The notes under the pieces: model-generated | Told to the model about the DNA's origin: nothing | Databases searched by the model: none | Seen by the model: only the letters and a program-made list of their open reading frames with translations | Made by a program: the position numbers and the translations under genes | Shown here: positions 1 to 56,687 of the stretch, piece after piece | Numbering within the stretch: position 1 is the first letter of the stretch | Layout: each line of letters begins with the position of its first letter | Origin: an uncultured virus (IMG/VR IMGVR_UViG_3300045995_000154) | Taxonomy: Duplodnaviria; Heunggongvirae; Uroviricota; Caudoviricetes | DNA: 56,687 nt | Reading direction: 5' to 3' (one strand) | Virus record (IMG/VR): IMGVR_UViG_3300045995_000154

Positions 1-3000
1 CTACGTCTGTAGCTGTGGCTGTTGTGAATGTAGCTGTACTTGGAGTTACGTTACCAATTACTGTACCGTTAATGCTTGCTGCTGTGAAGCTGTCTGCTGT
101 TACGCTTGTGAACGAACCAGCTGCCCTAGTTGTACCACCAATTACTGTACCGTCAATTGTACCACCAGTAACTGTTACGTTGCTGCTGGACAAGTTAGTA
201 ATAGTACCTGTTGTAGCGCCTAATGTTGTTAAGCCTGTTACAGAACCGCTTGTAGCTTGTAAGTTAGCTGCTGTAGCTGTTGTGAAGCTACCTGTGCTGC
301 CGCTTACTGGAGTACCAGTAATTGCGCCGCCAGTTACTTGTGCATTAGCTGTTGTTACGGAACCAGCACTTGCTGCACCGCTTACTGCCAACGATGTCAA
401 TGTACCAACGGATGTTACATTTGGCTGTGCTGCTGTAGTCAATGTACCACCAACTGTCGTAGCTACTACGTTACCAGTGAATGCGCTAGCTACTAGGTCC
501 TTATTAAAGTTCCATGTGTCTGTTGCAAATGTGTACAAGATTGTCGCTGCTGCTGGGCCGTCAACTGTAATACCAGCGCCGTCTGCTGCCGCACCAGTCA
601 ATGCACCTTGTGCAATTGTGATGTTCTTATCAGCTACGGAAACTGTTGTGCTGTTAACTGTTGTAACGCTACCACCAACTGTCAAGTTACCTTCAACAAT
701 TGCGTCACCGCCAACGTTCAAGTTCTTAACAATACCAACACCGCCAGCAACCTTCAATGCGCCTGTTACAGTGCTTGTAGATTGTGTTGTGTCTGTGATT
801 GTTACTACATTGCTTGCGCTTAATGTTGTGAAAGCACCTGTGCTTGCAACGTTTGCGCCGATTGGTGTGTTATCAATACCACCAGTAGCACTGAAGCTTG
901 CTGCTGTTACTGTTGTGAACGTACCAGCTGCTGGAGTTACACCACCGATAACTGTACCGTTTACAGTACCGCCAGTGATTGTAGCTGCGCTTGTGCTTAA
1001 GCTGTTAGCTGTAGTTGCACCTAATGTAGCTGCACCAGAAACTGCAACGCTTGTCAATGTACCAACGGATGTTACATTTGGCTGTGCTGCTGTAGTTAAT
1101 GTACCACCAACGTTAGTTGCATTCATTGTTGTGAATGTACCTGCTGCCGCTGTTGTGCCACCAATAACTGTACCGTCAATTGCGCCACCGCTAATTTGTG
1201 CATTAGCTGTTGTCAATACTGTTGCACCAACTGTGCTGCCGCTTACTGTTGTACCAGTAATCGAACCGCCTGTCAATGTAACTGCGCCAGATGTCAATGT
1301 CGAGAACGAACCAGTGCTACCAGAGATTGGTGTGCTTGTAATAGCACCGCCAGTTACTTGTGCATTGCTTGTTGTCAAGCTAGTTGCAGAAACTGTAACA
1401 CCGCTTAGTGCGCCGCCAGTTGCTTGTACGTTAGCTGTCACTAAGCTGTTTACAGAAGCTGCACCAGTTGTACTCAATGTTGTAAACGCACCAGTGCTTG
1501 GTGTTGTTGCACCAATTGTAGTAGCATCAATTGTACCGCCAGTAATAACTGCACCACCTGTTGTTACAGAAGTTGCTGTTACGTTACCGCCAGTAATTTG
1601 TGCATTACCAGAAGCAAAGTTAGTTACTGTACCGTTTGTAGCAGTCAATGTTGTCAAGCCAATTACAGAACCACCAGTTACTTGTGCATTGCTTGTTGTC
1701 AATACTGTTGCACCAACTGTTGCACCAGAGATTGGTGTACCAGTGATTGTGCCGCCAGTAATTGTAACGTTGCCGGATGCAAAGTTTGTAGAAGTTAAAT
1801 CTGTTAAACCAGTTACGGAACCGCTTGTAGCTGTAATTGGACCAGTTGTTACGCTTGTGAACGCACCAGTAGAACCGCTAATTGGCGTATTGCTGATGTT
1901 ACCACCAGTGATAATTGCGTTAGCTGTGGACAACGATGTAACTGCAACGGTAACACCACTTAACGAACCGCCAGTGATTTGTGCGTTGCCTGTAGTCATT
2001 ACAGTGAACGAACCAGTGCTGCCAGAGATTGGTGTGCTTGTAATAGCACCACCGGAAATCTGTGCATTGCCAGTTGTAACTAATGTCGAACTTACTGCGC
2101 TTAAACCAGTAGCAGAACCACCAGTAATTGCTGCGCCAGCAGTTGTCATTGTTGTGAAACTACCTGTGGAGCCGCTGATTGGAGTGTCAACAATTGTACC
2201 ACCAGTTACTGCTACGTTGCCAGAAGACAAGTTAGTTACAGTACCTGTTACTGCGCTCATTGTTGTTAACCCAGTTGCTTTGCCGCCAGTTACTTGCGCA
2301 TTAGCAGTAAACAATGTTGTAAATGTACCGTCTGCCGCTGTTGTCGCACCAATGACTGTACCGTCAATTGTACCACCAGTTACTGTTACGTTACCAGAAG
2401 ACAAGTTAGTTACTGAACCAGTAGTTGCCGCAAAGTTTGTGATACCAGAGATGTTACCACCAGTTGCTTGCAAGTTAGCTGTAGCAATAGCACCGTGAAT
2501 TACGCCACCAACCCATAGATCCTTAACAATGCCAGCGCCGCCAGCAGTGTTTAAGCTACCAGTGGTTGTGCTTGTTGCATCAACTGCGCTTGTGATGGTT
2601 ACATCAGGAGCAACAAAGTTCTTGTTTACGTTCCATGTGTCTGCTGTGCCATCATATGTGAATGTTGCACCAGAACCAGCTACTGTTAAACCAGAGCCGT
2701 CAGCAGTAGCATTGTCAATCGCACCAACTGCAAGAGTGATGTTGTTGTCTACTGTAGATAAGCTTGTGGAATTAACTGTTGTAGTTGTACCGTTAACTGT
2801 TAAGTTGCCACCAATGATAGTGTCGCCACCAACGTTTAAGTTCTTAGCAATACCAACACCACCTGCTGTAACAATAGCGCCAGTAGTTGTACTTGTGCTT
2901 TGTACATTAGATGTGAATGTTGTCGCACCATTGGAAGTCAATGTTGTGAAAGCACCAGTGGAAGGAACTGCATTACCAACTGGAGTATTATTGATACTGT

Positions 3001-5938
3001 CAGATGTGAAGCTGCTTGCGCTTAATGTTGTAAAAGAACCAGTGCTGCCAGAGATTGGTGTGTTAGTAATTGCACCACCAGTTACTTGTGCATTGCTTGT
3101 TGTCAATACTGTTGCACCAACTGTCGAACCGCTAACTGGAGTACCAGTAATTGCGCCGCCAGTTACTTGAGCGTTAGCTGTAGTTACGCTTGTGGCATTA
3201 ACTGTAACACCGCTTAATGCGCCGCCAGTTGCTTGTAAGTTACCAGTTGTTGCTGTTGTGAAGCTACCTGTATCACCAGAGATTGGTGTGTTAGTAATTG
3301 CACCACCAGAAATCTGTGCGTTAGCAGTAGTCACCAAAGCAGAAGCTACGGATGTCATGCCAGTAGCAGAACCACCAGTTGCTTGCAAGTTGCTTGTAGT
3401 TACCGAAGTACCTTGTACAGTGGAGCCGCTGATTGGTGTACCAGTAATGTTACCACCTGTAATTTGTGCGCTACCAGTTGTTACTGTTGTAGAGCTTACA
3501 TTGGTCATACCAGTGATATTACCGCTTGTAGCTGTTAATCCACCAGTGCTTACGCTTGTGAATGTACCTGCTGCCGCTGTTGTAGCGCCGATTGGAGTTG
3601 CGTTGATAGCACCGCCACCGATAACTGCATTGTTAGTTGTAACATTTGTAGAGCTAACATCTGTCATTCCAGTTACGGAACCGCCAGTAGCTTGTAAGTT
3701 ACCTGTGCTTACGCTTGTGGCAGAAACAGTAGAACCGCTTACTGGTGTACCATAAATGTTGCCACCGGTGATAACTGCATTGCCTGTGCTGAAGTTAGTA
3801 GCAGAAGCTGTAGTTGCACTCAATGTTGTCAAGCCAGTTACAGAACCGCTTGTAGCTGTTAAGCCACCAGTTGTAACGTTAGTAAACGAACCAGTAGAAC
3901 CGCTGATTGGTGTGTTCTGGATATCACCACCAGTAACTTGTGCGTTAGCTGTTGTCAATACTGTGAACGAACCAGTGCTGCCGCTTACTGGAGTACCGCT
4001 GATATTACCACCAGTAATCTGTGCGTTAGCTGTTGTGAAGCTTGTAGCACCTAATGCTACGCCAGTTACGGAACCGCCAGTGATCTGTGCGTTGCTAGTT
4101 GTTACGCTTGTAGCGTCAACTGTCATACCGCTGATTGCACCGCCAGTTAATGTAGCTGAACCAGATGTCAATGTCGAGAACGAACCAGTGCTACCAGAGA
4201 TTGGGCTGCTTGTGATTGTAACACCAGACATTGTACCACCAGTAACTACTGCGTTAGCTGTTGTTACGCTTGTACCTTGTACAGTAGAACCGCTAACTGG
4301 GGTACCGCTGATTGCACCGCCAGTTACTTGAGCGTTAGCTGTTGTAACGGAAGTTGCAGAAACGGTAACACCGCTTAATGCGCCGCCAGTTGCTTGTAAG
4401 TTACCAGTTGTTGCTGTTGTGAACGAACCAGTGCTGCCGCTTACTGGTGTGCTAGTGATAGCGCCGCCAGAGATTTGAGCGTTGCCAGTTGTTACTGTTG
4501 TCGAGCTCAATGCTGTCATGCCAGTAGCAGAACCACCTGTAGCTTGTAAGTTACTTGTAGCAATGTTACCGTGGATTGTGCCGCCTACCCATAAGTCAAT
4601 AGCAACACCTGCACCACCAGCAGTTGTCAAGTCACCAGTTGTTGGGCTTGTGCTGTTTGTTACACCACTTAATGCTAATGCAGGAGCAGTAACATCTTTA
4701 TTTAAATTCCATGTATCTGTTGCTTGAACATAAGTTAATGTTGCGTTTGCACCAGCTACAGTTAAACCACCGCCGTCAGCTTGTGCTGCGGTTGTAGCGT
4801 CTTTGGCTACAGTGATGTTTAAGTCAGCAACCGCTACTGTTGTAGAGTTAACTGTTGTAGTTGTACCTGCAACTGTTAAGTTACCACCAATAACAGTATC
4901 GCCACCAACGTTTAAGTTCTTAGCAATACCAACACCGCCAGCAATAACTACAGCGCCATTGTTTGTCAATGTGCTTTGTGTAGCGTCTGTGAATGTTGTT
5001 GCGCCGTTAGCTGCTAACGATGTGAACGCACCAGTGGAAGGAGTTGCATTACCAACTGGAGTATTGTTGATGCTGCTGAATGTAGCAGGACCGCCAGTTA
5101 CTGTTGTGAATGTTGCTGCTGCAGGAGTTGTACCACCAATAACTGTACCGTTTACAGTGCCACCGGAGATAGTAGCTGTAGCGATAGTTGCTGTAGTAGC
5201 ACTTACGTTACCGTTGAATGTAGGAGCAGTTACAGCACCAGTTACAGCTAATGTACCAGAAACTGTTTCGTTACCAGCAACCACTACTGTGGTGCCAGTT
5301 AAAACAACGTTACCTGTACCATTGCCGCTTAAGTTCAAGCTACTGTTTGTAGTAGCTGCGGAAATAGTTGTGTCAGAAACTGTTAAGTTACCGAACGAAG
5401 CGTTGTTTGCAACACCCATTGTACCAGTGTATGTATAACCAACAATGTAAACAACCTTACCGCTTAAAGCTGTAGGGACGTTAGTGTCAGCAAAGTTTAA
5501 AACACCTGCTTGGTAGTCAAATATCCAAGCGTCATTGTTACCGGAACCGTCCGGTGCTAACAATGTACCAGTGCTTTGTGGATTTGCTGCGCCAGCTGTG
5601 TCAGCGTATGCCTTAACAGTGTAGCTCGAACCAAACTCTGGAGGAATCCATTTTGCGATACTTGTCAACCAAGTACGTGTAGATGGAACTACTGTAGGAT
5701 CAGCCGCAGCCATAATAGATGCGGTACCAGTGCGAACATGTACTACACCAGATGTAGAACCTGGTGCTGTACTTGGGATGTCACCAGATTGGTTCCATAG
5801 TGTGTCGCCACGAACCAATAGCGGGCTCGCTATTGCTTCGTTACTAGGAGATTTATTTCCTGCAACGTCTGTTTTAGTGACGCCGTATACTAACTTCTTG
5901 TACAGGTCGTCAATTTTTTGTGTATCGCTAATTGCCAT
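1..5938 (-). CDS. Giant Thr/Gly/Ser/Ala-rich repeat virion fibre/adhesin-like protein (>1979 aa, truncated at left window edge; not in ORF track)
   Basis: ATG at 5938-5936 after AGGAG RBS; starts MAISDTQKIDDLYKKLVYGVTKTD. The same frame reads ...GNVTPSTATFTTATATDV at position 2, and the track lists no stop-terminated ORF in this frame. Built of TGNAQITGG/TPISGSTGSF-type repeats; lies downstream of other structural genes. Confidence 0.9.
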   Translation of the reverse strand, partial: MAISDTQKIDDLYKKLVYGVTKTDVAGNKSPSNEAIASPLLVRGDTLWNQSGDIPSTAPGSTSGVVHVRTGTASIMAAADPTVVPSTRTWLTSIAKWIPPEFGSSYTVKAYADTAGAANPQSTGTLLAPDGSGNNDAWIFDYQAGVLNFADTNVPTALSGKVVYIVGYTYTGTMGVANNASFGNLTVSDTTISAATTNSSLNLSGNGTGNVVLTGTTVVVAGNETVSGTLAVTGAVTAPTFNGNVSATTATIATATISGGTVNGTVIGGTTPAAATFTTVTGGPATFSSINNTPVGNATPSTGAFTSLAANGATTFTDATQSTLTNNGAVVIAGGVGIAKNLNVGGDTVIGGNLTVAGTTTTVNSTTVAVADLNITVAKDATTAAQADGGGLTVAGANATLTYVQATDTWNLNKDVTAPALALSGVTNSTSPTTGDLTTAGGAGVAIDLWVGGTIHGNIATSNLQATGGSATGMTALSSTTVTTGNAQISGGAITSTPVSGSTGSFTTATTGNLQATGGALSGVTVSATSVTTANAQVTGGAISGTPVSGSTVQGTSVTTANAVVTGGTMSGVTITSSPISGSTGSFSTLTSGSATLTGGAISGMTVDATSVTTSNAQITGGSVTGVALGATSFTTANAQITGGNISGTPVSGSTGSFTVLTTANAQVTGGDIQNTPISGSTGSFTNVTTGGLTATSGSVTGLTTLSATTASATNFSTGNAVITGGNIYGTPVSGSTVSATSVSTGNLQATGGSVTGMTDVSSTNVTTNNAVIGGGAINATPIGATTAAAGTFTSVSTGGLTATSGNITGMTNVSSTTVTTGSAQITGGNITGTPISGSTVQGTSVTTSNLQATGGSATGMTSVASALVTTANAQISGGAITNTPISGDTGSFTTATTGNLQATGGALSGVTVNATSVTTANAQVTGGAITGTPVSGSTVGATVLTTSNAQVTGGAITNTPISGSTGSFTTLSASSFTSDSINNTPVGNAVPSTGAFTTLTSNGATTFTSNVQSTSTTTGAIVTAGGVGIAKNLNVGGDTIIGGNLTVNGTTTTVNSTSLSTVDNNITLAVGAIDNATADGSGLTVAGSGATFTYDGTADTWNVNKNFVAPDVTITSAVDATSTTTGSLNTAGGAGIVKDLWVGGVIHGAIATANLQATGGNISGITNFAATTGSVTNLSSGNVTVTGGTIDGTVIGATTAADGTFTTLFTANAQVTGGKATGLTTMSAVTGTVTNLSSGNVAVTGGTIVDTPISGSTGSFTTMTTAGAAITGGSATGLSAVSSTLVTTGNAQISGGAITSTPISGSTGSFTVMTTGNAQITGGSLSGVTVAVTSLSTANAIITGGNISNTPISGSTGAFTSVTTGPITATSGSVTGLTDLTSTNFASGNVTITGGTITGTPISGATVGATVLTTSNAQVTGGSVIGLTTLTATNGTVTNFASGNAQITGGNVTATSVTTGGAVITGGTIDATTIGATTPSTGAFTTLSTTGAASVNSLVTANVQATGGALSGVTVSATSLTTSNAQVTGGAITSTPISGSTGSFSTLTSGAVTLTGGSITGTTVSGSTVGATVLTTANAQISGGAIDGTVIGGTTAAAGTFTTMNATNVGGTLTTAAQPNVTSVGTLTSVAVSGAATLGATTANSLSTSAATITGGTVNGTVIGGVTPAAGTFTTVTAASFSATGGIDNTPIGANVASTGAFTTLSASNVVTITDTTQSTSTVTGALKVAGGVGIVKNLNVGGDAIVEGNLTVGGSVTTVNSTTVSVADKNITIAQGALTGAAADGAGITVDGPAAATILYTFATDTWNFNKDLVASAFTGNVVATTVGGTLTTAAQPNVTSVGTLTSLAVSGAASAGSVTTANAQVTGGAITGTPVSGSTGSFTTATAANLQATSGSVTGLTTLGATTGTITNLSSSNVTVTGGTIDGTVIGGTTRAAGSFTSVTADSFTAASINGTVIGNVTPSTATFTTATATDV
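707..4936. repeat. Three ~2.1-kb super-repeat modules plus near-identical 44-60 bp internal repeats in the giant fibre gene
   Basis: GGVGI(A/V)KNLNVGG...TVNSTT...ADG...DTWN block anchored at 707, 2825 and 4901 (spacing 2118 and 2076 nt). Exact repeats at 3204-3262/4365-4423 (59 bp) and 1287-1330/4161-4204 (44 bp); 395-454/1052-1111 differ by 1 mismatch. Confidence 0.85.
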
Positions 5939-5961
5939 TTTAATTATTCTCCTAGATTATA

Positions 5962-8832
5962 TTAGTGTGTCGCGTTCGGGAAGCTCAATGCTGTAATGCT
6001 ATCACCAGCTACTAATGCAAAACGTACAAAGATATAGTTATTAGTGCTGCTGTTACTAGATACTGTACCAAATGTTACTGTCTTGCTTTGTGTTACCACG
6101 GAACCTGTAGTAATAGCACCGCCCAATGCGCAACCTGTGCTGCCGTTACCGCCTGTACCAGTACCTGGAACACCTGCGCCGCCGTAAGCCACAGTAGCGT
6201 CGATCCAACCATTAGTTGGGGAAGCTGTTGTGTCTAAACTGCTGCCTGGCAATGCAACTTGCACGCCAGAGATCTTGCCTGTTACAGCAATGTCGAACTT
6301 AGATGTTGCATCACGAGTGATACGGAATGTAATGTATTGTGTACCAGTACGGCCAGTGCTTAAGTCTGGACCAACTGGGAAATAGCCTGTGCTGTAGTTT
6401 GTAGTATCGTTCTTGATAGTACCGCCTACAACTGTAGCTTCATATGTTGGTAATGCTGAGCTGCTTGTCCAGCTTGTGATGCTGCCTGTAGTTGGAGTAG
6501 CACCTGTAGCTAAACCACCAACACGTACTGCACTTGCTGCACCGCCGGAACCGAATGTACCAACAACGATGTTGTTTTCATTTGGTGTTGCTGTGCTTGC
6601 TGCATCAATACGTAATACGTTGCCGCCTGGTGTTAATGCCAAGCTGCCTGTTGCATAGCTGTTTGCTGCGCTTACTGTAGGACCTACGCTGCTTACGCCA
6701 GTGCTGTTAGCAATGGAAGCTGTTGTAGAAACTGTAGCGGAACCAGAAGCAACATACAAGTTACGTGCAGGAGGAACTGTTACGCCTGCTGCGGTGTATG
6801 TTACCGTAGCTGGTGCTTGGAACGAACCACCTGCAGTGCCAGTAAAGAAGCTGTCTGTAGCTGGGTATAAGTCACCAGTTAAACGATTTGCTGTACCGCT
6901 GTATGTCCAAACTGCACTGGAAGTGTAGTGAGGAACGCTTGAGCTGTATGCAACTACGTTAGAAGTCACTGCAAAGCTGCTTTGTGTAATAACTGGAGTA
7001 CCAGGAGCCGCAGAGTCATAGTACCACCCAACTGTATTTGTTGGTGTACCAGCTGTGTCTGTCAAGTATACATCGTTCCAACCGCCAGCAACTGTACCAG
7101 AAGCTGCCGCGTCAAAGGAGTACCAGAAGCCTAAAGCTTGAGCAGACTTGCTACCGTAGTCAGCGTTGTCACTGATAACTAAATCGCTGTATGTACCGTT
7201 GTTACCAGTGCCAGAAACGATTGTGTGGGAACCAGAGGAAGCGCCGTTCTTCATAACGGAAACTGTACCGGAATCACCAGGGCCAACGTCGTTAGCTGCG
7301 TTTGTTGCGTATGTGTTTACACGCTTGTATGCCGAAATAGTTGTACCACCAGCTACAGAACGGCCACCAGTACCACTGTTGTCTGTCTGTGTGAAGTTAG
7401 TCATACGTAAACCGCTGCTTAAGCTGCTTACTGTCAATGTGAACGGAGAACCAGGGAATGTAGATGGTTGAGTTGGAACCAACTTGCCTAATACTTCATT
7501 CAAACGGTCAACTGCATCAGTAATGTATGTACCTGTTGTCCATGTAGTAATAGCTGGGCTGTTGTCAACTAATGTTCCAGTAGTTGGGGTACCTAATTGG
7601 ATAACATTACCACGAACGCCGGCGCCTGCCAAGCTTTGTAAACTTAAATTACCTGCACCGTCAGATGTCATAACCGAAGCTGCAACACCGTCAACTTGAG
7701 GCATTGTCAATGCGCCGATTTTAACGGAGCCAGAGCTGCTTAAGTTTAAGTTGCCGCTTAGGGAAGAAATTGTGTTGTTAGCTACTTGTACATTTGCAAT
7801 GTTAGCTAAACCACCGATGTTTACATCCTTAGCAATACCAACACCACCCGCAGTTACGATAGAACCAGTAGTTGTGCTTGTGCTGTTTACGTTAGATGAG
7901 ACTGTAACGTCACCAGTTACGCCTAAAGTACCACCAACTGTAGCATTACCTGTTACTGTAGATGTACCGACTGTAGCTGTACCAGCAGTGCTGATATTAC
8001 CAGCAGTTGCGGTGCCTGTTACGCTTAAGCTTGTCAATGTGCCAACGGATGTTACATTTGGTTGTGCTGCTGTTTGCAACGTACCAGTAATGCCACCAGT
8101 GGATGTTAATGTTGTGAACGTACCTGCTGCTGCAACGTTTGCACCAATAACGGAACCGTTAATAGGTGTATTGCTAATTGCGCCGCCGGAAATTTGTGCA
8201 TTTGCAGTAGTTAATACTGTTGCTTGTACAGTAGAGCCAGAAACTGGTGTGCTTGTAATAGCGCCGCCACTGATCTGTGCATTGCCAGATGTTAAGTTTG
8301 TGATTGTTGCGTATGCAGACGAAATGTTACCGCTAAATGTACCACCAGCGCCAACGCTGAAGCTAGAAGCAGAAATCGAACCTGTAATGTCTACGTTGCC
8401 TGTTGCTGTTACATCGTGTGCTTTGATGTTGACAAAGCCAGAGTTGTTAACTCCTGTGACACCTTCGCCTGTGTCTGTTGTAGCAATTGCTACGAATGCG
8501 CTATCAGCTTCGCTCCATAACCAAGCTGTGTTAACTGCGCCGTAGCCAGTTAAGGTTGCTAAGTTACGATTGACTAAAATACCAATGTCATAGCCTGTTA
8601 AGCTACCAATGTATCCATTGTTGAACACAACCACCGGATCGTTAACGTAGGTATTAGTGGAATTAACAACGCTGGAGCCACCAGACACTGTTAAGTTACC
8701 AATAATACTAACGTTTGAGTTAAGGGTTAAGTTCGGGTTAAAGTTTGCACCAACAAGTGTTTGGTTGGCAATCTTTTGGTATGTAATTGTCGAATCAGTG
8801 ATCTGATTATTTTTAATTCTAGTTACGGCCAT
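5962..8832 (-). CDS. Virion structural/fibre protein, Thr/Gly/Ser-rich (956 aa)
   Basis: Long ORF with GGAG RBS and TAAATA late promoter upstream; shares TAAQPNVTSVGTL and GGVGIAK modules with the giant fibre. Confidence 0.8.
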   Translation of the reverse strand: MAVTRIKNNQITDSTITYQKIANQTLVGANFNPNLTLNSNVSIIGNLTVSGGSSVVNSTNTYVNDPVVVFNNGYIGSLTGYDIGILVNRNLATLTGYGAVNTAWLWSEADSAFVAIATTDTGEGVTGVNNSGFVNIKAHDVTATGNVDITGSISASSFSVGAGGTFSGNISSAYATITNLTSGNAQISGGAITSTPVSGSTVQATVLTTANAQISGGAISNTPINGSVIGANVAAAGTFTTLTSTGGITGTLQTAAQPNVTSVGTLTSLSVTGTATAGNISTAGTATVGTSTVTGNATVGGTLGVTGDVTVSSNVNSTSTTTGSIVTAGGVGIAKDVNIGGLANIANVQVANNTISSLSGNLNLSSSGSVKIGALTMPQVDGVAASVMTSDGAGNLSLQSLAGAGVRGNVIQLGTPTTGTLVDNSPAITTWTTGTYITDAVDRLNEVLGKLVPTQPSTFPGSPFTLTVSSLSSGLRMTNFTQTDNSGTGGRSVAGGTTISAYKRVNTYATNAANDVGPGDSGTVSVMKNGASSGSHTIVSGTGNNGTYSDLVISDNADYGSKSAQALGFWYSFDAAASGTVAGGWNDVYLTDTAGTPTNTVGWYYDSAAPGTPVITQSSFAVTSNVVAYSSSVPHYTSSAVWTYSGTANRLTGDLYPATDSFFTGTAGGSFQAPATVTYTAAGVTVPPARNLYVASGSATVSTTASIANSTGVSSVGPTVSAANSYATGSLALTPGGNVLRIDAASTATPNENNIVVGTFGSGGAASAVRVGGLATGATPTTGSITSWTSSSALPTYEATVVGGTIKNDTTNYSTGYFPVGPDLSTGRTGTQYITFRITRDATSKFDIAVTGKISGVQVALPGSSLDTTASPTNGWIDATVAYGGAGVPGTGTGGNGSTGCALGGAITTGSVVTQSKTVTFGTVSSNSSTNNYIFVRFALVAGDSITALSFPNATH

Positions 8833-8854
8833 CTTTTATCTCCAGTTATATCCA

Positions 8855-8860
8855 TATTTA
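8855..8860 (-). promoter_or_regulatory. T4-type late promoter (TAAATA)
   Basis: TAAATA 22 nt upstream of ATG 8832; the motif recurs before most structural genes and a gp55-like sigma is encoded in the window. Confidence 0.65.
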
Positions 8861-8912
8861 GCTGCGTGTCGCTAATATGGCTATTACCAGCGGTTTTTAA
8901 AATGTGCGTACT

Positions 8913-10370
8913 TTAAAGTGGGAAGTAAAGTTTATACAATTTCAATGAGGCACCAGAAAGCGCCGATTGCGCTAATAGTCGTACATTACCAGCAGCTACA
9001 GTGGTAGTATAGGCAACCACATTTGCCGTACCTGCTGTTGCAGTCTGTGTAGCTGTAGACGTAATTCCGTCATGCATAACCATAACTTCAGACATATTTA
9101 AGTCGCCGTTAGCTGCTTGTGCCGTAACTGTATATTTTGCGGATCTATAATCAACCATTTTGAACTCGTCAATGATTACTGGGGAGGTGCCATAACTAAT
9201 AGTTGGGGAAACTACCGTAATCGAGTTTTGTTGCGCCATCTCTACCATTGGCGCCGTAGACAAGAACCGAACTTCTATAGTATCACCTGATTTTGGTACT
9301 TCGGTAAAGAGAATGTAGTTGGCAGAGTTAGGATCAACGGCATAAGCAATTCCTGGTTGTTGAACTGTACCGTTAATACTTACAATGATACTATCTTGTG
9401 TGGTGTGATAGTTTAGCAAGAATGTATCTTGCGAGTTGTTTCCGTAAAGTGACTGTGTAGACACTTCAGATTTCATACTGACCCAAGATGTACCGTTAAA
9501 ATACTCCGGAGCATTGGATTCTGTGTTATACCTAAATGATCCCAATGGGCCCGTAGGGCGTTGGGCTGTACTACCCACTGGTATAACTTGTGCTGCTGTA
9601 CTGTCAATAGTTAGCACAGCACCTGGTTGCGTGTGTATTGTTAAATTTCCATTAACATCGTATATGTTATTCGTATAAAGAGCGCCGCGTAGCTGTGCAT
9701 TTACAAACGGGGCATAAATGTTACCCGACGTTGTTAAACCAGTCAATGTACCAACGCTTGTTATGAATGGCTGTGCTGGTGTTAGCACATCACCGTTCAA
9801 AACGCCGTTCACTACTCCGTACATTACGCCATTTATATCGTTAGACAGAAAGTATCCAGCATTTAAATTGCCTACGTACATGTTTGGCGATGTAACTAGG
9901 CCAGTCCCGTTGCCTTGGATAGTTACATTACCGTTAGTTACACTTGTTGATAAAGTGGCACCATTGATGGTTAAGTCTTGCAAGAAGTTGCTGTTAGCCA
10001 ACCATACATTTGCGCTTGTCCAAGTCAACGTTCCACTACCATCCGTAGTAATAATGTCTAAATTGCTGCCGCCATTGATGTACACCGTACTCAAATCGCC
10101 TAGGGCGACCTCGCTGCCTACGTATAAGATACGATTGGCTTTGGCTGAAATAGTAGTACCGTTAATTAATACCCCACCGCCTTCGCTATCATCTGTTCCT
10201 ATTTTACCTTTGACAGTAAGAGTTTCGGTGACATTATCTGTGTTAATACCTACCTTAGACCCCGAAAAATCCAAATGCATTAACGTGGTTGTGTTGTTGA
10301 TAAAGGTCAGATTGCTTTGTCTGTCCAAGCTAGACGACAACATTTGTCCCGATATTCTTCCAATTGCCAT
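8913..10370 (-). CDS. Virion structural protein (fibre/baseplate-associated, 485 aa)
   Basis: MAIGRISGQML N-terminus; AQPFITSVGTL, GSTAQRP..G.FRYNT, VSINGTVQQPG and C-terminal YRSAKY motifs, typical of structural proteins of large T4-like phages; TAAATA at 10389-10394. Confidence 0.75.
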   Translation of the reverse strand: MAIGRISGQMLSSSLDRQSNLTFINNTTTLMHLDFSGSKVGINTDNVTETLTVKGKIGTDDSEGGGVLINGTTISAKANRILYVGSEVALGDLSTVYINGGSNLDIITTDGSGTLTWTSANVWLANSNFLQDLTINGATLSTSVTNGNVTIQGNGTGLVTSPNMYVGNLNAGYFLSNDINGVMYGVVNGVLNGDVLTPAQPFITSVGTLTGLTTSGNIYAPFVNAQLRGALYTNNIYDVNGNLTIHTQPGAVLTIDSTAAQVIPVGSTAQRPTGPLGSFRYNTESNAPEYFNGTSWVSMKSEVSTQSLYGNNSQDTFLLNYHTTQDSIIVSINGTVQQPGIAYAVDPNSANYILFTEVPKSGDTIEVRFLSTAPMVEMAQQNSITVVSPTISYGTSPVIIDEFKMVDYRSAKYTVTAQAANGDLNMSEVMVMHDGITSTATQTATAGTANVVAYTTTVAAGNVRLLAQSALSGASLKLYKLYFPL

Positions 10371-10402
10371 GTTAACGCTCCGTTTTTATATTTATTTGCT
10401 TC

Positions 10403-10858
10403 TTAGCCGTATACTGCATTGGTAGAATTCAAGTTAAACACTATAGTTATGTAGTTAGCGTTACCTGCAGAGTCAACTGTTGGCGGTGCGCTTACTAAAG
10501 TCAATGTCGATGGGACAGCGAAGGTGTAATGCACGCCGGGGATCTGATAAACCCCACCAATAAACACCATAAAGTCTGTTATATAATTAGCTTGATTATT
10601 GAGTTGAAGATCGTAGCCTACATCAGTACCAACAAATTCGTTGCCAGTGTGAGTCTCAATGATGATGTCTACTGTACCGCGGTTAGCTACATCCCACCAT
10701 TGCCCATTATAGAACCACTCAAGTTGATTTAGAGTGGTATTGAAGCGGATCATACCGTCTTGTGGTACCTGTGGACCACCAGCAGACGTAGACAACGGAA
10801 CTTGAATAGCTTTATTTGCTCCTGTTTGTAGCTTAACGTTTTTTAAATAACGACCCAT
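10403..10858 (-). CDS. Small virion structural protein
   Basis: GMIRFNTTLNQLEWF and VFIGGVYQIPG motifs parallel those of the neighbouring structural gene; tight operon spacing. Confidence 0.7.
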   Translation of the reverse strand: MGRYLKNVKLQTGANKAIQVPLSTSAGGPQVPQDGMIRFNTTLNQLEWFYNGQWWDVANRGTVDIIIETHTGNEFVGTDVGYDLQLNNQANYITDFMVFIGGVYQIPGVHYTFAVPSTLTLVSAPPTVDSAGNANYITIVFNLNSTNAVYG

Positions 10859-10859
10859 T

Positions 10860-11186
10860 TTAGATACCCACTGAGCTAACTGTGAAAACTAACGCTCCCG
10901 CTATTGAAGCTTTGGCCCATATAGAGTCACCGTTACCTAATACCATACGCTCTTGATCGACTATGTATGAATCGCCTGCCGTAATTTCAATTTCACTATA
11001 AATTAATGTTGTCGCGTCTGCTGAACGACCTGCCGGCACTGCATACACGCTTAGTGTTAACGTTTGGGGCGTACCTGCAATATTTGTGTTATTGCAAGCT
11101 TGAATGCAAGTTAATGCCACACCTTCAGTAGGAGTGCCCGCAATAATGCTTGTCGGAGTGATTGGTAATAATACGCTTGTTAACAT
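10860..11186 (-). CDS. Small beta-rich putative structural protein
   Basis: 108-aa ORF, AAGGA RBS, 1-nt gap to next gene. Confidence 0.7.
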   Translation of the reverse strand: MLTSVLLPITPTSIIAGTPTEGVALTCIQACNNTNIAGTPQTLTLSVYAVPAGRSADATTLIYSEIEITAGDSYIVDQERMVLGNGDSIWAKASIAGALVFTVSSVGI

Positions 11187-11195
11187 TGTTGTTCC

Positions 11196-11879
11196 TTATC
11201 TGAAAATCAAAGCATAAGCAATTGCCTTAGCTTTGGTTATTAATTCTTCTTGCACTGGGTTGGCTGGGTTAGTTGTTACATATAAGCCGGCGCCACCATT
11301 TTGCGGTTCTTGTGAGTAGATTACAGTATGATCTGTAATAGCCGACGGAACGACAGGAGTATTTTGAATTGCAATGCCCGAACCGTAAGTGCCAGCAGGG
11401 ATTAAATTTCCTGCACTCATACCAAATATAACTACTTCATTGTTTGAACTAAAAATAGTGCGGCCCAATACATCTAGATTTGCACCTAGTTGCGGGTTTA
11501 AGTCATCAATCAACGCAAACGATGCACCTGAGCTGGTTATGGTAGAAATGCCACCCCAAGTTGTACCGTCGTTAGTTAGTTCCCAACGTGCAGGGCCTGT
11601 GGGTCTGTTTTCATTCCAACGAATTGCAGTTCTGGCTAGTGACCCACGATCTACGTCGATACCAGCTGTGCCCAATGTAACGCCTGCTGCGGTCTCACCT
11701 GCATTCAGGGTGATAAAATTATCAGACACAGCACTATTATTAGATGTAATTTCACTTACATTACCAATGACATTCAGGTTGCCGTGAATCGTCATTGTAT
11801 CCACAGTCACAATGAGATTACCAGTAGCGTCTGCCGCGGTAATACTATAATCGCCGTTATATCTAATGCCTTTACTCAT
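11196..11879 (-). CDS. Putative fibre/structural protein (227 aa)
   Basis: GNLNVIG..DNFITLNAGE..AGIDVDRG..RWNE motif resembles the fibre module in the giant gene; TAAATA at 11902-11907. Confidence 0.7.
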   Translation of the reverse strand: MSKGIRYNGDYSITAADATGNLIVTVDTMTIHGNLNVIGNVSEITSNNSAVSDNFITLNAGETAAGVTLGTAGIDVDRGSLARTAIRWNENRPTGPARWELTNDGTTWGGISTITSSGASFALIDDLNPQLGANLDVLGRTIFSSNNEVVIFGMSAGNLIPAGTYGSGIAIQNTPVVPSAITDHTVIYSQEPQNGGAGLYVTTNPANPVQEELITKAKAIAYALIFR

Positions 11880-11926
11880 GGGTAATTCTTCCGTTATTAG
11901 ATATTTATGCTGATAAAAAAGTCGTG

Positions 11927-11954
11927 AAAAAGCGACCCTAAAGTCGCCCTTTTC
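11927..11954 (-). terminator. Intrinsic terminator
   Basis: Minus strand GCGAC-TTTAGG-GTCGC followed by TTTTT, directly after stop of 11955 gene. Confidence 0.7.
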
Positions 11955-12425
11955 TTAGTAAGATGCTACGTTAGCGTAAGCTGATGTAGCTGGGGTGTTA
12001 ACCTTGTACATAAACTTGTTGCCTGCGAAGTCATAAACGTGCTTTGTGCTGATACGACGAGCGTAGAAAGGTGCGCTTGCTGTGTCGTAACAAGCAATGC
12101 TTGCTTCGCCTGCTGCTAATGCGCCAGCGGCTTTGTTTACAAGTTGAACTACAGTGATATGAGTACCTGCTGCTGCGGAATCATCAACTAAGAACTTTGC
12201 AGAACCCTTTTGATTGATAACGAAGCCGTGTGCAACTGCTACACCAGCCAATGTCTTGTATTGTACGTCTATTGTCTTAACGCCCTTGCCGTTAACTGTG
12301 TTACTAACGCCACCCGTACCACCAAAACCAGACGCTTGACCTTGGTCTGCGCTGACTAAGCCGTCTACTGTGCTGCCCAATGGTGCTGCTGGTGCTTGAT
12401 TTGCTACTTTAATACCTTTTGCCAT
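11955..12425 (-). CDS. Putative abundant late structural protein (156 aa; probable start 12425 rather than 12488)
   Basis: AAGGAAAATAAA-ATG start MAKGIKVANQ; own late promoter (12505-12510) and own terminator. Confidence 0.7.
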   Translation of the reverse strand: MAKGIKVANQAPAAPLGSTVDGLVSADQGQASGFGGTGGVSNTVNGKGVKTIDVQYKTLAGVAVAHGFVINQKGSAKFLVDDSAAAGTHITVVQLVNKAAGALAAGEASIACYDTASAPFYARRISTKHVYDFAGNKFMYKVNTPATSAYANVASY

Positions 12426-12504
12426 TTTATTTTCCTTTGTTGTGAGCGTTCTAAGCCCCGCGGAGTGGCTACTCGCACGAGCTCTCATTTAAGAGCGAAC
12501 CAGA

Positions 12505-12510
12505 TATTTA
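12505..12510 (-). promoter_or_regulatory. Late promoter TAAATA
   Basis: Upstream of the structured leader of the 11955-12425 gene. Confidence 0.6.
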
Positions 12511-12520
12511 GCCATTTATG

Positions 12521-12549
12521 TTTACAGAATAATGCATTTAATGTACACT
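12521..12549 (+). promoter_or_regulatory. Sigma70-type (early) promoter for tRNA
   Basis: TTTACA-N17-TACACT, ending 8 nt before tRNA position 1. Confidence 0.6.
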
Positions 12550-12557
12550 GGATCTAT

Positions 12558-12634
12558 GCGTTATTAGCTCATTTGGTTAGAGCGGCGACTTCTAAACTCG
12601 ACGGTGCTCGGTTCGAATCCGGGATAACGCACCA
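12558..12634 (+). tRNA. tRNA with CUA anticodon (putative amber suppressor), encoded CCA
   Basis: Acceptor GCGTTAT/ATAACGC + A73 + CCA; D arm GCTC-ATTTGGTTA-GAGC; G26; anticodon arm GCGAC-TT CTA AA-CTCGA (CTA at 12592-12594, only central CGA/TCG pairs); 5-nt variable loop; T arm CTCGG-TTCGAAT-CCGGG. Confidence 0.85.
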
Positions 12635-12643
12635 AAGGACACT

Positions 12644-13036
12644 ATGAAAATTGGATTTACTGGTTCGAGAGAAGGAATGAGTGATTCCCAAGTCGAAAGC
12701 TTTTACATGCTTCTCGGTAAAATGGGTATGACTGAGTTTCATCATGGTGATTGCATGGGCGCAGACGCTGAGGCACACATGATAGTCCAAAACTCGTTCC
12801 CAGATGCCAGAATCGTAGTTCACCCACCAAAAGCACAGATAGCTCGTGCATATTGTGTGGGTGATGAGTTAAGACCCCAATTTGATTACTTGACGCGGGA
12901 CAAGAACATCGTAGATGAATGCGAGTTTTTGTTTGCTGCCCCAATGCGCAGCGTAGAAGAAGTACGATCTGGTACTTGGGCTACTGTGCGCTATGCTAGG
13001 AAAAAGTTTCGTCTGCACGTCGTGCTGCCGAGATAA
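12644..13036 (+). CDS. SLOG-superfamily (Smf/DprA/YspA-like) nucleotide-binding protein
   Basis: KIGFTGSR, HHGDCMGAD, RDKNIVD and SGTWATVRYARK motifs; AAGGA RBS immediately after tRNA CCA. Confidence 0.7.
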   Translation: MKIGFTGSREGMSDSQVESFYMLLGKMGMTEFHHGDCMGADAEAHMIVQNSFPDARIVVHPPKAQIARAYCVGDELRPQFDYLTRDKNIVDECEFLFAAPMRSVEEVRSGTWATVRYARKKFRLHVVLPR

Positions 13037-13116
13037 ATATTTTTGTTACTCGGTTGTAGCAAATCTGGACTTTAATAAATTGTGCTTGTAGTCCAAAGCA
13101 GTAAAAAGGAAACATA

Positions 13117-14001
13117 ATGATGTACAATCAAAAGCTCGTTGCGAGCCTAAAAGCTAACGGCAAAATCTTACGTGAGTTCAAGGATACAGTTTATATCCCA
13201 TTCGGCTCAGAATACTCCATAGTTCTTAAAAATCTCAACACGGTCCGCGCCATCGTAAACATTACGCTTGACGGTACTGATGTCTGTCCTGGCGGCTTAG
13301 TGCTGCTCGCAGGACAAACCATTGATTTGGAACGCTGGATCAAGAACGGCAACCTCTCAGCAGGCAATAAGTTCAAATTCATTGAGCGCACTGCACAAAT
13401 CGAAGCACATAAGGGCATTGGTATCGAAGACGGTATCATCAACATCTCGTATCAGTTCGAACACCTACCAATTACATTCGCTGGAACTACGATTTGGGAC
13501 TACCAACAAAACGTGTGGAAGCAGCAACATACTGGCTTGCGCCAAGATGGAATGATTTTCAAGGGACTAGGTAACACCATCTCCCAAGTTAACAATGCAC
13601 AATGGAGCAGCGGTGACGCCACCTTCAGCAGCAATGAGCCAGTACCATTCAAGTCGAGCATTGCTCGCAGTGTACTTGCGTCTGGTGCTTCCGCATCCGT
13701 TACCAATGCATCGTTGAACAATGTGACTGCGCAAGCACAGAACGTAAGCTATAACGATGCTGGCATCACCGTTGCTGGTTCCAAGAGCGATCAAAAGTTT
13801 GCTACTGCAAGCTGGTTCCCAGTGCTGCCAGAAAAGCATTCCATTGTGCTTAAACTGTTGGGTGAAACCCCTGACAATAAGCCCGTGCTGCTACCAGTTA
13901 CAGTAAAAGCAAAGCCAAAGTGCACTACTTGCGGCAAAATGAACAAAGCGAATGCAAAATTTTGTACAGAATGCGGCACAGCACTTGAAATCTTCGCGTA
14001 A
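13117..14001 (+). CDS. Hypothetical protein with C-terminal zinc ribbon (CTTC...CTEC)
   Basis: 294-aa ORF, AAGGA RBS, TAAATA at 13034-13039; KCTTCGKMNKANAKFCTECGTAL. Confidence 0.8.
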   Translation: MMYNQKLVASLKANGKILREFKDTVYIPFGSEYSIVLKNLNTVRAIVNITLDGTDVCPGGLVLLAGQTIDLERWIKNGNLSAGNKFKFIERTAQIEAHKGIGIEDGIINISYQFEHLPITFAGTTIWDYQQNVWKQQHTGLRQDGMIFKGLGNTISQVNNAQWSSGDATFSSNEPVPFKSSIARSVLASGASASVTNASLNNVTAQAQNVSYNDAGITVAGSKSDQKFATASWFPVLPEKHSIVLKLLGETPDNKPVLLPVTVKAKPKCTTCGKMNKANAKFCTECGTALEIFA

Positions 14002-14018
14002 TTGTGCTAGACTAAATA
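13985..14018 (+). promoter_or_regulatory. Overlapping sigma70-type (TTGAAA-N17-TAGACT, extended -10 TG) and late (TAAATA) promoters
   Basis: TTGAAA 13985-13990, TG 14005-14006, TAGACT 14008-14013, TAAATA 14013-14018; both would initiate at or near ATG 14023. Confidence 0.55.
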
Positions 14019-14022
14019 CATA

Positions 14023-14130
14023 ATGCAATAGATTAACTATTACCCTTTTAGCCCGGACCAGAGCTTCCAATTAGAGGAAGAGTTCTCGTACGGGCTTTTT
14101 TACGATCATTTTAACCAAGGAGAAATCAAA
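14023..14130 (+). promoter_or_regulatory. Leaderless amber-interrupted leader ORF (MQ*INYYPFSPDQSFQLEEEFSYGLFYDHFNQGEIK), in frame with pth2-like gene
   Basis: ATG CAA TAG at 14023-14031, then 33 sense codons to ATG 14131 (offset 108 nt). Confidence 0.6.
14050..14101 (+). terminator. Terminator/attenuator-like hairpin within the pth2 leader
   Basis: AGCCCG(14050-55)/CGGGCT(14091-96) base stem, inner AGAGC/GTTCT and TTCC/GGAA pairings, T-run 14096-14101. Confidence 0.6.
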
Positions 14131-14505
14131 ATGAAATAGATAGACGGCAAACACTACTGCTACACCTTTATTCGCTCGGACTTACCAATCGAGACTCAAA
14201 TTGTGCAAGCTGCCCATTCCGCACAGGAATCCGGGCGGGATTTCAAGAATCGAAATCCAACAACAAACACGTTCCTAGTATTACTAGAGGCTAAGAACGA
14301 AGCAGCGTTGATGAAGGCCGGTGATCACTTGATCAACAACGGCATTAAATTTCACATGTTCCACGAGCCTGACTATGAGACAGGGTTTACAAGTCTTACG
14401 ACTGAACCTATCTACTACGAAGAGCAAAAGGAAATTTTCAAGAAGTTTAGTTTGTACAAATTCCGTGCAAGCAAAGCATACAGCATAATGGATAAAGGAG
14501 AATAA
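14131..14505 (+). CDS. pth2: Pth2-superfamily peptidyl-tRNA hydrolase-like protein with in-frame TAG at codon 3
   Basis: AAGGAGA RBS then ATG AAA TAG ATA GAC..., in frame with the 14203 ORF. Readthrough gives MK*IDGKHYCYTFIRSDLPIETQIVQAAHSAQE...LVLLEAKNEAAL...FHEPDYETGFTSLTTEP...FKKFSLY, i.e. the R.DL...Q..H, VL....E..L and EPD....T....P pattern of Pth2-like proteins. The track's GTG start would delete the RSDL strand. Confidence 0.8.
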
Positions 14506-14506
14506 A

Positions 14507-15079
14507 ATGGAAATGGTTTGTAAAGAAGTTGTGTTTCACTTCAACAAGAAGCACTTAGAAGACCCCACTATCCCAATGTGGGTTATCAAAACTAAAGGCA
14601 AAACATACTACGTCGAGCACGTTGAATGTAACATGCCTTGGAGCACTAAAGAGACTAAGGATAACCCGCACACCAAAGGTAGCTTTAAGTTCAAGGACTG
14701 TCACTTGACGATAGACGACAATAACGAGGCGACAATACGTTCTGCGACGAATCACGATAAGAGTGTTTTGCGCAATACCGCTAAGGGCATTACCCGTGTT
14801 ATTACTAAGTGGGGCAAGCAGTTGCAGGACTCGTTACAAAGCTTAGAGGTTAAGCATGGGCCCATAAAAACTATTGGTGGTGTTTGCACTACTACTTTCT
14901 ATGTAACTGATGTACACAAGAAGGATGAGTTGACTGCACTGTTGCTCACTGTAAAGGACTTGCGTGAGTTGATGCCGAACGAGCCGTACTATAAAATGTA
15001 TGATGAGGCGGTTACTAAGAACGTTGACTACTTTGACGAGGATGAGTATTATGATGAGTCTGACGATTCCGAAGAGTGA
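14507..15079 (+). CDS. Hypothetical phage protein with acidic tail
   Basis: 190-aa ORF, AAGGAG RBS overlapping the pth2 3' end. Confidence 0.8.
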   Translation: MEMVCKEVVFHFNKKHLEDPTIPMWVIKTKGKTYYVEHVECNMPWSTKETKDNPHTKGSFKFKDCHLTIDDNNEATIRSATNHDKSVLRNTAKGITRVITKWGKQLQDSLQSLEVKHGPIKTIGGVCTTTFYVTDVHKKDELTALLLTVKDLRELMPNEPYYKMYDEAVTKNVDYFDEDEYYDESDDSEE

Positions 15080-15212
15080 CGTAACCGCAGTGCTTAAATA
15101 TTTGCAAGAGAATAAGATTAAGCACTACCCGTTTACCAAATTAGTTAACGGGTACGAGATCACAGTAGAGAAGGATGAGCTTGTTAGCTTCTTACTTTTG
15201 AAGTATACTTAA
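15051..15212 (+). CDS. Small hypothetical protein (~53 aa)
   Basis: GAGG RBS before ATGATG at 15051; stop overlaps the convergent stop of the radical SAM gene. Confidence 0.5.
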   Translation: MMSLTIPKSDVTAVLKYLQENKIKHYPFTKLVNGYEITVEKDELVSFLLLKYT

Positions 15213-17116
15213 GATTGAATCCATATTATCTTTTTGTTCAGGGCAGTTTGGGCATTGGTCCACTGCCCCGTTCCTACATAGTGATGTGTAAAGCTTTTGT
15301 CTGGGTGTATAGGTAAGCGCCATTCGTCGTTGTCTTGCAACGCAAATACAAAGTCTGCATTCCACTCACCGTCATCAGTTATACTAAAGTTGTATGTTGC
15401 ATCGTAACGGTCAACCATCATAACGTCACCAAATGCGACTAAGTCTTCCTCGCGGTTGAAACGCAGTGTAATCTCAAAGCCACCAGCTACTCTATACATT
15501 AGCCGTAAAAATGCCCATATCTCATTCATTAGCGTGTCAGCAAAATTACCAAGATCAGTTTTGATAATGTTGAAGTCAAAATCATCTAGCGTAATATTGT
15601 CTGGCGGGTTAACTAACTTTAGCTTAGATAGTGTATAGTGCGAGTCAATGTCGCGGCGCTGAGTATTGAATAACACGCCGTTATTATAGCAAATGTCTAG
15701 CCAGATATTAAGCAGTTTCATTCTCACAAGCCTGTGCACTTTTGTATTACTCAGATCTTTAGAATACCACCATCCCCAAAACTTGTCGTCCCAATTGCTC
15801 ATGCTGTATTGCTCTCGGTTGAACTCAAAGTCTGTTCCTCTGCTATCGCCCAATGTCATGCCCGTGCTTATTAGATCCATGTAGTTACGGTTGTTCCACA
15901 GTAGTATCAAGCTGTCATTGTGTGCTTTGATGTTCTCATTAGGAAAGCCTACTATCCAGTTAACATGCACAGTAATGCCTGCGTTTTTACAATCGCGCAT
16001 GTTGGCATCTATCTCAGAGACCATAACCTTCTTCTTCATTAAGTCCAGTACTTTTTGTGAGCCGCTTTCAACGCCAAAGCTTAGATAGTGGGCGCCGCTG
16101 TCCTTTAAGTCTTTGAAGTAATCTGCATCCATACGCCCGTCACAGCGTACATACCCCATCCAACTAATATTGAACTGCTTCTCAATGGCGCCTTTTGCAA
16201 ACGTGCGCAACTCTTTGAGATTGCCGTTAACTAAGCTATCAATAAACCATACATAGGTGATACCGTAGTTCTTAATTTGGTCTTCTACTTCGTCCAATAT
16301 GCGGTTAGCTTGGCGGTCTCTAAACTTCCAGAACCAAGTCTCTGTGCAGAAGCTACACTTAGCCACACAGCCGCGGTTGATCTCTGCGCTAACGCCCGTA
16401 CCGTTTGTATACAAAGACAAATCAAATTCGCTGTAGTCAGGGAAAGGCAAGCTATCAATATCAACGCGGGAATCACTGTACGAGGTACCTAGTTTCTTAG
16501 TCTCTGGCAGTACGTTGTTTTCAAAGTTCTCAAGCATGTCTAACAGGATTTGCTCTCCCTCACCAACAACGTAGTAATCAATTTCGTCTATTGCCTCATA
16601 CTCTGGATTGTGGCAGGATGGTCCACCTGCAATAACTAGCACAAATGGCAAGCGTTTCTTAAGTTCACGTATCATCCAATACGTAGGTACTTTGTTTGTG
16701 TCGTAAATGCTAAATCCAACAACGGTAGGATTTGATGCCACAATCTTGTCTAAGTAAGCAGCATAATGAGGCAATGCCGCATCGTGCAATTTGTCTTGGT
16801 AGTTGCCATCGTTCCACCAATAGTAATTGATAGAGTCCCACGCTTTGTCTAAGCCATTAGATTTGAATGTGGTATACAAGTCTACGTTGAAATCAAAGGA
16901 TCTAGTAGCATAGCCTGCTTCTTTAGTTAAGGCAGATAACCTAGCGATGTTATAAGGTGCAAAGTATACGCCCCAACAACCCATCATAACTAGAGTAAGC
17001 CTAGTTTTCCTAGTAACGTTGTGTTCGTATATTACGGGATTTACGTTTTTACGTCGTGGTTTAGCAGTGTTTGCTACCATGGTCTCAGCTGACCATACGT
17101 GTTTGTCTTGTTCCAT
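15209..17116 (-). CDS. Cobalamin-binding-domain radical SAM enzyme (class B-like)
   Basis: VVGFSIY...IAGGP...VVGEGEQ B12-binding domain, LPFPDY, RGCVAKCSFC (CxxxCxxC), FGVESGSQKVLDLMKK, WIVGFPNE; TAAGTA 5 nt before ATG. Confidence 0.9.
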   Translation of the reverse strand: MEQDKHVWSAETMVANTAKPRRKNVNPVIYEHNVTRKTRLTLVMMGCWGVYFAPYNIARLSALTKEAGYATRSFDFNVDLYTTFKSNGLDKAWDSINYYWWNDGNYQDKLHDAALPHYAAYLDKIVASNPTVVGFSIYDTNKVPTYWMIRELKKRLPFVLVIAGGPSCHNPEYEAIDEIDYYVVGEGEQILLDMLENFENNVLPETKKLGTSYSDSRVDIDSLPFPDYSEFDLSLYTNGTGVSAEINRGCVAKCSFCTETWFWKFRDRQANRILDEVEDQIKNYGITYVWFIDSLVNGNLKELRTFAKGAIEKQFNISWMGYVRCDGRMDADYFKDLKDSGAHYLSFGVESGSQKVLDLMKKKVMVSEIDANMRDCKNAGITVHVNWIVGFPNENIKAHNDSLILLWNNRNYMDLISTGMTLGDSRGTDFEFNREQYSMSNWDDKFWGWWYSKDLSNTKVHRLVRMKLLNIWLDICYNNGVLFNTQRRDIDSHYTLSKLKLVNPPDNITLDDFDFNIIKTDLGNFADTLMNEIWAFLRLMYRVAGGFEITLRFNREEDLVAFGDVMMVDRYDATYNFSITDDGEWNADFVFALQDNDEWRLPIHPDKSFTHHYVGTGQWTNAQTALNKKIIWIQS

Positions 17117-17135
17117 ACGAATACTTAGTCAAACA

Positions 17136-17175
17136 AAAAGGGCAGTAGTCATTAACTAAAGCCCGATTTGCCCTT
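17136..17175 (-). terminator. Possible terminator after 17208 gene
   Basis: Minus strand AAGGGCA...TGCCCTT followed by TTTG-TTT; large loop. Confidence 0.4.
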
Positions 17176-17207
17176 CCCATCCCGAGTGGTATACAGTATT
17201 TAGTATA

Positions 17208-17891
17208 TCACCCAAACGATGCTACTTTTGTAAGCTCATTCAAATAAAAGTCACCATGCCGCTTAAGTGCAGGCACTAGTTTTGTTAAGTCTGATGAATC
17301 ACCAGGTATCGTAATACCGTTAATATCACTGCAAGCAATGCACCAAGCTAACCAAAAATCATTTTCCCAGTTTTCAACTATTTCATCCATGTTAATACAC
17401 GTTTGCTTATATTTGTCAATTGCATAAGAAACAAAATCGTATCTAGGAGTGAACGCTATGTTGTGCGAAGATAACACATCAAATAATTGACTCGTAAAAA
17501 GTTGTTTATCACTGAATATATAATCGTAGTTGATATCTATTTTTCGATTTGCCATTTCTTGCTGACGTGTCATTAAGTAATAATTTAAATGGTCAACTAT
17601 TGCATTTAATCTTTCTTGGGCACACGTGACATTGCAGCCATTAACATTGTACACCATTGCATACTTGGTGTAATAGTTCAGTGAAATATTAAAAATTGAT
17701 TTTGGTCCGTGGAGTACGATATCGTTGTTAGTTGCAAAATGCGAGTGCAACATAGATTGCGTTTTTTTTGTATTATGAAAATTAGGCCCGGGGCTTTGTA
17801 AAATTTCATTATTTTCAAGTGCCCACACCACATGGCGCAACCAGGCGCTCCCCGCACCCGGTAATGTTAGTAAGTTAGGTTTATCTGTCAT
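17208..17891 (-). CDS. Hypothetical protein, possible sulfotransferase-like P-loop fold (probable start 17891, leaderless)
   Basis: N-terminal LPGAGSAWLRHVVW and later INYDYIF resemble the paralogues at 32969-34703; TAAGTA-ttat-ATG. Confidence 0.55.
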   Translation of the reverse strand: MTDKPNLLTLPGAGSAWLRHVVWALENNEILQSPGPNFHNTKKTQSMLHSHFATNNDIVLHGPKSIFNISLNYYTKYAMVYNVNGCNVTCAQERLNAIVDHLNYYLMTRQQEMANRKIDINYDYIFSDKQLFTSQLFDVLSSHNIAFTPRYDFVSYAIDKYKQTCINMDEIVENWENDFWLAWCIACSDINGITIPGDSSDLTKLVPALKRHGDFYLNELTKVASFG

Positions 17892-17903
17892 ATAATACTT
17901 AGT

Positions 17904-17935
17904 CATGAAAAAGGGACCGAAGTCCCTTTTTCATG
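17904..17935 (-). terminator. Strong (bidirectional) intrinsic terminator after major capsid gene
   Basis: CATGAAAAAGGGAC-TTCG-GTCCCTTTTTCATG, perfect stem with C(UUCG)G loop on minus strand. Confidence 0.9.
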
Positions 17936-17957
17936 TTGCGTAACAAAAGTCCCAATA

Positions 17958-19133
17958 TTATTGGAAGCTTAAGTTGCTGATTGCGATTTCAGCTAAGTAG
18001 TCGCCAGCGTTACCTAGGGACGATGCTGTGTTTGTTAACTCAACATAGCCGTAACGTGTCATAAAGCCTACGACTGGTTCGAATGTTGCTGGATCAAGAA
18101 CAACACCAGAGCTCATCAAAGGAATGTATGGGCAATAGAACGCTGCTGCGTCGGCTTCCGAAGAACCCTTGTAGCCAACAAGAACGTTTTGACCGTCTTG
18201 TGCGTAGCCGTCTACATAAATCTTCATCGCGCCGTTCAATGTACCAACGAACTTGGTATTTGTAGGTGCTTCGAATGTACCTTCTGTTGTACGTGCGAAT
18301 GCAGAAGTAGTTGCAGATTGCAATACTGTCAATGCTGCGGACGAAACAACTGCCCAGTTACCAGCGCCACGGCGTGTGCGTTGAGCGATCAAGTTAGCTG
18401 CACGATTGATAAGAACAGCTAAAGCAGCGTGTTCGTCACCAACGAAAGTAGCAGTACCGGATACAGTAGCTTGGTTGTATGTGTACTCAGTTGCAGCTAA
18501 AGAACGTAGGGAACCTAAGATTTCCTGGTCGATTTCAACTGTAATTTCTTGAGCAAGAGCTGCCATAACTTCAGCTTCCACGTCTAAACCGTGCATAGCT
18601 TGTGCGTCTTGAGCAGCTTCAAAGGTCCAACGTGCGCTTAACTTGCGAGTCTTCGCTTCAACAACTTGTTTCAAGATTTGAACGTTGATACGGTTACCTG
18701 GAACACCTTCCATTGTCGCTGTAGTTTGTGGCTTGCCAGAAGCAGCGCCAGAATACTGTGTAGCGATCTTGAATGGGCTCAATGCTTCGTCACCTGCGTT
18801 AACAGATTGCGAAGAATCGGAACCGTGTGCCATGTTATCTGCATAACGTACACGTAGGGTGTGGATCTGAGCAACAGGTCCGGTCATTGGCTGAACGCCA
18901 ACGATTTCGTTAGCGATAACTGTAGGCATAACACGACGGATAACTGGAAGAATAACGCGGTTTAAAGTCGCGATAGAACCAGTAGATGTCGAGCCTGCTG
19001 TAGCAGATTCAGCTAAATGCTTGCGTGTGTTTTCAAGAATAACGCTCATCGAGGTACGCTTGGAACCTTGTAGGCCTTCTAACAGGGCTTCTTTGGTTTC
19101 GCCCCAACGGCTTTCTAGTAATGCGGTTGTCAT
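17958..19133 (-). CDS. gp23: Major capsid protein, T4 gp23-like
   Basis: VIRRVMPTVIANEIVGVQPMTGP, EAKTRKLSARWTFEAAQD, EIDQEIL, YCPYIPL, FMTRYG. Confidence 0.97.
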   Translation of the reverse strand: MTTALLESRWGETKEALLEGLQGSKRTSMSVILENTRKHLAESATAGSTSTGSIATLNRVILPVIRRVMPTVIANEIVGVQPMTGPVAQIHTLRVRYADNMAHGSDSSQSVNAGDEALSPFKIATQYSGAASGKPQTTATMEGVPGNRINVQILKQVVEAKTRKLSARWTFEAAQDAQAMHGLDVEAEVMAALAQEITVEIDQEILGSLRSLAATEYTYNQATVSGTATFVGDEHAALAVLINRAANLIAQRTRRGAGNWAVVSSAALTVLQSATTSAFARTTEGTFEAPTNTKFVGTLNGAMKIYVDGYAQDGQNVLVGYKGSSEADAAAFYCPYIPLMSSGVVLDPATFEPVVGFMTRYGYVELTNTASSLGNAGDYLAEIAISNLSFQ

Positions 19134-19158
19134 AATTTCATTTTCTCCTAATTAGGGT

Positions 19159-20280
19159 TTAATATTTTAGCCCTGCCAAACGCTTCAACTCAATCACATT
19201 AGTGTCATGTGCTTTGTTGACCGCAGCATTTGTAGCAGCCTTATCTCCAGTTACTGCAACACGGCTTTCAGTCATCATAGCTTTCTGCGGAGCAGGAGCC
19301 TGGGTTGTCTGTGTAGCTTTGTTGTTAAGTACAGCAGGAAGATACTTTTCGTAAGCGCTCTGTAACTTGGAAGTTTGAACACTCTCTAAAAGCTCGCTCA
19401 TTACAGCGGCCTTCTCTTTAGCCAATGGCTTCATCAAATCAGACAATAAAGCCTTACGTGATGTAGTTTCTTGGATAATACGAATCTCTTGTTCCTTGGA
19501 TTCAACCAAGGCAGCTTTAGCTTGAATAGTCTTCTTAGACTCTGCAAGTGCAGCATTTGTTTCTTTTACTAGCTTAGATAACTTAGCGATTTCGACGTTC
19601 TCATTTAAGTGAGTAACTGCGAATTCGGAAGCAAAAGCTTCGAACAGACGACGACCGAACATGTTCTCACGAGCAAGTTGGATGTCTTCTTTCAATTGTG
19701 TCATTTCAGTTGTAAGACTCTTTGTTACAGCTTCTTTAACAAGTTGTGAACTACGAGCAATAAATGCTTGTTGTAATTCAGCTAGTTTGTCCTTAGCGCC
19801 AGCGATTAAGCGGACCTTAGTTTCAACTACAGCTTGCTTGTCTTTGTCGAATTCCTTGATCTCTTCGGACAATGCCTTGATAACAAACGACTCTAACTTA
19901 CCGATAGAGTTTTCGTAACCAATGCGGTCCTTACGTAGTTCTTGGATTTCTTCTGCTAACTTGCTTACCATGAAGTTGTTAAACTTCTCAGCGCCTTCGT
20001 TCATGTGACGTTTAAATTTCACACGGTCTTCAGCTAAAGCTTGCTTTTCAGATTGGAACTCAGCCAATTCAGCAGTAAGACTTTCTGTAACCATCTTGTC
20101 AAGTGCTTCAACCATTACTTGCTTGTCATGTTGATAACGTTGTGCAAATTCTTCACGTAACTCAGCGCGAACTGTTTCCTTAGCTTCAGACAATTGTGTG
20201 TCCCAAGCTTCAGTGATAGCATCGCGAGTGCCTTCGTTAATAATGCCGTTGTCCAACAGAGGTTTTAGTGCGTTTAACAT
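19159..20280 (-). CDS. gp22: Prohead scaffolding/core protein, gp22-like
   Basis: Coiled-coil, Glu-rich, RRLFEAFASEF motif; between protease and capsid genes. Confidence 0.85.
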   Translation of the reverse strand: MLNALKPLLDNGIINEGTRDAITEAWDTQLSEAKETVRAELREEFAQRYQHDKQVMVEALDKMVTESLTAELAEFQSEKQALAEDRVKFKRHMNEGAEKFNNFMVSKLAEEIQELRKDRIGYENSIGKLESFVIKALSEEIKEFDKDKQAVVETKVRLIAGAKDKLAELQQAFIARSSQLVKEAVTKSLTTEMTQLKEDIQLARENMFGRRLFEAFASEFAVTHLNENVEIAKLSKLVKETNAALAESKKTIQAKAALVESKEQEIRIIQETTSRKALLSDLMKPLAKEKAAVMSELLESVQTSKLQSAYEKYLPAVLNNKATQTTQAPAPQKAMMTESRVAVTGDKAATNAAVNKAHDTNVIELKRLAGLKY

Positions 20281-20295
20281 TAGGGTTTCTCCGTT

Positions 20296-20934
20296 TTATT
20301 TCTTTAATTCTTTGATAAAGCCGGTAATGGCTTCTTTCAAGTACCGTTGTACTTTTTGATCCTGGGACGCTTCTTTTGCAATCCCAAAAAGTTTTGCGCC
20401 ACCTTGCATATTCATCAAGCTTTCGTAGATTGCTTTTGGGTAAGCATGTGGTGCACTTGGTTGCGCAACAATGTCTACTGTAACAATCTCAAACTCGCTT
20501 ACATGCCCGGAGCCTTCATTCACGTTACCAGATCCACGGGATGAAACACCTAACTTAACACCAGAAGCTAACATTGACTTAACAAGTTCGCCCATTGGTG
20601 TAGGAAGAATTTTCAACTTACCATGGCCGCAAGGTCCGTCCATCCACATTTGTTCAATCATGTGGGAGACGCGATCCAAGTTGATCTTTAAATCGTCCGG
20701 ATGGTCTACTTCGCCTAAAACGGAGTAGCCGCCCTTGATTTGTTCATTGATGGTCCCAACAGCTCGTTCTATTTCGTGAACAGGATAAACACGTTGGTTA
20801 GCGTTCTTCACACCTCCCTCGATGAATATCCCCTTCATATAGAGATTCTTGCCTTTTCCGTCAGCAGCGTCTTCCGATAGAATCGTAAGACCTGCTCGGT
20901 CAAAAGTTAAGTTCTCTTTTAGGTACAAAGCCAT
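20296..20934 (-). CDS. gp21: Prohead maturation protease, gp21-like
   Basis: KNANQRVYP, LGEVDHP, RVSHMI, ILPTPMG, GVSSRGSG, DIVAQPSAPHA. Confidence 0.95.
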   Translation of the reverse strand: MALYLKENLTFDRAGLTILSEDAADGKGKNLYMKGIFIEGGVKNANQRVYPVHEIERAVGTINEQIKGGYSVLGEVDHPDDLKINLDRVSHMIEQMWMDGPCGHGKLKILPTPMGELVKSMLASGVKLGVSSRGSGNVNEGSGHVSEFEIVTVDIVAQPSAPHAYPKAIYESLMNMQGGAKLFGIAKEASQDQKVQRYLKEAITGFIKELKK

Positions 20935-20947
20935 AATATTGACCTAA

Positions 20948-22120
20948 TTACTTCTTAGCGTAGCCTAAGCTATCTTTGCTAACTGGTACGGAGTCCTTAG
21001 TAGTGCTACCTTCAGCTTCTTTAGCCTTTTCCTTGGTCTTAAAGAATTGTTGGGCACCAGCGTTACCGCCTACCTTGTTAACGTTACGTTCAGAACCAGG
21101 GATAGCAACAGGAGCCTTCATGAAGCCGCCTGCTTTAGCCTTGGATGTTTGACCGTCTTTGTCGCTTGTGTCATTGCCCTTGCCGGAAAGGATATTGGAA
21201 GCAGTGCCGCCCATATCGTTCTTACCTGCAACAGGAGTTGTCTTGTTTACTGGGAAGCTCTTACGATCGCTGCCGACTTCATTGCCTTCAGCTTCACCGT
21301 GCTTTTCAGGACCGTGGCCGTCGGAAATCTTCTCAACGTATTCGCGCATTAATTCTGCTGCGGACTTACGGCTTTCTGTCTTAGCGCCAGAACCGGAACC
21401 CTTCTTAGCGAATGGATTACCGCTGCCTGCTTTACCAGAACCGCTTGCTGCTTTGCCCGAACCCGAAGCCTTCTTGCCAGAGCCAGATGCCTTACCGGAA
21501 CCGGACTTGCCGCTACCAGACTTAGCAAAAGGATTTGCGCTTTCGCCCATTGGCTCTTCTTCTTCAGCGCCAACTTCTTCAGGTGCGCCACCAAAGTCTT
21601 CACCAGCGTCGTCAGCAGCCATCTCGTCGCCGCCTTCAATTTCGCCGTCGCCCATTTCGCCTTCCATGCCTTCGTCGCCACCCATAATGGATGCAAACTC
21701 AGCTTCTAAGTCGTCAATAGCAGACTTGATATCTTGGAACTTAGCGGACATATCGCCTTCGCCGCCCATGTCGTCACCACCTAGGTCATCGCCTAGATCG
21801 TCACCACCAAATTCGTCGCCCATCTCGTCGCCGCCCATGTCATCGCCGCCGAACTCGTCGTCGCCCATGCCGTCATCATCGCCCATGTCGCCGTCCATCT
21901 CGCCGCCGAACTCGTCGTCAGCTTCGCCTAAACCACCGTTTTCGTCACGAGTTACGTCATCAACTAAGTCGCCTTGTTGGTCGTACTGGTCAACAGTTTC
22001 GTCCATCAAGCTTTCGTAGATGTCGCGGCTCTTGGCTACAACGATGCTGTGAAATAATTCACGAGCTTTGTCTTCTTGGTCATTGATGATGTACTCAATC
22101 AATTGTTCATACTTGTTCAT
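20948..22120 (-). CDS. Low-complexity acidic/basic prohead core or internal protein
   Basis: D/E/G/M-rich tract, SGSGK repeats, Lys-rich C-terminus; upstream of gp21 with TAAATA at 22156-22161. Confidence 0.75.
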   Translation of the reverse strand: MNKYEQLIEYIINDQEDKARELFHSIVVAKSRDIYESLMDETVDQYDQQGDLVDDVTRDENGGLGEADDEFGGEMDGDMGDDDGMGDDEFGGDDMGGDEMGDEFGGDDLGDDLGGDDMGGEGDMSAKFQDIKSAIDDLEAEFASIMGGDEGMEGEMGDGEIEGGDEMAADDAGEDFGGAPEEVGAEEEEPMGESANPFAKSGSGKSGSGKASGSGKKASGSGKAASGSGKAGSGNPFAKKGSGSGAKTESRKSAAELMREYVEKISDGHGPEKHGEAEGNEVGSDRKSFPVNKTTPVAGKNDMGGTASNILSGKGNDTSDKDGQTSKAKAGGFMKAPVAIPGSERNVNKVGGNAGAQQFFKTKEKAKEAEGSTTKDSVPVSKDSLGYAKK

Positions 22121-22203
22121 GTTAAAGGTTACCTTTCAATATTATGGCTATATGTTATTTACATATATGCGTGTATTTGTGTTTGTAATGGGCAGATATT
22201 GAG

Positions 22204-22232
22204 CGATTCCATTGGAGTGTGCAATGGAATCG
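22204..22232. repeat. Perfect 11-bp inverted repeat (hairpin)
   Basis: CGATTCCATTG-gagtgtg-CAATGGAATCG just past the stop of the 22243 gene. Confidence 0.75.
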
Positions 22233-22242
22233 TAATATTTTG

Positions 22243-22485
22243 TTAAATGCCCATGCCGCCACCAGGCATTGCACCTGGATCTGCGGCTGGTTTATACTGC
22301 TTACTAACTTGCTCTAGCTTCTCTTCGTGCTCAAATTTACGCACATCGTTAGCTTGTCTTAGCTTGTTGATGTGTGCAAATGTAAGCTTTGTCTTGCGCA
22401 TATCATGTAATTTCATGACAGAGCCGTCATCGTTTTCGTCACGATAACCAGGAGCAGCAGGTTCAAAAAGTTCAGCTATAAACAT
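22243..22485 (-). CDS. Small head-assembly region protein (80 aa)
   Basis: Between portal and core genes; TAAATA at 22502-22507. Confidence 0.75.
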   Translation of the reverse strand: MFIAELFEPAAPGYRDENDDGSVMKLHDMRKTKLTFAHINKLRQANDVRKFEHEEKLEQVSKQYKPAADPGAMPGGGMGI

Positions 22486-22519
22486 ATTTTTCTTATTATT
22501 GTATTTAGTTTAGTCTGTA

Positions 22520-24241
22520 TTAACCAACTGCGGCAGGCTGTCCACCAGCACCACCGCCCGGAATACCGCCGCCAGCGGCAGGAGCACCTGGTGCACCGCC
22601 AGCTGCTGGGTCTGCACCCTCTTCGCCTGGCATTGGTGCTAGGTTTTCTAAGTCACCGGAAATGCCACCAGGAGTAACACCAACGCTACGTAAATCAGCA
22701 CCGTCAGCTGGCGCAGACTCAACGTCGCCTTGCTCTTCATTCCATTGCTGTTCGTTTTCATTCATCTCTTCCTCAGTTAAGCCTAAGTAGCGTTTCATTA
22801 GCCAACGCTTTGAGAAATATGGGAATGCTTCGAGTGCAGTGAATGTACCAATACGTGCTTGGTCGGCATCTGCTTGTGCGTAGCCAGCAAAGTTTTGTGG
22901 CTCTTCAAATATAAGATCAAATAATGACCCGTCAATGTTAATGCCTCTCCAGCGCATAAACATCTTAAATTCTTGGTCTAGCTTGTCTGCAATCATCGCT
23001 TGTAGACGCTTGCAGTATTGGTTAAAGCGCCACTCTTGAATAAGAGCAGTGCCTACTTTACCATCACTAAACGATTGGGAACCCTCGTCAACACCTGTTG
23101 GCAAGTAGCTAGAAGGGATACGCAAACCACGGAATAGCTTGTTCGTAAAGAAGCGTAAGTCTGTAATTTCGCCTAAGTTTTGTCCGCCAGCTAATGCTTC
23201 AACAGAAGAGCCACGGCCATCAGCAGTAACAGGGAAGAAAAAGTCTTCGTTTGTGCTTAATGGGTTGTATGTAGCGTCCATCATGTTGGAGCTGCCACCT
23301 GTTTGTGTAGGAATTCTACGTTGAGAAACTTCGTTCTTAACACGGTCAACGAATGCCATAGCCATGTGTGTTGGCATGTTACCTACGTCAATCTTGAAAA
23401 TACGACGTTCAGGCGCACGTTGCACACGATAGATAATAATAGCATCCTCTAGCAATTCCTTCTGCTTGAAAACTTTGAATACGTTTTCAAGTACGCTAGT
23501 ACCGAAGGGCCAAAACACGTCTAAACCTTCTGTCAGACTAATATGCACGATGTGTTCGGCGTTGATAACTGCTTCGTTTGTCTGGTGCGTAAATCTAGAA
23601 CCGCCAGAGAATGGGGCACCGGTTTGCACATAGCCACCGCCACCTGCACCACCGTTTTGAGGATTGTTACTGTACGTATCCGCGGTGCTAACTGCGGTTA
23701 CAGTTAGATTTTGGAAGTTCGGGTTAATGTCCTTAATTAGGTATTGTTCCGGTTTCTTTCCAGCAGCTTCGTCAACGATTACTTTAGTAACCTTCCCCAT
23801 TTCAGTCCAGAACAGTTTGAATGTTTCTGGATCGCGCACAAAGACTTGATCGCCGTACTTTAGTACGTTACGGAATATCTTAAAAATACGCTTGTTGAAT
23901 TCGTTAAGAGCAACCCATTGCTGTAGCTGCTCTTTGATGATGTTTACTTCATTGTCTGTTGGCTTGTCTTTGAAGTGAATGGAAAACGCTGTATTGTTTT
24001 CCATGTTCTTTTGTGTGCAGAACTCGGCCAAAATATCCAAAGCTGCATTAACTTCAGAGTCGCCATCCATTTGTTCGTATTGGGAGTAACGTTCAGTGCG
24101 GTTTGGGTGACCAGTGTAGACTTCGGGCAAATTACTTTGGTAATTACGGTAGCCCATATCAGCCATACGGCCTTGACCATTGCCCAATGGGCTCAGGTTA
24201 GACGGTACATTTGCGGTTTTGAAAAACTTTTTCCAAGACAT
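22520..24241 (-). CDS. gp20: Portal protein, T4 gp20-like
   Basis: LLEDAIIIYRVQRAPERRIFKIDVGNMP, EDFFFP, LFRGLRIPSSYL; TAAATA at 24265-24270. Confidence 0.96.
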   Translation of the reverse strand: MSWKKFFKTANVPSNLSPLGNGQGRMADMGYRNYQSNLPEVYTGHPNRTERYSQYEQMDGDSEVNAALDILAEFCTQKNMENNTAFSIHFKDKPTDNEVNIIKEQLQQWVALNEFNKRIFKIFRNVLKYGDQVFVRDPETFKLFWTEMGKVTKVIVDEAAGKKPEQYLIKDINPNFQNLTVTAVSTADTYSNNPQNGGAGGGGYVQTGAPFSGGSRFTHQTNEAVINAEHIVHISLTEGLDVFWPFGTSVLENVFKVFKQKELLEDAIIIYRVQRAPERRIFKIDVGNMPTHMAMAFVDRVKNEVSQRRIPTQTGGSSNMMDATYNPLSTNEDFFFPVTADGRGSSVEALAGGQNLGEITDLRFFTNKLFRGLRIPSSYLPTGVDEGSQSFSDGKVGTALIQEWRFNQYCKRLQAMIADKLDQEFKMFMRWRGINIDGSLFDLIFEEPQNFAGYAQADADQARIGTFTALEAFPYFSKRWLMKRYLGLTEEEMNENEQQWNEEQGDVESAPADGADLRSVGVTPGGISGDLENLAPMPGEEGADPAAGGAPGAPAAGGGIPGGGAGGQPAAVG

Positions 24242-24274
24242 TTATAAAAATCCAGTATATTGTGTATTTAGCGG

Positions 24275-26779
24275 TTAAGCCATTGCGTTATAAAGTCTTT
24301 CAGTGTAGTCCTTCGTGTCATTCATTGCACGTAGCATCTCGTCTTGCTTTTCGAGTTGGTCCCGTGCAGTAGTAATCAAATTCTGCAATGCTTCTGTTAA
24401 ATCAGAGTTAGACTTGATTTGGAAGTTTATGGATTCAGCAGACTCTTTGCTAGATAGTTTATTAGTCAATGCAGCTATTGCGCTATCCAATGACGATGTA
24501 GTCGCAATTGAAAACTTCTCACTCATTTCTTGTATACTACCAACTATACCGCTAAAATCAGCCGATGGTGGTTGTATATTATTTGATATGGACGTAGAAT
24601 TCTTGTTTTCAAAATTTGGCATAGATGCCATTTGTGGCTCTGCTGATGGTAATGCAGTCATTAGATCAGCGTAGCCTTGTGTACCAGCTTTAAGCTTTCC
24701 ACCTGAATCCAAAGGAATTACTAATTCTGTACCGTGCAGTTTTTCTAAAAAGCCGCGTTTAGATCCAGATGCAATACCACCGTCTGCTTTACCTTTGTCT
24801 GCAGGTGGCAGGCCCAATGCATCAGCAACAGAATTTCCTATTTCATGACCCCCTAGGCCACCCATTACTGCACCTGGAATAGCAGCAACACCAAAGCTAG
24901 AAAGACCACCAGCAAGCGCACCACCAGCTGTCCCAAGTGCAGTACCGCCATAATCTAATGCTGCACGACCGTTCTTAGACCACCATGAACCAGACTCGCT
25001 TCCCATCTTTTTGTGATCTGGTATTGCCTCGTCTATTAGTTTTTGCATGGCTTGAATTGACTCGTCCAATACCCTTGTATACTCACCAAGTAATGGATTA
25101 ATTAGAGTCTGCAATTGTACCTTAAAGCTTTGCATTTGGATTTCTACATCACGAACAGTACCAGTGAATTCGTCTTGCGTTGTTTTTTGCGCTTGCACAC
25201 CTTCAGTTCCTGCCTTAATTGCTTCTTCTGTCCACTTATTTCTAAATTGCAACTCTGTGCCCATACTCTCAGACAAACTTTGCACTAACCCGCCAACACC
25301 CGCTGCACCAGCAAGACCAATGGCAACGTTATCTAACATGTCCTTTTTAATTTGATCAGTATTGTTTGCTTGAATGCGGCGTGCTTCCATTTCATCCAAT
25401 GTACCATTTTTAAATGAGTCAGTAAATTGTTGTACGCTATCGTTCAACCCCGGACTTAGTGCGGCCGCGGTGGCACCTTCTTGGTTAATGACTGACCCAA
25501 AGTTAACCATGTCCATGAAATTCTTTTGTTGAATCTCGGACATATTCCCCATGGCATTAACTACACCACGCCGTTGCTTCTCATCCATGCCTGCTAGTTT
25601 TTGTTGGAACGCCAGTTGGTTAGCTTTGTTTCGAGCTTCTTCCATGCGCTTTTTGCCATCTTCACCAGTGATAGCTGCTATTGTGCGCAAATTTTCTGCA
25701 TACTTTTGTGTTTCAATTGCAACTTGTGCATTAGATGCACGAAGCGGGCCACCCGAGCCACGCATGTCCTTCATTGTCTCCGCAACTAATCCTGCCTGCT
25801 CCTCAAAGCTATATCCTAGATTTAGCAGTTGAGTTTTCATCTCAGTGCCACCAGCTTTAATTGCTGCGCCCATACGGCGTGATCCTTCAGCAACACCCAT
25901 ACCAGACCCAGCTAAGTCCGCTGAGTGTTTTTGCAAAACGTTTGCAAATTGGTCCATAGTCAAACCTGCATTTAGTGCAGTATCGCGCAGCTCTGACAGC
26001 CCACCACCAAACATTGCACCAACGGACGATGCATCATTGAATGCCTTAACTGTTTTCTCTACTTCCTTACCTAGAATCGCAACACCAAATTTTAATAACT
26101 TGGAAGCACCTTCGCCGAGCATACCCACAAACGGACCAAGGGCTTCAGTGGCCATACCCAACCCTTTAACCCACTTATTACTACTGCGGGTCATTGCGTT
26201 GCCAACTCCACCTATTGCTTGTCCAGCAGCACCACTGGCTTGACCTGCTAAATCGATCCCAGCAGTCATTGCTTCAGTCGCTAACCCTATACCTGACCCA
26301 CTGTCAAGGAAACTTTTTGTCAACGTTCCAGCCGACGATGCTGCTGACATACCAAGTCTACCAACGCCATCCGCTCCCTTGTGTATTAACGATATTGCAT
26401 TGGACAGCCCAGACGAAAAATTTTGTGCCGCCGCTGCTTTAATAAGTGCCGCTTTTTTCTCTTCCAATGCACCCTTGGCAATTGTTGCCTCAAATGTGGA
26501 TAGATTTTCGTCAATGTTTGCTATTTCATCGTCTAGCTCTTTAAGTCGTTCAGTGACATCTACGTATTGTAACTGTCCCTTTTTTAGCACGTTGTTCCAT
26601 TTATCAAAGCCAGTGTGGGCTTTCTTAATGGTTGCCATCATCCTAGCCCACTCTTTTTCGTCAGCATGAGCGTTACGCGAGCCCACAGTGTTGCGTGGAT
26701 CAATAGCATTGCCTGAGCCGCCGGCCACAATTGCTCTGGCGACGGCTTCGCTTAATCTATCATAATCGATATCTGACAT
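24275..26779 (-). CDS. Tape-measure-like tail protein (834 aa)
   Basis: Helical Ala/Gly-rich; Y..NL..IAAITG..KK pattern, Gly-rich hydrophobic stretch, ADGGIASG...LHGTELVIPL C-terminal motif; next to gp26-like chaperone. Confidence 0.75.
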   Translation of the reverse strand: MSDIDYDRLSEAVARAIVAGGSGNAIDPRNTVGSRNAHADEKEWARMMATIKKAHTGFDKWNNVLKKGQLQYVDVTERLKELDDEIANIDENLSTFEATIAKGALEEKKAALIKAAAAQNFSSGLSNAISLIHKGADGVGRLGMSAASSAGTLTKSFLDSGSGIGLATEAMTAGIDLAGQASGAAGQAIGGVGNAMTRSSNKWVKGLGMATEALGPFVGMLGEGASKLLKFGVAILGKEVEKTVKAFNDASSVGAMFGGGLSELRDTALNAGLTMDQFANVLQKHSADLAGSGMGVAEGSRRMGAAIKAGGTEMKTQLLNLGYSFEEQAGLVAETMKDMRGSGGPLRASNAQVAIETQKYAENLRTIAAITGEDGKKRMEEARNKANQLAFQQKLAGMDEKQRRGVVNAMGNMSEIQQKNFMDMVNFGSVINQEGATAAALSPGLNDSVQQFTDSFKNGTLDEMEARRIQANNTDQIKKDMLDNVAIGLAGAAGVGGLVQSLSESMGTELQFRNKWTEEAIKAGTEGVQAQKTTQDEFTGTVRDVEIQMQSFKVQLQTLINPLLGEYTRVLDESIQAMQKLIDEAIPDHKKMGSESGSWWSKNGRAALDYGGTALGTAGGALAGGLSSFGVAAIPGAVMGGLGGHEIGNSVADALGLPPADKGKADGGIASGSKRGFLEKLHGTELVIPLDSGGKLKAGTQGYADLMTALPSAEPQMASMPNFENKNSTSISNNIQPPSADFSGIVGSIQEMSEKFSIATTSSLDSAIAALTNKLSSKESAESINFQIKSNSDLTEALQNLITTARDQLEKQDEMLRAMNDTKDYTERLYNAMA

Positions 26780-26786
26780 TCATGGC

Positions 26787-26819
26787 CCTATAAATAAGAG
26801 TATATCGATTATTTATAGG
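26787..26819. promoter_or_regulatory. Face-to-face pair of perfect T4 late promoters forming an 11-bp inverted repeat
   Basis: TATAAATA plus strand 26789-26796 and minus strand 26810-26817; CCTATAAATAA...TTATTTATAGG. Confidence 0.8.
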
Positions 26820-26828
26820 ATTTCTACC

Positions 26829-27680
26829 ATGGATTCAACCCAACGCAACCCACTAAGTGGGTATTTCCGCCAACCCGTGATTTACTTGAAGCTACCGTCT
26901 AATGGGCGCTGGTGGAAGGAAGGTTCGTTAAATCTCACTGAATCAGGCGACTTACCAGTGTACCCAATGAGTTTAAACGACGAAATCATGCTTAAAACGC
27001 CTGATGCATTGATGAACGGGCAGGGCATTGTTAATGTAATACAAAGCTGCATTCCAAACATCACATCAGCATGGGATATGCCATCAATCGACGTGGACAC
27101 TGTGCTAATAGCATTGCGCATTGCATCATTTGGTAATAACATGGAATTTGATTCCAGGTGCCCGCATTGTCAAGAGGAAAATACGCACGAGGTTGATTTG
27201 ACTATTCAACTGCAAAACTTGGCACAGCCTGATTTCACAGAGGCAGTAGCTATCGGCAAACTTAGAATCAAATTGAAGCCACAGTCGTACTTCAACACAA
27301 ATCGTGGCGACAACGTGAGATTTGAAGAAGAGCGATTAGTTAATGCGTTGAATATGCCAGAGGCAACGCCATCTGAAGAAAAAGCTAAGTTGCTTGAAGA
27401 AAGCATGAAACGTTTAACTGAGTTGGGAATTAGATCCATTGCTAATAGCACTGAGTACATTGAGATTGACGGTGACGAGAGAGTAAGCAACATGGACTTC
27501 TTAACTGAATTTTACACAAAGTCCGACGCATCAGTGATACACACAATACAAGAGAGACTCGCACAAATCAATGAAGTATCAAAATTGAAACCATTGCAGC
27601 TTCAATGTAACGAATGCAGCAAGCCGTATAACATCGACTTAACATTTGACTATGCAAGTTTTTTCGGAAAAAGCTCTTAA
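26829..27680 (+). CDS. gp26: Baseplate hub assembly chaperone, T4 gp26-like
   Basis: YLKLPSNG, VYPMSLNDEIMLKTPDALMNG, D.DTVLIALRIASFG, CPHC and CNEC motifs, ends DYASFF. Confidence 0.8.
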   Translation: MDSTQRNPLSGYFRQPVIYLKLPSNGRWWKEGSLNLTESGDLPVYPMSLNDEIMLKTPDALMNGQGIVNVIQSCIPNITSAWDMPSIDVDTVLIALRIASFGNNMEFDSRCPHCQEENTHEVDLTIQLQNLAQPDFTEAVAIGKLRIKLKPQSYFNTNRGDNVRFEEERLVNALNMPEATPSEEKAKLLEESMKRLTELGIRSIANSTEYIEIDGDERVSNMDFLTEFYTKSDASVIHTIQERLAQINEVSKLKPLQLQCNECSKPYNIDLTFDYASFFGKSS

Positions 27681-27898
27681 CACTTAAAACCGAAGCAGAA
27701 GTCATAGGACTCTTAGAGTCCTATGAAAGGCAAGTTAAGGGCATGAAAAAAGAAGCACTGCGCATGTGTTGGTTAATGCGTGGAGGTATGAGCTACCCTG
27801 AGATACTTCAACTCGGAATGGTTGAGCGTGAACTAATCGGAGAGATAGCTAAGGAAAATATTGAAACTACTAAGGCAAGTAAGCTTCCGTATTTTTAA
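27659..27898 (+). CDS. gp51-like hub assembly protein; -1 frame open from slippery site T TTT TTC (alternative own ATG at 27743); not in ORF track
   Basis: -1 frame reads FFRKKLLTLKTEAEVIGLLESYERQVKGMKKEALRMCWLMRGGMSYPEILQLGMVERELIGEIAKENIETTKASKLPYF*. Confidence 0.7.
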   Translation, partial: FFRKKLLTLKTEAEVIGLLESYERQVKGMKKEALRMCWLMRGGMSYPEILQLGMVERELIGEIAKENIETTKASKLPYF

Positions 27899-28721
27899 CT
27901 CGTGATATACCATTTATAACCAGCAAGTATATACTAGTAACCTAGGTGAGTCACTTGGGATTACTTCAAGGACTTGTTACACAAGTCCGATACATCGCCT
28001 ATCGGCTCGTATCTTATTTCTTAACATTAGCGTTAAAAACTGTAATACTCATTGAACTTAATGTTATGTGGTATGCGGCTGTTAAACAGATATATCCTTC
28101 GCTAGATAGATTTGTCAGACTTCACCTGATTTCCAGGTGAAGTCATGACTTTATCTTTCGCTGAGTGAGTGAGTCATCCAAAATTACAGAGATTTTGTCG
28201 GCAATAACAAACGGGGGCGGTTACGCGGTACCCTCTACTCCATCTTCACACGCATTTTTTAAAAGTAAGTGCTGCTTACTCGCGCCGTAACGGAACCCTA
28301 GTGACACAGTTGGACTCTGCGTTCTATAAGCTGCGGTTGTATCTTTTTCACAGTGCCGCAAACATTTAGCCATAATGATAATTTTTAAATAAGAATTCAA
28401 TTCGGATAGTCAAACGGGTTGTAAGTAGGCTTATCCCATCGTCGTCCTGTAAAGGATAGTGACTAAACACACCTGGCAGCAAGGTGATTCCCGTCCGAGT
28501 GACGCCGTCGTCCTCTTTTCGTAGGGCACATGAAATTAGCCTGTGCGAGCTATTGAACTGCTTATTTAAAAATTAAAAGTGTTACAGAAGGTCTGGGAAT
28601 AATTGGCGCTTAGTAACCCATTGCCGAGTTAGAAAACTGAGTGCCCTGCTTAAAGCTGGGCGTGTCCATAATGATACGTTTTAGAAAGGCCATGCGGTTT
28701 TGACATTGTGTCTATTGAGGT
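27899..28721 (-). ncRNA. Candidate large structured non-coding RNA or cis element (strand uncertain)
   Basis: ~820-nt gap without a convincing ORF in an otherwise densely coding genome; many stems, e.g. 28118-28144 (11 bp), 28264-28280, 28332-28360, 28445-28456, 28470-28486, 28526-28546. Confidence 0.4.
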
Positions 28722-29150
28722 TTATAAAAGTTTGTTCTTGATGTGTGAACCATGTATACGGCATGATATCTGACCGTTATAGTAGTCGTCGCTTTCCAAA
28801 ACTTTACGTTCGAATTGCTCACGAGCTTCTATATAAGAGCAGGCTGCTTTTGATTTGCAATAGTGTAGGATCTCTCGTTTAAAGTTATCCGCCCCAAATT
28901 TCAAAACATCAGCAGTCAATTCAACGCTTGATCCATAGTATTCTTTCCAGTTACTATCGATCTTGCTTCGAATCTTTTTCTTCTTTTTCGTACCGTTTTT
29001 CAACTTAACTACTTTGTAAGAAGTCTTTGAAAACTTAGCTAGTTTCTTACCTACATACTTACGACCCGTGAGGGTGTTAGTAATGAGGTAGACGAATCCA
29101 ACTACGTCATCAGAGATTTCTTTAACTTCTTCATTGAGATAATGCCACAT
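28722..29150 (-). CDS. Compact GIY-YIG endonuclease (DenA/Seg-like)
   Basis: GFVYLITNTLTGRKYVGKK, W..YYGSS, NFKREIL, E...Q, YYNGQI; no appended DNA-binding domains. Confidence 0.85.
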   Translation of the reverse strand: MWHYLNEEVKEISDDVVGFVYLITNTLTGRKYVGKKLAKFSKTSYKVVKLKNGTKKKKKIRSKIDSNWKEYYGSSVELTADVLKFGADNFKREILHYCKSKAACSYIEAREQFERKVLESDDYYNGQISCRIHGSHIKNKLL

Positions 29151-29171
29151 GCGTACATATAGTTATCCTCC

Positions 29172-30179
29172 TCACCAAGCAGTAGCGTAATTTTCATTCA
29201 TAACCTTGCTACTGCATTTTGTTTTGCACTCTTGCCACTTAAACTCTTGGAATTCAGTAGTCCAAAATGCATCTTCAAGTACATTCTGCATTGATCTAGT
29301 ATGCAAGTCAAACTTATTTGCAATCTCTTGCCACTCGGAATTGTGTCCGTATCGATTAGCTACCCAGCAGCATGGGAACACCCTGCCGCGAGAATCCAAG
29401 TATAAGCCCTTGTTTCCTATGCCGCACAGCGGAATAATCGGGGTTTTACCCTTGTTTTTGTTGAATAGCACCGTGTTAATGCTGTGCACTGGTGTAGGTA
29501 ATCTATGCGTAAATTGTGTTATTTCCCGCTCGAAGCGGTGTGTGCTGCTTACAAACTTTACACTAGGTTCCAACGGATCATTTACCCCGTACGAGTTATA
29601 TATTGACCCGAACTTTGTGCTCTTGGTAAGTTGGAATCGATCCATACCAAGGAACCTTGCTGATCCCTTCATGTGCTCTATGTGCTCTTCGTTAAACTTA
29701 AATGCAATAGCCGCCCAAACAATTTGGCAATCGCTAGCAGCACGAAGGGCAGAAATTCCGTCAATAATGCTATGGTAGTCACTATTAACCCTATACAGGT
29801 TATTAGAAGTAAAATCATAGCCGTCGACAGAAAAGTGTACAGAGTCCTTGCTAGTGAGGGTTCGTCCCAAGTCTTTCCACCACTCAGCCTTTTTGTAGCT
29901 ACCGTTGGTAACGATGACAATTTCAACATCTTTTATGCTTTTTATGTATTTGATAATCCTCACCAAATCATGTGCGTATATAGGGTCACCATCGTCACCG
30001 CAGAACGTAATTTTTTCAACGTCAGAGACAATAAACGACGGTGAAAACGCCTTCATAAAGAAGGTAAGATCAAGTTCTGTATTTATCAATGAACCTGGCA
30101 CCTCTTGACGAGCGCAGCGAGGGCACTTCAATGTGCACTTGCTGCTGATCTCAATATGCCAATGCCAAGTTGCTAACAT
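29172..30179 (-). CDS. Radical SAM protein with Twitch/SPASM-like C-terminus
   Basis: HIEISSKCTLKCPRC, FCGDDGDP, VTNGS, FSVDG; C...GLYLDSRGRVFPCCW...ECKTKC. Confidence 0.88.
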   Translation of the reverse strand: MLATWHWHIEISSKCTLKCPRCARQEVPGSLINTELDLTFFMKAFSPSFIVSDVEKITFCGDDGDPIYAHDLVRIIKYIKSIKDVEIVIVTNGSYKKAEWWKDLGRTLTSKDSVHFSVDGYDFTSNNLYRVNSDYHSIIDGISALRAASDCQIVWAAIAFKFNEEHIEHMKGSARFLGMDRFQLTKSTKFGSIYNSYGVNDPLEPSVKFVSSTHRFEREITQFTHRLPTPVHSINTVLFNKNKGKTPIIPLCGIGNKGLYLDSRGRVFPCCWVANRYGHNSEWQEIANKFDLHTRSMQNVLEDAFWTTEFQEFKWQECKTKCSSKVMNENYATAW

Positions 30180-31951
30180 TACACAACCTCTGTGTCAGTT
30201 CCATACGTTGTGTAACCGTTCTCTTTGATAACGTTAAACACTTGGTTGACTCGTCCAATCAATTCGTCTTTGTGCGACACAAGCCAAATGCTCTTGTCGC
30301 CTTCGCGACTCATCTTCTTAAGAATAGCTAATGTGTTTTCAACACCAGCGGTATCCATACCGTTGTCTACAAGTTCGTCAATGAACAGTAGGTTAACTGT
30401 TTGATACAAGCTTTCCCATACGTCACGGAACGACCAAGACAGAGACAAGATCAAACGAGTACGTTCACCTCGAGACAAGTTGTCGAAGTCTAACTCACGG
30501 CCCAGTTCTTCAATTGCTACGGTAAGGTCATTGTTGAACTTAACTGTGTGCGGGAGACCAATTTTGTCGAGATAGAAAGCAAGACGAGCATTCAAGTGGG
30601 TTAAGTTTTGATCGATGATTAGCTTGCGGATAAAGCTATCCTTGTTAGTAAGCATCTTGAACAGGAACTCTTGGTGGTCCTTAACACTGTTCAACTGGTT
30701 GATATGGTCGTACTTGACCTCTTCGATACCCTTCGTCTTCATCTCTTCTATCTGCTCTGCATAAGGATCTTTGTCCTCTTCCTTAGTAGCAAGTTGCTGC
30801 AAAATGTTTGCAAGCTTTGCTTTGTGGTTTACTGCTTCTGCCTCTGTATCGTAATACACCTTAGGCACTGGACCCAATGCACCCACTTCTTCTAGTGCTG
30901 CATTAAGATCAGTTAGTTGGTCTAAGTATTCGGCGTAGTCATTAACTGAAGTGTCTAGTTCTGTGCGCTTGCGCTGCACGACTTCGGCATGCGCATCGTC
31001 GTGAAAGTCTTGCCCGCATGTATGACACTTGTGCGCAGCCAAGCTTTCAACTTCTTTGCTTAGTTTGTTAACTAGCTTTTCTTCTTTGTCTTTGGCTAGC
31101 TCTACACGTTTAATTGCAGCATTAAGTCCGTTGATATCAGAGTTAAGCTGATTCCAAGTGGCCAATGCTTTGTGTGCAGCAAGCTCTTTGTCGATGTCAA
31201 TGTGAATCAACTCGTCGTAAGATTCGGACAGCTTCGAAATATCGTCTTTTTGCTTGTTAAGCCACAGTGTTTGCCTACGCTTCAGCGAATCAATTTGTTC
31301 TTCAATACGCTTGTTGGCATTAAGCACAGCATCAATGCGATACTGCTCTTGTGTGATAGCTTTCTTTGTCTCTGTAGACTGCTCTTTGAGTGCATCAGCC
31401 TTCTCAGACAGCAGCGTAATACCAAGCAGTTGCTCGATGATAACACGTTGCTCGCCAGCCTTCATGTCTAAGAATGGCGTAGTGTATGTGTTTAGCGCAA
31501 TGATGTGCTTAAACATATCGTGCGACATGCAAAGCATACGTTCGATTTCTTGCTGTGTCTCACGCGAATCACCCTGCGCCTCGTCAGTAGCTTCCTTCTT
31601 TTCGCCAGCCACCCAAAAGCGCATAACGCTAGGCTTGCGCCCACGTTCGATTTTGTACTCAACGCCGTCCTTCTCAAAATCAATTGTGACCAGCATGTTC
31701 TTGGCATTGGTCTTATTGATTAGGTTATCCTTCTTAATGTTGGATAGCGCACTACCAAACAACCCAAAGCTTAACGCATTGATAATGGTTGTCTTACCTG
31801 TGCCGTTGCGTGACCCGCCGTCATCCCCACCTAGATCGTTATTTTCACCCAGTACCAACGTTAAGTCATTGCGGTCGAAATTGACAGCTTGCGTGGCATT
31901 GCCAACGCTCATGAAGTTTTTAACCGTTAAAGATTTTATTTTGAATGCCAT
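30179..31951 (-). CDS. gp46: Recombination ATPase gp46 (Rad50/SbcC-like)
   Basis: KNFMSVGN, Walker A NGTGKTT, zinc hook CHTC, signature LSRGE, Walker B LLFIDE, VSHK. Confidence 0.95.
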   Translation of the reverse strand: MAFKIKSLTVKNFMSVGNATQAVNFDRNDLTLVLGENNDLGGDDGGSRNGTGKTTIINALSFGLFGSALSNIKKDNLINKTNAKNMLVTIDFEKDGVEYKIERGRKPSVMRFWVAGEKKEATDEAQGDSRETQQEIERMLCMSHDMFKHIIALNTYTTPFLDMKAGEQRVIIEQLLGITLLSEKADALKEQSTETKKAITQEQYRIDAVLNANKRIEEQIDSLKRRQTLWLNKQKDDISKLSESYDELIHIDIDKELAAHKALATWNQLNSDINGLNAAIKRVELAKDKEEKLVNKLSKEVESLAAHKCHTCGQDFHDDAHAEVVQRKRTELDTSVNDYAEYLDQLTDLNAALEEVGALGPVPKVYYDTEAEAVNHKAKLANILQQLATKEEDKDPYAEQIEEMKTKGIEEVKYDHINQLNSVKDHQEFLFKMLTNKDSFIRKLIIDQNLTHLNARLAFYLDKIGLPHTVKFNNDLTVAIEELGRELDFDNLSRGERTRLILSLSWSFRDVWESLYQTVNLLFIDELVDNGMDTAGVENTLAILKKMSREGDKSIWLVSHKDELIGRVNQVFNVIKENGYTTYGTDTEVV

Positions 31952-31959
31952 GTGTTATT

Positions 31960-32976
31960 TTACAGGTTTCTGTATAGATCAAGCAATAGCTTTTTGTTGA
32001 ATTTGTCACTCTCGATGTTCGTAATCTGCTTTGTTACGATTGTATCAATGGACTCGAACTTGATGTTACCCTTGGTGGCAAACTGTTCGAAGTCTGTGTT
32101 CTTCTGCGGCAGCAACGTAAGTTCACGTAGCCCGTATGTAGAAATGAATGTGTCTTTGATAAAGTTAGCTTCTTCGTAACTGATCTCAATGTCAATGTCC
32201 ACACGAACATGCATCTTGGGCAAAAGCATCTTCTCTGTATGTTGCAACACATCAGATAGCTTAAACACTCGATACTTAGGCTGATCAGGCCAAGCGTGGT
32301 ACACGGGCTCTTTGCCCCATTCCATAATCATCATGCCGCGATCGTCGTCGCCGGCATCTGCATAGTTGTGCGGGAAACAATTTCCAACGTAGGTAATGTT
32401 CTTCGCTGATTGGCGTTTGTGGAAATGCCCGCTAAAAACGTGCCTGAACCCTTTAAAGTCCTCACGCTTTATCTCTCCGTGATCCGGCATTTGAACCATT
32501 GCGTTCATGTAGTAACCCGGAAGCTCAAAGTGACCGAACATGTACTGCCCTTTGAGTTTATGTATCTTCTTGTGCTCTTCACCTACGAGCCAAGGCGCTA
32601 TTACTACATCGCCCTCACTGTGCCAATCGTTGCAAATGGTCACATTCTTAAGGTGTCGCGCAAACTCCACGCTTTGTATATCACGCTTGTCTCTGTAATA
32701 GAGATCGTGATTCCCAGGAATAAAGAACACACGATCAAAATGCTCGTTCATGTATTCTAGTGCCTTCAAACTGTAGTTCAAAGTCACGATATTTAGGCTT
32801 GCCCTATTGTTGTGCCAGTCACCTAAAAACAAACAGGTGTCGCACCCTTCTGCTAGGGCTTTGTCAGTTGCCCATTTTACGAATTGCAAGCAATCTTCGT
32901 TGTGTGTTTGACTGTTTGACTTCAGTCCGAAATGGATGTCTGTAAAGACCGCAGCTTTTTTAAATAGGTTAGACAT
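31960..32976 (-). CDS. gp47: Recombination nuclease gp47 (Mre11/SbcD-like)
   Basis: TDIHFG, LGDWH, PGNHD, GHFEL, SGHFH metallophosphoesterase motifs; adjacent to gp46. Confidence 0.95.
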   Translation of the reverse strand: MSNLFKKAAVFTDIHFGLKSNSQTHNEDCLQFVKWATDKALAEGCDTCLFLGDWHNNRASLNIVTLNYSLKALEYMNEHFDRVFFIPGNHDLYYRDKRDIQSVEFARHLKNVTICNDWHSEGDVVIAPWLVGEEHKKIHKLKGQYMFGHFELPGYYMNAMVQMPDHGEIKREDFKGFRHVFSGHFHKRQSAKNITYVGNCFPHNYADAGDDDRGMMIMEWGKEPVYHAWPDQPKYRVFKLSDVLQHTEKMLLPKMHVRVDIDIEISYEEANFIKDTFISTYGLRELTLLPQKNTDFEQFATKGNIKFESIDTIVTKQITNIESDKFNKKLLLDLYRNL

Positions 32977-33844
32977 TAATCAATATTTTTCGTAGATCAG
33001 TTGTGTTTGTGGGAAACACATTGACATTATAGCATATCATGTCGAGGTTATGCAAGTCTCGTAAGCGCATTTGAACAAATGCCTCATCAACTAAAGTTAA
33101 GGGTGCCCACAATGTGTTTTTGTTTGTGGCTACTGCATCTACTATGCTACTTACTATTTCATCTTTGGACCTGTGCGCTTGCAATTCACTCCACTTAGTG
33201 AAAATACGGTCAAAATCATTATCACGAACGCACGTGAGACCACAGTAATCCAATAACATCAATATTGTTCCTTTAAAATCTGTAAACAATGACTCTACGT
33301 GTACTCGTTTTATTTGTGGGTCTAGTGAGTGCAATGTATTGTGTCCGGTGTGCTCGATATGCAGTTGTGATACTACTTTTGATAGTAATAGCCGTTTTTC
33401 CCATCTTTGCGAAGTACTGAAGCAATATTCAGTGATCAGGTTACCGTCAACACATATGGTATCATCAAAAGAAATCCACCCATTTAAAACTTTGTCAACT
33501 TTGTTATTGAATGTGAGAATTGGTACATTTGACACATCTAAAAAGATTGCCTTTTTTGCAGATGCGGCAATAACGTTGCAGCTTTTGGCAAACTCTTCAC
33601 CACCTGGGTGACCCCTGATGATGTCAAATTCAACGTTAGATTGTAAATACGCTTGCCACCTATCTAAGCCACAAAATTTTGCTACTGCCAAATCAGAACT
33701 GATATAATGACTACTACCATTTTCAGTGAATGGCAGTGCAGTATCTACCATTCCCGCAAAAAAAAGTATTGCCCAATGCACAAAGGTACCGTATGCACCG
33801 TCTGCATAAAGAATTACTATGCTATTAGATTCCTTACCCGCCAT
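32969..33844 (-). CDS. Hypothetical protein, sulfotransferase-like P-loop family (paralogue 2)
   Basis: YADGAYGTFVHW...PFTENGSSH; overlaps gp47 start. Confidence 0.6.
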   Translation of the reverse strand: MAGKESNSIVILYADGAYGTFVHWAILFFAGMVDTALPFTENGSSHYISSDLAVAKFCGLDRWQAYLQSNVEFDIIRGHPGGEEFAKSCNVIAASAKKAIFLDVSNVPILTFNNKVDKVLNGWISFDDTICVDGNLITEYCFSTSQRWEKRLLLSKVVSQLHIEHTGHNTLHSLDPQIKRVHVESLFTDFKGTILMLLDYCGLTCVRDNDFDRIFTKWSELQAHRSKDEIVSSIVDAVATNKNTLWAPLTLVDEAFVQMRLRDLHNLDMICYNVNVFPTNTTDLRKILINV

Positions 33845-33969
33845 TAATCAATATTTTTCGTAGATCAGTTGTGTTAGTGGGGAACACGTTTAGGTTGTAG
33901 CATAGCATGTCGAGGTTATGCGAGTCTCGCAATGACATTTGAATAAACGCCTCATCAACTAAAGTTAAG
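32974..33969. repeat. 128-bp direct repeat (32974-33101 and 33842-33969) at the 3' ends of tandem paralogues
   Basis: First 34 nt identical (cattaatcaatatttttcgtagatcagttgtgtt); encodes LTLVDEAF.QM.LRD.HNLDM.CYN.NVFPTNTTDLRKILIN. Confidence 0.9.
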
Positions 33970-34703
33970 TTGCTCCACTCCATATATTTATCGCTTGTCA
34001 CTGCCTCAATAATTGCAGAAGCTTGCTCGTCTTTACCATAATGGATCTGTAATGTGGCCCATGTAGAGTGTATTTCTGAAAAATTAGTTCTAACACACGG
34101 TAAGTTTACATAGTCTAACATCGCTCTAATAGATTTTTCGAAATCTGTAAATAGATCTCCAATTTCAAAAGAAAACAGTTTATCAGGCACACTATATAAC
34201 GGTTCGTTTTCAGCCGCATGTTGTTTAAAGATGTAGTATGATAGAAATTCTCTTTTTTGCCATTCCTGCAAATTATCGTATTTCTTACTTCCCCAGGCAC
34301 TGACGTTTTCTTCTAATTCGTTGGCTTGGTTAGCCATCCAACCATCAGCCCAAATTTTGTCAAATTTATTGTTTATCGTAAGTAAGGTGTGTTTACTGGT
34401 AGTTAAGTATATTGCTTTGCCGGTGCTTTGCAAAATTTCTGAGATCACATCTTGCAACACGTCAAATTTTGACGTTTTGGGGTGTACACGGTATATTGGT
34501 GCAGTATGCTGATGGGAATCAAAATTCCTCCATTCAGAAATACCAATAAGTGCATCGCCAGCTTCATACTGGTGGCTGCTCCCATTTGGAAAAAATGGGA
34601 ACCCTGATTCGACCACTAACCCTGAAAAATATAGCAGTGCCCAATGTACAAATGTACCATAATACCCACCATTATATATTATCGGGACCGCCTTATTCGT
34701 CAT
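33834..34703 (-). CDS. Hypothetical protein, sulfotransferase-like P-loop family (paralogue 1; probable start 34703)
   Basis: YNGGYYGTFVHW...PFFPNGSSH; ATG overlaps gp55 3' end (ATGACGAATAA). Confidence 0.6.
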   Translation of the reverse strand: MTNKAVPIIYNGGYYGTFVHWALLYFSGLVVESGFPFFPNGSSHQYEAGDALIGISEWRNFDSHQHTAPIYRVHPKTSKFDVLQDVISEILQSTGKAIYLTTSKHTLLTINNKFDKIWADGWMANQANELEENVSAWGSKKYDNLQEWQKREFLSYYIFKQHAAENEPLYSVPDKLFSFEIGDLFTDFEKSIRAMLDYVNLPCVRTNFSEIHSTWATLQIHYGKDEQASAIIEAVTSDKYMEWSNLTLVDEAFIQMSLRDSHNLDMLCYNLNVFPTNTTDLRKILINGG

Positions 34704-35634
34704 AATCTCCTCCGCCACCTCCGCCAGAGGACATGCCTTGTCTAGTGTACGATGGATTTAGTCCATTGATTTCCAAAATGTCGTCGCGTATATTTTGATT
34801 ACGCTTTTCGATATTTAGAACACGAGTAAATGAATTTGTGATTGCTGCGGTGTAGTAAGCGAATGGATTATCTGATTTGGCTTCGTCAAAGCGTAAGCCA
34901 ATTTGGGAAAGCTGTAGCAATGCCTGCGCCCGCATTTCATCATTGTAAGTGTATCCGCGCCAGTTAGAACGAGTAGCATAACGCTCACACAGCTTAACGA
35001 ACATGTGTGCAAGCTTGTTTGTCATAGCGCCCTTATCCTTGGTAAACGAACCAGTATCAAATGGACCTTCCCAATGGGACTTGCCTACTAGCGTAAGTTC
35101 ACCATTTTCCATTTTGTAATGCATAAAGGGCGGGAAGTTGCAGCGTGTGTACTTCTTGAACTTTGGATCGACTGGTTCGTCTTCAACATCATATTCGGAA
35201 TGGGGAATATCGTCATCAACGTAATCAGCTACTTTCTTGCCTTTCTTAGTGTCGTCTAACGGTACATGTTCCCATGTCATTACACGAAAAACAACGTCGT
35301 CTGGTTGAATAGTGTCCCATTCCACAGTAGCTAGTTCACTTCTGGGCTTTTTGCCAGCAGCAAGTTCAATTTCTTGGGATAGCTTGGTAAGTCGTGTTGC
35401 CCGTGCTGTAAGTGCTTTTGGTGGAACTCTAGTAGTTACTTTGGATTTAACACCGTCTTCGCTGATTTCCTCCTTGGTTTCGATAGTTTCCAAAAATAGT
35501 TTCGGGATTTCGTTAACGTGATTGACGATTACATCATATTCGGAGTAATCCGGCTTAGTGAATGTACAGTACGTTGTCTTTGATTTATGAATCTCTTTCA
35601 AGATGTCTTTATTGTTGAGATAATTTACCTTCAT
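34693..35634 (-). CDS. gp55: Late-transcription sigma factor, T4 gp55-like, with large N-terminal insertion
   Basis: NYLNNKDIL N-terminus; RSNWRGYTYNDEM...FDEAKSDNPFAYYT...NSFTRVLNIEKRNQ; upstream of gp47-gp46 as in T4. Confidence 0.85.
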   Translation of the reverse strand: MKVNYLNNKDILKEIHKSKTTYCTFTKPDYSEYDVIVNHVNEIPKLFLETIETKEEISEDGVKSKVTTRVPPKALTARATRLTKLSQEIELAAGKKPRSELATVEWDTIQPDDVVFRVMTWEHVPLDDTKKGKKVADYVDDDIPHSEYDVEDEPVDPKFKKYTRCNFPPFMHYKMENGELTLVGKSHWEGPFDTGSFTKDKGAMTNKLAHMFVKLCERYATRSNWRGYTYNDEMRAQALLQLSQIGLRFDEAKSDNPFAYYTAAITNSFTRVLNIEKRNQNIRDDILEINGLNPSYTRQGMSSGGGGGGDYDE

Positions 35635-35659
35635 GGTAACTCCTATTAAGTATAGCTAT

Positions 35660-35688
35660 ATTGTAGCAGCTAAATATATAAAAAGCAA
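35660..35688 (-). promoter_or_regulatory. Sigma70-type promoter for the gp55 operon, with an opposite-strand late promoter (TAAATA 35671-35676) in its spacer
   Basis: Minus strand TTGCTT-N17 (ending TGC)-TACAAT. Confidence 0.6.
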
Positions 35689-35699
35689 GAGAAATTTTG

Positions 35700-36602
35700 A
35701 TGTCAATATTTGGATTTGAACCCTCTATACCGCAAGGCCTTAAAGACGTAGGGAATCAGATATCAGCGGCTGCGTCTGAATCGTACAATAACCTTAAATC
35801 AATTGACCCTGCTAAAATTTTAGACCCATCTGGGATTAGATTACAAGTGTCTAACTTAATGTCTGGCGGTACAGCTAAAAAACCTACTGCCGCAGTAAAA
35901 GCACCTAGGTTCTCAAGTGACTTGATTGATTGGCGTGTACGCATTAAGCTTGCTGCTGGTGCGGATTATTTTTATAAAGACCCAAGTGATGCTGGCATCT
36001 TAGCCCCACTCAAGGAAACAGACGGGGTCATATTCCCGTATACACCACAGATAGCAATTTCTCATACTGCTCGCTATGGTGCACAAACATTAACACATAG
36101 CAACTACACCAACTATGCGTACGAAGGTTCAGAGGTCGCAGCGATTAGCATCACTGGTGATTTTACTGCGCAAAACGGCACTGAAGCAGCCTATGTATTG
36201 GCTTGCATTCACTTTTTTAGATCAGCAACTAAAATGTGGTTTGGTGGCAGCACAAATACTGGTAGCCCTCCTCCAATGGTGTTTTTGACAGGTTACGGTG
36301 ATAGCTATTTTCCTAATGTACCTTGTGTGGTGACGTCGTTTACCCATACTATGCCACAGGACGTTGACTATGTGCAAGCAGAGACGGGAGTGACATTTAA
36401 ACTGTCAGTGCCTGATTCAGCTTACGACTCTGTATCAGTGACCCCAAAGCTACACACGATGATTCCTACATCTAGTCAGATACAAGTTACATTACAGCCT
36501 ATCTACTCTCGCAGAAATATAGCAGATAACTTCAACTTGTCTGATTTTGCTAAGGGGACATTGATAGGTGGGTACGGCGGAAAAACTACGGGATTCATCT
36601 AA
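35700..36602 (+). CDS. Baseplate tail-tube cap/initiator (gp48/gp54-like)
   Basis: DWRVRI, GVIFPYTPQI, HFFRSATKM, GSPPP, FPNVPCVVTSF; first gene of baseplate operon. Confidence 0.7.
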   Translation: MSIFGFEPSIPQGLKDVGNQISAAASESYNNLKSIDPAKILDPSGIRLQVSNLMSGGTAKKPTAAVKAPRFSSDLIDWRVRIKLAAGADYFYKDPSDAGILAPLKETDGVIFPYTPQIAISHTARYGAQTLTHSNYTNYAYEGSEVAAISITGDFTAQNGTEAAYVLACIHFFRSATKMWFGGSTNTGSPPPMVFLTGYGDSYFPNVPCVVTSFTHTMPQDVDYVQAETGVTFKLSVPDSAYDSVSVTPKLHTMIPTSSQIQVTLQPIYSRRNIADNFNLSDFAKGTLIGGYGGKTTGFI

Positions 36603-36904
36603 TGGCAACTACTTATAAAAATTCAAGCCCGTACGCATCTACAACTACATTTGGCCCATTCTTGGATGTGATGAATGTACGCAAGGTTACAGCGTATGCT
36701 GATGATGTGCAGTTTACGATCAATACTGTTTATCAATATCGCCCTGACCTGTTAGCACATGACTTGTACGGTGACGCTGCACTATGGTGGGTATTTGCTA
36801 TGCGCAACCCAAATACACTCAAAGATCCTATTTTCGATTTCTACCCTGGTATGACAATTTATATTCCTAAGAAATCTAATCTCAACACTGACTTGGGGTT
36901 ATAA
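36602..36904 (+). CDS. gp53: Baseplate wedge protein gp53-like (LysM-like)
   Basis: YRPDLLAHDLYGDAALWWVFAMRNP...DPIFDF.PG..IYIP. Confidence 0.85.
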   Translation: MATTYKNSSPYASTTTFGPFLDVMNVRKVTAYADDVQFTINTVYQYRPDLLAHDLYGDAALWWVFAMRNPNTLKDPIFDFYPGMTIYIPKKSNLNTDLGL

Positions 36905-36907
36905 GCG

Positions 36908-39667
36908 ATGGCTACTAGAGCTGAGTTAACCGCGGCAATTCAAGCGAATAAAAATAAGCTTGCAGCAATACAAGCCCAATGGGACAAAAATAAAGTTACA
37001 CCTTCTAGTGTTGAAGGTAAGCAACTCACGGCGGAAACGCAAGCAACATACGACGAAATACAAGCGCAAACAGAAGAATTATATTCGCTGCCGCTGGTAG
37101 ATAAAGCAGACGCAACGGCTAGCACTGCGACGACGTCCCCTGTTCGTGAAGGCAATGTTGTGACTACACCATTGACTGACGCAGGGCAAGGCAAACTAGA
37201 TAAAGCTATTTCAGCCAATGAGCAATTTGCATCTGGTAATAGCTTGCAAGCACAAGCTGATTCAAGGGTATTGGCTGCGGAGCCTGCACCATCGTCTAAT
37301 GGTGTAAATTTATTTGCACAAGATGTGGCAAATTATCAAGCTAACGTTAAACCACTTGCAAACCCGTTGCACCAGTATGCAACATACACCTATGGGTTAA
37401 CCTTGTTTATGTTGGCTAAGGAAGAATACGAAACTTTGCAAAAAACACCAGCTGATCAAGTCAGTTCCTGGGCACCTAAGTTTGCATTGATAAGCTCTGC
37501 TGGCAGGTATAATAAGGCAGCGGATAACGTTAACACTGGCAGGCATTACGAGTTCCACGACGACTTCTACTTTGAAAACTTTAGGATGACGACAGTAATT
37601 GGGCTCAACAATCAAAATCGCGGCACCAATGCGATTGAGATGAGCTTCACGATCATTGAGCCATACGGTATGACATTGTTAGATAGACTAATCAATGCAA
37701 GCAAGAGTTCAGTGATTGGCAGTAAGAATTATCTTGCACAGCCGTACTTAATAGAACTAGACTTCTTTGGTAGTGATGATTTAGGTTCTATTCACGCACC
37801 ACTAACTGAGCATCGCAAACGCTTTCCTATACAGCTTATTGAATTCAAAATCAAAGCATCATCCAAAGGTGCAGAGTACTCTGTTAAGGCAGTGCCGTTT
37901 AATCACGGGGCGTTCAAAGACACCGCGGTAACTACACCTGTCAACTTAGAAATTGAAGCAACTACCATTGGTAATTTCTTTAAAGGAGAGGCTCCTGCTA
38001 ATGTAGGCGCTACTCAAGCATCAAGGGTTGATAAAAATCGTCAAGAAAAAGCCGCACAAGAAGAAGCGACACAAAATGATGACGTGAGCATACGAAGGGG
38101 CAATGCAAAAGCAGGAGAGCCGCAAGTAGACACAACTACCCCGTATACAGTTGCCAATTATAATAATGCACTCAATGAATGGTTTGCCCTATTAGTAAAA
38201 AATAAAGACGTAGCAGAGTTGGACAAAGTTTCGTTTAGCTTTGACGACTTCCCTATAAAAATCCTAGAGTCAAGTATCAATCCACCAGAAACTCCGCACA
38301 GCAAAGCAGTGTTTGGTGCACGGAGCAATGCTGCAAAAGATAATAGCGGAAACTATGTTGTGGCCCCGGGTAATGGTAGGACGTTTGGCATCCATGCCGG
38401 CACGCGGATCATTGATGTAATTAACCAAGTAATGTCCAATAGCGATTATATAGCCAAGCAAATGGTTGACGATGGCGGCAACCGTAAAAAATTCCCAGAG
38501 AATAAGTGGGTAGACTTTTACAAAATTATTCCACAGATCACTGAGTTGCGATACGATACAATTCGTAAACGCTACGCAACCACGACTGTATACCACGTCG
38601 TGTATCACCGTTATCATAACTCTAAGCATCCAGCTATGCCGTATGCTAACCCTACTGCGGCAGTGAAAGATTATAACTACATATACACTGGTAAAAATAT
38701 AGATATCATTGACTTTGCGATTGATTTTGATGTGGCTTACTTTACTGCAACTGTGGGCCTCCCTAAGAATTCAGCAGCAGGAAATAACAAAGACACAAAA
38801 GGAAACGAAGACGAAGCTGACTATGTGGTACTGGACGATTCAGATGAATCAGAAAATCCAAATGCAATGCCACTAGAGGTCACTAGCTCAGGTGACAGTC
38901 AATCTACGGGTAGAGTGTCAACGCAAAAGCAAGCGGTTGTGGCTAATGCGCTTGCAAGCATATATTCCAATGCCCGTGGTGACATGATTAACTTAAAGTT
39001 AAAAATCATTGGCGACCCACATTTTATCAAGCAGGACGATTTATACACCAATCCAGGGCAGCCGGGATATAACTCCAAAACAACCAATGGCATTGGTGTT
39101 AACACTAATGGGTCAATTGCAATGGACCACTCAGAAATCTTTTGTAATGTTAAGTTCATGACTCCAACTGACATGGACGAGTCAACAGGTGGTATTACAA
39201 AGAATACAAAATATGCTACTTCCAAGTTTACGGGGTTTTACAAGATATTGACGGTAGACAGTGAGTTTAGTAAGGGGCAGTTCGTGCAGACACTTACTGG
39301 TGTACGTATGATGAAAACAAAAACAATAAAAGGCACATCAAAAGTTGAGCGAGCAGAAAGCGATTATATAAGCGCGGATGCAGCTACGCCCACTGGTGTG
39401 CGCCCAGCTAATATAGCGCCCAAGTCAGCAACTGATCCATTACAAGCGGCCGCAGCATCAGTTAGTGGGTCAGCAATGATGAAGCCCACAGGAGTGCCTG
39501 GTGTAGGGGACTACAAAGGCGTAGTGTCACAGGCAACATTAAACTCTGTTAACAATAAAACACTGCTTCCTATCCAACCGCCCACTCCCGCAAAAACTCC
39601 CGCGGCTATAGCAGCGGACGAAAGTAATAACTTAAAGGCTATCCGTCGCGGAGCAGGATTCAGATAA
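36908..39667 (+). CDS. Baseplate hub protein (gp27-like, large)
   Basis: NPLHQYATYTY, FTIIEPYG, K.YNYIYTGKN, LKIIGDPHFI, GFYKILTVDSEFSKGQFVQTL; between gp53 and gp5. Confidence 0.7.
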   Translation: MATRAELTAAIQANKNKLAAIQAQWDKNKVTPSSVEGKQLTAETQATYDEIQAQTEELYSLPLVDKADATASTATTSPVREGNVVTTPLTDAGQGKLDKAISANEQFASGNSLQAQADSRVLAAEPAPSSNGVNLFAQDVANYQANVKPLANPLHQYATYTYGLTLFMLAKEEYETLQKTPADQVSSWAPKFALISSAGRYNKAADNVNTGRHYEFHDDFYFENFRMTTVIGLNNQNRGTNAIEMSFTIIEPYGMTLLDRLINASKSSVIGSKNYLAQPYLIELDFFGSDDLGSIHAPLTEHRKRFPIQLIEFKIKASSKGAEYSVKAVPFNHGAFKDTAVTTPVNLEIEATTIGNFFKGEAPANVGATQASRVDKNRQEKAAQEEATQNDDVSIRRGNAKAGEPQVDTTTPYTVANYNNALNEWFALLVKNKDVAELDKVSFSFDDFPIKILESSINPPETPHSKAVFGARSNAAKDNSGNYVVAPGNGRTFGIHAGTRIIDVINQVMSNSDYIAKQMVDDGGNRKKFPENKWVDFYKIIPQITELRYDTIRKRYATTTVYHVVYHRYHNSKHPAMPYANPTAAVKDYNYIYTGKNIDIIDFAIDFDVAYFTATVGLPKNSAAGNNKDTKGNEDEADYVVLDDSDESENPNAMPLEVTSSGDSQSTGRVSTQKQAVVANALASIYSNARGDMINLKLKIIGDPHFIKQDDLYTNPGQPGYNSKTTNGIGVNTNGSIAMDHSEIFCNVKFMTPTDMDESTGGITKNTKYATSKFTGFYKILTVDSEFSKGQFVQTLTGVRMMKTKTIKGTSKVERAESDYISADAATPTGVRPANIAPKSATDPLQAAAASVSGSAMMKPTGVPGVGDYKGVVSQATLNSVNNKTLLPIQPPTPAKTPAAIAADESNNLKAIRRGAGFR

Positions 39668-39668
39668 C

Positions 39669-42155
39669 ATGGCAACTAATAGACGATTTGGTAAAAAACT
39701 ACCTGAGTGGGCACGTAGAGAAGACACACCTGGCGTACGCATTGATAGCGGGCCATTTATTGGTTACGTTAAAAATAACTACGATCCATTGAAAGCTGGG
39801 CGCTTGCAAGTATGGATTCCTGAGTTGGGCGGAGATGAAGAAGCGCCTGCATCCTGGCGTACAGTTTCTTATGCAAGTCCTTATGGTGGTACAACATACA
39901 AGCCAGTTGATAGTGGCGGTCGTAATAACGAATTCTCGCAAGTACCACATAGTTATGGTATGTGGGGCGTCCCGCCTGACGTTAACTGCCAAGTGATATG
40001 TACATTCATTGCAGGTGACCCTAACCGCGGATATTGGTTTGCTTGTATCAACACAGACTTAAGCCACTACATGCTACCTGGTCTTGCAGCTGGACCAGTA
40101 GATACGGCAAATATGACAGACGCTGCGATGAAGGCAAAATACTCGCAAGATAGTAATTGGCCAGTAGCAGAGTTCAATGAACTAGCACCTAATGCAAATA
40201 TTGGCCCAGGATTTGATAAAAATCTTAAACCACCACACGAGCCGCAGGTTGCGATTCTTATGGATCAAGGACTTGATAGGGATACGGTGCGCGGGGCTGT
40301 GACGTCATCATCACAGCGCGAAAGTCCATCGCAAGTTTTTGGTATATCAACACCTGGCCGACCAGGTAATGATCCAGCTGATGACCCGCAATTTAAAGCT
40401 AAGATGGCAGCTGGTACTCTTACACTTGACGACATTACCGTTAAGACTCGCAAGGGTGGCCACACGTTTATTATGGACGATGGTGATCAAAATGCTAATA
40501 GTCAGCTAGTGCGTTTACGCACAGCAGGCGGGCACCAAATCTTAATGCATGACACTGAAGATGTGTTATACATTGCAAATAGCACTGGTACCGCATGGTT
40601 AGAATTTACTGGCGGAGGTCACATTAATGTGTACTCGCAGCAAGGTATTAATATGCGTACTGAAGGAGAGTTTAACTTACATGCTGATAAGGACATCAAC
40701 TTAAACAGTGGGGCTAGTGTAAACATAAATGCATCATCGTCCATTGCACAGCAAACAGCAAAGCATACGACCAAATCAACAAGTATTGCACTGCAGGCAA
40801 GTTCAATAGGTATTTTAAGCAGCGGTGAAATGAAAATTCAAGGGGCGTCTGGTAGTTTTAAAACTAGCAGTGACTTAGTCTTAAAGGGTGGCAAAATATA
40901 TTTGAATACACAAACTCCTGCGGATGTAGCAGCGGTGTCAGCATTGGCTTCAAATTCGCATACTGACACATCAGCTGAAGCGTCAGGGTTGTGGGTAAGC
41001 AAGTCAGCAGTGTTTGAAAGTATTGTTACTGTGGCACCTAGCCACGAGCCATGGCCACGACAATCAGCAGCGACCAGTAAGGCAGCGGGATCAAGTTTGT
41101 TTACTGTGCCAACGCCAGTGGTAAAACAATCAAGTACCTGCGCAAACGATGCTAAACTAACTGATCCGGGACCAGTGTCTGCTAAAGGCCAGCAAGTTTC
41201 TCCAGCAGCACCGTTAAGTGAAATGTCAGCGGCCGCAGCACCGCATGTACAATCACTAGGTAGGTTGGCTGCCCTTCAAGCTAAAGCACTAATGGTGCAA
41301 ATTGGGTACGCAGAAAGTGGTTCAAACTTTACCAAAACTACATCTACTAGGGTCGGTAAGTATCAAATTAACGGGAAGTTACTGAAGCATTATGGATATG
41401 TCACTGATGCAACAAATATCAATTCTACTTTGTCCTGGGCTGGGACAGAGGGTATTAAGAGTGTAACTGATTGGACAACGCACACTGGCACCCAAGATGT
41501 AGTGATGGCCCAAATTATCAATGATTACTATATTGAACTATTAAATCAAAATGCAATAGTAGCAAATGACGATATTTGCACAGTTGCTGGTATGATATCA
41601 GTTGCGTATTACTATAGGGATGAAGACGAGCCTGTCCGTAAGGCATTGGCGTGGCGTAAAGAAGGTGGCGCTGGTGCGGCAGCATATAATTGGGGGCGTT
41701 ATGCAATTGATGTACTTGCAATGCAGGTTGTCGCTGACGCTACCCCAGCAGTACCATCTGGCCCATCTGACAGCGGAATAGGGCCAGAATCAGTGATTAA
41801 CTTTACTGCAAACTCAGGTGATAAAGCACATTATGAAATGCTCGCTGGACCAATGAAGGCTGCATTTGAGAATATGGCAAAAGAATTTAAAGCAAAAACT
41901 AGCCGTAAGCTTACCTTGAGCAGCGCAAAGCGTACATTGGAGGAACAAACAGCACTATACAATGCGTGGCTGGCTGGTAACAGTCACGTATTAAAACCAG
42001 CTAAACCAAGCCCGAATGCCCCGCACATACGTGGTATTGCTTTTGACATTGCTCGTGCAGACTTGCAATACTTACTGAGCACTGGATTACTAGACAAGTA
42101 TGGGTTTAACTTCCCATTGGCATACGACGTCGTGCACATCCAATATAAGGGTTAA
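39669..42155 (+). CDS. gp5: gp5-like baseplate spike with lysozyme-like and peptidase M15 domains
   Basis: OB-fold DPLKAGRLQVWIP...YGMW..PPD; RTAGGHQILMHD and beta-helix repeats; QIGYAESG...GKYQI; C-terminal SAKRTLEEQ...PHIRGIAFD...DVVHIQ. Confidence 0.85.
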   Translation: MATNRRFGKKLPEWARREDTPGVRIDSGPFIGYVKNNYDPLKAGRLQVWIPELGGDEEAPASWRTVSYASPYGGTTYKPVDSGGRNNEFSQVPHSYGMWGVPPDVNCQVICTFIAGDPNRGYWFACINTDLSHYMLPGLAAGPVDTANMTDAAMKAKYSQDSNWPVAEFNELAPNANIGPGFDKNLKPPHEPQVAILMDQGLDRDTVRGAVTSSSQRESPSQVFGISTPGRPGNDPADDPQFKAKMAAGTLTLDDITVKTRKGGHTFIMDDGDQNANSQLVRLRTAGGHQILMHDTEDVLYIANSTGTAWLEFTGGGHINVYSQQGINMRTEGEFNLHADKDINLNSGASVNINASSSIAQQTAKHTTKSTSIALQASSIGILSSGEMKIQGASGSFKTSSDLVLKGGKIYLNTQTPADVAAVSALASNSHTDTSAEASGLWVSKSAVFESIVTVAPSHEPWPRQSAATSKAAGSSLFTVPTPVVKQSSTCANDAKLTDPGPVSAKGQQVSPAAPLSEMSAAAAPHVQSLGRLAALQAKALMVQIGYAESGSNFTKTTSTRVGKYQINGKLLKHYGYVTDATNINSTLSWAGTEGIKSVTDWTTHTGTQDVVMAQIINDYYIELLNQNAIVANDDICTVAGMISVAYYYRDEDEPVRKALAWRKEGGAGAAAYNWGRYAIDVLAMQVVADATPAVPSGPSDSGIGPESVINFTANSGDKAHYEMLAGPMKAAFENMAKEFKAKTSRKLTLSSAKRTLEEQTALYNAWLAGNSHVLKPAKPSPNAPHIRGIAFDIARADLQYLLSTGLLDKYGFNFPLAYDVVHIQYKG

Positions 42156-42162
42156 ATACTAG

Positions 42163-42531
42163 ATGACAACATATCGCGGACTATCTACTCTAGGGCAAAA
42201 CAAGAAATTCAGGCTAACTGACATTGAGCTAGTTAAGCGCGATTTGTTGAATCACTTTCAGATTCGCAAAGGCGAAAAGTTAATGAATCCAAATTTTGGT
42301 AGCATCATTTGGAACATGCTTTTTGAACCGTTGACCCCTGAAACTAAGAAAGTAATACTGGATGACGTTAACTCAGTAGTAAGTTACGATCCTAGGTTAA
42401 GTATCAACGATGTAGTCATGACAGAGCACCAAAGTGGCTTGCAAATTCAAATTGTATTGACATACATTCCAACTAATCAAACATCAGCCATGTCGTTTAC
42501 ATTTGACCGAGACTCGGGAACAGTGCGTTAA
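42163..42531 (+). CDS. gp25: Baseplate wedge subunit gp25-like (leaderless)
   Basis: LVKRDLLNHFQIRKGEKLMNPNFGSIIWNMLFEP...YDPRL; TAAATA-ctag-ATG. Confidence 0.92.
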   Translation: MTTYRGLSTLGQNKKFRLTDIELVKRDLLNHFQIRKGEKLMNPNFGSIIWNMLFEPLTPETKKVILDDVNSVVSYDPRLSINDVVMTEHQSGLQIQIVLTYIPTNQTSAMSFTFDRDSGTVR

Positions 42532-42551
42532 TACTAGCACTTTTAGAAAGC

Positions 42552-42559
42552 TATAAATA
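42552..42559 (+). promoter_or_regulatory. Perfect T4 late promoter TATAAATA
   Basis: 17 nt upstream of gp6 ATG. Confidence 0.75.
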
Positions 42560-42576
42560 CCTAATACAGGTATATT

Positions 42577-45500
42577 ATGGCATTAACAACACGACAATCA
42601 AATCTTTTAGTTCAGCAAGACTGGACTAAAGTCTACCAGACGTTCCGTGACGCTGACTTCCAAAGCTACGATTACGAGACGCTTCGTAAGTCAATGATCG
42701 ACTACTTACGCACGTATTACCCTGAAGATTTCAATGACTTTACGGAATCTAGCGAGTACATTGCGCTAATCGACTTGATAGCGTTTTTGGGCCAAAGTTT
42801 AGCATTCCGCACAGACTTAAACGCTCGCGAAAACTTCATCGACACAGCAGAACGCCGTGACTCTGTGCTTAAGCTTGCACGTTTAATCAGCTATAATCCT
42901 AAGCGTAACACTGCGGCAAGTGGCTTTTTAAAAATTGGCAGTGTATCAACTACAGAGTCAGTGACTGATTCCAATGGTATAAATTTGTCCAACTTGCTTG
43001 TGTCATGGAACGATACATCCAATGAAAACTGGTTAGAGCAATACACTGCAATTTTGAATGCGTCTATGGTCAACACACAAGTAGTGGGTAAACCAGGTGC
43101 AGCAAATATAATTAACGGGATTCAAACTGATGAATATAGTGTCAATGTTATAGCTGGCGCTACCCCTATCTATAAGTTTACTGCTAAGGTAGAAAATAGC
43201 TCGATGAATTTTGAAGTAGTTTCTGCTTCTGCGGCCGGGCAAAGCTATGTCTACGAAGTCGACCCTACACCAAGTGGTAAGTTTAACTTATTGTACAAGA
43301 ACGACAATCAAGGCAATGGATCAAATAATACTGGATTCTTTGTATATTTCAAACAAGGCGACTTAAATGCATTGCCATTCAACATTGCCGAAAAATTACC
43401 CAACCGTGTAGTTAGTATCAATTTTAGTGATATCAATAACAATGATGTTTGGTTGTATCCTTTAACAGCTCAAGGCACATTAGGAACTAAGTGGACTAAA
43501 GTACCTGCAATTGGTGGGGTTAACATTGTTTACAATCAAACAAACGAGCGTAACTTGTACCAAGTCAATTCCCGAGCAAATGATCAAGTTGACTTAGTTT
43601 TTGGTGACGGTGCGTTTGCGAGTATTCCACAGGGTGACTACAAGTTGTTCTATCGTCAAAGCAACGGACAAAACTATAAAATTACACCTGACGAAATGCA
43701 AAACGTTGTTATTTCAATGAACTACGTATCTCGCAATAACCGCGTAGAAACATTAACTTTGTCTTGCAGCCTACATTACACAGTAGCTAATAGCTCTGCG
43801 GCAGAGGCATTAGATGATATCCGCACAAAAGCACCGCAGCAATACTACACGCAGAACCGTATGATTACAGGTGAGGATTACAACATTCTCCCTTATACGA
43901 CATTCTCTAACATCATCAAAGTTAAAGCAGTTAACCGCACTAGCTCTGGCGTGTCTCGCTACCTTGACGTGACAGACGTCTCTGGTAAGTATTCGTCTAC
44001 TAATATATTTGCACAAGACGGTGTAATCTATAGAAATATAGCAAATACTGCAACAACGTTTACTTACACTACTACGTCAGAAGTGCTTAAAGCAATCTAC
44101 AATGTAGCGTTACCAATGATATCCGCTAAGGAAATAATGCACTTGTATCACTACAGTGCGCCCACATATTTAATTGGGGCATCTCCTACGTTTGTTGCGA
44201 CATCATCGACTACTAATACGACATCTGGCTACATTAACACAGTTAATACCTTGACTCATGCTACAACATTGACAACATTAGGTGTTGGTGCAAGTGGTGC
44301 AGCAAAATATATACAGCCAGGTGCATTGGTTAAATTCTTGCCACCACAAGATTACCACTTTAACAAGGATAATCAAATAGTAGCTGGGGCAGCAACATTG
44401 CCTACTGATAAAACGTATCTTTATGCTGCGGTAGTTTCTAATACTTCTACGACAGTAACATTTAGCCAAATTTTACCAACGACGTTGAATACAGCGTCTG
44501 GTCCAGTGTACGCTGTAGTAAGTGAAATTACTCCGCCATATAAGAATGATTGGCCAACTAGTTTGATTGAAACATTTACCACTTTGATACTTGGTAAGAA
44601 AAACTTTGGTGTTCGCTATGATGCAGCAACAATGGAATGGGTGACAATTGACGAAGCCAACCTTAACTTGAATCAATTTGACATTACTACTGCTGGTTCT
44701 ACGCAAAGTGCATCAGACTCGTCTTGGATTTTAGCATTCACTTACTTCAGTGGACAATATACAATTACTCAACGTAACCTGTATTACTACATGGAAAGCG
44801 AATTGGAAACACGTTTTTACTTTGACCCTAAAGTTAAGGTGTACGACAGTTCTACTGGTACCGCAGTGCGTGATCAAATTAAGATTTTGAAAGTTAATAA
44901 TGATCCTGTCACACAACAGCCACTTTCCACAGACCAAATTTGGTATGTTTATAACAATGTGGTTCAGCTTGATGGCTATTTAGACACACAAAAAATATTA
45001 GTTACGTTCCCAGATGCAAACAATGATGGTATCCCTGACGATCCTACATTGTTTAACACGTTAGTTGCTCCAGATAGCAATACAAACATATTCTTTAAGC
45101 AAGTCACTGATTACGATAATTTTGTAAAATATGCAGTTGTATCACTTGGTGCAGTGGTAGACTCTTATCTAACAAAATCACAGATTGCATTGTACAGTGC
45201 ATCGTATAGTGATGGACAAGTATTTTATGCAACTGCGGAAAATAAGTTTTACTCAGTGACTGGTGGTGCAGTATCCATCACAAATAACTATGTTGCAAAA
45301 ACTGGCCGTCAAAACTTGTACTTCCAGTACCGCCACAATAGCCCTGGTAACCGTCGTATTGATCCAAGCCCTAACAACATCATGGACTTGTACATCCTTA
45401 CTAAGGAATACAATACTGCTTACGCGGCTTGGATCAAAGATAGCAGTGGTAAAGTAGCACAGCCAGTGGCGCCAACGACAGAAGAATTGCGCACAGAGTT

Positions 45501-45951
45501 CTCTACCTTGGAAAACTTGAAGGCACTGTCTGACACGATCATTTACAATCCCGTAAAATTTAAACCTATATTTGGTAATAAAGCTGCCAGTGTACTACGT
45601 GCGACATTTAAAGTAGTTAAGAATAGCAATGTAACAATTTCTGACAATGATATCAAGAGCCGTGTTATTTCAACTATCAACAAATACTTTGACATCAACA
45701 ATTGGGACTTTGGTGAAACATTCTACTTCTCAGAACTCAGCGCATACTTGCACACTGAGTTGGTTCCTAATATCTCTTCTATCATTATCGTACCAAGCGA
45801 CAGCACTGCGTCGTTTGGCGGGTTGTACCAAATTAATGCAGAAGCAAACGAAATTGTGGTCAGCGCCGCTACAGTTGACAACGTTGAGATTATCAGTGCT
45901 ATTACTGCATCTCAAATTAACCAGTCTTTAGCTGGGTTAAATACACTATAA
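42577..45951 (+). CDS. gp6: Baseplate wedge subunit gp6-like (1124 aa)
   Basis: DFNDFTESSEYIALIDLIAFL...DLNARENFIDTAERRDSVLKLARLISYNPKR; LVFGDG; QNRMITGEDY; WDFGETFYFSEL. Confidence 0.92.
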   Translation: MALTTRQSNLLVQQDWTKVYQTFRDADFQSYDYETLRKSMIDYLRTYYPEDFNDFTESSEYIALIDLIAFLGQSLAFRTDLNARENFIDTAERRDSVLKLARLISYNPKRNTAASGFLKIGSVSTTESVTDSNGINLSNLLVSWNDTSNENWLEQYTAILNASMVNTQVVGKPGAANIINGIQTDEYSVNVIAGATPIYKFTAKVENSSMNFEVVSASAAGQSYVYEVDPTPSGKFNLLYKNDNQGNGSNNTGFFVYFKQGDLNALPFNIAEKLPNRVVSINFSDINNNDVWLYPLTAQGTLGTKWTKVPAIGGVNIVYNQTNERNLYQVNSRANDQVDLVFGDGAFASIPQGDYKLFYRQSNGQNYKITPDEMQNVVISMNYVSRNNRVETLTLSCSLHYTVANSSAAEALDDIRTKAPQQYYTQNRMITGEDYNILPYTTFSNIIKVKAVNRTSSGVSRYLDVTDVSGKYSSTNIFAQDGVIYRNIANTATTFTYTTTSEVLKAIYNVALPMISAKEIMHLYHYSAPTYLIGASPTFVATSSTTNTTSGYINTVNTLTHATTLTTLGVGASGAAKYIQPGALVKFLPPQDYHFNKDNQIVAGAATLPTDKTYLYAAVVSNTSTTVTFSQILPTTLNTASGPVYAVVSEITPPYKNDWPTSLIETFTTLILGKKNFGVRYDAATMEWVTIDEANLNLNQFDITTAGSTQSASDSSWILAFTYFSGQYTITQRNLYYYMESELETRFYFDPKVKVYDSSTGTAVRDQIKILKVNNDPVTQQPLSTDQIWYVYNNVVQLDGYLDTQKILVTFPDANNDGIPDDPTLFNTLVAPDSNTNIFFKQVTDYDNFVKYAVVSLGAVVDSYLTKSQIALYSASYSDGQVFYATAENKFYSVTGGAVSITNNYVAKTGRQNLYFQYRHNSPGNRRIDPSPNNIMDLYILTKEYNTAYAAWIKDSSGKVAQPVAPTTEELRTEFSTLENLKALSDTIIYNPVKFKPIFGNKAASVLRATFKVVKNSNVTISDNDIKSRVISTINKYFDINNWDFGETFYFSELSAYLHTELVPNISSIIIVPSDSTASFGGLYQINAEANEIVVSAATVDNVEIISAITASQINQSLAGLNTL

Positions 45952-45964
45952 CATCTAAATTACA

Positions 45965-48900
45965 ATGGCCGCATTTAAGACACATAATTTTCTACCAGAA
46001 GTCTTCCGTACAGACACGAACCAAAAGTTCCTCAATGCTACATTAGACCAGTTAACAAGCGAACCAAACTTTAAAAAGGTCTCTGGTTATATAGGTAGAA
46101 AATTTGCCCCTACGTATAAAGTTGGCGATGGCTATGTAGCTGAGCCATCAGACTCCCGTCAACACTATCAAGTTGAACCAGGGGTAATAGTTAACAATCC
46201 CCAAGCTGGTACGACAGATTTTTATGCATCGTATCCTGACTTAATTAACAAGATTGCATACTATGGTGGCAATGTAGATAATCATTCAAGATTATTCAGT
46301 AACCAAGCATATAGCTATTCTGGATTACTAGACTTAGACAAGTTTGTTAACTTCTCGCAATACTACTGGTTGCCTAATGGACCAGACTCTGTCGTGGTTT
46401 CTGCAAACGGGGTACCACTAAATTATTCGTGGGACGTACATTTTAACACTGGTACCAATACCTATTACTTTGGTACTGGCATGGTGAACAACGCTGACAT
46501 CACGCTTGCATACGGTGGCTCGTATACGTTCAACGTAGACGGCACCAATCCATTCTGGATTCAAACACAACCCGGAATGACTGGTCTTGATGCTAACAGG
46601 CCAAACGTAAGCACACGCGATGTATTTGGTGTGCTCAATAATGGGGCATCCACTGGTTCCGTAACATTTAACGTGCCACAAATAGACACACAGCTTAGAT
46701 TCATGTCAATGAACACTGCGGCCAGTGTAGATTACGCCACAAAGTTATCGTACAAAGATATTCAGGCCGTAAGTCTTGCAACGTTCAATACTATTAGTGG
46801 ATTAGACGGCACGACAGGAAATATCCATAACAAGACTCTTATTTTTGTTGGTGGTGTTTACGACGATTTAGATTGGACAGCTTCCACTACCCGCACTGCG
46901 GCACTAACTAACACTGATGCTGCATTTATGCTGAGCGCCATTGGCGTGGATCAATTACCATGGACAATGAATGTACCGATGGGCGCCACTGTGGTCGAAT
47001 CTGCACGTAGCTCAACATGGTTGATTACAGTTGACAGTGATGGGTACATTAATCTGTCGCCACAGCAAGCAGTCGCAGTAAACGAAAAAGTGTACGTTAA
47101 ATCAGGTTCCGCTAATGCAACCAAAGATTTCTATGTTGATTACTACGATCGTTTTACACTAGTACCTTCAACAACCGCTGCACTTGACACATTGTACTAC
47201 CAATCTGGTTCAACTGCAAGCGCAGTAGGAACCATTAAATTAGTGCAACCAGTCAATGATATACTAAATCCATTAGTTGACATAGAAGGCAAACAATATT
47301 ATGTTAGTCCTAATGGTGTGACATTTACAAGTGGATTGCAGATTACATTTGATCACTCAGTAACTCCTGAATTTGCAAATCGCACTTACTATGTATCTGG
47401 TGTTGGTGAATCGATTAAATTAGTACCTGCTGACCATTTGCTATCAATTGAGGATTGGGCGACCAGCACAGTTTCAGAAATTGCACAAGGCGTAGGATAC
47501 AAAGTCAATGATTTGTTAACCGCCACTGGTGGAGTATACACACAGCCTGCGACGATATTAATTACAGGGGTTAGTGCAACTGGCACTGTGACAACTTTTA
47601 AAATACTCTCAAGCGGTCTGTATAGTACGTTACCAGTAAACCCCGTGACTGTCATTGGTGGTTCTGGAACTGGCCTTAAACTTAATTTGGCACTACAACC
47701 AGTAACGCATGATTACTTGACAGTCAACAGGGCGTCGGCTGATTTGAATGCATGGTCGCGTAGCAATCGTTGGACACACGTAGACGTCATTAAGTACGTA
47801 GCGGAGTTCAATGGTACTGAGTTACTTCTTGACCAAAATGCGTCAGCAAAACGTCCTATCATTGAAATTCAGCGCAATACAAAATTGTTTAATCACGGTA
47901 CAGTGGCGAAAGCACCAATTGATATTTTGGACTCTGTGATAACAAATGCGTATACACAAATCGAAGCTGTCCCAGCAATCAGTGCAACATTGTTTGTTAC
48001 AACTGTGGCAGGTGCGACGGTTATTTTACGCCACGGCGATAGAGTCGTATTCAGCAAGGATACTAGCACTATTGTTCGTAACAAAATTTACACATTCACC
48101 ATCGTTAATGTTAGTAACGATCCTTTCTCTGCGGAGTACATTGGTAGCTTGATTGAAGCAACTGATTCGATCATTGCTACTGGTAACTCTGTTGTAGTTA
48201 AAAATAATACAACCACTGAGTTTTGGTTTAACGGTTCTGAATGGCTTGCAAGTCAATCCAAATTAGCAGCGAACCAGGCTCCATTGTTTGATGCTTTTGA
48301 TAAGAATGGTATTAGTTTTGGTGATACATCATTCTATACAAATACTAACTTCACAGGTACTCCTATTTTCTCGTACAAGACAGGGGCAGGAGCAAATGAC
48401 ACAGTATTGGGATTCCCACTTAGTTACAGGTCATTCAACAATGTTGGTGATATCCAATTTTCTAATAATTTTGACACTGATACTTTTTCCTACTTAATTG
48501 GGCCAGTTACTTACACTGTACCTGTCAACACTGGTTTGTTACATATCACGAGTGATATTTCTACGTTTAGTGTTGCTAATGGGTGGACACTTACTAACGA
48601 ATTTACAAAGCAGTACCAATTAATTTCCTACATCGCAGACGGTGTAAACAATGTATTTGAAGTGGACATACTACCTGAAGCACCGGACACCGTCCCTAGC
48701 ATAAAGGTATTAGTTAATAGTAAATTTGTTGACACTGCAAAATTTGGTCTAACTCAAGTTGGCATCCGTCCAGTAGTAGTCATTGACTCTACATTGTTAG
48801 CAGCTAATGATTCTGTTGATATTCTAATCTACAGTAAAACCGCTAGTGCATTGGGGTTCTACCAAGTTCCTTCCAACCTTGACAACAATGCGGAAAATGC

Positions 48901-51900
48901 AAACTTTGCGACACTAACACTTGGCCAAATGCGTAACCATTTGGTTACATTGTATCGTAACAGTATGGACGTCACCGGAACTGTACCAGGCACAAGTAAC
49001 TTGCGCGACCTTAACATAAAGTTACAGGGCGGCAGTATACTTAAACACTCAGCGCCAGTTCTGTACAGCGAGTTATTCTTAGTAGATCAACAAATGAATT
49101 TTGTTGACTCTGTGAAGTTAGCTCAACGCGAATACACTAAATTCAAGAATCGTTTCTTAGAATTAGCTACAACAACTAACGTAAGCTTGACTGATATACC
49201 AGCAACTGCGGATGCAATTATCAAGCAAATCAATAGTATTAAAAATAGTTCGTTCCCGTGGTACTACAGCGATATGCTTCCACACGGCGATGCTAAGACT
49301 GTGCTACCTGACTACGCAATTCTGGACCCTCGAGTTAAGTCGTACCAGTTAACATCTATATTTGATGATACAGTGTTAAGCAATAAAGCAGTATTGGTTT
49401 ACATTAGTAGATCAGTGGGCAACAATACAACTAAAACATTGTTAGCAAAAGGCAGAGATTATTCCTTTAATGCGGATGCTCCGTCTATTACGATTGCGGA
49501 TACATATAACTTAAACTACAATGATATTTTATCTATCGTTGAGTACTCTAATACTGACGGTAATTTTGTTCCTGAGACACCGTCTAAGTTAGGCCTTTAC
49601 CCAAAATTCACACCAACCAAGTATTTAGATAATACGTATGTAACACCTAATTACGTAATACAAGGCCACGATGGTAGTTTGACTCCAGCGTTCAATGATT
49701 ATAGAGATGACTTGCTATTAGAATTAGAGATGCGGATCTTTAATAATATCAAAGCAGTATATGATGTATCGATGCATGCCGATCATACACCTGGCAAGTT
49801 CCGTAATACCGATTACAACTTAGCGGAATATAACCAAATCTTGTCTAACAGTTTCCTAGTGTGGGCGGGCGCAAATCGCTTAGATTTTACGGCCAACAAG
49901 TTTTTCCAAGGCAGTAACCCATGGACATGGAACTACAAAAACTTCCGTGACACGGTTGATGGAGAGTTCTTACCGGGAAGCTGGCGTGCGATTTTCATGT
50001 ATTACTATGATACAATGCGCCCACATACCCACCCTTGGGAAATGCTAGGCTTCAGCGACAAACCTACGTGGTGGCAAGACCGTTACGGTCCAGCGCCTTA
50101 CACTGGTGGTAACTTAACGCTATGGACTGACCTAAGTTTGGGCTACATCCACGCAGGCGAACGTGCGGGTATTGACACGACTTACGCACGTCCTGGCTTA
50201 CTAAGTCTTATCCCGGTAGACGATGCAGGCAATTTGTTAAGCCCCGAAAAGTATGCAGTGCTTGATTTTGACGGCTCCAAAGCCAATACAAGTTTTGCAA
50301 TTGGTGATGTTGGTCCTGCGGAAGCAGCATGGCGTAAGAGTTCTGACTATGCTTACGCAGTGCAAATTGCAATGGCTTTAACTAAACCAGCGATGTATTT
50401 TGGCTTATATGCCAATGTGGAGCGTTACAGCATGGATGCCGGGTTAATGCAATACGTCAACAAGACTACACACCAGCACTTAACTCCTACATCAATTGAA
50501 GTCAACGGTGATACATCTAGTGGTGGCGTTATCCGCACTGCGGGTTACGTAAATTGGATTGCTGACTACTTAAAGAACTTAGGAATTGGAGACCCACAAG
50601 CAAAAATTAAGACAGCGTTGAAGAACGTGTCTGTACAGCTTAACTACAAGGTAGCTGGTTATACTGATAAGAAGTTCTTGAAGATTTTAGCTGAACAAGG
50701 TAGCCCATCGTCTACCAATAACAGTATTGTTATCCCTGACGAAAACTACAGTATCATCCTAAACAAATCTGTCCCTGTTGAGAAGATAGTTTACTCTGCG
50801 GTTATTGTTGAGAAGAGTGCTGGTGGTTACACTGTGTCTGGTTACGACTTAAGCAACCCCTACTTCACTATCATCCCATCACAAGCCTCCAATAATGCTT
50901 ATTCTATTAAAGTTGGTGCACTTACTGGTACTATTTTTAAAGATTACTATTCTTTATTGCAAAAAATTGCATACGGTTACGAATTTACGTCTACACAAGA
51001 AGTCGTGGATTTCTTAGTAAGCTACCAACGTTCATTGCAAAGCCAAGGATTCATATTCATTGACTCTGACCTAGACTTAGGCGAGAAAAAAGATTGGGTC
51101 TTGTCTGCTAAGGAATTTTTAACTTGGGCGCAACAAGGATGGGCTCCTGGCAACATAATAGTATTGAGCCCAGTGCACAGCAAATTACGAGTGGCAGCAA
51201 CCAATTCAGTAGTTGATGAGATTGTTAACACCCCAACAGGCTCTAAGCTATTAGATCCAAATTTTGGTACTATTAAGAACACCAACTTCACCGTAGTTCG
51301 GTCCGATAATGATTTTACGGTAACTAGTTTTTCAGGGCAGTCAATAGCGTTAGCTGAGTTAAGCTTAGTGCAATACGAGCACGTCATTATTTTTGATAAC
51401 ACGACAGTATTCAATGATATCATTTATTCTGCAGACACTGGCAATCGCCAATATCGTTTGAAGTTTGTGGGATACAAAACTGCAAATTGGTCTGGTGTAT
51501 TGAACCCACCAGGTTTTATTTACAATGATGCAAAGTATGACATCTGGCAATCTGGTGTGGATTACCGCAAGGGCCAGCTAGTAACGTTTAAGGATTTGTA
51601 TTACACTGCATTGACTGATGTAGTAGCATCAGTGGATTTTGTTACCGCAGATTGGAAGCAAATTGATCAGGCACAACTTAAAATCGGGTTGATGCCTAAC
51701 TTTGCAAACAATGCTAAGATGTTTGAGTCTGTATATGATGTTGATAATCAGCCGTTCAATGAGTCGGTCAACTTCTATAGCAATGGCTTGACAGGATTCA
51801 GGGAACGTAATTACTTAACTGATTTGTTGATAGATGCAGAAACCCAAGTTAAGTTCTATCAAGGTTACATAAAACAAAAAGGCACGCTTGATGCGGTGAC

Positions 51901-54900
51901 TGCGTTGTCATCAGCTGAGATCAATGGCTCCCCTACCTCTATCAATGTATATGAAGAGTGGGCATTACGTGTAGGTGAATACGGTGCAACGGAAAGCAAT
52001 CATTACGCTGAGGTAATACTTAGTGATTTGGCAGTTACCGCAAATCCAGCAGCATTGCAGTTTTTACACGATGGCGAGACACCTGTATTTGGTGCGACAG
52101 CATATTATCCAATGGATATATACCGCGCATCTAAAAACAACTCACCAGAGATGTTTGATACACATCAAACATCAGCTGACAAGATTACATTACCAGTCGC
52201 GGGTTACCCACGAATAGACGATGTCGATGCAACAATATTTGATTTTGCTGATTATCGTAATTTGTCATCATCCATTGCTAACATCGGTACTGGTTATACT
52301 ATTTGGACTGCAAAAGACTTCAGTGGTAGCTGGAATGTGTATCGTGTGTCCGAGACAGGTGTTCACGTTGTATCATTGACTTACAACATGGACAACTTAG
52401 GCACAGTTACAACCAACGGCCCACACCAAATGGCAATCGGTGATATTATTGCGCTTAAGGGATTCAGCTACACCGTAAACGATACACTTACGTCGTTTGA
52501 CGGCTTTTATCAAGTATACGATGTAATAGATAGTTTGAATTTCACTATTGCTATAGTTACTGGGTATACCACATTGCAAAAAGCCAAGGTGATATACGAC
52601 TCTGCTATGTTGTTTAAACTATCTTCAAGCAGGTTAAAAACAGTTGCAGATATTCAAACGGCTAGCCCTCTATATGGATGGACAGCCAATGACAACTTAT
52701 GGGTTGATAACGCATCATCTAATGGTTGGGGTGTTTACCGTCGCAATGAGCCATGGGCATACGCAACAAAAACCATTCCTAATATCAGCGAATATTACGC
52801 TGGAAATAGTTTTGGTAAAACAGTTAAAGCAAGTAAGAGCAAGCAGTTCTTGTATGTAGGGTCGCCTGACAGTGGCAATGGTCGCGTATCAAGCTTTGTG
52901 CGCCAAGCCACTGGTGAGTATATAGAAAACGCAAGCTGGGTCCAACATAGCAGCTACACAAGCGGCGCAAGCGGCACATTAGGTTTTGGTGATTCGCTAG
53001 ACTTGAACGACCGTGTCATGGTTGTTGGTGCAAGCAAGAGCAAAGGTGCAGGTGTCAACGATTTACACCAAGGCCACGTTTACATTTATAAGATAGAAAA
53101 TGGAACAGGCATTGCATTACAACAAGTATTAGTGTCACCACTTCCTGCGACAAACGCATATTACGGTGCATCAATATGCTCATCCAATGATGGGAATTGG
53201 TTGTATATTTCTGAGCCCGGCGCATCTAACGGCGGATTAGTTCATATATATGAGTGGGTTGATAGTACTCTTGCTAACCCATATCCAACGATTAATTTAG
53301 ATATCGGATATGTTGGACCAGTGGCAATTGACTCACCTGACGTCATAGTGCAAGGCAGTGCAGCGTATATTTTAAATATAGACTATACAGTATCCACGAC
53401 TATAGCTGGTAGTACTCTAACATTTACGTTACCTGTTACTGAAAAAATATCTATAGATTACTCCACCAATTACAAGTATCGTGGTGCATTACCAGCTGCT
53501 GATACGGCACCTGGTGACAATTTTGGTGTAAGTATCAATTGCGACTTATATGGCCGTACTATCATTGTTGGTGCAAGCAATGCAGCATATGTATTTGATC
53601 GAAGCGTTGAAAACTTTATAATGGTTGGCACATCGAATACAGTAACTACAAAGCGCTCAATTGATAGCAGTTTTAAAGTATTATTGGATGGGGCAGAACA
53701 AAAACTAAACACAGAATACATACAGTACGGGCAAGTAGTGCAATTCTTTGTGGCTCCAGCAGCCGGAACAATTGTATCAATTGAAAATAACCACTTTACG
53801 CTAATCACTAAACTGACTGGTATTCCTGGCCAACAATTTGGGTCCAATGTGATAATGTGTGATGATGCGTCGTCCATGTACGTTTCTGCGCCAGCATATG
53901 ACGGTGGTGTTCACAAGTTTACCAATCCGGCAAAATTGTATGGTGTAATTACAGGCACTGTAGTTAATCCAGTAATTACTGCTGGGGGCGAAATTAGAAT
54001 TAATAACGTAGATGTCCTACTAGGTGGGACTACGCTGGCATCAGTCATTGATTCTATCAATAGTTCAGGTATACCTGGTATTACTGCAAGTAATTATGAA
54101 GGTAAATTGAGAATAGCGTCGGCTACAATTGGTGTTAACACGTTTAATGTATTACCTGGGATTTCTAGATTAGCATTTGACGCATTGGGGCTAAGCACTT
54201 ATCCTGCATCACAAATTATTAATCATCCGTTATCCAACGTGAGTGAGGTCTTTGGCATTGCAATGAGTATTTCTGAAGACGAGAACACATTGGCAATATC
54301 GTCCAGCGGTGCAACTACTATTGTTGGGATGGTGTTTGACACTAATACTACAGACTTTGACTCTGGTAGTACAGTATTCACACATGCAACTGTTGATAGT
54401 GGCGCAGTGTATGTATTTGACTTGATCAACAATCCACATGCTACAGTAGATAGCCCATCAGTGTTTGAATACACTCAAGTATTGAAGCCTGGTGCGATGA
54501 GTACTGGTATGATGTTTGGTGCGGCTGTTGAAATAATGGGTAAGTCGATCTTTGTTGGTTCCGCTGGTGACAAAATGTATGACATTGCTGGTGGATCAGT
54601 ATTTGAATTCTTTAATGCTGTAAACTACAAAGGATGGCAGCTAGTTAGAACTGAAACACCACAAGTTGATTACTCAAGTATTTCTAAAGCGTTTGTATAT
54701 AACAAGAACACGCAAAGCATTCTTGCCCGTCTTGATATATATGATCCAGCTAAGGGAAAAATATTAGGCATTGCTGACCAAGACTTAGACTTCAAAACAG
54801 AACAAGATCCCGCATCGTACAATAATGGCATTGATGGATTTAGTTTAGATTTCCATTGGAGTGACTTGCAGCTAGGCAAAACATGGTGGGACTTGAGCCA

Positions 54901-56687
54901 AGTACGTTTTGTTAACTACGAACAAGGTTCGTTAGATTACAAAAATACACATTGGGGCAACACCTTCCCTGGCAGTAAATTTAAGGTATACGAATGGACA
55001 GCGAGCGAGTATATCCCGTCTCAATATGTAGCCAATGGTGGTAACGGTGTACCTAAATACTTAGATGATAGTTATTTTGTTACGCACATGTACGTAGATA
55101 AGTCTACAAATGTTATTAAGAGCAAGTATTACTATTGGGTGGGCGACAAGACTACAGTTGACACTAACTTAACCAATCGCACTAATAGCGGTTACACGAT
55201 ACAGCAGATTTTATCTAATCCACGAGACCAAGGTATTCCGTACATCGCTGCTATTGCGCCAACCGCAGTTAGCTTGTTCAATATTAATAATTATTTGGTT
55301 GGGCAGGCAATTGCATTACACATTGACCACACGCCAATACAAAATACGAATATTATTCACACTGAGTATGAGCTAGTTAAAGAGAATACGAATTCGGAAA
55401 TTCCGCATCGTATTATAGATAAGCTTCAAGACAGCTTGTCTGGTATCAATTTTGCTGGACATGCAGTGCCTGCCCCGGCGCTCAGTGTAGCTGCTCGTTA
55501 CGGTATTGACATTCGCCCCCGTCAAACAATGTTTGTTGACAGGCAAACAGCATTGGCTAATTTTGTCAAGTACATCAATAATGTATTCGCACAGTACCCT
55601 ATTGCTAACTTGCGGAATCTGAATAAGTTGCTCAACGGTGAAGCAAAACCAGCTGCTGGTACAGGCGAGTATGACAAGATTTTAGTTACTAAGAACGAGT
55701 TAGGATACATCTTAAAGACTAACCTAACTGATGGATACAAAGTATTAGTAAACAACGACACTGATTACGATGGGCTATGGACCATATACGTGTGGTCAGC
55801 AAGTAAAGCTGAGTGGACATTGAGTCGTATCCAAAGCTATTTGACTAGTTTGTATTTTAAGTATGCAGATTGGTATGATGCATCTTATAGTAAAACAACG
55901 ATCCCATCATATACAATCGCAGCATACCCATTGATCAGTAAACTAACGTTGGTTAATGGCGATGTTGTCAAGGTGCTAGACGACGGCAATGGTAAGTTTG
56001 CCATTTACCGGGCTACTGCTACATTAACCTTGGACAAGGTTGCATCAGAGGAAGGCACGATTCAAATCTTGCCTACACTGTACGACTTAGAAGCCGGTAA
56101 CATGGGCTTTGGTAATGATAACTTTGATACGATTCGATTCGACCAGAATCCTATACTTGAAACACGCGACGTTTTCAGTGCAGTGTCTGATGACATCTTT
56201 ATCGCTGACTTGCAAATTGAGTTCAACAAACTATTCTTTAGCTTGGTTAACTACATTTACACAGAGCAGTCTGCACCTGATTGGATCTTTAAGACATCGT
56301 TCTTGTCCGTTGTTCACAACATCCGCGAGTTAGCACAATACCCAAGCTACATCAAGGACAATCAGACTTACTACGAAGACTACATCAACGAAGTTAAGCC
56401 ATACCGCACTATCATCCGTGAATACTTGCCAACGCAAAGTACCACAGATTTCTTGCACACTGGCGTAACTGACTTTGACTTGCCATCGTATTACGACACG
56501 ATCTCTAATACCTACCGCTCACCGTCTGGGGAGCAGTATTACGATGCAGAACGTTTGGCAACAGACGTTAACTATGCAGATTGGAACAATCACCACACAT
56601 ACAAAGTAGTTGAAATTGCAGTATCAGCGTCTGGAGACAACTATACAACTGCCCCAATCATAACTATTTCTGGTGGCGGTGGTACTG
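45965..56687 (+). CDS. Giant baseplate wedge/adhesin protein (gp7-like position, >3574 aa, truncated at right edge; not in ORF track)
   Basis: ATG 45965 MAAFKTHNFLPEVFRTDTNQKFLNATLDQL...DKFVNFSQYYWLP; frame continues to ...YTTAPIITISGGGGT at the window end. Contains a CBM5/12-like motif (~51545-51665) and FG-GAP-like blades (~52800-54610). Confidence 0.9.
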   Translation, partial: MAAFKTHNFLPEVFRTDTNQKFLNATLDQLTSEPNFKKVSGYIGRKFAPTYKVGDGYVAEPSDSRQHYQVEPGVIVNNPQAGTTDFYASYPDLINKIAYYGGNVDNHSRLFSNQAYSYSGLLDLDKFVNFSQYYWLPNGPDSVVVSANGVPLNYSWDVHFNTGTNTYYFGTGMVNNADITLAYGGSYTFNVDGTNPFWIQTQPGMTGLDANRPNVSTRDVFGVLNNGASTGSVTFNVPQIDTQLRFMSMNTAASVDYATKLSYKDIQAVSLATFNTISGLDGTTGNIHNKTLIFVGGVYDDLDWTASTTRTAALTNTDAAFMLSAIGVDQLPWTMNVPMGATVVESARSSTWLITVDSDGYINLSPQQAVAVNEKVYVKSGSANATKDFYVDYYDRFTLVPSTTAALDTLYYQSGSTASAVGTIKLVQPVNDILNPLVDIEGKQYYVSPNGVTFTSGLQITFDHSVTPEFANRTYYVSGVGESIKLVPADHLLSIEDWATSTVSEIAQGVGYKVNDLLTATGGVYTQPATILITGVSATGTVTTFKILSSGLYSTLPVNPVTVIGGSGTGLKLNLALQPVTHDYLTVNRASADLNAWSRSNRWTHVDVIKYVAEFNGTELLLDQNASAKRPIIEIQRNTKLFNHGTVAKAPIDILDSVITNAYTQIEAVPAISATLFVTTVAGATVILRHGDRVVFSKDTSTIVRNKIYTFTIVNVSNDPFSAEYIGSLIEATDSIIATGNSVVVKNNTTTEFWFNGSEWLASQSKLAANQAPLFDAFDKNGISFGDTSFYTNTNFTGTPIFSYKTGAGANDTVLGFPLSYRSFNNVGDIQFSNNFDTDTFSYLIGPVTYTVPVNTGLLHITSDISTFSVANGWTLTNEFTKQYQLISYIADGVNNVFEVDILPEAPDTVPSIKVLVNSKFVDTAKFGLTQVGIRPVVVIDSTLLAANDSVDILIYSKTASALGFYQVPSNLDNNAENANFATLTLGQMRNHLVTLYRNSMDVTGTVPGTSNLRDLNIKLQGGSILKHSAPVLYSELFLVDQQMNFVDSVKLAQREYTKFKNRFLELATTTNVSLTDIPATADAIIKQINSIKNSSFPWYYSDMLPHGDAKTVLPDYAILDPRVKSYQLTSIFDDTVLSNKAVLVYISRSVGNNTTKTLLAKGRDYSFNADAPSITIADTYNLNYNDILSIVEYSNTDGNFVPETPSKLGLYPKFTPTKYLDNTYVTPNYVIQGHDGSLTPAFNDYRDDLLLELEMRIFNNIKAVYDVSMHADHTPGKFRNTDYNLAEYNQILSNSFLVWAGANRLDFTANKFFQGSNPWTWNYKNFRDTVDGEFLPGSWRAIFMYYYDTMRPHTHPWEMLGFSDKPTWWQDRYGPAPYTGGNLTLWTDLSLGYIHAGERAGIDTTYARPGLLSLIPVDDAGNLLSPEKYAVLDFDGSKANTSFAIGDVGPAEAAWRKSSDYAYAVQIAMALTKPAMYFGLYANVERYSMDAGLMQYVNKTTHQHLTPTSIEVNGDTSSGGVIRTAGYVNWIADYLKNLGIGDPQAKIKTALKNVSVQLNYKVAGYTDKKFLKILAEQGSPSSTNNSIVIPDENYSIILNKSVPVEKIVYSAVIVEKSAGGYTVSGYDLSNPYFTIIPSQASNNAYSIKVGALTGTIFKDYYSLLQKIAYGYEFTSTQEVVDFLVSYQRSLQSQGFIFIDSDLDLGEKKDWVLSAKEFLTWAQQGWAPGNIIVLSPVHSKLRVAATNSVVDEIVNTPTGSKLLDPNFGTIKNTNFTVVRSDNDFTVTSFSGQSIALAELSLVQYEHVIIFDNTTVFNDIIYSADTGNRQYRLKFVGYKTANWSGVLNPPGFIYNDAKYDIWQSGVDYRKGQLVTFKDLYYTALTDVVASVDFVTADWKQIDQAQLKIGLMPNFANNAKMFESVYDVDNQPFNESVNFYSNGLTGFRERNYLTDLLIDAETQVKFYQGYIKQKGTLDAVTALSSAEINGSPTSINVYEEWALRVGEYGATESNHYAEVILSDLAVTANPAALQFLHDGETPVFGATAYYPMDIYRASKNNSPEMFDTHQTSADKITLPVAGYPRIDDVDATIFDFADYRNLSSSIANIGTGYTIWTAKDFSGSWNVYRVSETGVHVVSLTYNMDNLGTVTTNGPHQMAIGDIIALKGFSYTVNDTLTSFDGFYQVYDVIDSLNFTIAIVTGYTTLQKAKVIYDSAMLFKLSSSRLKTVADIQTASPLYGWTANDNLWVDNASSNGWGVYRRNEPWAYATKTIPNISEYYAGNSFGKTVKASKSKQFLYVGSPDSGNGRVSSFVRQATGEYIENASWVQHSSYTSGASGTLGFGDSLDLNDRVMVVGASKSKGAGVNDLHQGHVYIYKIENGTGIALQQVLVSPLPATNAYYGASICSSNDGNWLYISEPGASNGGLVHIYEWVDSTLANPYPTINLDIGYVGPVAIDSPDVIVQGSAAYILNIDYTVSTTIAGSTLTFTLPVTEKISIDYSTNYKYRGALPAADTAPGDNFGVSINCDLYGRTIIVGASNAAYVFDRSVENFIMVGTSNTVTTKRSIDSSFKVLLDGAEQKLNTEYIQYGQVVQFFVAPAAGTIVSIENNHFTLITKLTGIPGQQFGSNVIMCDDASSMYVSAPAYDGGVHKFTNPAKLYGVITGTVVNPVITAGGEIRINNVDVLLGGTTLASVIDSINSSGIPGITASNYEGKLRIASATIGVNTFNVLPGISRLAFDALGLSTYPASQIINHPLSNVSEVFGIAMSISEDENTLAISSSGATTIVGMVFDTNTTDFDSGSTVFTHATVDSGAVYVFDLINNPHATVDSPSVFEYTQVLKPGAMSTGMMFGAAVEIMGKSIFVGSAGDKMYDIAGGSVFEFFNAVNYKGWQLVRTETPQVDYSSISKAFVYNKNTQSILARLDIYDPAKGKILGIADQDLDFKTEQDPASYNNGIDGFSLDFHWSDLQLGKTWWDLSQVRFVNYEQGSLDYKNTHWGNTFPGSKFKVYEWTASEYIPSQYVANGGNGVPKYLDDSYFVTHMYVDKSTNVIKSKYYYWVGDKTTVDTNLTNRTNSGYTIQQILSNPRDQGIPYIAAIAPTAVSLFNINNYLVGQAIALHIDHTPIQNTNIIHTEYELVKENTNSEIPHRIIDKLQDSLSGINFAGHAVPAPALSVAARYGIDIRPRQTMFVDRQTALANFVKYINNVFAQYPIANLRNLNKLLNGEAKPAAGTGEYDKILVTKNELGYILKTNLTDGYKVLVNNDTDYDGLWTIYVWSASKAEWTLSRIQSYLTSLYFKYADWYDASYSKTTIPSYTIAAYPLISKLTLVNGDVVKVLDDGNGKFAIYRATATLTLDKVASEEGTIQILPTLYDLEAGNMGFGNDNFDTIRFDQNPILETRDVFSAVSDDIFIADLQIEFNKLFFSLVNYIYTEQSAPDWIFKTSFLSVVHNIRELAQYPSYIKDNQTYYEDYINEVKPYRTIIREYLPTQSTTDFLHTGVTDFDLPSYYDTISNTYRSPSGEQYYDAERLATDVNYADWNNHHTYKVVEIAVSASGDNYTTAPIITISGGGGT

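Follow-up and report, generated by a model that had tools for sequence, protein, structure and literature searches.

An early in-frame amber codon in a phage family of Pth2-fold hydrolase genes linked to suppressor tRNAs

The locus described here raises the question of what a tRNA with the anticodon CUA could be reading in a phage that follows the standard genetic code, and whether a gene of the same genome that is interrupted by TAG at its third codon could be its target. The window, that is, the whole stretch of 56,687 nucleotides that was analysed, comes from an uncultured member of the Caudoviricetes (IMG/VR IMGVR_UViG_3300045995_000154) with a genome of 134,351 bp. The question is framed by the following features:

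12558..12634, plus strand: amber-suppressor-type tRNA with encoded CCA (ARAGORN; Rfam RF00005 with alignment)
14117..14122, plus strand: Shine-Dalgarno (SD) sequence AAGGAG, 8 nt before the ATG at 14131 (sequence)
14131..14505, plus strand: Pth2-fold hydrolase-like gene of 124 codons, with TAG as codon 3 (14137-14139) and a terminal TAA (sequence, Pfam, predicted fold)

The tRNA, which an earlier note had picked out from the letters alone, was recovered by ARAGORN as the only tRNA of the window, with the anticodon (CTA in the DNA) at 12592-12594, and its match to Rfam RF00005, at 51.5 bits, exceeded the gathering score of 29. A single further ARAGORN call, an odd 98-nt tRNA-Val(aac), was obtained in the whole 134-kb genome. 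Inspection by eye gave an anticodon loop that reads UUCUAAA, with U33 and a purine at position 37, and an anticodon stem with two non-standard pairs, G.A and C.C (marked 'v' in the Rfam alignment); such a weak stem would count against efficient suppression. Likeness to other phage tRNAs yielded no clear isotype, Lys-like tRNAs being the commonest best match (8 of 44). The tRNA is presumably charged and suppressing, and a cognate in-frame stop exists in the same genome, at codon 3 of the hydrolase gene.

The start of that gene had been read as ATG AAA TAG behind a strong ribosome-binding site, and the reading holds: the ATG at 14131 is followed by AAA, by TAG and by ATA, and behind the TAG the frame is open as far as the TAA at 14503-14505. 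This is the layout of a minigene of the lambda bar type, namely SD, AUG, one sense codon and stop. The first canonical start behind the TAG is the GTG at 14203 (given as codon 21), and residues 3-15 are part of the fold in the AlphaFold model, with a pLDDT of 86 over the first ten residues. Both this TAG and that of an upstream leader described below are also found in an independent 95% variant from another sequencing run. In P0002, the nearest relative at the protein level (95% identical), Lys occupies the position of the TAG, so a gate placed at this codon can be lost; its differences from the window fall mostly within the first 20 residues, and contigs from two runs break at about 14062-14199.

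The genome around this gene is 96% coding under code 11. Reading TAG as a sense codon would gain only the hydrolase gene and one doubtful extension of 29 codons, and no other credible TAG-interrupted gene was found in the 134,351 bp, which leaves the hydrolase gene as the only one of this architecture. Long non-overlapping ORFs of the window end in TAA (35), TGA (9) or TAG (5), and each of the five that end in TAG falls, on the opposite strand or in a different frame, within an open frame of 3574 codons (45965-56686) that is free of stops of any kind; they were therefore counted as spurious. The earlier claims that no complete gene of the window ends in TAG and that this is not a case of code 15 are in keeping with these results: the genome of the window uses the standard code and does not qualify as a code-15 genome. 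The related genome G002, with a coding fraction of 0.909 that becomes 0.923 with TAG as sense, was also counted as standard-code. A few relatives look recoded, their coverage rising with TAG as sense from 0.68 to 0.91 (L066) and from 0.66 to 0.87 (L030).

The early stop is a conserved trait of the gene family and not a private mutation. It was surveyed in 86 non-redundant family genes for which DNA was available (two C-terminal fragments, L027 and L029, as well as L133 were left out, and L126 was re-scored by hand). ATG, zero to four sense codons and then TAG were found in 48 of the 86 genes, the same arrangement with TGA in one and with TAA in none; 37 genes have no early stop. Thus the conservation of the M-x-TAG start, proposed as a check in the earlier note, was strongly positive. 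Position and context were tabulated for 48 genes, made up of 47 with TAG and one with TGA and not including L126. Most of them, 34 in all, have the stop as their third codon; it stands at codon 2 in two genes, at codon 4 in five, at codon 5 in four and at codon 6 in three. The sense codons ahead of it are variable, and it is followed by A in 32 genes, by G in 14, by C in two and never by T. The codon that follows is ATT, ATA or ATC in 26 of the 48, GTN in 13 and AAC, AAT, ACT, CAC or GAC in 9. The motif AAAGGAG is kept ahead of the ATG in the relatives, at a spacing that fits the ATG and not the codon 9 nt further on. Read by eye in the family tables, the early-stop genes contain no in-frame ATG between the stop and the conserved beta-1 strand, and only a few contain GTG or TTG there. 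In the control set, which comprised 1246 other ORFs from the same loci with a length of 90 codons or more, a like architecture occurred with TAG in 22, TAA in 16 and TGA in 15, and the enrichment of TAG in the family over these ORFs is pronounced (Fisher p = 5e-47). Further, 43 of the 45 complete early-TAG genes end in TAA or TGA. On the tree, an early TAG is present in 19 of the 20 rows of the clade of the window and in 8/8 and 7/7 rows of two others, all well supported; at least five changes are forced, and none of 500 shuffles was as clustered. The trait extends to eight cultured phages (CBB, BF, GAP32, XbC2, fHe-Yen9-04, RsoM2USA, Arash and ME3). Because the third codon is a stop, the family has been systematically mis-annotated or missed: CBB_406 and GAP32_397 are truncated versions, the gene is absent from the records of BF, fHe-Yen9-04 and RsoM2USA, and the Arash record cuts it to a short 'peptidyl-tRNA hydrolase' CDS and labels as tRNA-Phe a tRNA that ARAGORN reads as CUA.

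Co-occurrence with CUA tRNAs, which the earlier note had likewise put forward as a check, was as strongly positive. A suppressor tRNA lies in the fetched flank of 49 of the 86 loci, within 500 nt in 30 of those 49, whereas the flank lacks one in 37, many of these contigs being short. Where a locus has exactly one tRNA, it is the suppressor tRNA in 23 of 28 cases. All linked suppressor tRNAs are on the same strand as the family gene, and in the early-stop loci the tRNA precedes the gene in 24 of 28 cases. The single TGA case, a contig counted under L018, L065 and L114, begins ATG GAA TCG TGA and carries a tRNA(UCA) 178 nt upstream; its sisters on the tree, L021 and L067, carry TAG and a tRNA(CUA) (support 97/78). 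This match of TGA with UCA as against TAG with CUA is seen in one contig only. In cultured early-TAG phages, tRNA(CUA) lies within 5 kb of the gene in seven of eight, the other being RsoM2USA, which has no suppressor tRNA within that distance. A tRNA(CUA) is found about 40 kb from the gene both in G001 (in its tRNA regions) and in the complete 345-kb genome G002, and two UCA tRNAs and no CUA were found in the 25 kb examined of the fragment G003. Many of the 37 genes without an early stop still adjoin a suppressor tRNA; thus, the linkage does not depend on the gate, which is an additional layer. Genes for tmRNA are linked to the family gene in six loci.

The likeness of the product to Pth2, also pointed out in the earlier note, is borne out by the predicted fold, with a Pfam match that remains below threshold (PTH2, PF01981: 19.6 bits where 23 are required, E 1.1e-3, spanning positions 6-115 of the 115 in the profile). 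The AlphaFold model (pLDDT 90.3) matches the solved Pth2 structures 1q7s, 2zv3, 1wn2, 3erj and 1xty with a probability of 1.0 and TM scores of 0.63-0.75, and the top 11 Foldseek matches are all chains of the Pth2 or Bit1 family (probability 1.0, TM 0.61-0.75). The neighbours in the ESM Atlas are viral PTH2 clusters (scores 0.93-0.94), and a profile built from 47 relatives matched solved Pth2 chains at E values from 7.5e-4 to 0.47. Like the archaeal and eukaryotic Pth2 enzymes, the phage protein has the alpha/beta fold and its family has the motif R-x-D-L ... Q-x-x-H-A; D81 is invariant in the family, and H29, Q26 and R15 are conserved. Identity to the solved enzymes is 14-19%. In Sulfolobus Pth2, the catalytic residues are the Lys of a G-K motif and a conserved Asp. 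In contrast, the profile alignment of the phage family places a 2-residue gap and a Q opposite the '..GK' of the solved chains, so that the two residues holding the conserved Lys are missing. Since the Pfam cut-off is missed and this Lys has no counterpart, the substrate may be other than peptidyl-tRNA. The family is phage-borne: 1659 cluster representatives were collected at E <= 1e-10, and a scan of 185,579 prokaryote species genomes gave one match only, on a short MAG contig.

The hydrolase gene is accompanied by three further ORFs of the same strand:

12644..13036, plus strand: ORF of 130 aa directly after the tRNA (ORF list)
13117..14001, plus strand: ORF of 294 aa with a C-terminal zinc ribbon (Pfam Zn_Ribbon_1, E 3e-7)
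14507..15079, plus strand: ORF of 190 aa that starts 1 nt past the hydrolase stop (homologues, alignment)

Homologues of the 130-aa ORF, which gave a weak PHROG match (phrog_289) and no Pfam, NCBIfam or PADLOC match, are near the family gene in 8 loci, and those of the 294-aa ORF in 13, the window included in both counts. The product of the 190-aa ORF has an acidic tail behind an N-terminal domain of some 80 aa that is conserved; the ORF has homologues in 15 loci, 12 of them early-stop, and 20 invariant columns in its alignment (A4), and its AlphaFold model (pLDDT 82.3) had no fold match at E <= 0.001.

Upstream of the hydrolase gene, a second start of the same kind is found together with a putative terminator:

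14023..14031, plus strand: leader mini-ORF ATG CAA TAG without an SD upstream (sequence; conserved in 9 loci)
14032..14130, plus strand: stop-free frame that continues behind the leader TAG and through the terminator as far as the gene ATG (frame analysis)
14050..14101, plus strand: imperfect GC-rich hairpin (14050-14096) with a T run (14096-14101), intrinsic-terminator-like (RNA fold)

The likeness of leader and gene start, noticed earlier, is real: they share 10 of 11 nt, and the leader stands in frame with the gene and 108 nt upstream of its ATG. The window contains three copies of ATGNAATAGAT, against 0.11 expected and none of 100 shuffles reaching three. An SD-less ATG-NNN-TAG-AT is present 93-108 nt upstream of the gene ATG in nine loci, all of one clade, and leaders of the form ATG-NNN-stop at that position with an open frame behind them have TAG in nine cases, TAA in none and TGA in none. 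The frame behind the leader TAG holds no stop in 9/9 loci, as against totals of 16 and 18 stops in the other two frames across the region, each of which is stop-free in one of the nine. The leader and gene sites of L047 and L092 agree in all 12 nt of ATG-NNN-TAG-ATT. A tRNA(CUA) lies upstream within 3 kb in eight of the nine loci. In all nine the leader is followed by a hairpin and then by a GGGTTTTCTTTTGAC-like sequence, and the RNAalifold consensus has eight pairs, five with compensatory changes. The layout matches that of a leader-peptide attenuator, a short ORF ahead of or overlapping an intrinsic terminator upstream of a gene. The hairpin of the window was not listed by a simple terminator scan, the whole 144-nt fold has a z of -1.1, and promoter-like matches in the region are at the chance level (6 versus 5.0 expected). 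None of the RNA runs was found to contain the stretch. We infer that the leader is translated, by a route that could be leaderless or re-initiation, and that the hairpin terminates transcription.

The earlier note had read the two TAGs as two readthroughs required for one hydrolase. A second amber checkpoint is supported by the conservation of the upstream ATG-NNN-TAG in nine loci. A single protein that requires both readthroughs is unlikely, because the leader shares the frame of the gene in no more than five of the nine loci, has no SD and is followed by a terminator, and because the interval between leader and gene evolves like non-coding sequence (in the 95% variant, five of the six differences listed there are non-synonymous and, judged by eye, none makes a stop). 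An attenuator that senses suppression together with a separate translational gate fits better.

On the observed anatomy, conservation, stop/anticodon match and Pth2 fold, a mechanism can be proposed. The plus-strand island 12558-15079 is probably a phage module in which the suppressor tRNA controls a Pth2-fold tRNA-ester hydrolase by means of two UAG checkpoints. The translational gate at codon 3 is the part of this proposal that we hold with most confidence and regard as very likely. Ribosomes would initiate at the SD-served ATG at 14131 and meet UAG at codon 3, and the hydrolase would be made only if the phage tRNA(CUA) decodes it before RF1 acts or the short peptidyl-tRNA drops off; the 190-aa ORF, which is translationally coupled, would probably depend on this gate too. 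For an attenuator at the leader, the case is evenly poised. If the leader UAG is not suppressed, the ribosome would leave after two codons, 19-30 nt ahead of the hairpin, so that the terminator would fold and transcription would stop, as proposed. If it is suppressed, the ribosome would traverse the open frame through the terminator and block the hairpin, and RNA polymerase would reach the gene. With such a two-tier gate, output would therefore increase sharply as suppressor activity grows relative to RF1. As to the role of the enzyme, our favoured guess, offered tentatively, is a prfB-like homeostat, in which it would hydrolyse the esters of the suppressor tRNA or clear peptidyl-tRNA by-products of readthrough, and suppression would be self-limiting as the dosage of the tRNA gene rises in replication. 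That all parts form one natural code-sensing circuit, with antitermination at the leader, readthrough at codon 3 and an enzyme that acts back on suppressor-tRNA esters or readthrough by-products and would thus hold readthrough at a set point as tRNA dosage climbs, is attractive and, taken whole, rather improbable.

Other explanations have to be weighed against this module. Of these we take most seriously, while judging it somewhat unlikely, that only the codon-3 gate is functional, the leader being a by-product (of recombination or duplication, for example) and the hairpin the terminator of the upstream operon. The lack of an SD, promoter matches at chance level, the restriction of the leader to nine loci of one clade, the variable 5' end of the gene (seen in the contig breaks and in P0002) and a hairpin about 50 nt past the stop of the ORF at 13117-14001, as with an ordinary terminator, all speak for it. 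It is difficult to reconcile with a leader frame that remains open across the terminator in every leader locus regardless of the frame of the gene, with a leader stop that is invariably TAG at a fixed distance, and with the identity of the two sites in L047 and L092. By contrast, we regard it as next to impossible that the TAGs are errors, marks of a decaying pseudogene or part of a phage-wide use of TAG as sense. One C>T or A>T change does turn CAG or AAG into TAG, P0002 has Lys there, and the coverage of L066 and L030 jumps with TAG as sense; against this, both TAGs recur in the independent variant, the stop is kept in 48 of 86 diverged genes, the window genome and G002 use the standard code, and TAG occurs at one stereotyped site and is not scattered.

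Two further explanations take the start-sense-stop unit itself as the functional element. As a minigene of the bar type, it would release dipeptidyl-tRNA and titrate host Pth or tRNA, with the hydrolase merely located behind it. The layout agrees with that of bar, 34 of 48 genes have the stop as their third codon and the gene behind the unit has the fold of a peptidyl-tRNA hydrolase, but the near-exclusive use of TAG, the freely varying sense codon and the tRNA linkage would be unexplained, and the frame behind the stop encodes the conserved N-terminus of the fold with no other start; we give this reading little credence. Drop-off of this kind may nevertheless be compatible with the gate, as one competing fate at the UAG. 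Even less credence is given to a genuine two-codon mini-ORF from which the hydrolase would be made, without suppression, by re-initiation or at a non-canonical start (ATA, ATT or GTN). Some of the codons ATT, ATA, ATC and GTN are weak starts in bacteria, and codons of this set stand behind the stop in 26 (ATT, ATA or ATC) and 13 (GTN) of 48 genes; however, the remaining nine have other codons there and the SD spacing suits the ATG. Re-initiation would also be indifferent to the type of stop, whereas TAG, TGA and TAA are found in 48, 1 and 0 family genes against a background of 22:15:16, and it leaves unexplained why suppressor tRNAs are linked to the gene and why the lone TGA case adjoins a tRNA(UCA).

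The gene family offers a concrete candidate target for the suppressor tRNAs of standard-code phages and, in cultured phages, a minimal system for asking how stop-codon reassignment begins. If the proposal is true, the 'orphan' suppressor tRNAs of standard-code phages would be explained, and the arrangement could be a stepping stone to full recoding of TAG. That a Pth2-fold enzyme is so tightly linked to suppressor tRNAs, and in six loci to tmRNA genes, suggests a new step in the handling of readthrough. No description of a suppressor-tRNA-gated Pth2-like arrangement and no natural case of a suppression-dependent leader attenuator were found in the literature searched. If the code-sensing circuit is real, its attenuator would be the first natural one keyed to stop-codon suppression.

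Several known systems share parts of this design. The prfB gene for RF2 is autoregulated through an early in-frame UGA, and +1 frameshifting past that stop senses RF2. As in prfB, an early in-frame stop lies in the gene of a termination-related factor and its decoding sets the output; unlike prfB, the stop here would be read in frame by a dedicated tRNA, with no frameshift. In attenuation of the pyrBI type, a ribosome that trails the polymerase blocks a terminator hairpin. The leader resembles this system in that a short ORF overlaps an intrinsic terminator upstream of a gene and ribosome progress would decide the outcome, and differs from it in that the deciding codon is a suppressor-read stop, codon 3 of an SD-less leader, with no antiterminator evident. 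The minigenes of lambda bar are free-standing units that terminate in TAA or TGA and are harmful to hosts poor in Pth. They share with the hydrolase gene the order SD, AUG, one sense codon and stop as well as a functional tie to peptidyl-tRNA hydrolase, whereas in the present phage this unit forms the 5' end of an ORF for a hydrolase-like protein, its TAG is matched to a tRNA, and its upstream copy, the leader, lacks an SD. An amber-dependent tna leader was reportedly engineered by Liu et al. in 2011; if the phage leader works as proposed, it would be the natural counterpart of such engineered attenuators and a new way of sensing decoding capacity.

The closest parallels come from other phages. 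According to the parts consulted of two studies of code-15 phages, a tRNA(CUA) reads in-frame TAG in a standard-code host and has been proposed to time expression (bioRxiv 10.1101/2021.08.26.457843; PMC9523058). As far as those parts go, the phages of Borges et al. and Peters et al. share with the present one a phage tRNA(CUA) and in-frame TAG in a phage gene, in contrast to which the genome here is standard-code, the stop falls at codon 2-6 of one family linked to the tRNA, and a leader with a terminator is present in one clade. In the consulted text of the Borges et al. preprint (bioRxiv 10.1101/2021.08.26.457843), 'Peptidyl-tRNA hydrolase' has 0 occurrences by text count. The consulted part of the report on XacN1 (PMC5852040), which on that account resembles the present phage in having a tRNA(CUA) in a standard-code genome, states that readthrough of 18 amber stops led its authors to no target for the tRNA. 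The family homologue of XacN1 itself is fused and lacks an early stop, and in its relatives CBB, GAP32, BF, XbC2, fHe-Yen9-04, Arash and ME3 a candidate target is the hydrolase gene with the early TAG, which had been cut short or overlooked in annotation.

The Pth2-fold hydrolase-like gene of the window lies in a plus-strand island that extends from a tRNA gene to position 15079 and is flanked by minus-strand blocks, head genes among them. The features on which the analysis rests are the following:

12558-12634 (+): tRNA with anticodon CTA and encoded CCA, called by ARAGORN; the sole tRNA in the window
14023-14031 (+): leader, ATG CAA TAG without a Shine-Dalgarno (SD) sequence, in frame with the gene and with 10 of 11 nt in common with the gene start
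14050-14096 (+): long imperfect hairpin followed by a T run, between leader and gene (RNA fold)
14117-14122 (+): SD sequence AAGGAG preceding the ATG at 14131
14131-14505 (+): hydrolase-like gene, starting ATG AAA TAG ATA (ATG 14131, TAG 14137-14139) and open thereafter up to the TAA at 14503-14505
14507-15079 (+): ORF coupled to the hydrolase stop, with homologues in 14 related loci; highly conserved N-terminal domain (about 80 aa) and an acidic tail
45965-56686 (+): giant structural protein, a frame of at least 3574 codons that continues beyond the window; residues 1-1500 match phrog_10938 (virion structural)

An in-frame TAG at the third codon could reflect a sequencing error or a recoded genome. 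The first explanation is countered by a 95% variant assembled from another run, in which both the leader TAG and the codon-3 TAG are present, so the TAGs are not errors. As to the second, the earlier note had argued for the standard code rather than code 15, and this reading stands, as the genome reaches a coding density of 96% with code 11. The window is contained as one stretch in a 134,351-bp phage contig that encodes a major head protein, portal, prohead protease, baseplate genes, a gp55-like late sigma factor and SbcCD-like genes, and whose long ORFs end in TAA (92), TGA (26) or TAG (6); the five TAG-ending ORFs of the window all lie inside the stop-free frame of at least 3574 codons. Scanning for an SD sequence, ATG, up to seven codons, a stop and a long ORF returned a single TAG case whose first start lies late, the family gene, and no other credible gene gained length when TAG was read as sense. 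A second candidate at 5439-5996 of the window was discarded because it looks non-coding.

Analysis of relatives' DNA from viral contigs, metagenome contigs and GenBank phages demonstrated that the early stop is a trait of the family. After excluding the C-terminal fragments L027 and L029 together with L133 and collapsing identical genes, 86 unique genes were obtained. Early TAG (ATG, 0-4 sense codons, TAG) was found in 48, with locus L126 included after re-scoring by hand, a normal start in 37, early TGA in one and early TAA in none. Of 1246 other long ORFs in these loci, 22 showed this architecture with TAG, 16 with TAA and 15 with TGA (Fisher p = 5e-47 for early TAG in the family against this background). 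The stop is codon 3 in 34 of 48 genes (47 with TAG and the one with TGA), the codon preceding it varies freely (48 genes), and the base following it is A in 32, G in 14, C in two and T in none (n = 48). Early TAG occupies several clades of a maximum-likelihood tree, each well supported and set apart from the others by long branches. Among complete early-TAG genes, 43 of 45 end in TAA or TGA, and five genes (L001/L094, L131, L026, L059 and L066) contain a TAG further inside, with homology continuing beyond it. On comparative evidence, a gate at the start of the gene is well supported.

Early TAG is also present in eight cultured phages, namely Pectobacterium phage CBB, Serratia phage BF, Cronobacter phage GAP32, Xanthomonas phage XbC2, Yersinia phage fHe-Yen9-04, Ralstonia phage RsoM2USA, Salmonella phage Arash and Acinetobacter phage ME3 (identified here with L112), seven of which carry a tRNA(CUA) within 5 kb of the gene. 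Their records either truncate the family gene or leave it out: in Arash (L156), the CDS annotated as 'peptidyl-tRNA hydrolase' (5172-5324) represents the early-TAG gene in truncated form, and the 'tRNA-Phe' of the record (6310-6384) is a tRNA(CUA) according to ARAGORN. Phages RaK2, XacN1, Xoo-sp13, CM1 and Hallingskeid have no early stop, and in the last four the domain is fused behind a longer N-terminus.

The gene product matches Pfam PTH2 below the cut-off, and the match between a profile built from 47 relatives and solved Pth2 chains is weak (best E 7.5e-4). The AlphaFold model (pLDDT 90.3) is matched by the structures of Bit1 and archaeal Pth2 with probability 1.0 and TM 0.61-0.75. The fold includes the residues directly after the TAG, and there is no alternative start able to supply them; the next canonical start, GTG at 14203, lies 21 codons past the TAG. 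Two residues, those carrying the conserved Lys of Pth2, are missing from the family profile alignment, and therefore the substrate may differ from classical peptidyl-tRNA. The family is large and phage-borne, with 1659 cluster representatives at E <= 1e-10 and a single match, on a short MAG contig, in a scan of 185,579 prokaryote species genomes. The differences between the window and its 95% relative, protein P0002, are almost confined to the first 20 residues, with Lys at the TAG position, and contig ends from two independent runs lie to either side of the gene's 5′ end (14062-14199), a region that seems prone to variation or exchange. Gln is written at TAG by gene callers of the code-15 style. 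The 'Q' at position 3 of proteins P0003, P0005-8, P0010 and P0016 is suspected to be such a TAG, because 'MKAALQV' in P0018 matches 'MKAAL-TAG-V' at L009 and because neither CAA nor CAG occupies that position in any member whose DNA is available.

A suppressor tRNA, with an anticodon complementary to a stop codon, was found in the fetched flank of 49 of the 86 unique loci, always on the strand of the gene and at a median distance of 366 nt. In 28 loci the flank contains a single tRNA, and in 23 of these that tRNA is a suppressor. Early-stop loci mostly have the suppressor tRNA upstream of the gene (24 of 28), and loci without an early stop mostly have it downstream (14 of 21), often about 36 nt past the gene. 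The sole early-TGA gene (L018 = L065 = L114) is sister to TAG genes carrying tRNA(CUA) and has a tRNA(UCA) 178 nt upstream. Two further phage records carry tRNA(CUA) about 40 kb from the family gene, one of them the complete 345-kb G002, which uses the standard code (0.909, against 0.923 with TAG read as sense). In six unique loci, tmRNA genes adjoin the family gene.

Several side observations concern these loci. A tmRNA lies within a few kb of family gene and suppressor tRNA in L010/L099, L015, L016/L113, L020/L071, L104, L105 and L027/L029. An ochre-type tRNA(UUA) accompanies a plain gene (L107, 2761), and a fragment of phage record G003 has two tRNA(UCA) genes (L090, 14521-14592 and 16933-17003) despite the TAGs in its family gene. 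TAG is the terminal codon of the family gene in one plain clade (L058, L060, L062). A tRNA(CUA) gene starts 12-22 nt after this codon in L060 and L062, so readthrough would enter the tRNA gene. In G002 (the record behind L009/L098), at about 255,690-256,043 (L146:13740-14150), the frame of an upstream ORF that ends in TAG continues open for 116 codons of PVGPV-type repeats; in this jumbo phage with the standard code, the repeats are a candidate C-terminal extension dependent on suppression.

The tRNA(CUA) of the window scores 51.5 bits with the Rfam tRNA model (gathering score 29), with two non-standard pairs in the anticodon stem of the Rfam alignment. Similarity to 268 other phage tRNAs gave no clear isotype, Lys-like being commonest. 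ARAGORN also called an odd 98-nt tRNA-Val(aac) in the window's genome (C1:104520-104617) and odd tRNAs in relatives (L005 5975-6051, L022 3488-3562, L088 5717-5790), one with a four-base anticodon (ttgt) and two with two-base 'anticodons' (ca, tc), one of which directly adjoins a tRNA(CUA).

The word ATGNAATAGAT occurs three times in the window against 0.11 expected. A leader of the form ATG-NNN-TAG-AT, without SD and 93-108 nt upstream of the gene ATG, was found in nine loci, all of the window's clade (the window, L003, L030, L033, L042, L047, L049, L075 and L092). Reading of the sequences placed an AT-rich box 4-8 nt ahead of it in eight of the nine; past the leader come a GC-rich hairpin, then a conserved GGGTTTTCTTTTGAC-like tract, the SD and finally the gated start. 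The stems of the hairpin vary in sequence, with compensatory changes in five of eight consensus pairs. The hairpin starts 28-39 nt after the leader ATG, and therefore a ribosome released at the UAG would leave it free. Past the TAG, the leader frame stays open as far as the SD region in all nine loci; the other two frames, with 16 and 18 stops, are free of stops in one locus each. Leader and gene share a frame in only five loci; in L042 and L075 the leader frame ends in an ATGA overlap with the gene start. Six differences are listed between leader and gene in the 95% variant, five of them non-synonymous and none, on reading of the codons, a new stop, which suggests conservation of the open frame but not of the peptide. 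In L036 and L041, longer leader ORFs place the TAG within the hairpin. A generic scan of 47 loci for leader ORFs with any stop gave a mild TAG bias only (13 TAG, 7 TAA, 8 TGA); TAG specificity is confined to the fixed two-codon leader. A T-box-like reading of the leader UAG was dropped, since Rfam returned no riboswitch or T-box in 12000-15000 at E <= 1.

Searches of the neighbouring genes with Pfam, PHROGs, NCBIfam and PADLOC mostly gave no assignment, the sole PADLOC match being a weak PDC-M24B (E 0.006). The N-terminal domain of the ORF at 14507-15079 has 20 invariant columns among 14 sequences, and its 190-aa product has no fold match at E <= 0.001 and no Pfam or PHROG match. Two radical SAM proteins are encoded in the window, at 15209-17116 (-), 635 aa of the B12-binding plus radical SAM type, and at 29172-30179 (-). 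A weak match to the Rfam freshwater-2 RNA at 12423-12496 (-) (30.6 bits, gathering score 49.9, E 0.046) falls within the 5′ leader of ORF 11955-12488 (-) and ends at an AAAGGA...ATG start. The promoter scan of the region was at chance level (six matches, 5.0 expected), and TATAAATA is absent upstream of the island. The gp55-like late sigma factor is encoded at 34693-35631 (-). All three exact TATAAATA words (26789-26796, 26810-26817 and 42552-42559), a count at chance level, lie directly upstream of gene starts, those of a divergent pair at 26.8 kb and a baseplate wedge gene.

Full-text literature searches turned up no account of a Pth2-like gene linked to suppressor tRNAs, of a conserved codon-3 stop or of a natural amber-sensing attenuator, and the words suppressor, amber and stop codon are absent from the term-matched passages of the papers on CBB, Eneladusvirus and Arash. 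Two tRNA(CUA) genes have been reported in XacN1, for which the passages concerned name no target (PMC5852040). Supplementary tRNA tables might list suppressors, which would leave the novelty unaffected.

The simplest account of these observations is a suppressor-dependent switch with two checkpoints. At the leader, translation past the UAG would act by ribosome-mediated antitermination, an attenuator that is a coherent inference from the anatomy; at the gene, expression would require readthrough of codon 3. A possible purpose of such a switch is a timer for an unrelated activity. The favoured reading is that the hydrolase limits suppression or cleans up after it, which would form a loop. The analogy here is to prfB and to attenuators, systems in which the product acts on the very thing that is sensed.

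What the first reader, a model, noticed from the sequence alone, without database searches (positions are those of the whole stretch)
14013..14130. Readthrough-controlled attenuator: leaderless MQ* leader spanning a terminator
ATG 14023 sits 4 nt after TAAATA, the same geometry as the leaderless gp25 gene, and also follows a sigma70-like promoter. After TAG at codon 3 the frame stays open for 33 codons across a hairpin plus U-run (14050-14101) and joins the pth2 ATG in frame. Inference: ribosomes that stop at UAG let the terminator form, while readthrough ribosomes melt it and allow transcription of pth2 and downstream genes.
Basis: partly seen in the sequence, partly recalled or inferred. Interest (0 to 1): 0.8.

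Follow-up and report, generated by a model that had tools for sequence, protein, structure and literature searches.

The report
Amber-gated leader of phage pth2
A freshwater phage places a two-codon mini-gene ending in a UAG stop, then a transcription terminator, in front of a tRNA-recycling enzyme gene whose third codon is also UAG, so the enzyme is probably made only when the phage's own stop-reading tRNA is working.

Summary
TAAATA is at 14013-18. The mini-ORF ATG-CAA-TAG is at 14023-31. The hairpin 14050-95 (-19.5 kcal/mol, z -3.8) is followed by six T. The mini-ORF frame stays open for 33 codons and joins the pth2 ATG at 14131 in frame.

The phage's only solid tRNA has a CUA anticodon (12558-12634). 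The pth2 gene, whose PTH2 fold I confirmed, has UAG at codon 3. Across the clade, an "ATG + 1-3 codons + TAG" start marks the first gene of this operon: the neighbouring 190-aa gene (p190) in 31 of 31 distinct relatives, or pth2 when pth2 lies upstream.

Two divergent phages (L081, L086) keep the same leader: mini-ORF with UAG, a terminator of different sequence, then SD and amber-start pth2. In all three, only the mini-ORF frame is open across the terminator (joint chance about 0.002).

So the leader looks selected, and a suppressor-tRNA-dependent gate is well supported. Whether it acts on transcription termination is inferred. Published kinetics argue against coupling on a leaderless transcript.

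This scan has already noted amber-gated pth2 with tRNA-CUA on other DNA. The terminator leader and the p190 client are new here. I found no paper describing either.

The parts
12558..12634 (+). tRNA with anticodon CUA (amber suppressor). It is the only solid tRNA of the 134-kb genome, on the same strand as pth2 and 1.4 kb upstream of it.
   Evidence: ARAGORN. Rfam tRNA 51.5 bits, E 1.4e-9. A tRNA-CUA lies in the same position in 51 of 80 relatives' loci. The nearest blastn hits are a phage 'tRNA-TERM' and phage tRNA-Lys genes. Discriminator is A73, with mismatches at both ends of the anticodon stem. Which amino acid it carries was not determined.
13117..14001 (+). Upstream gene: 294-aa protein with a C-terminal zinc ribbon, stop TAA 13999-14001.
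   Evidence: ORF list. Pfam Zn_Ribbon_1, E 3e-7. 139 relatives in IMG/VR, of which 80 were fetched.
14013..14018 (+). TAAATA box, the genome's T4-type late-promoter-like motif, 4 nt before the mini-ORF ATG.
   Evidence: 41 of 81 genomic copies lie in the 9% non-genic DNA. TAAATA-N4-ATG occurs 6 times against 1.4 expected, and 5 of those open real ORFs. The transcription start site was not measured.
14023..14031 (+). Mini-ORF ATG CAA TAG (Met-Gln-amber), with no SD.
   Evidence: Sequence. Counterparts are ATG TTA TAG ATT in L081 and ATG TTA TAG ATC in L086, 107 and 93 nt before their pth2 ATG.
14032..14130 (+). 33 stop-free codons in the mini-ORF frame, running across the terminator and the SD into the pth2 ATG.
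   Evidence: P(open) is 0.113 by shuffling, and the other two frames have stops. The codon-usage log-odds is +6.7 over the 35 codons between TAG 14029 and TAG 14137, similar per codon to real genes here. The peptide is not conserved between the three phages.
14050..14101 (+). Intrinsic terminator: interrupted 46-nt hairpin (14050-14095) plus T6 (14096-14101).
   Evidence: -19.5 kcal/mol, z -3.8. L081 has a hairpin of -13.1 (z -2.95) plus TTTTCTT at the same place, and L086 one of -16.8 (z -5.2) plus TTTCTTTTT; both differ in sequence from this one. The simple consensus scan did not list it.
14117..14122 (+). Shine-Dalgarno AAGGAG, 8 nt before the pth2 ATG.
   Evidence: Sequence. The same SD-ATG-x-TAG layout is seen in relatives.
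14131..14505 (+). pth2-like gene (124 codons) with in-frame TAG at codon 3 (14137-14139).
   Evidence: The N-terminal strand of the fold starts at about residue 8, so the GTG at 14203 cannot be the start. Relatives begin M-x(1-4)-TAG in 15 of 75 IMG/VR loci and in 11 of the 14 nearest, in L081, and in phages GAP32, Serratia BF and RsoM2USA.
14507..15079 (+). 190-aa gene of unknown function, called p190 in this report. It has its own SD and starts 1 nt after the pth2 stop. In relatives that lack an upstream pth2, this gene carries the amber start.
   Evidence: The AF2 model (pLDDT 79.5) has no PDB match at E <= 0.001. No Pfam or PHROG hit.

Best explanation
Window 14013-14130 is the 5' leader of an operon (pth2, then the 190-aa gene p190) that the phage gates with its own amber-suppressor tRNA. 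There are two UAG gates in series, one on each side of an intrinsic terminator.

Gate 1 is a start of the leaderless type used by five other ORFs of this genome (TAAATA, 4 nt, AUG), followed by one sense codon and UAG. Gate 2 is SD, AUG, AAA, UAG at the head of pth2.

Without an active tRNA-CUA, ribosomes leave at the first UAG, 18 nt before the stem. The terminator then forms and most transcripts end at 14101. Any transcript that gets through gives only fMet-Lys at pth2, and the untranslated pth2 RNA would add ordinary nonsense polarity on p190.

With an active tRNA-CUA, ribosomes run on over the terminator stem to the pth2 start. Here and in L086 they arrive in frame. In L081 they stop 2 nt before the pth2 AUG. 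This would lower termination, or melt the stem and hand ribosomes to pth2. The second UAG is then read, so Pth2 and p190 are made.

Shown: all the sequence parts; the tRNA; the PTH2 fold; the clade-wide amber start on the first cistron; and conservation of the leader layout and its open frame in three phages.

Inferred: that the tRNA is charged and suppresses; that the mini-ORF is translated; and that its translation changes termination.

My odds: pth2 depends on tRNA-CUA, 0.85. The mini-ORF is a selected part of the leader, 0.6.
For: (1) The tRNA-CUA is the only solid tRNA. TAG ends 3 of 111 crude gene calls, against TAA 91 and TGA 17.

(2) pth2 is the only gene of the genome whose stretch upstream of a bounding TAG scores as coding. 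The scan finds it as the only such gene in the genome with an SD and a long stretch before the first canonical start.

(3) The amber start is a design, not an error. p190 begins ATG, 1-3 codons, TAG, then ATT GAA TAT GCx TGT in 31 of 31 distinct starts (46 loci), and also in L163 and L269. Where an amber-start pth2 lies upstream (window, L081, L084, L085), p190 has a plain ATG in 4 of 4. Internal TAGs with conserved sequence after them occur in the pth2 genes of L084 and L109. Three of 3 cultured phages with an amber-start pth2 carry a tRNA-CUA.

(4) The base after the TAG is A in the 31 p190 starts, a purine in 18 of 19 pth2 starts, and A in all 3 mini-ORFs (read off).

(5) The leader layout is conserved in L081 and L086, with unrelated terminator stems that are all significantly stable.

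(6) Only the mini-ORF frame is open across the terminator in 3 of 3 leaders, while 6 of 6 other frames have stops. The P values are 0.113, 0.116 and 0.180, with a product of 0.0024.

(7) The unit sits behind three different upstream genes.

(8) The U-run-to-SD gap is 15 nt, which leaves no room for a promoter.

(9) Ribosomes close behind RNA polymerase do repress intrinsic terminators in E. coli (PMC4824070, abstract and passages; PMC5021804, abstract only).
Against: There is no RNA evidence of any kind.

There are only three leaders, and those of L081 and L086 share stretches of sequence, so they are not independent. The joint P is therefore optimistic.

L081's mini-ORF is out of frame with pth2.

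Most amber-start pth2 genes lack the mini-ORF: 13 of 16 from metagenomes and 3 of 3 from cultured phages. The leader is therefore dispensable for the amber gate.

In E. coli, a terminator within the first 100 bp of a coding region works efficiently because the ribosome has not yet caught up, unless the polymerase pauses (PMC4824070). Here the terminator lies at +27 to +78 of the putative leaderless RNA, and I could not identify a pause site.

The MFE and centroid structures show no alternative anti-terminator pairing.

The sigma70-like promoter is at chance level.

The tRNA's anticodon stem has two mismatches, and its charging is unknown.
Confidence: 0.5

Rival explanations
1. An ordinary intergenic region. 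The hairpin is a leaky terminator that sets a lower level for the genes behind it. The mini-ORF is a scar: a second copy of the clade's amber-start cassette, left when the pth2 cassette recombined into the amber start of p190. It has no function of its own. Only the UAG at pth2 codon 3 matters.
For: ATG CAA TAG ATT is letter for letter the p190 start of L064, and ATG TTA TAG ATT is that of L011. That is what a recombination scar at that site would look like. In relatives without pth2, a hairpin also sits between the zinc-ribbon gene and the amber start of p190 (L023, L041). Most amber-start pth2 genes have no mini-ORF. The kinetic argument from PMC4824070 also applies.
Against: A neutral 11-12-nt scar should not survive divergence to 49-54% protein identity while the stems next to it were replaced. 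The open frame in 3 of 3 leaders, against stops in 6 of 6 other frames, would be unexplained. The SD of the supposed old start is gone in all three; in its place stands a -10-like box 4-9 nt before the ATG: TAAATA here and in L086, TATAAT in L081. The unit is found behind three different genes.
Confidence: 0.3
2. The promoter box plus terminator make a small RNA of about 80 nt (14023-14101) that acts on its own. The mini-ORF and open frame would be incidental.
For: A -10-like box directly before a strong terminator is the layout of an sRNA gene, and it is present in all three phages. The same promoter-then-terminator order is seen before the radical-SAM gene.
Against: The stems are not conserved in sequence, and no Rfam family matches. 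What is conserved is ATG-NNN-TAG and the open frame, which are translation features.
Confidence: 0.08
3. The two 'AUG, one codon, UAG' units are natural minigenes of the lambda bar kind. When UAG is not suppressed, they release fMet-Gln-tRNA and fMet-Lys-tRNA by drop-off. This would tie up host tRNAs or report on peptidyl-tRNA hydrolase capacity, and the Pth2 behind them would deal with such products.
For: The pth2 start is a strong SD plus AUG AAA UAG, which is the sequence definition of a two-codon minigene. The gene behind it has the peptidyl-tRNA hydrolase fold. Pep-tRNA drop-off is frequent in early elongation and is recycled by Pth (PMC10192219, abstract only; PMC2490762, abstract only). 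That bar minigenes are AUG AUA stop is recalled, not checked here.
Against: p190, which has no known link to peptidyl-tRNA, carries the same start in 31 of 31 relatives. The sense codon varies freely (K, Q, S, A, T, L, N, E). The conserved tRNA-CUA points to readthrough as the purpose.
Confidence: 0.07
4. The real product is a longer Pth2 that starts at 14023 and contains two amber-encoded residues. Under this reading the 'terminator' is simply coding sequence.
For: The mini-ORF is in frame here and in L086, and the leader has a positive codon-usage score.
Against: L081 is out of frame. The 28-33-residue extension is not conserved at all. A strong SD at the right spacing precedes ATG 14131. 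Relatives' Pth2 proteins start 6-10 residues before the first strand of the fold.
Confidence: 0.05

Closest known systems
pyrBI / pyrE-type ribosome-mediated attenuators of E. coli
   Same: A leader reading frame runs across an intrinsic terminator that precedes the structural gene. A ribosome close behind the polymerase prevents the terminator stem from forming. There is no alternative anti-terminator hairpin.
   Different: There, the input is UTP-dependent pausing of the polymerase; here it would be whether a UAG at codon 3 is read by a phage tRNA. The start here has no SD (leaderless type). No pause site is known. A second UAG gate sits on the structural gene itself. The pyrBI details are recalled, and are mentioned in passages of PMC4824070 that I read.
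trp/his/phe leader-peptide attenuators
   Same: A short leader ORF with regulatory codons decides whether a downstream terminator acts.
   Different: Those use hungry sense codons and mutually exclusive hairpins. Here the regulatory codon is a stop codon, and no competing hairpin is seen.
Stop-codon-recoded phages with suppressor tRNAs (TAG read as an amino acid; Borges et al. preprint 10.1101/2021.08.26.457843, abstract and one passage seen)
   Same: A phage-encoded tRNA-CUA and in-frame TAG are used to make expression depend on the phage's own translation parts.
   Different: There, in-frame stops are spread over many, mostly late, genes. Here the genome is standard code. TAG is rare but still ends 3 of 111 called genes, and in-frame TAG is confined to codon 3 of one gene plus its leader.
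Amber-gated Pth2-like genes next to tRNA-CUA in large standard-code phages
   Same: The same gene family, the same early UAG, and the same pairing with a suppressor tRNA. I re-found this independently here in IMG/VR loci and in GAP32, Serratia BF and RsoM2USA.
   Different: Those notes, as far as shown to me, do not describe a mini-ORF plus terminator leader, the p190 client family, or the rule that the gate sits on the first cistron.
Lambda bar minigenes
   Same: SD, AUG, one sense codon, stop; and a functional link to peptidyl-tRNA hydrolase.
   Different: bar units end in UAA or UGA and are followed by nothing (recalled). Here the stop is UAG, a long conserved frame follows, and a matching suppressor tRNA is encoded.

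Membership tests
Ribosome-mediated transcription attenuator (pyrBI/pyrE type) | Intrinsic terminator between the promoter and the structural gene | tested here: met
   Hairpin of -19.5 kcal/mol (z -3.8) plus T6 at 14050-14101, ending 15 nt before the SD. Counterparts exist in L081 and L086.
Ribosome-mediated transcription attenuator (pyrBI/pyrE type) | Leader ORF with a usable start whose frame extends over the terminator | tested here: met
   TAAATA-N4-ATG is a start geometry used by 5 other ORFs here. The frame is open over the terminator in 3 of 3 leaders. Translation itself has not been shown.
Ribosome-mediated transcription attenuator (pyrBI/pyrE type) | Polymerase pausing or another means to couple the first ribosome to the polymerase within a short leader | not testable with these tools
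   No pause predictor or transcript data were available. PMC4824070 indicates that without pausing such a terminator is not repressed.
Ribosome-mediated transcription attenuator (pyrBI/pyrE type) | Termination efficiency responds to leader translation | not testable with these tools
   This needs reporters or Term-seq.
trp-type attenuator | Alternative anti-terminator hairpin competing with the terminator | tested here: not met
   The MFE and centroid of 14002-14140 show only a 5-bp stem at 14027-14041 and the terminator. This is a limited test on a single sequence.
Stop-codon-recoded phage (TAG reassigned) | In-frame TAG in many genes | tested here: not met
   Only pth2, of 111 crude gene calls, has a coding-like extension through a TAG. 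The large real ORFs carry no TAG when TAG is read as sense.
Stop-codon-recoded phage (TAG reassigned) | Phage-encoded tRNA with anticodon CUA | tested here: met
PTH2 peptidyl-tRNA hydrolase (PF01981) | Sequence match above Pfam's curated cut-off | tested here: inconclusive
   The window protein scores 19.5 bits against a cut-off of 23. 19 of 50 relatives match at E <= 0.01, the best at 6.8e-10. A profile search against PDB sequences gives only E 0.45 to 1rlk.
PTH2 peptidyl-tRNA hydrolase (PF01981) | PTH2 fold | tested here: met
   AF2 pLDDT 89.9. The Foldseek top 12 rows are PTH2 or PTH2-like structures (1q7s, 2zv3, 3erj, 1wn2, 1rlk, 1xty, 2gax), E 2e-6 to 4e-4, TM 0.6-0.75.
PTH2 peptidyl-tRNA hydrolase (PF01981) | Catalytic residues and hydrolase activity on peptidyl-tRNA | not tested
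   The invariant residues of the phage family (R12, D14, H26, E76 in A2 numbering) were not mapped onto the known active site.
Two-codon minigene (lambda bar type) | SD, AUG, one sense codon, stop | tested here: met
   AAGGAG, 8 nt, AUG AAA UAG. The upstream AUG CAA UAG lacks an SD.
Two-codon minigene (lambda bar type) | Peptidyl-tRNA drop-off and toxicity when Pth is limiting | not testable with these tools
   This needs expression in a pth(ts) laboratory strain.

The most novel reading that the evidence does not exclude
The lone amber-suppressor tRNA of this standard-code phage exists to run a dedicated two-gate switch. Reading the UAG of a leaderless two-codon ORF carries ribosomes over a terminator (suppressor-dependent anti-termination), and a second UAG at codon 3 then licenses translation of a peptidyl-tRNA hydrolase. 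The unsuppressed 'AUG-x-UAG' starts act as natural minigenes whose dropped peptidyl-tRNAs are that enzyme's substrate. The module would therefore sense the balance between RF1, the suppressor tRNA and Pth activity in the infected cell, and set the level of Pth2 and p190 accordingly. This would give the 'orphan' tRNA-CUA genes of many large phages a defined client and logic.
Probability: 0.15. Interest if true: 0.9.

Novelty: new variant of a known kind. Interest (0 to 1): 0.7.

Why it matters
Many large phages that use the standard genetic code carry a single amber-suppressor tRNA with no known target. The XacN1 authors wrote that they could not find one (PMC5852040, passage seen).

This work shows that the target is a start-proximal UAG on the first gene of a small operon: a PTH2-fold enzyme or the neighbouring p190 family. 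Gene callers truncate or miss these genes in GAP32, Serratia BF and RsoM2USA.

The window adds a candidate for something not yet described: a terminator leader whose control codon is a stop codon read by a phage tRNA. That would be transcription attenuation driven by suppression rather than by amino-acid or nucleotide supply.

It can be tested directly with simple reporters in laboratory E. coli. It also bears on annotation, since hidden amber-start genes are being missed. And it bears on how phages time or condition the expression of enzymes that act on the translation machinery.

Tried and rejected
RNA evidence. The look-up of sequencing runs listed no RNA holder. Laying the contigs of four DNA runs gave no contig across 14070-14160 and only one variant elsewhere, so nothing can be said about the leader.

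More relatives.
- Single-protein scans of IMG/VR with Pth2 found none, and with p190 found one.
- The one metagenome scan gave 3 loci, of which only L081 was useful.
- The genome-contig scan gave one short contig, which I did not examine.
- A pattern taken from the L081/L086 leaders found only L086's own contig.
- A general pattern 'T-run, SD, ATG NNN TAGAT' gave 96 stretches. Of the 80 fetched, 5 had a long frame after the TAG. One was p190, none was pth2, and none had the leader layout.

L097 has ATG CGC ATG TAG 119 nt before its pth2 but no terminator-like stem, so I did not count it. L011 (p190 family) has an ATG-NNN-TAG 74 nt upstream, which I did not follow up.

The window's blastn against 50,697 phage records matched only the tRNA.

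No Rfam family matches the leader.

The p190 fold gave no PDB match at E <= 0.001, so its function stays unknown.

The tRNA's amino-acid identity could not be settled. It looks Lys-like by blastn and by its A73 discriminator, but this is weak.

My gene calls are a crude codon-usage caller, so counts 'of 111' are approximate.

I rejected GTG 14203 as the pth2 start, because it would delete the first strand of the fold.

I rejected a sequencing error as the cause of the TAG, because the same design recurs in dozens of independent contigs and in three cultured phages.

The search of earlier findings by place returned nothing for this genome.

Literature searches for a link between Pth2, an amber start and a suppressor tRNA in phages found none. 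The library lacks most subscription journals.
Full report
WHAT IS THERE. The window is the reverse strand of 43111-99797 of a 134,351-bp virus contig. The contig has a T4-type major capsid gene (Gp23, E 7e-98) and a gp25 baseplate gene.

Reading 13500-14700 confirms every letter of the finding. The zinc-ribbon gene ends with TAA at 13999-14001. TAAATA lies at 14013-18. The mini-ORF ATG CAA TAG lies at 14023-31. A long interrupted hairpin at 14050-95 is followed by TTTTTT at 14096-14101. AAGGAG is at 14117-22, then ATG 14131, AAA, and TAG at 14137-39, followed by an open frame to 14505.

14023 and 14131 are in the same frame. The 33 codons between the two TAGs hold no stop, while the other two frames hold one and three stops.

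The hairpin folds at -19.5 kcal/mol against -10.1 +/- 2.5 for shuffles. The simple consensus terminator scan missed it because the stem is interrupted.

THE PROMOTER BOX AND THE 'LEADERLESS' GEOMETRY ARE REAL FEATURES OF THIS GENOME. TAAATA is under-represented overall: 81 copies against 126 +/- 12 expected. Yet 41 of the 81 copies lie in the 9% of DNA outside my crude gene calls, usually 22-42 nt before a start codon. That is the behaviour of a T4-type late promoter element (the T4 consensus TATAAATA is recalled, not checked here).

TAAATA-N4-ATG occurs six times against 1.4 expected. Five of the six open ORFs of 33, 55, 114, 122 (gp25) and 523 codons. The sixth is the mini-ORF. So the mini-ORF has the start geometry of genuine genes. 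One caveat: at gp25 the TAA inside TAAATA is the upstream gene's stop, so re-initiation rather than a 5'-terminal AUG could serve there.

The only solid tRNA of the genome has anticodon CUA (12558-12634, same strand). TAG ends only 3 of 111 crude gene calls. The large real genes hold no in-frame TAG.

pth2 is the one gene whose sequence before a bounding TAG looks coding. Its product is a PTH2-fold protein. Pfam is sub-threshold for the window protein but positive for 19 of 50 relatives. The AF2 model has pLDDT 89.9 and hits PTH2 structures at TM 0.6-0.75. The first strand of the fold starts about residue 8, so the gene must start at ATG 14131 and pass the TAG.

THE AMBER START IS A FAMILY-WIDE DESIGN. 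The zinc-ribbon gene has many relatives in IMG/VR, and 80 loci were fetched. Of these, 51 carry a tRNA-CUA just upstream.

In these phages the 190-aa neighbour gene (p190, window 14507-15079) begins SD, ATG, 1-3 codons, TAG, then ATT GAA TAT GCx TGT in 31 of 31 distinct start regions, representing 46 loci. It does so again in L163 and L269.

In the window, p190 starts with a plain ATG (MEMVCKE...), and pth2, carrying the amber start, sits directly in front. The same holds for L081, L084 and L085. So the gate sits on the first cistron of the operon. One gate would govern the whole operon through ordinary nonsense polarity and coupling (inference).

A profile scan for Pth2-like genes gave 75 loci. 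Fifteen of them begin M-x(1-4)-TAG, including 11 of the 14 nearest to the window. Nineteen hold a tRNA-CUA within 3 kb. Two relatives have a further internal TAG with conserved sequence beyond it.

Cultured phages GAP32, Serratia BF and RsoM2USA have the same amber start. Their records annotate the gene truncated or not at all, and each encodes a tRNA-CUA. The base after the TAG is almost always a purine. This context is recalled to favour suppression over release; I did not check it here.

Earlier notes of this scan had already recorded amber-gated Pth2-like genes beside tRNA-CUA on other DNA. I reached the same result independently. I found no paper that reports it. The XacN1 paper states that no target could be found for that phage's two tRNA-CUA genes.

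THE LEADER ITSELF. Two phages share the window's leader layout.
- L081 is a metagenome contig whose Pth2 is 54% identical. It reads: upstream gene stop, TATAAT, 7 nt, ATG TTA TAG ATT, 30 nt, a hairpin (-13.1 kcal/mol, z -2.95) plus TTTTCTT, AAAGGAG, then ATG TCA TAG ATT starting pth2. The two ATGs are 107 nt apart.
- L086 is an IMG/VR contig whose Pth2 is 49% identical. It reads: TAAATA, 9 nt, ATG TTA TAG ATC, 30 nt, a hairpin (-16.8 kcal/mol, z -5.2) plus TTTCTTTTT, AAAGGAGG, then ATG AAG TAG starting pth2. The two ATGs are 93 nt apart.

The three terminator stems are unrelated in sequence. The genes upstream of the unit differ in all three, and downstream L086 differs from the other two. The unit therefore belongs to pth2, not to the gene before it.

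In each leader the mini-ORF frame is the only one without a stop across the terminator. It is open for 33 codons here and 28 in L086, both joining pth2 in frame. In L081 it is open for 31 codons and ends at a TAA 2 nt before the pth2 ATG. The chance values by shuffling are 0.113, 0.180 and 0.116, with a product of 0.0024. The peptides are not alike, so it is the act of translation, not a product, that would be selected.

The U-run-to-SD gap leaves no room for a promoter (15 nt here). Every pth2 mRNA must therefore cross the terminator.

HOW IT MOST LIKELY WORKS. I commit to a suppressor-tRNA-gated leader. UAG gate 1 decides whether ribosomes cross the terminator region. UAG gate 2 decides whether Pth2 is made.

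The part I consider well supported (0.85) is that pth2 expression needs the tRNA-CUA. That the mini-ORF is a selected, working part I put at 0.6. The remainder of the 0.6 covers melting of the stem on full-length RNA and delivery of ribosomes to the pth2 start.

The main argument against the transcriptional version is kinetic. In E. coli, terminators more than about 30 bp past a stop codon reach their full efficiency. Terminators within the first 100 bp of a coding region are not repressed, because the first ribosome has not caught up, unless the polymerase pauses (PMC4824070, abstract and passages). Here the stem lies at +27 to +78 of the putative leaderless RNA, and 18 nt past the UAG.

Ribosomes arriving from the zinc-ribbon gene (stop 21 nt before the mini-ORF ATG) could re-initiate and stay closer to the polymerase. 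That is speculation.

RIVALS. The scar model (0.3) is attractive because the mini-ORFs are letter-identical to p190 starts of other clade members, and because most amber-start pth2 genes do without a mini-ORF. But it does not explain why the motif and the open frame survive while the neighbouring stems were replaced. It also does not explain why the SD was exchanged for a -10-like box in all three. The sRNA, minigene and long-isoform readings are listed with their tests.

LIMITS. There are three leaders, two of them related to each other. Gene calls are crude. There are no RNA data. The Logan contigs break inside the leader. The tRNA's charging identity is unknown. The function of p190 is unknown. 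Supplements of the cited papers were not consulted.

VERDICT. It is a new variant of known kinds (ribosome-mediated attenuation; suppressor-gated phage genes). Interest 0.7.

Noticed in passing
window 14507-15079; loci L001-L074, L163, L269: The 190-aa gene of unknown function (p190) starts ATG, 1-3 codons, TAG, then IEYACKDVVFHFNKK in 31 of 31 distinct relatives. It starts with a plain ATG only where an amber-start pth2 lies upstream (window, L081, L084, L085). The AF2 model has no PDB match.
   Followed up: partly
L159 (GAP32), L160 (Serratia BF), L162 (RsoM2USA): Cultured jumbo phages have Pth2-like genes starting MAQ*, MTH* and ML*. The records annotate them truncated (GAP32_397) or not at all. 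Each phage encodes a tRNA-CUA. RsoM2USA has a second possible amber-start gene about 0.9 kb downstream (MKS*ISKEE..., L162 2412), which is annotated from an internal ATG.
   Followed up: partly
L084-L158: 19 of 75 Pth2-like loci hold a tRNA-CUA within 3 kb. The rate is about the same whether or not the pth2 has an amber start (4 of 15 against 15 of 60). This hints at a functional tie between the enzyme and the suppressor tRNA beyond the gate. No baseline rate was computed.
   Followed up: no
L084 about 3262; L109 (internal): Further in-frame TAG codons lie inside pth2, with conserved protein sequence after them.
   Followed up: partly
window 17117-17207, minus strand (upstream of the radical-SAM/B12 gene 15209-17116): The same unusual order as at pth2: upstream gene stop, TAAATA 6 nt later, then a GGGCA...TGCCC hairpin with TTTTTGTTT, then the ATG. 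In other words, a late-promoter box before a terminator-like stem.
   Followed up: partly
G000:C1:119675-119721 (outside the window): A TAAATA box sits in the loop of a 7-bp stem (GTCCTAG...CTAGGAC) followed by TTTTTC and the ATG. Late transcripts starting in the loop would lack the 5' arm. This resembles the T4 lysozyme and soc arrangement (recalled).
   Followed up: no
L084 2790-2985 and L085 2780-2976: These two amber-start pth2 genes have, instead of a mini-ORF, a shared structured leader of about 130 nt between a TAAATA box and the SD. It was not compared with Rfam.
   Followed up: no
window 12423-12496, minus strand: A weak match to Rfam freshwater-2 RNA (30.6 bits, gathering score 49.9, E 0.035) at the 5' end of the gene 11955-12488.
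   Followed up: no
window 12644-13036: The 130-aa gene right after the tRNA has only a weak PHROG hit (phrog_289, 'GTP-binding domain', E 3.6e-5). The tRNA, this gene, the zinc-ribbon gene, pth2 and p190 all lie on one strand and may form one transcription unit.
   Followed up: no
window 14070-14160: Logan contigs of three independent freshwater runs all stop at 14062-14069 and resume at 14160-14199. The cause is unknown (strain variation, the hairpin, or low depth).
   Followed up: no
window 3-2498, plus strand: An 831-codon open frame lies antisense to the giant gene on the minus strand (2-5938 and beyond; 2695 codons in the genome). It is probably a compositional artefact.
   Followed up: no

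Follow-up and report, generated by a model that had tools for sequence, protein, structure and literature searches.

A conserved amber codon at the start of a phage Pth2-like gene, probably read by a phage-encoded suppressor tRNA

According to our analysis, a small Pth2-like gene of an uncultured phage (Caudoviricetes; IMG/VR record IMGVR_UViG_3300045995_000154) carries an in-frame amber codon at its third position. We consider it quite probable that this codon is programmed, that it is read by the phage's own tRNA(CUA), and that the tRNA and the gene together form a conserved two-part module shared by many large phages, cultured ones among them. Ribosomes would start at ATG 14131 and reach the UAG at codon 3, where either RF1 would terminate translation or the phage tRNA(CUA) would insert an amino acid, yielding the full protein of 124 residues. 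The amount of the Pth2-fold protein would be gated by, and would scale with, the expression and charging of the suppressor tRNA. A stop so close to the start would occupy a site tolerating any residue, and its abortive product would be nearly cost-free. Suppression of the leader TAG by tRNA(CUA) in vivo is suggested by comparison of homologs, namely by the conservation of the stop, its match to the anticodon of the neighbouring tRNA and the purifying selection downstream. The features are collected in Table 1; all positions refer to the window, i.e., the whole stretch of 56,687 nucleotides that was analyzed. The whole genome is represented by one contig of 134,351 bases, from which the window differs at two bases, 7572 (A/T) and 16377 (T/C).

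Table 1. Features of the tRNA(CUA) and Pth2-like gene region (window coordinates)
Feature	Position	Strand	Basis
Sigma-70-like promoter match, TTTACA-17-TACACT, just upstream of the tRNA	12521..12549	+	9/12 matches
tRNA, anticodon CUA (candidate amber suppressor)	12558..12634	+	ARAGORN; Rfam RF00005, 51.5 bits, E 3.4e-8
Long hairpin followed by a T run, terminator-like	14050..14101	+	Fold of 14002-14145 (hairpin = positions 49-95)
Shine-Dalgarno sequence AAGGAGA	14117..14123	+	Read from sequence; 7-nt gap to ATG 14131
ATG start and codon 2 (AAA) of the Pth2-like gene	14131..14136	+	Sequence; ATG 1-5 codons before the stop in 64/98 unique homologs
In-frame amber TAG, codon 3, conserved; next codon ATA	14137..14139	+	Sequence and homolog comparison
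Remaining Pth2-like coding sequence, residues 4-124, TAA stop 14503-14505	14140..14505	+	Sequence, profiles, model

The interrupted gene and its product

Mechanical ORF calling places the start of the gene at GTG 14203, which is codon 25, and yields a product of 100 amino acids; reading the TAG as sense gives 124 residues. The ATG, the AAA, the TAG and the following ATA (14140-14142) share one frame with this GTG and with the terminal TAA. In that frame, as read in the window, ATG, GTG and TTG are all absent between the TAG and codon 25, and the sequence preceding GTG 14203 holds no Shine-Dalgarno motif. Translation through the TAG revealed no other lesion in the Pth2-like reading frame. The initial annotation had put the gene start at ATG 14131, had assigned the good ribosome-binding site to it, and had located the N-terminal strand of the protein between the TAG and the GTG, and our results agree on each point. 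The spacing of the AAGGAGA motif suits an ATG that is in frame with the Pth2-like ORF, and strand 1 of the structural model comprises residues 8-15. Since the Pfam PTH2 alignment covers residues 13-109 of the window protein and that of phrog_1866 covers residues 3-108, both beginning upstream of codon 25, the homologous protein starts at the ATG and not at the GTG. The accompanying claim that the full-length protein requires the TAG to be read as sense also stands, as a product started at the GTG would lose strand 1 together with R15 and D17.

The terminator-like hairpin lies between the upstream gene (13117-14001), whose end it forms, and the Pth2-like gene; it was absent from the output of a simple terminator scan. 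It was the sole element to stand out in the fold of the leader (14002-14145), which was otherwise ordinary (z -1.13), and an Rfam search of positions 12400-14300 at E <= 1 returned the tRNA and two weak matches elsewhere, with no leader RNA family.

The product is predicted to adopt the Pth2 fold. With the AlphaFold model (pLDDT 92.6) as the query, the 10 best PDB chains found by Foldseek were all Pth2/Bit1 entries (TM 0.63-0.75, E 2e-5 to 5e-4), the best matches being 1q7s, 2zv3, 1wn2, 3erj, and 1xty at 13-18% identity. Pfam PTH2 (PF01981) scored 19.5 bits on the window protein, against a gathering cut-off of 23 (E 1.2e-3), and it matched 37 of 69 family members at E <= 0.01 (best 3.6e-7). 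Residues Y11, R15, and D17 are at least 90% conserved among the 69 sequences. The family profile finds Pth2 chains weakly (best E 4e-4) and aligns the R-x-D-L and Q-x-x-H motifs and the Asp of “DAG.” Catalysis by Pth2 involves the Asp of the DAG motif and the Lys of the GK loop. In the phage family, the invariant D81 aligns with the D of “KDAG,” and the position of the two-residue “GK” loop is a gap in the family profile. Because the Pth2 fold is combined here with weak profile matches and a gap at the GK loop, we treat these proteins as a Pth2-fold family of its own, with 3963 representative clusters at E <= 1e-3. The family shares with archaeal and eukaryotic Pth2/Bit1 the fold, the R-x-D-L ... 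Q-x-x-H-A motif and the Asp aligned with that of “DAG”; it differs in that the window protein falls below the Pfam cut-off, in its low identity, in the absence of the GK loop, and in that its function is a predicted one. Searches with PADLOC gave only a marginal match to PDC-M24B (E 0.006), and NCBIfam gave none. We take the protein to be a putative hydrolase, most likely one that cleaves an ester in a tRNA-linked substrate connected with what the suppressor does.

The next gene (14507-15079, plus strand) starts 2 nt past the stop of the Pth2-like gene; its homologs immediately follow the family gene at 12 or more other loci, and it had no matches in Pfam, NCBIfam, or PHROG. The module is adjoined by a gene for a 635-aa radical SAM protein with a B12-binding domain (15209-17116, minus strand). 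Elsewhere in the window, a full-length Polynucleobacter-1 RNA (RF01718) was found at 28404-28551 on the minus strand (89.4 bits against a cut-off of 37, E 8.8e-18), within a 1-kb stretch lacking long ORFs (27681-28721). At the left end, an ORF of 1979 aa on the minus strand (2-5938) overlaps long plus-strand ORFs at 3-2498, 2529-3170, 3192-3755, 3756-4331, and 4803-5438; neither this ORF nor the plus-strand ORF of 827 aa had a match in PHROGs.

Conservation of the leader stop among homologs

A protein search returned 18 homologs, several of which have Q at codon 3. One of them, P0010, is the product of the gene at locus L033, the DNA of which has TAG at this position, so the gene caller of the protein collection had presumably printed TAG as Q. 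The comparison was made on DNA loci from viral and metagenome collections and from cultured phages, anchored on a conserved Arg; 128 loci were examined, and the 126 that could be anchored represent 98 unique genes. An ATG followed by zero to four codons and a TAG was present in 63 of the 98, and the same arrangement with TGA in one; another gene had a TAG with no nearby ATG, 33 had no leader stop, and a leader TAA occurred in none. The leader TAG is retained among homologs at 30-56% protein identity. Three of the 33 genes without a leader stop (L026, L059, and L066) have an in-frame TAG in mid-gene, beyond which the homology continues, and one leader-TAG gene (L001) contains a second in-frame TAG. 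Taken together, the class counts and the mid-gene TAGs give an in-frame TAG or TGA in at least 68 of the 98 unique genes, at four different positions. The conservation of the leader TAG is, on this comparison, far beyond chance.

The leader itself is variable. ATG and TAG are separated by 0, 1, 2, 3, or 4 codons in 2, 39, 7, 9, and 6 of the 63 leader-TAG genes, respectively, the last codon before the TAG is any of 23 different codons, and in two lineages the TAG directly follows the ATG, so that no peptide is encoded. A Shine-Dalgarno-like motif precedes the ATG in 44 of the 63. The base after the stop is A in 47 genes, G in 13, C in 3, and T in none. A purine after a stop codon is a context that favors suppression, and the purine after the leader TAG would fit such contexts. 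The terminal stops of the leader-class genes are TAA (29), TGA (29), and TAG (3), an avoidance of TAG that is expected if these genes are translated while an amber suppressor is active.

Downstream of the stop, dN/dS was 0.105 over the 17 codons up to codon 24 and 0.144 over the next 50 codons, as estimated from 31 pairs at 70-97% nucleotide identity that are not mutually independent. Judged by these ratios, the sequence after the TAG is under purifying selection and the stop is not a lesion. The initial annotation had regarded the TAG as a functional, selected feature and had suggested aligning the homologous 5' ends at the nucleotide level and estimating dN/dS after the TAG. Both comparisons bear it out, the alignment by the number of genes that keep the leader TAG and dN/dS by the lack of relaxed selection.

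The nearest relative, P0002 (95% protein identity), has Lys in place of the stop, which indicates that at least one close lineage can do without the stop; its differences from the window protein lie mostly within the first 13 residues. P0002 and P0003 (91% identity) are known as proteins only, and a single-protein scan of viral contigs did not find the DNA of close relatives. Nor did the viral contigs contain a close relative of P0015, which begins with “MLWV” and whose W possibly stands for TGA. Contigs of three other freshwater runs (X6, X7, and X8) break on either side of the leader region, between 14063 and 14198, which may reflect strain variation there; the contig of another run (X5, possibly the source sample) spans the region unchanged and is identical across the TAG site. 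The Lys codon of the closest relative (AAR, one base from TAG) and the three broken contigs could be taken to mean that the TAG arose recently by nonsense mutation, results from misassembly or marks a pseudogene in decay. We find this scarcely credible against the retention of the stop in so many divergent genes, the low dN/dS after it, the lack of any other lesion in the frame, and the identical X5 contig.

The composition of the leader bears also on the possibility that ATG-x-TAG is a small upstream ORF after which ribosomes re-initiate at the next codon (ATA in the window) without any suppression, tRNA(CUA) serving other targets. Some Ile and Val codons can act as weak starts, and the codon after the TAG is one of these (ATT, ATA, ATC, GTT, or GTA) in 47 of the 63 genes; furthermore, GTG follows the stop in the TGA lineage, and phages XacN1 and Xoo-sp13 have an ATG four codons past the leader TAG. 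However, none of the 63 genes has ATG, GTG, or TTG adjoining the TAG, and in the remaining 16 the next codon is a non-start codon (AAC, AAT, CAC, ACT, GGC, GGT, CTA, or GAA). Re-initiation would also leave unexplained the bias of the leader stops (63 TAG, one TGA, no TAA), the mid-gene TAGs, and the linkage of a cognate tRNA on the same strand (see below). We therefore regard it as quite improbable and retain readthrough by the phage tRNA as the preferred explanation.

The suppressor tRNA, its linkage to the gene and the genetic code

The tRNA(CUA) gene lies on the same strand as the Pth2-like gene, 1.5 kb upstream, and is the only tRNA called by ARAGORN in the window; in the 134-kb genome there were two calls, this one and a doubtful one of 98 nt. 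The Rfam tRNA model aligns with it end to end, over all 71 model positions. Its anticodon loop is UU-CUA-AA, position 73 is A, and the CCA end is encoded. Only three pairs of the anticodon stem are of the Watson-Crick type, and they lie between two non-standard pairs, G-A and C-C. By its cloverleaf and anticodon, the molecule is a candidate suppressor. The promoter match upstream of the tRNA is weak, as the region contains six such sites where 5.0 are expected in shuffled sequence. A weak match to the Rfam freshwater-2 RNA (30.6 bits against a cut-off of 49.9, E 0.029) lies at 12423-12496, just upstream of the tRNA on the opposite strand.

Comparison with the nearest neighbors among 227 other phage tRNAs gave no consistent answer as to the isotype. 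The labels “tRNA-Pyl” and “SeC” assigned by ARAGORN derive from the anticodon alone; pyrrolysine and selenocysteine decoding depends on a special tRNA shape and dedicated factors (PylS, SelB, SECIS). Initiator tRNAs are distinguished by an unpaired 1-72 end and three G-C pairs in the anticodon stem. The use of the TAG as a start codon by such a tRNA was considered and rejected, given that the 1-72 end is paired, the anticodon stem has no run of three G-C pairs, and the Shine-Dalgarno spacing suits the ATG.

Linkage of the gene to a tRNA(CUA) is recurrent. Within the flanks searched, which extended to 3-4 kb at most per locus, a tRNA(CUA) was found at 33 of the 63 leader-TAG genes, always on the strand of the gene, and at 30 it was not found. 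Suppressor tRNAs, again always on the strand of the gene, flank 15 of the 33 stop-free genes, often 15-170 nt after the gene, in addition to one UUA tRNA, an ochre suppressor type, located about 1.24 kb upstream of a stop-free family member (L160). Four leader-TAG contigs were searched over their whole length; a tRNA(CUA) was present in three, at distances of 7.5, about 39, and about 41 kb, and one of the three contigs is a complete genome of 345 kb. The fourth (L107, the contig of L001) is an 84-kb fragment, 22% complete, with 41 tRNAs and no CUA among them. Two UCA tRNAs occur on its minus strand (6621-6692 and 9033-9103), though its Pth2-like gene has TAG stops.

The sole TGA gene (L018, contig of 172.5 kb) is preceded at 200 nt by a tRNA(UCA), and a CUA tRNA is lacking. 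Covariation of stop and anticodon rests on this single lineage, and the case is not clean, since a GTG directly after the TGA could start the gene without readthrough. In a reverse test, a CUA anticodon-loop pattern retrieved at least 116 loci; among the matches listed, 14 loci had a real tRNA(CUA) and 102 did not, and a family gene on the same strand within 5 kb was found in 3 of the 14 and in none of the 102 (Fisher p about 0.0014 on the matches listed).

A tRNA(CUA) together with rare TAG terminators might also indicate that TAG is read as Gln throughout the genome (code 15), the leader TAG being one of many recoded codons, and the Q printed at codon 3 of several homologs, including P0010, would fit this. 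However, every long ORF is unchanged when TAG is read as Q, and 96% of the genome is covered under code 11 by 122 crudely called ORFs. The stops of the 122 ORFs are TAA (94), TGA (23), and TAG (5); readthrough of the five that still terminate at TAG would add only 1-28 residues. A scan of the whole 134 kb for a Shine-Dalgarno motif, an ATG, at most four codons, a TAG, and a long open frame revealed one convincing gene, the Pth2-like one. In the related loci, the gain in ORF cover from reading TAG as sense was no greater than that from reading TGA as sense. The many TAG-interrupted genes and the low code-11 coding density typical of code 15 were not found in this genome. We consider genome-wide recoding extremely unlikely: the genome otherwise uses the standard code, and the Pth2-like gene is the only evident in-genome target of tRNA(CUA) in this phage.

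The arrangement stands apart from that of the Lak and crAss-like phages, in which code 15 with TAG read as Gln and phage suppressor tRNAs have been described (10.1101/2021.08.26.457843). As far as the available part of that preprint allows comparison, both have a phage tRNA(CUA), in-frame TAG codons in genes and TAG-depleted terminators, and in both the affected genes presumably rely on the phage tRNA for their translation. The present genome differs in that it uses the standard code and only one gene is affected (elsewhere two, the Pth2-like gene and an HD-motif neighbor); moreover, the stop lies within a few codons of the start, the gated gene has to do with tRNA and is neither a late nor a lysis gene, and it is physically linked to the tRNA gene.

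Cultured phages, possible regulation and significance

The same leader is found in cultured phages: MAQ# (# = TAG) in Pectobacterium phage CBB and Cronobacter phage GAP32, MTH# in Erwinia phage pEa_SNUABM_19, ML# in Ralstonia phage RsoM2USA and Salmonella phage Arash, and MT# in Acinetobacter phage ME3. In all six records examined, current annotation truncates, splits or omits the gene. A tRNA(CUA) was confirmed in CBB (about 3.7 kb downstream of the gene), RsoM2USA (about 13 kb away), ME3 (about 430 nt upstream; the record gives the anticodon as CTA), and Arash (about 1 kb downstream), and a match to the CUA tRNA pattern only was found in GAP32 and pEa_SNUABM_19. The tRNA of Arash (4310-4384 of locus L115, 49176-49247 of the record) is annotated as tRNA-Phe, and ARAGORN reads its anticodon as CUA. 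Similarly, a “tRNA-Phe(aaa)” at L035 contains the CTCTAAAA loop and closely resembles the CUA tRNA of L032.

For the jumbo phage XacN1, which has tRNA(CUA) genes, the authors found no targets by reading through 18 terminal amber codons, according to the available part of their report (PMC5852040). ORF364 of this phage has a Pth2-like domain at its end, and before its annotated start we found a Shine-Dalgarno motif and ATG AAG TAG; this leader TAG is a probable target of the XacN1 CUA suppressors. Insofar as that source can be compared, our phage resembles XacN1 in being a standard-code phage with a tRNA(CUA); the difference is that a probable target is now indicated before the ORF364 start, a place that the study did not examine.

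In many of these phages, the Pth2-like gene is followed by a gene for a protein of ~175 residues with an invariant H-D-C-G-K-P motif (loci L114, L116-L119, L113, L121, L018, L021, L055, L144, L150, L153, and L159); in XacN1 ORF364 and Xoo-sp13_327 the two are fused. In the protein collection, one protein of 303 residues carries PF01981. The HDCGKP gene has a leader TAG in L055, L153, L159, RsoM2USA, XacN1, and Xoo-sp13, and an internal TAG in CBB, GAP32, pEa_SNUABM_19, and L144. The model of the HDCGKP protein (pLDDT 97.7) is similar to a portion of a class II tRNA-processing nucleotidyltransferase and to HD phosphohydrolases; TM scores against 3wfo-3wfs were 0.56-0.61 on the query, with all Foldseek E-values above 0.05. 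The gene is absent from the genome of the window. With the exception of this HD-motif partner, clustering of neighboring genes reflected only synteny among related phages.

Stop-free genes, too, lie beside the tRNA, and the target or partner of the Pth2-like protein is therefore probably the suppressor tRNA or what it produces. Two roles are conceivable for the protein, that of a companion synthesized when needed and that of a brake exerting negative feedback on the suppressor; an RF2-like feedback that senses suppressor activity is possible. More specifically, and as a tentative proposal that we hold to be rather doubtful, the tRNA and the stop-gated hydrolase may form a self-regulating circuit, in which the enzyme would cleave the aminoacyl- or peptidyl-tRNA ester of the suppressor or clear the products of suppression. 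Suppression would then be held at a set point, because synthesis of the enzyme needs the same tRNA at the leader stop.

The initial annotation had proposed another loop, in which the ATG-AAA-TAG minigene sheds fMet-Lys-tRNA, a Pth substrate, and readthrough makes the Pth2-like antidote, again with RF2-like feedback. The bar minigenes of lambda offer a precedent, as very short ORFs terminate poorly and shed peptidyl-tRNA; the leader in the window consists of a strong Shine-Dalgarno motif, two codons, and a stop, exactly one codon separates ATG and TAG in most leader-TAG genes (39/63), and the product has the Pth2 fold. Nevertheless, the spacer varies from none to four codons with many different last codons, in contrast to a bar minigene of fixed length, the two ATG-TAG lineages would yield no peptidyl-tRNA, and the TAG lies in mid-gene in three genes. 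Stop-free genes still adjoin tRNA(CUA). In addition, the loop ignores the linked suppressor tRNA and includes no step by which a load of peptidyl-tRNA would raise readthrough. For these reasons we regard it as unlikely, and it fails in the form in which it was put forward. The readthrough part of the initial annotation holds, with the phage tRNA(CUA) as the agent that it had missed. In view of the variable leader, the mid-gene TAGs and the stop-free genes beside tRNA(CUA), the conserved feature is the cognate stop with its tRNA, and not a dipeptidyl-tRNA.

Bar minigenes are free-standing, and their toxicity is seen in hosts defective in Pth (rap = host Pth). The phage leader shares with them the strong Shine-Dalgarno motif, the two-codon ORF with its stop, and a thematic link to peptidyl-tRNA hydrolase; unlike them, the mini-ORF is in frame with a hydrolase-like gene, its length is not conserved, and its stop is cognate to a phage tRNA. 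The autoregulation of RF2 (prfB) involves a programmed frameshift at an early in-frame UGA. An early in-frame stop is conserved in 64 of the 98 unique genes of the phage family. The likeness, which concerns the reading of the gene only, also includes the translation-related product and a yield set by competition between termination and recoding; the differences are readthrough by a dedicated tRNA instead of a +1 frameshift and a product that is not a release factor.

Our literature search, with most subscription journals and all supplements outside its scope, returned no paper in which a Pth2-like gene is connected with a suppressor tRNA and a leader stop. The available parts of the recoding preprint (10.1101/2021.08.26.457843) and of a 2026 survey of jumbo phages make no mention of such a hydrolase.

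Suppressor tRNAs of standard-code phages had no known targets before, as the XacN1 authors stated outright in the available part of their report, and the Pth2-like gene is probably such a target. A widespread family appears to have repeatedly acquired a stop codon cognate to the phage tRNA, at the leader and at three other positions. The module would be a compact, transferable circuit coupling a tRNA-directed enzyme to the activity of the suppressor, and would represent a novel viral use of the genetic code to gate or adjust a gene. If suppression is indeed held at a set point, the module would amount to a homeostat of the RF2 kind, made up of a tRNA and a hydrolase and carried as a cassette by many standard-code phages, some of which would add an amber-gated HD-motif enzyme acting on tRNA ends, and this would explain the “orphan” suppressor tRNAs of jumbo phages.
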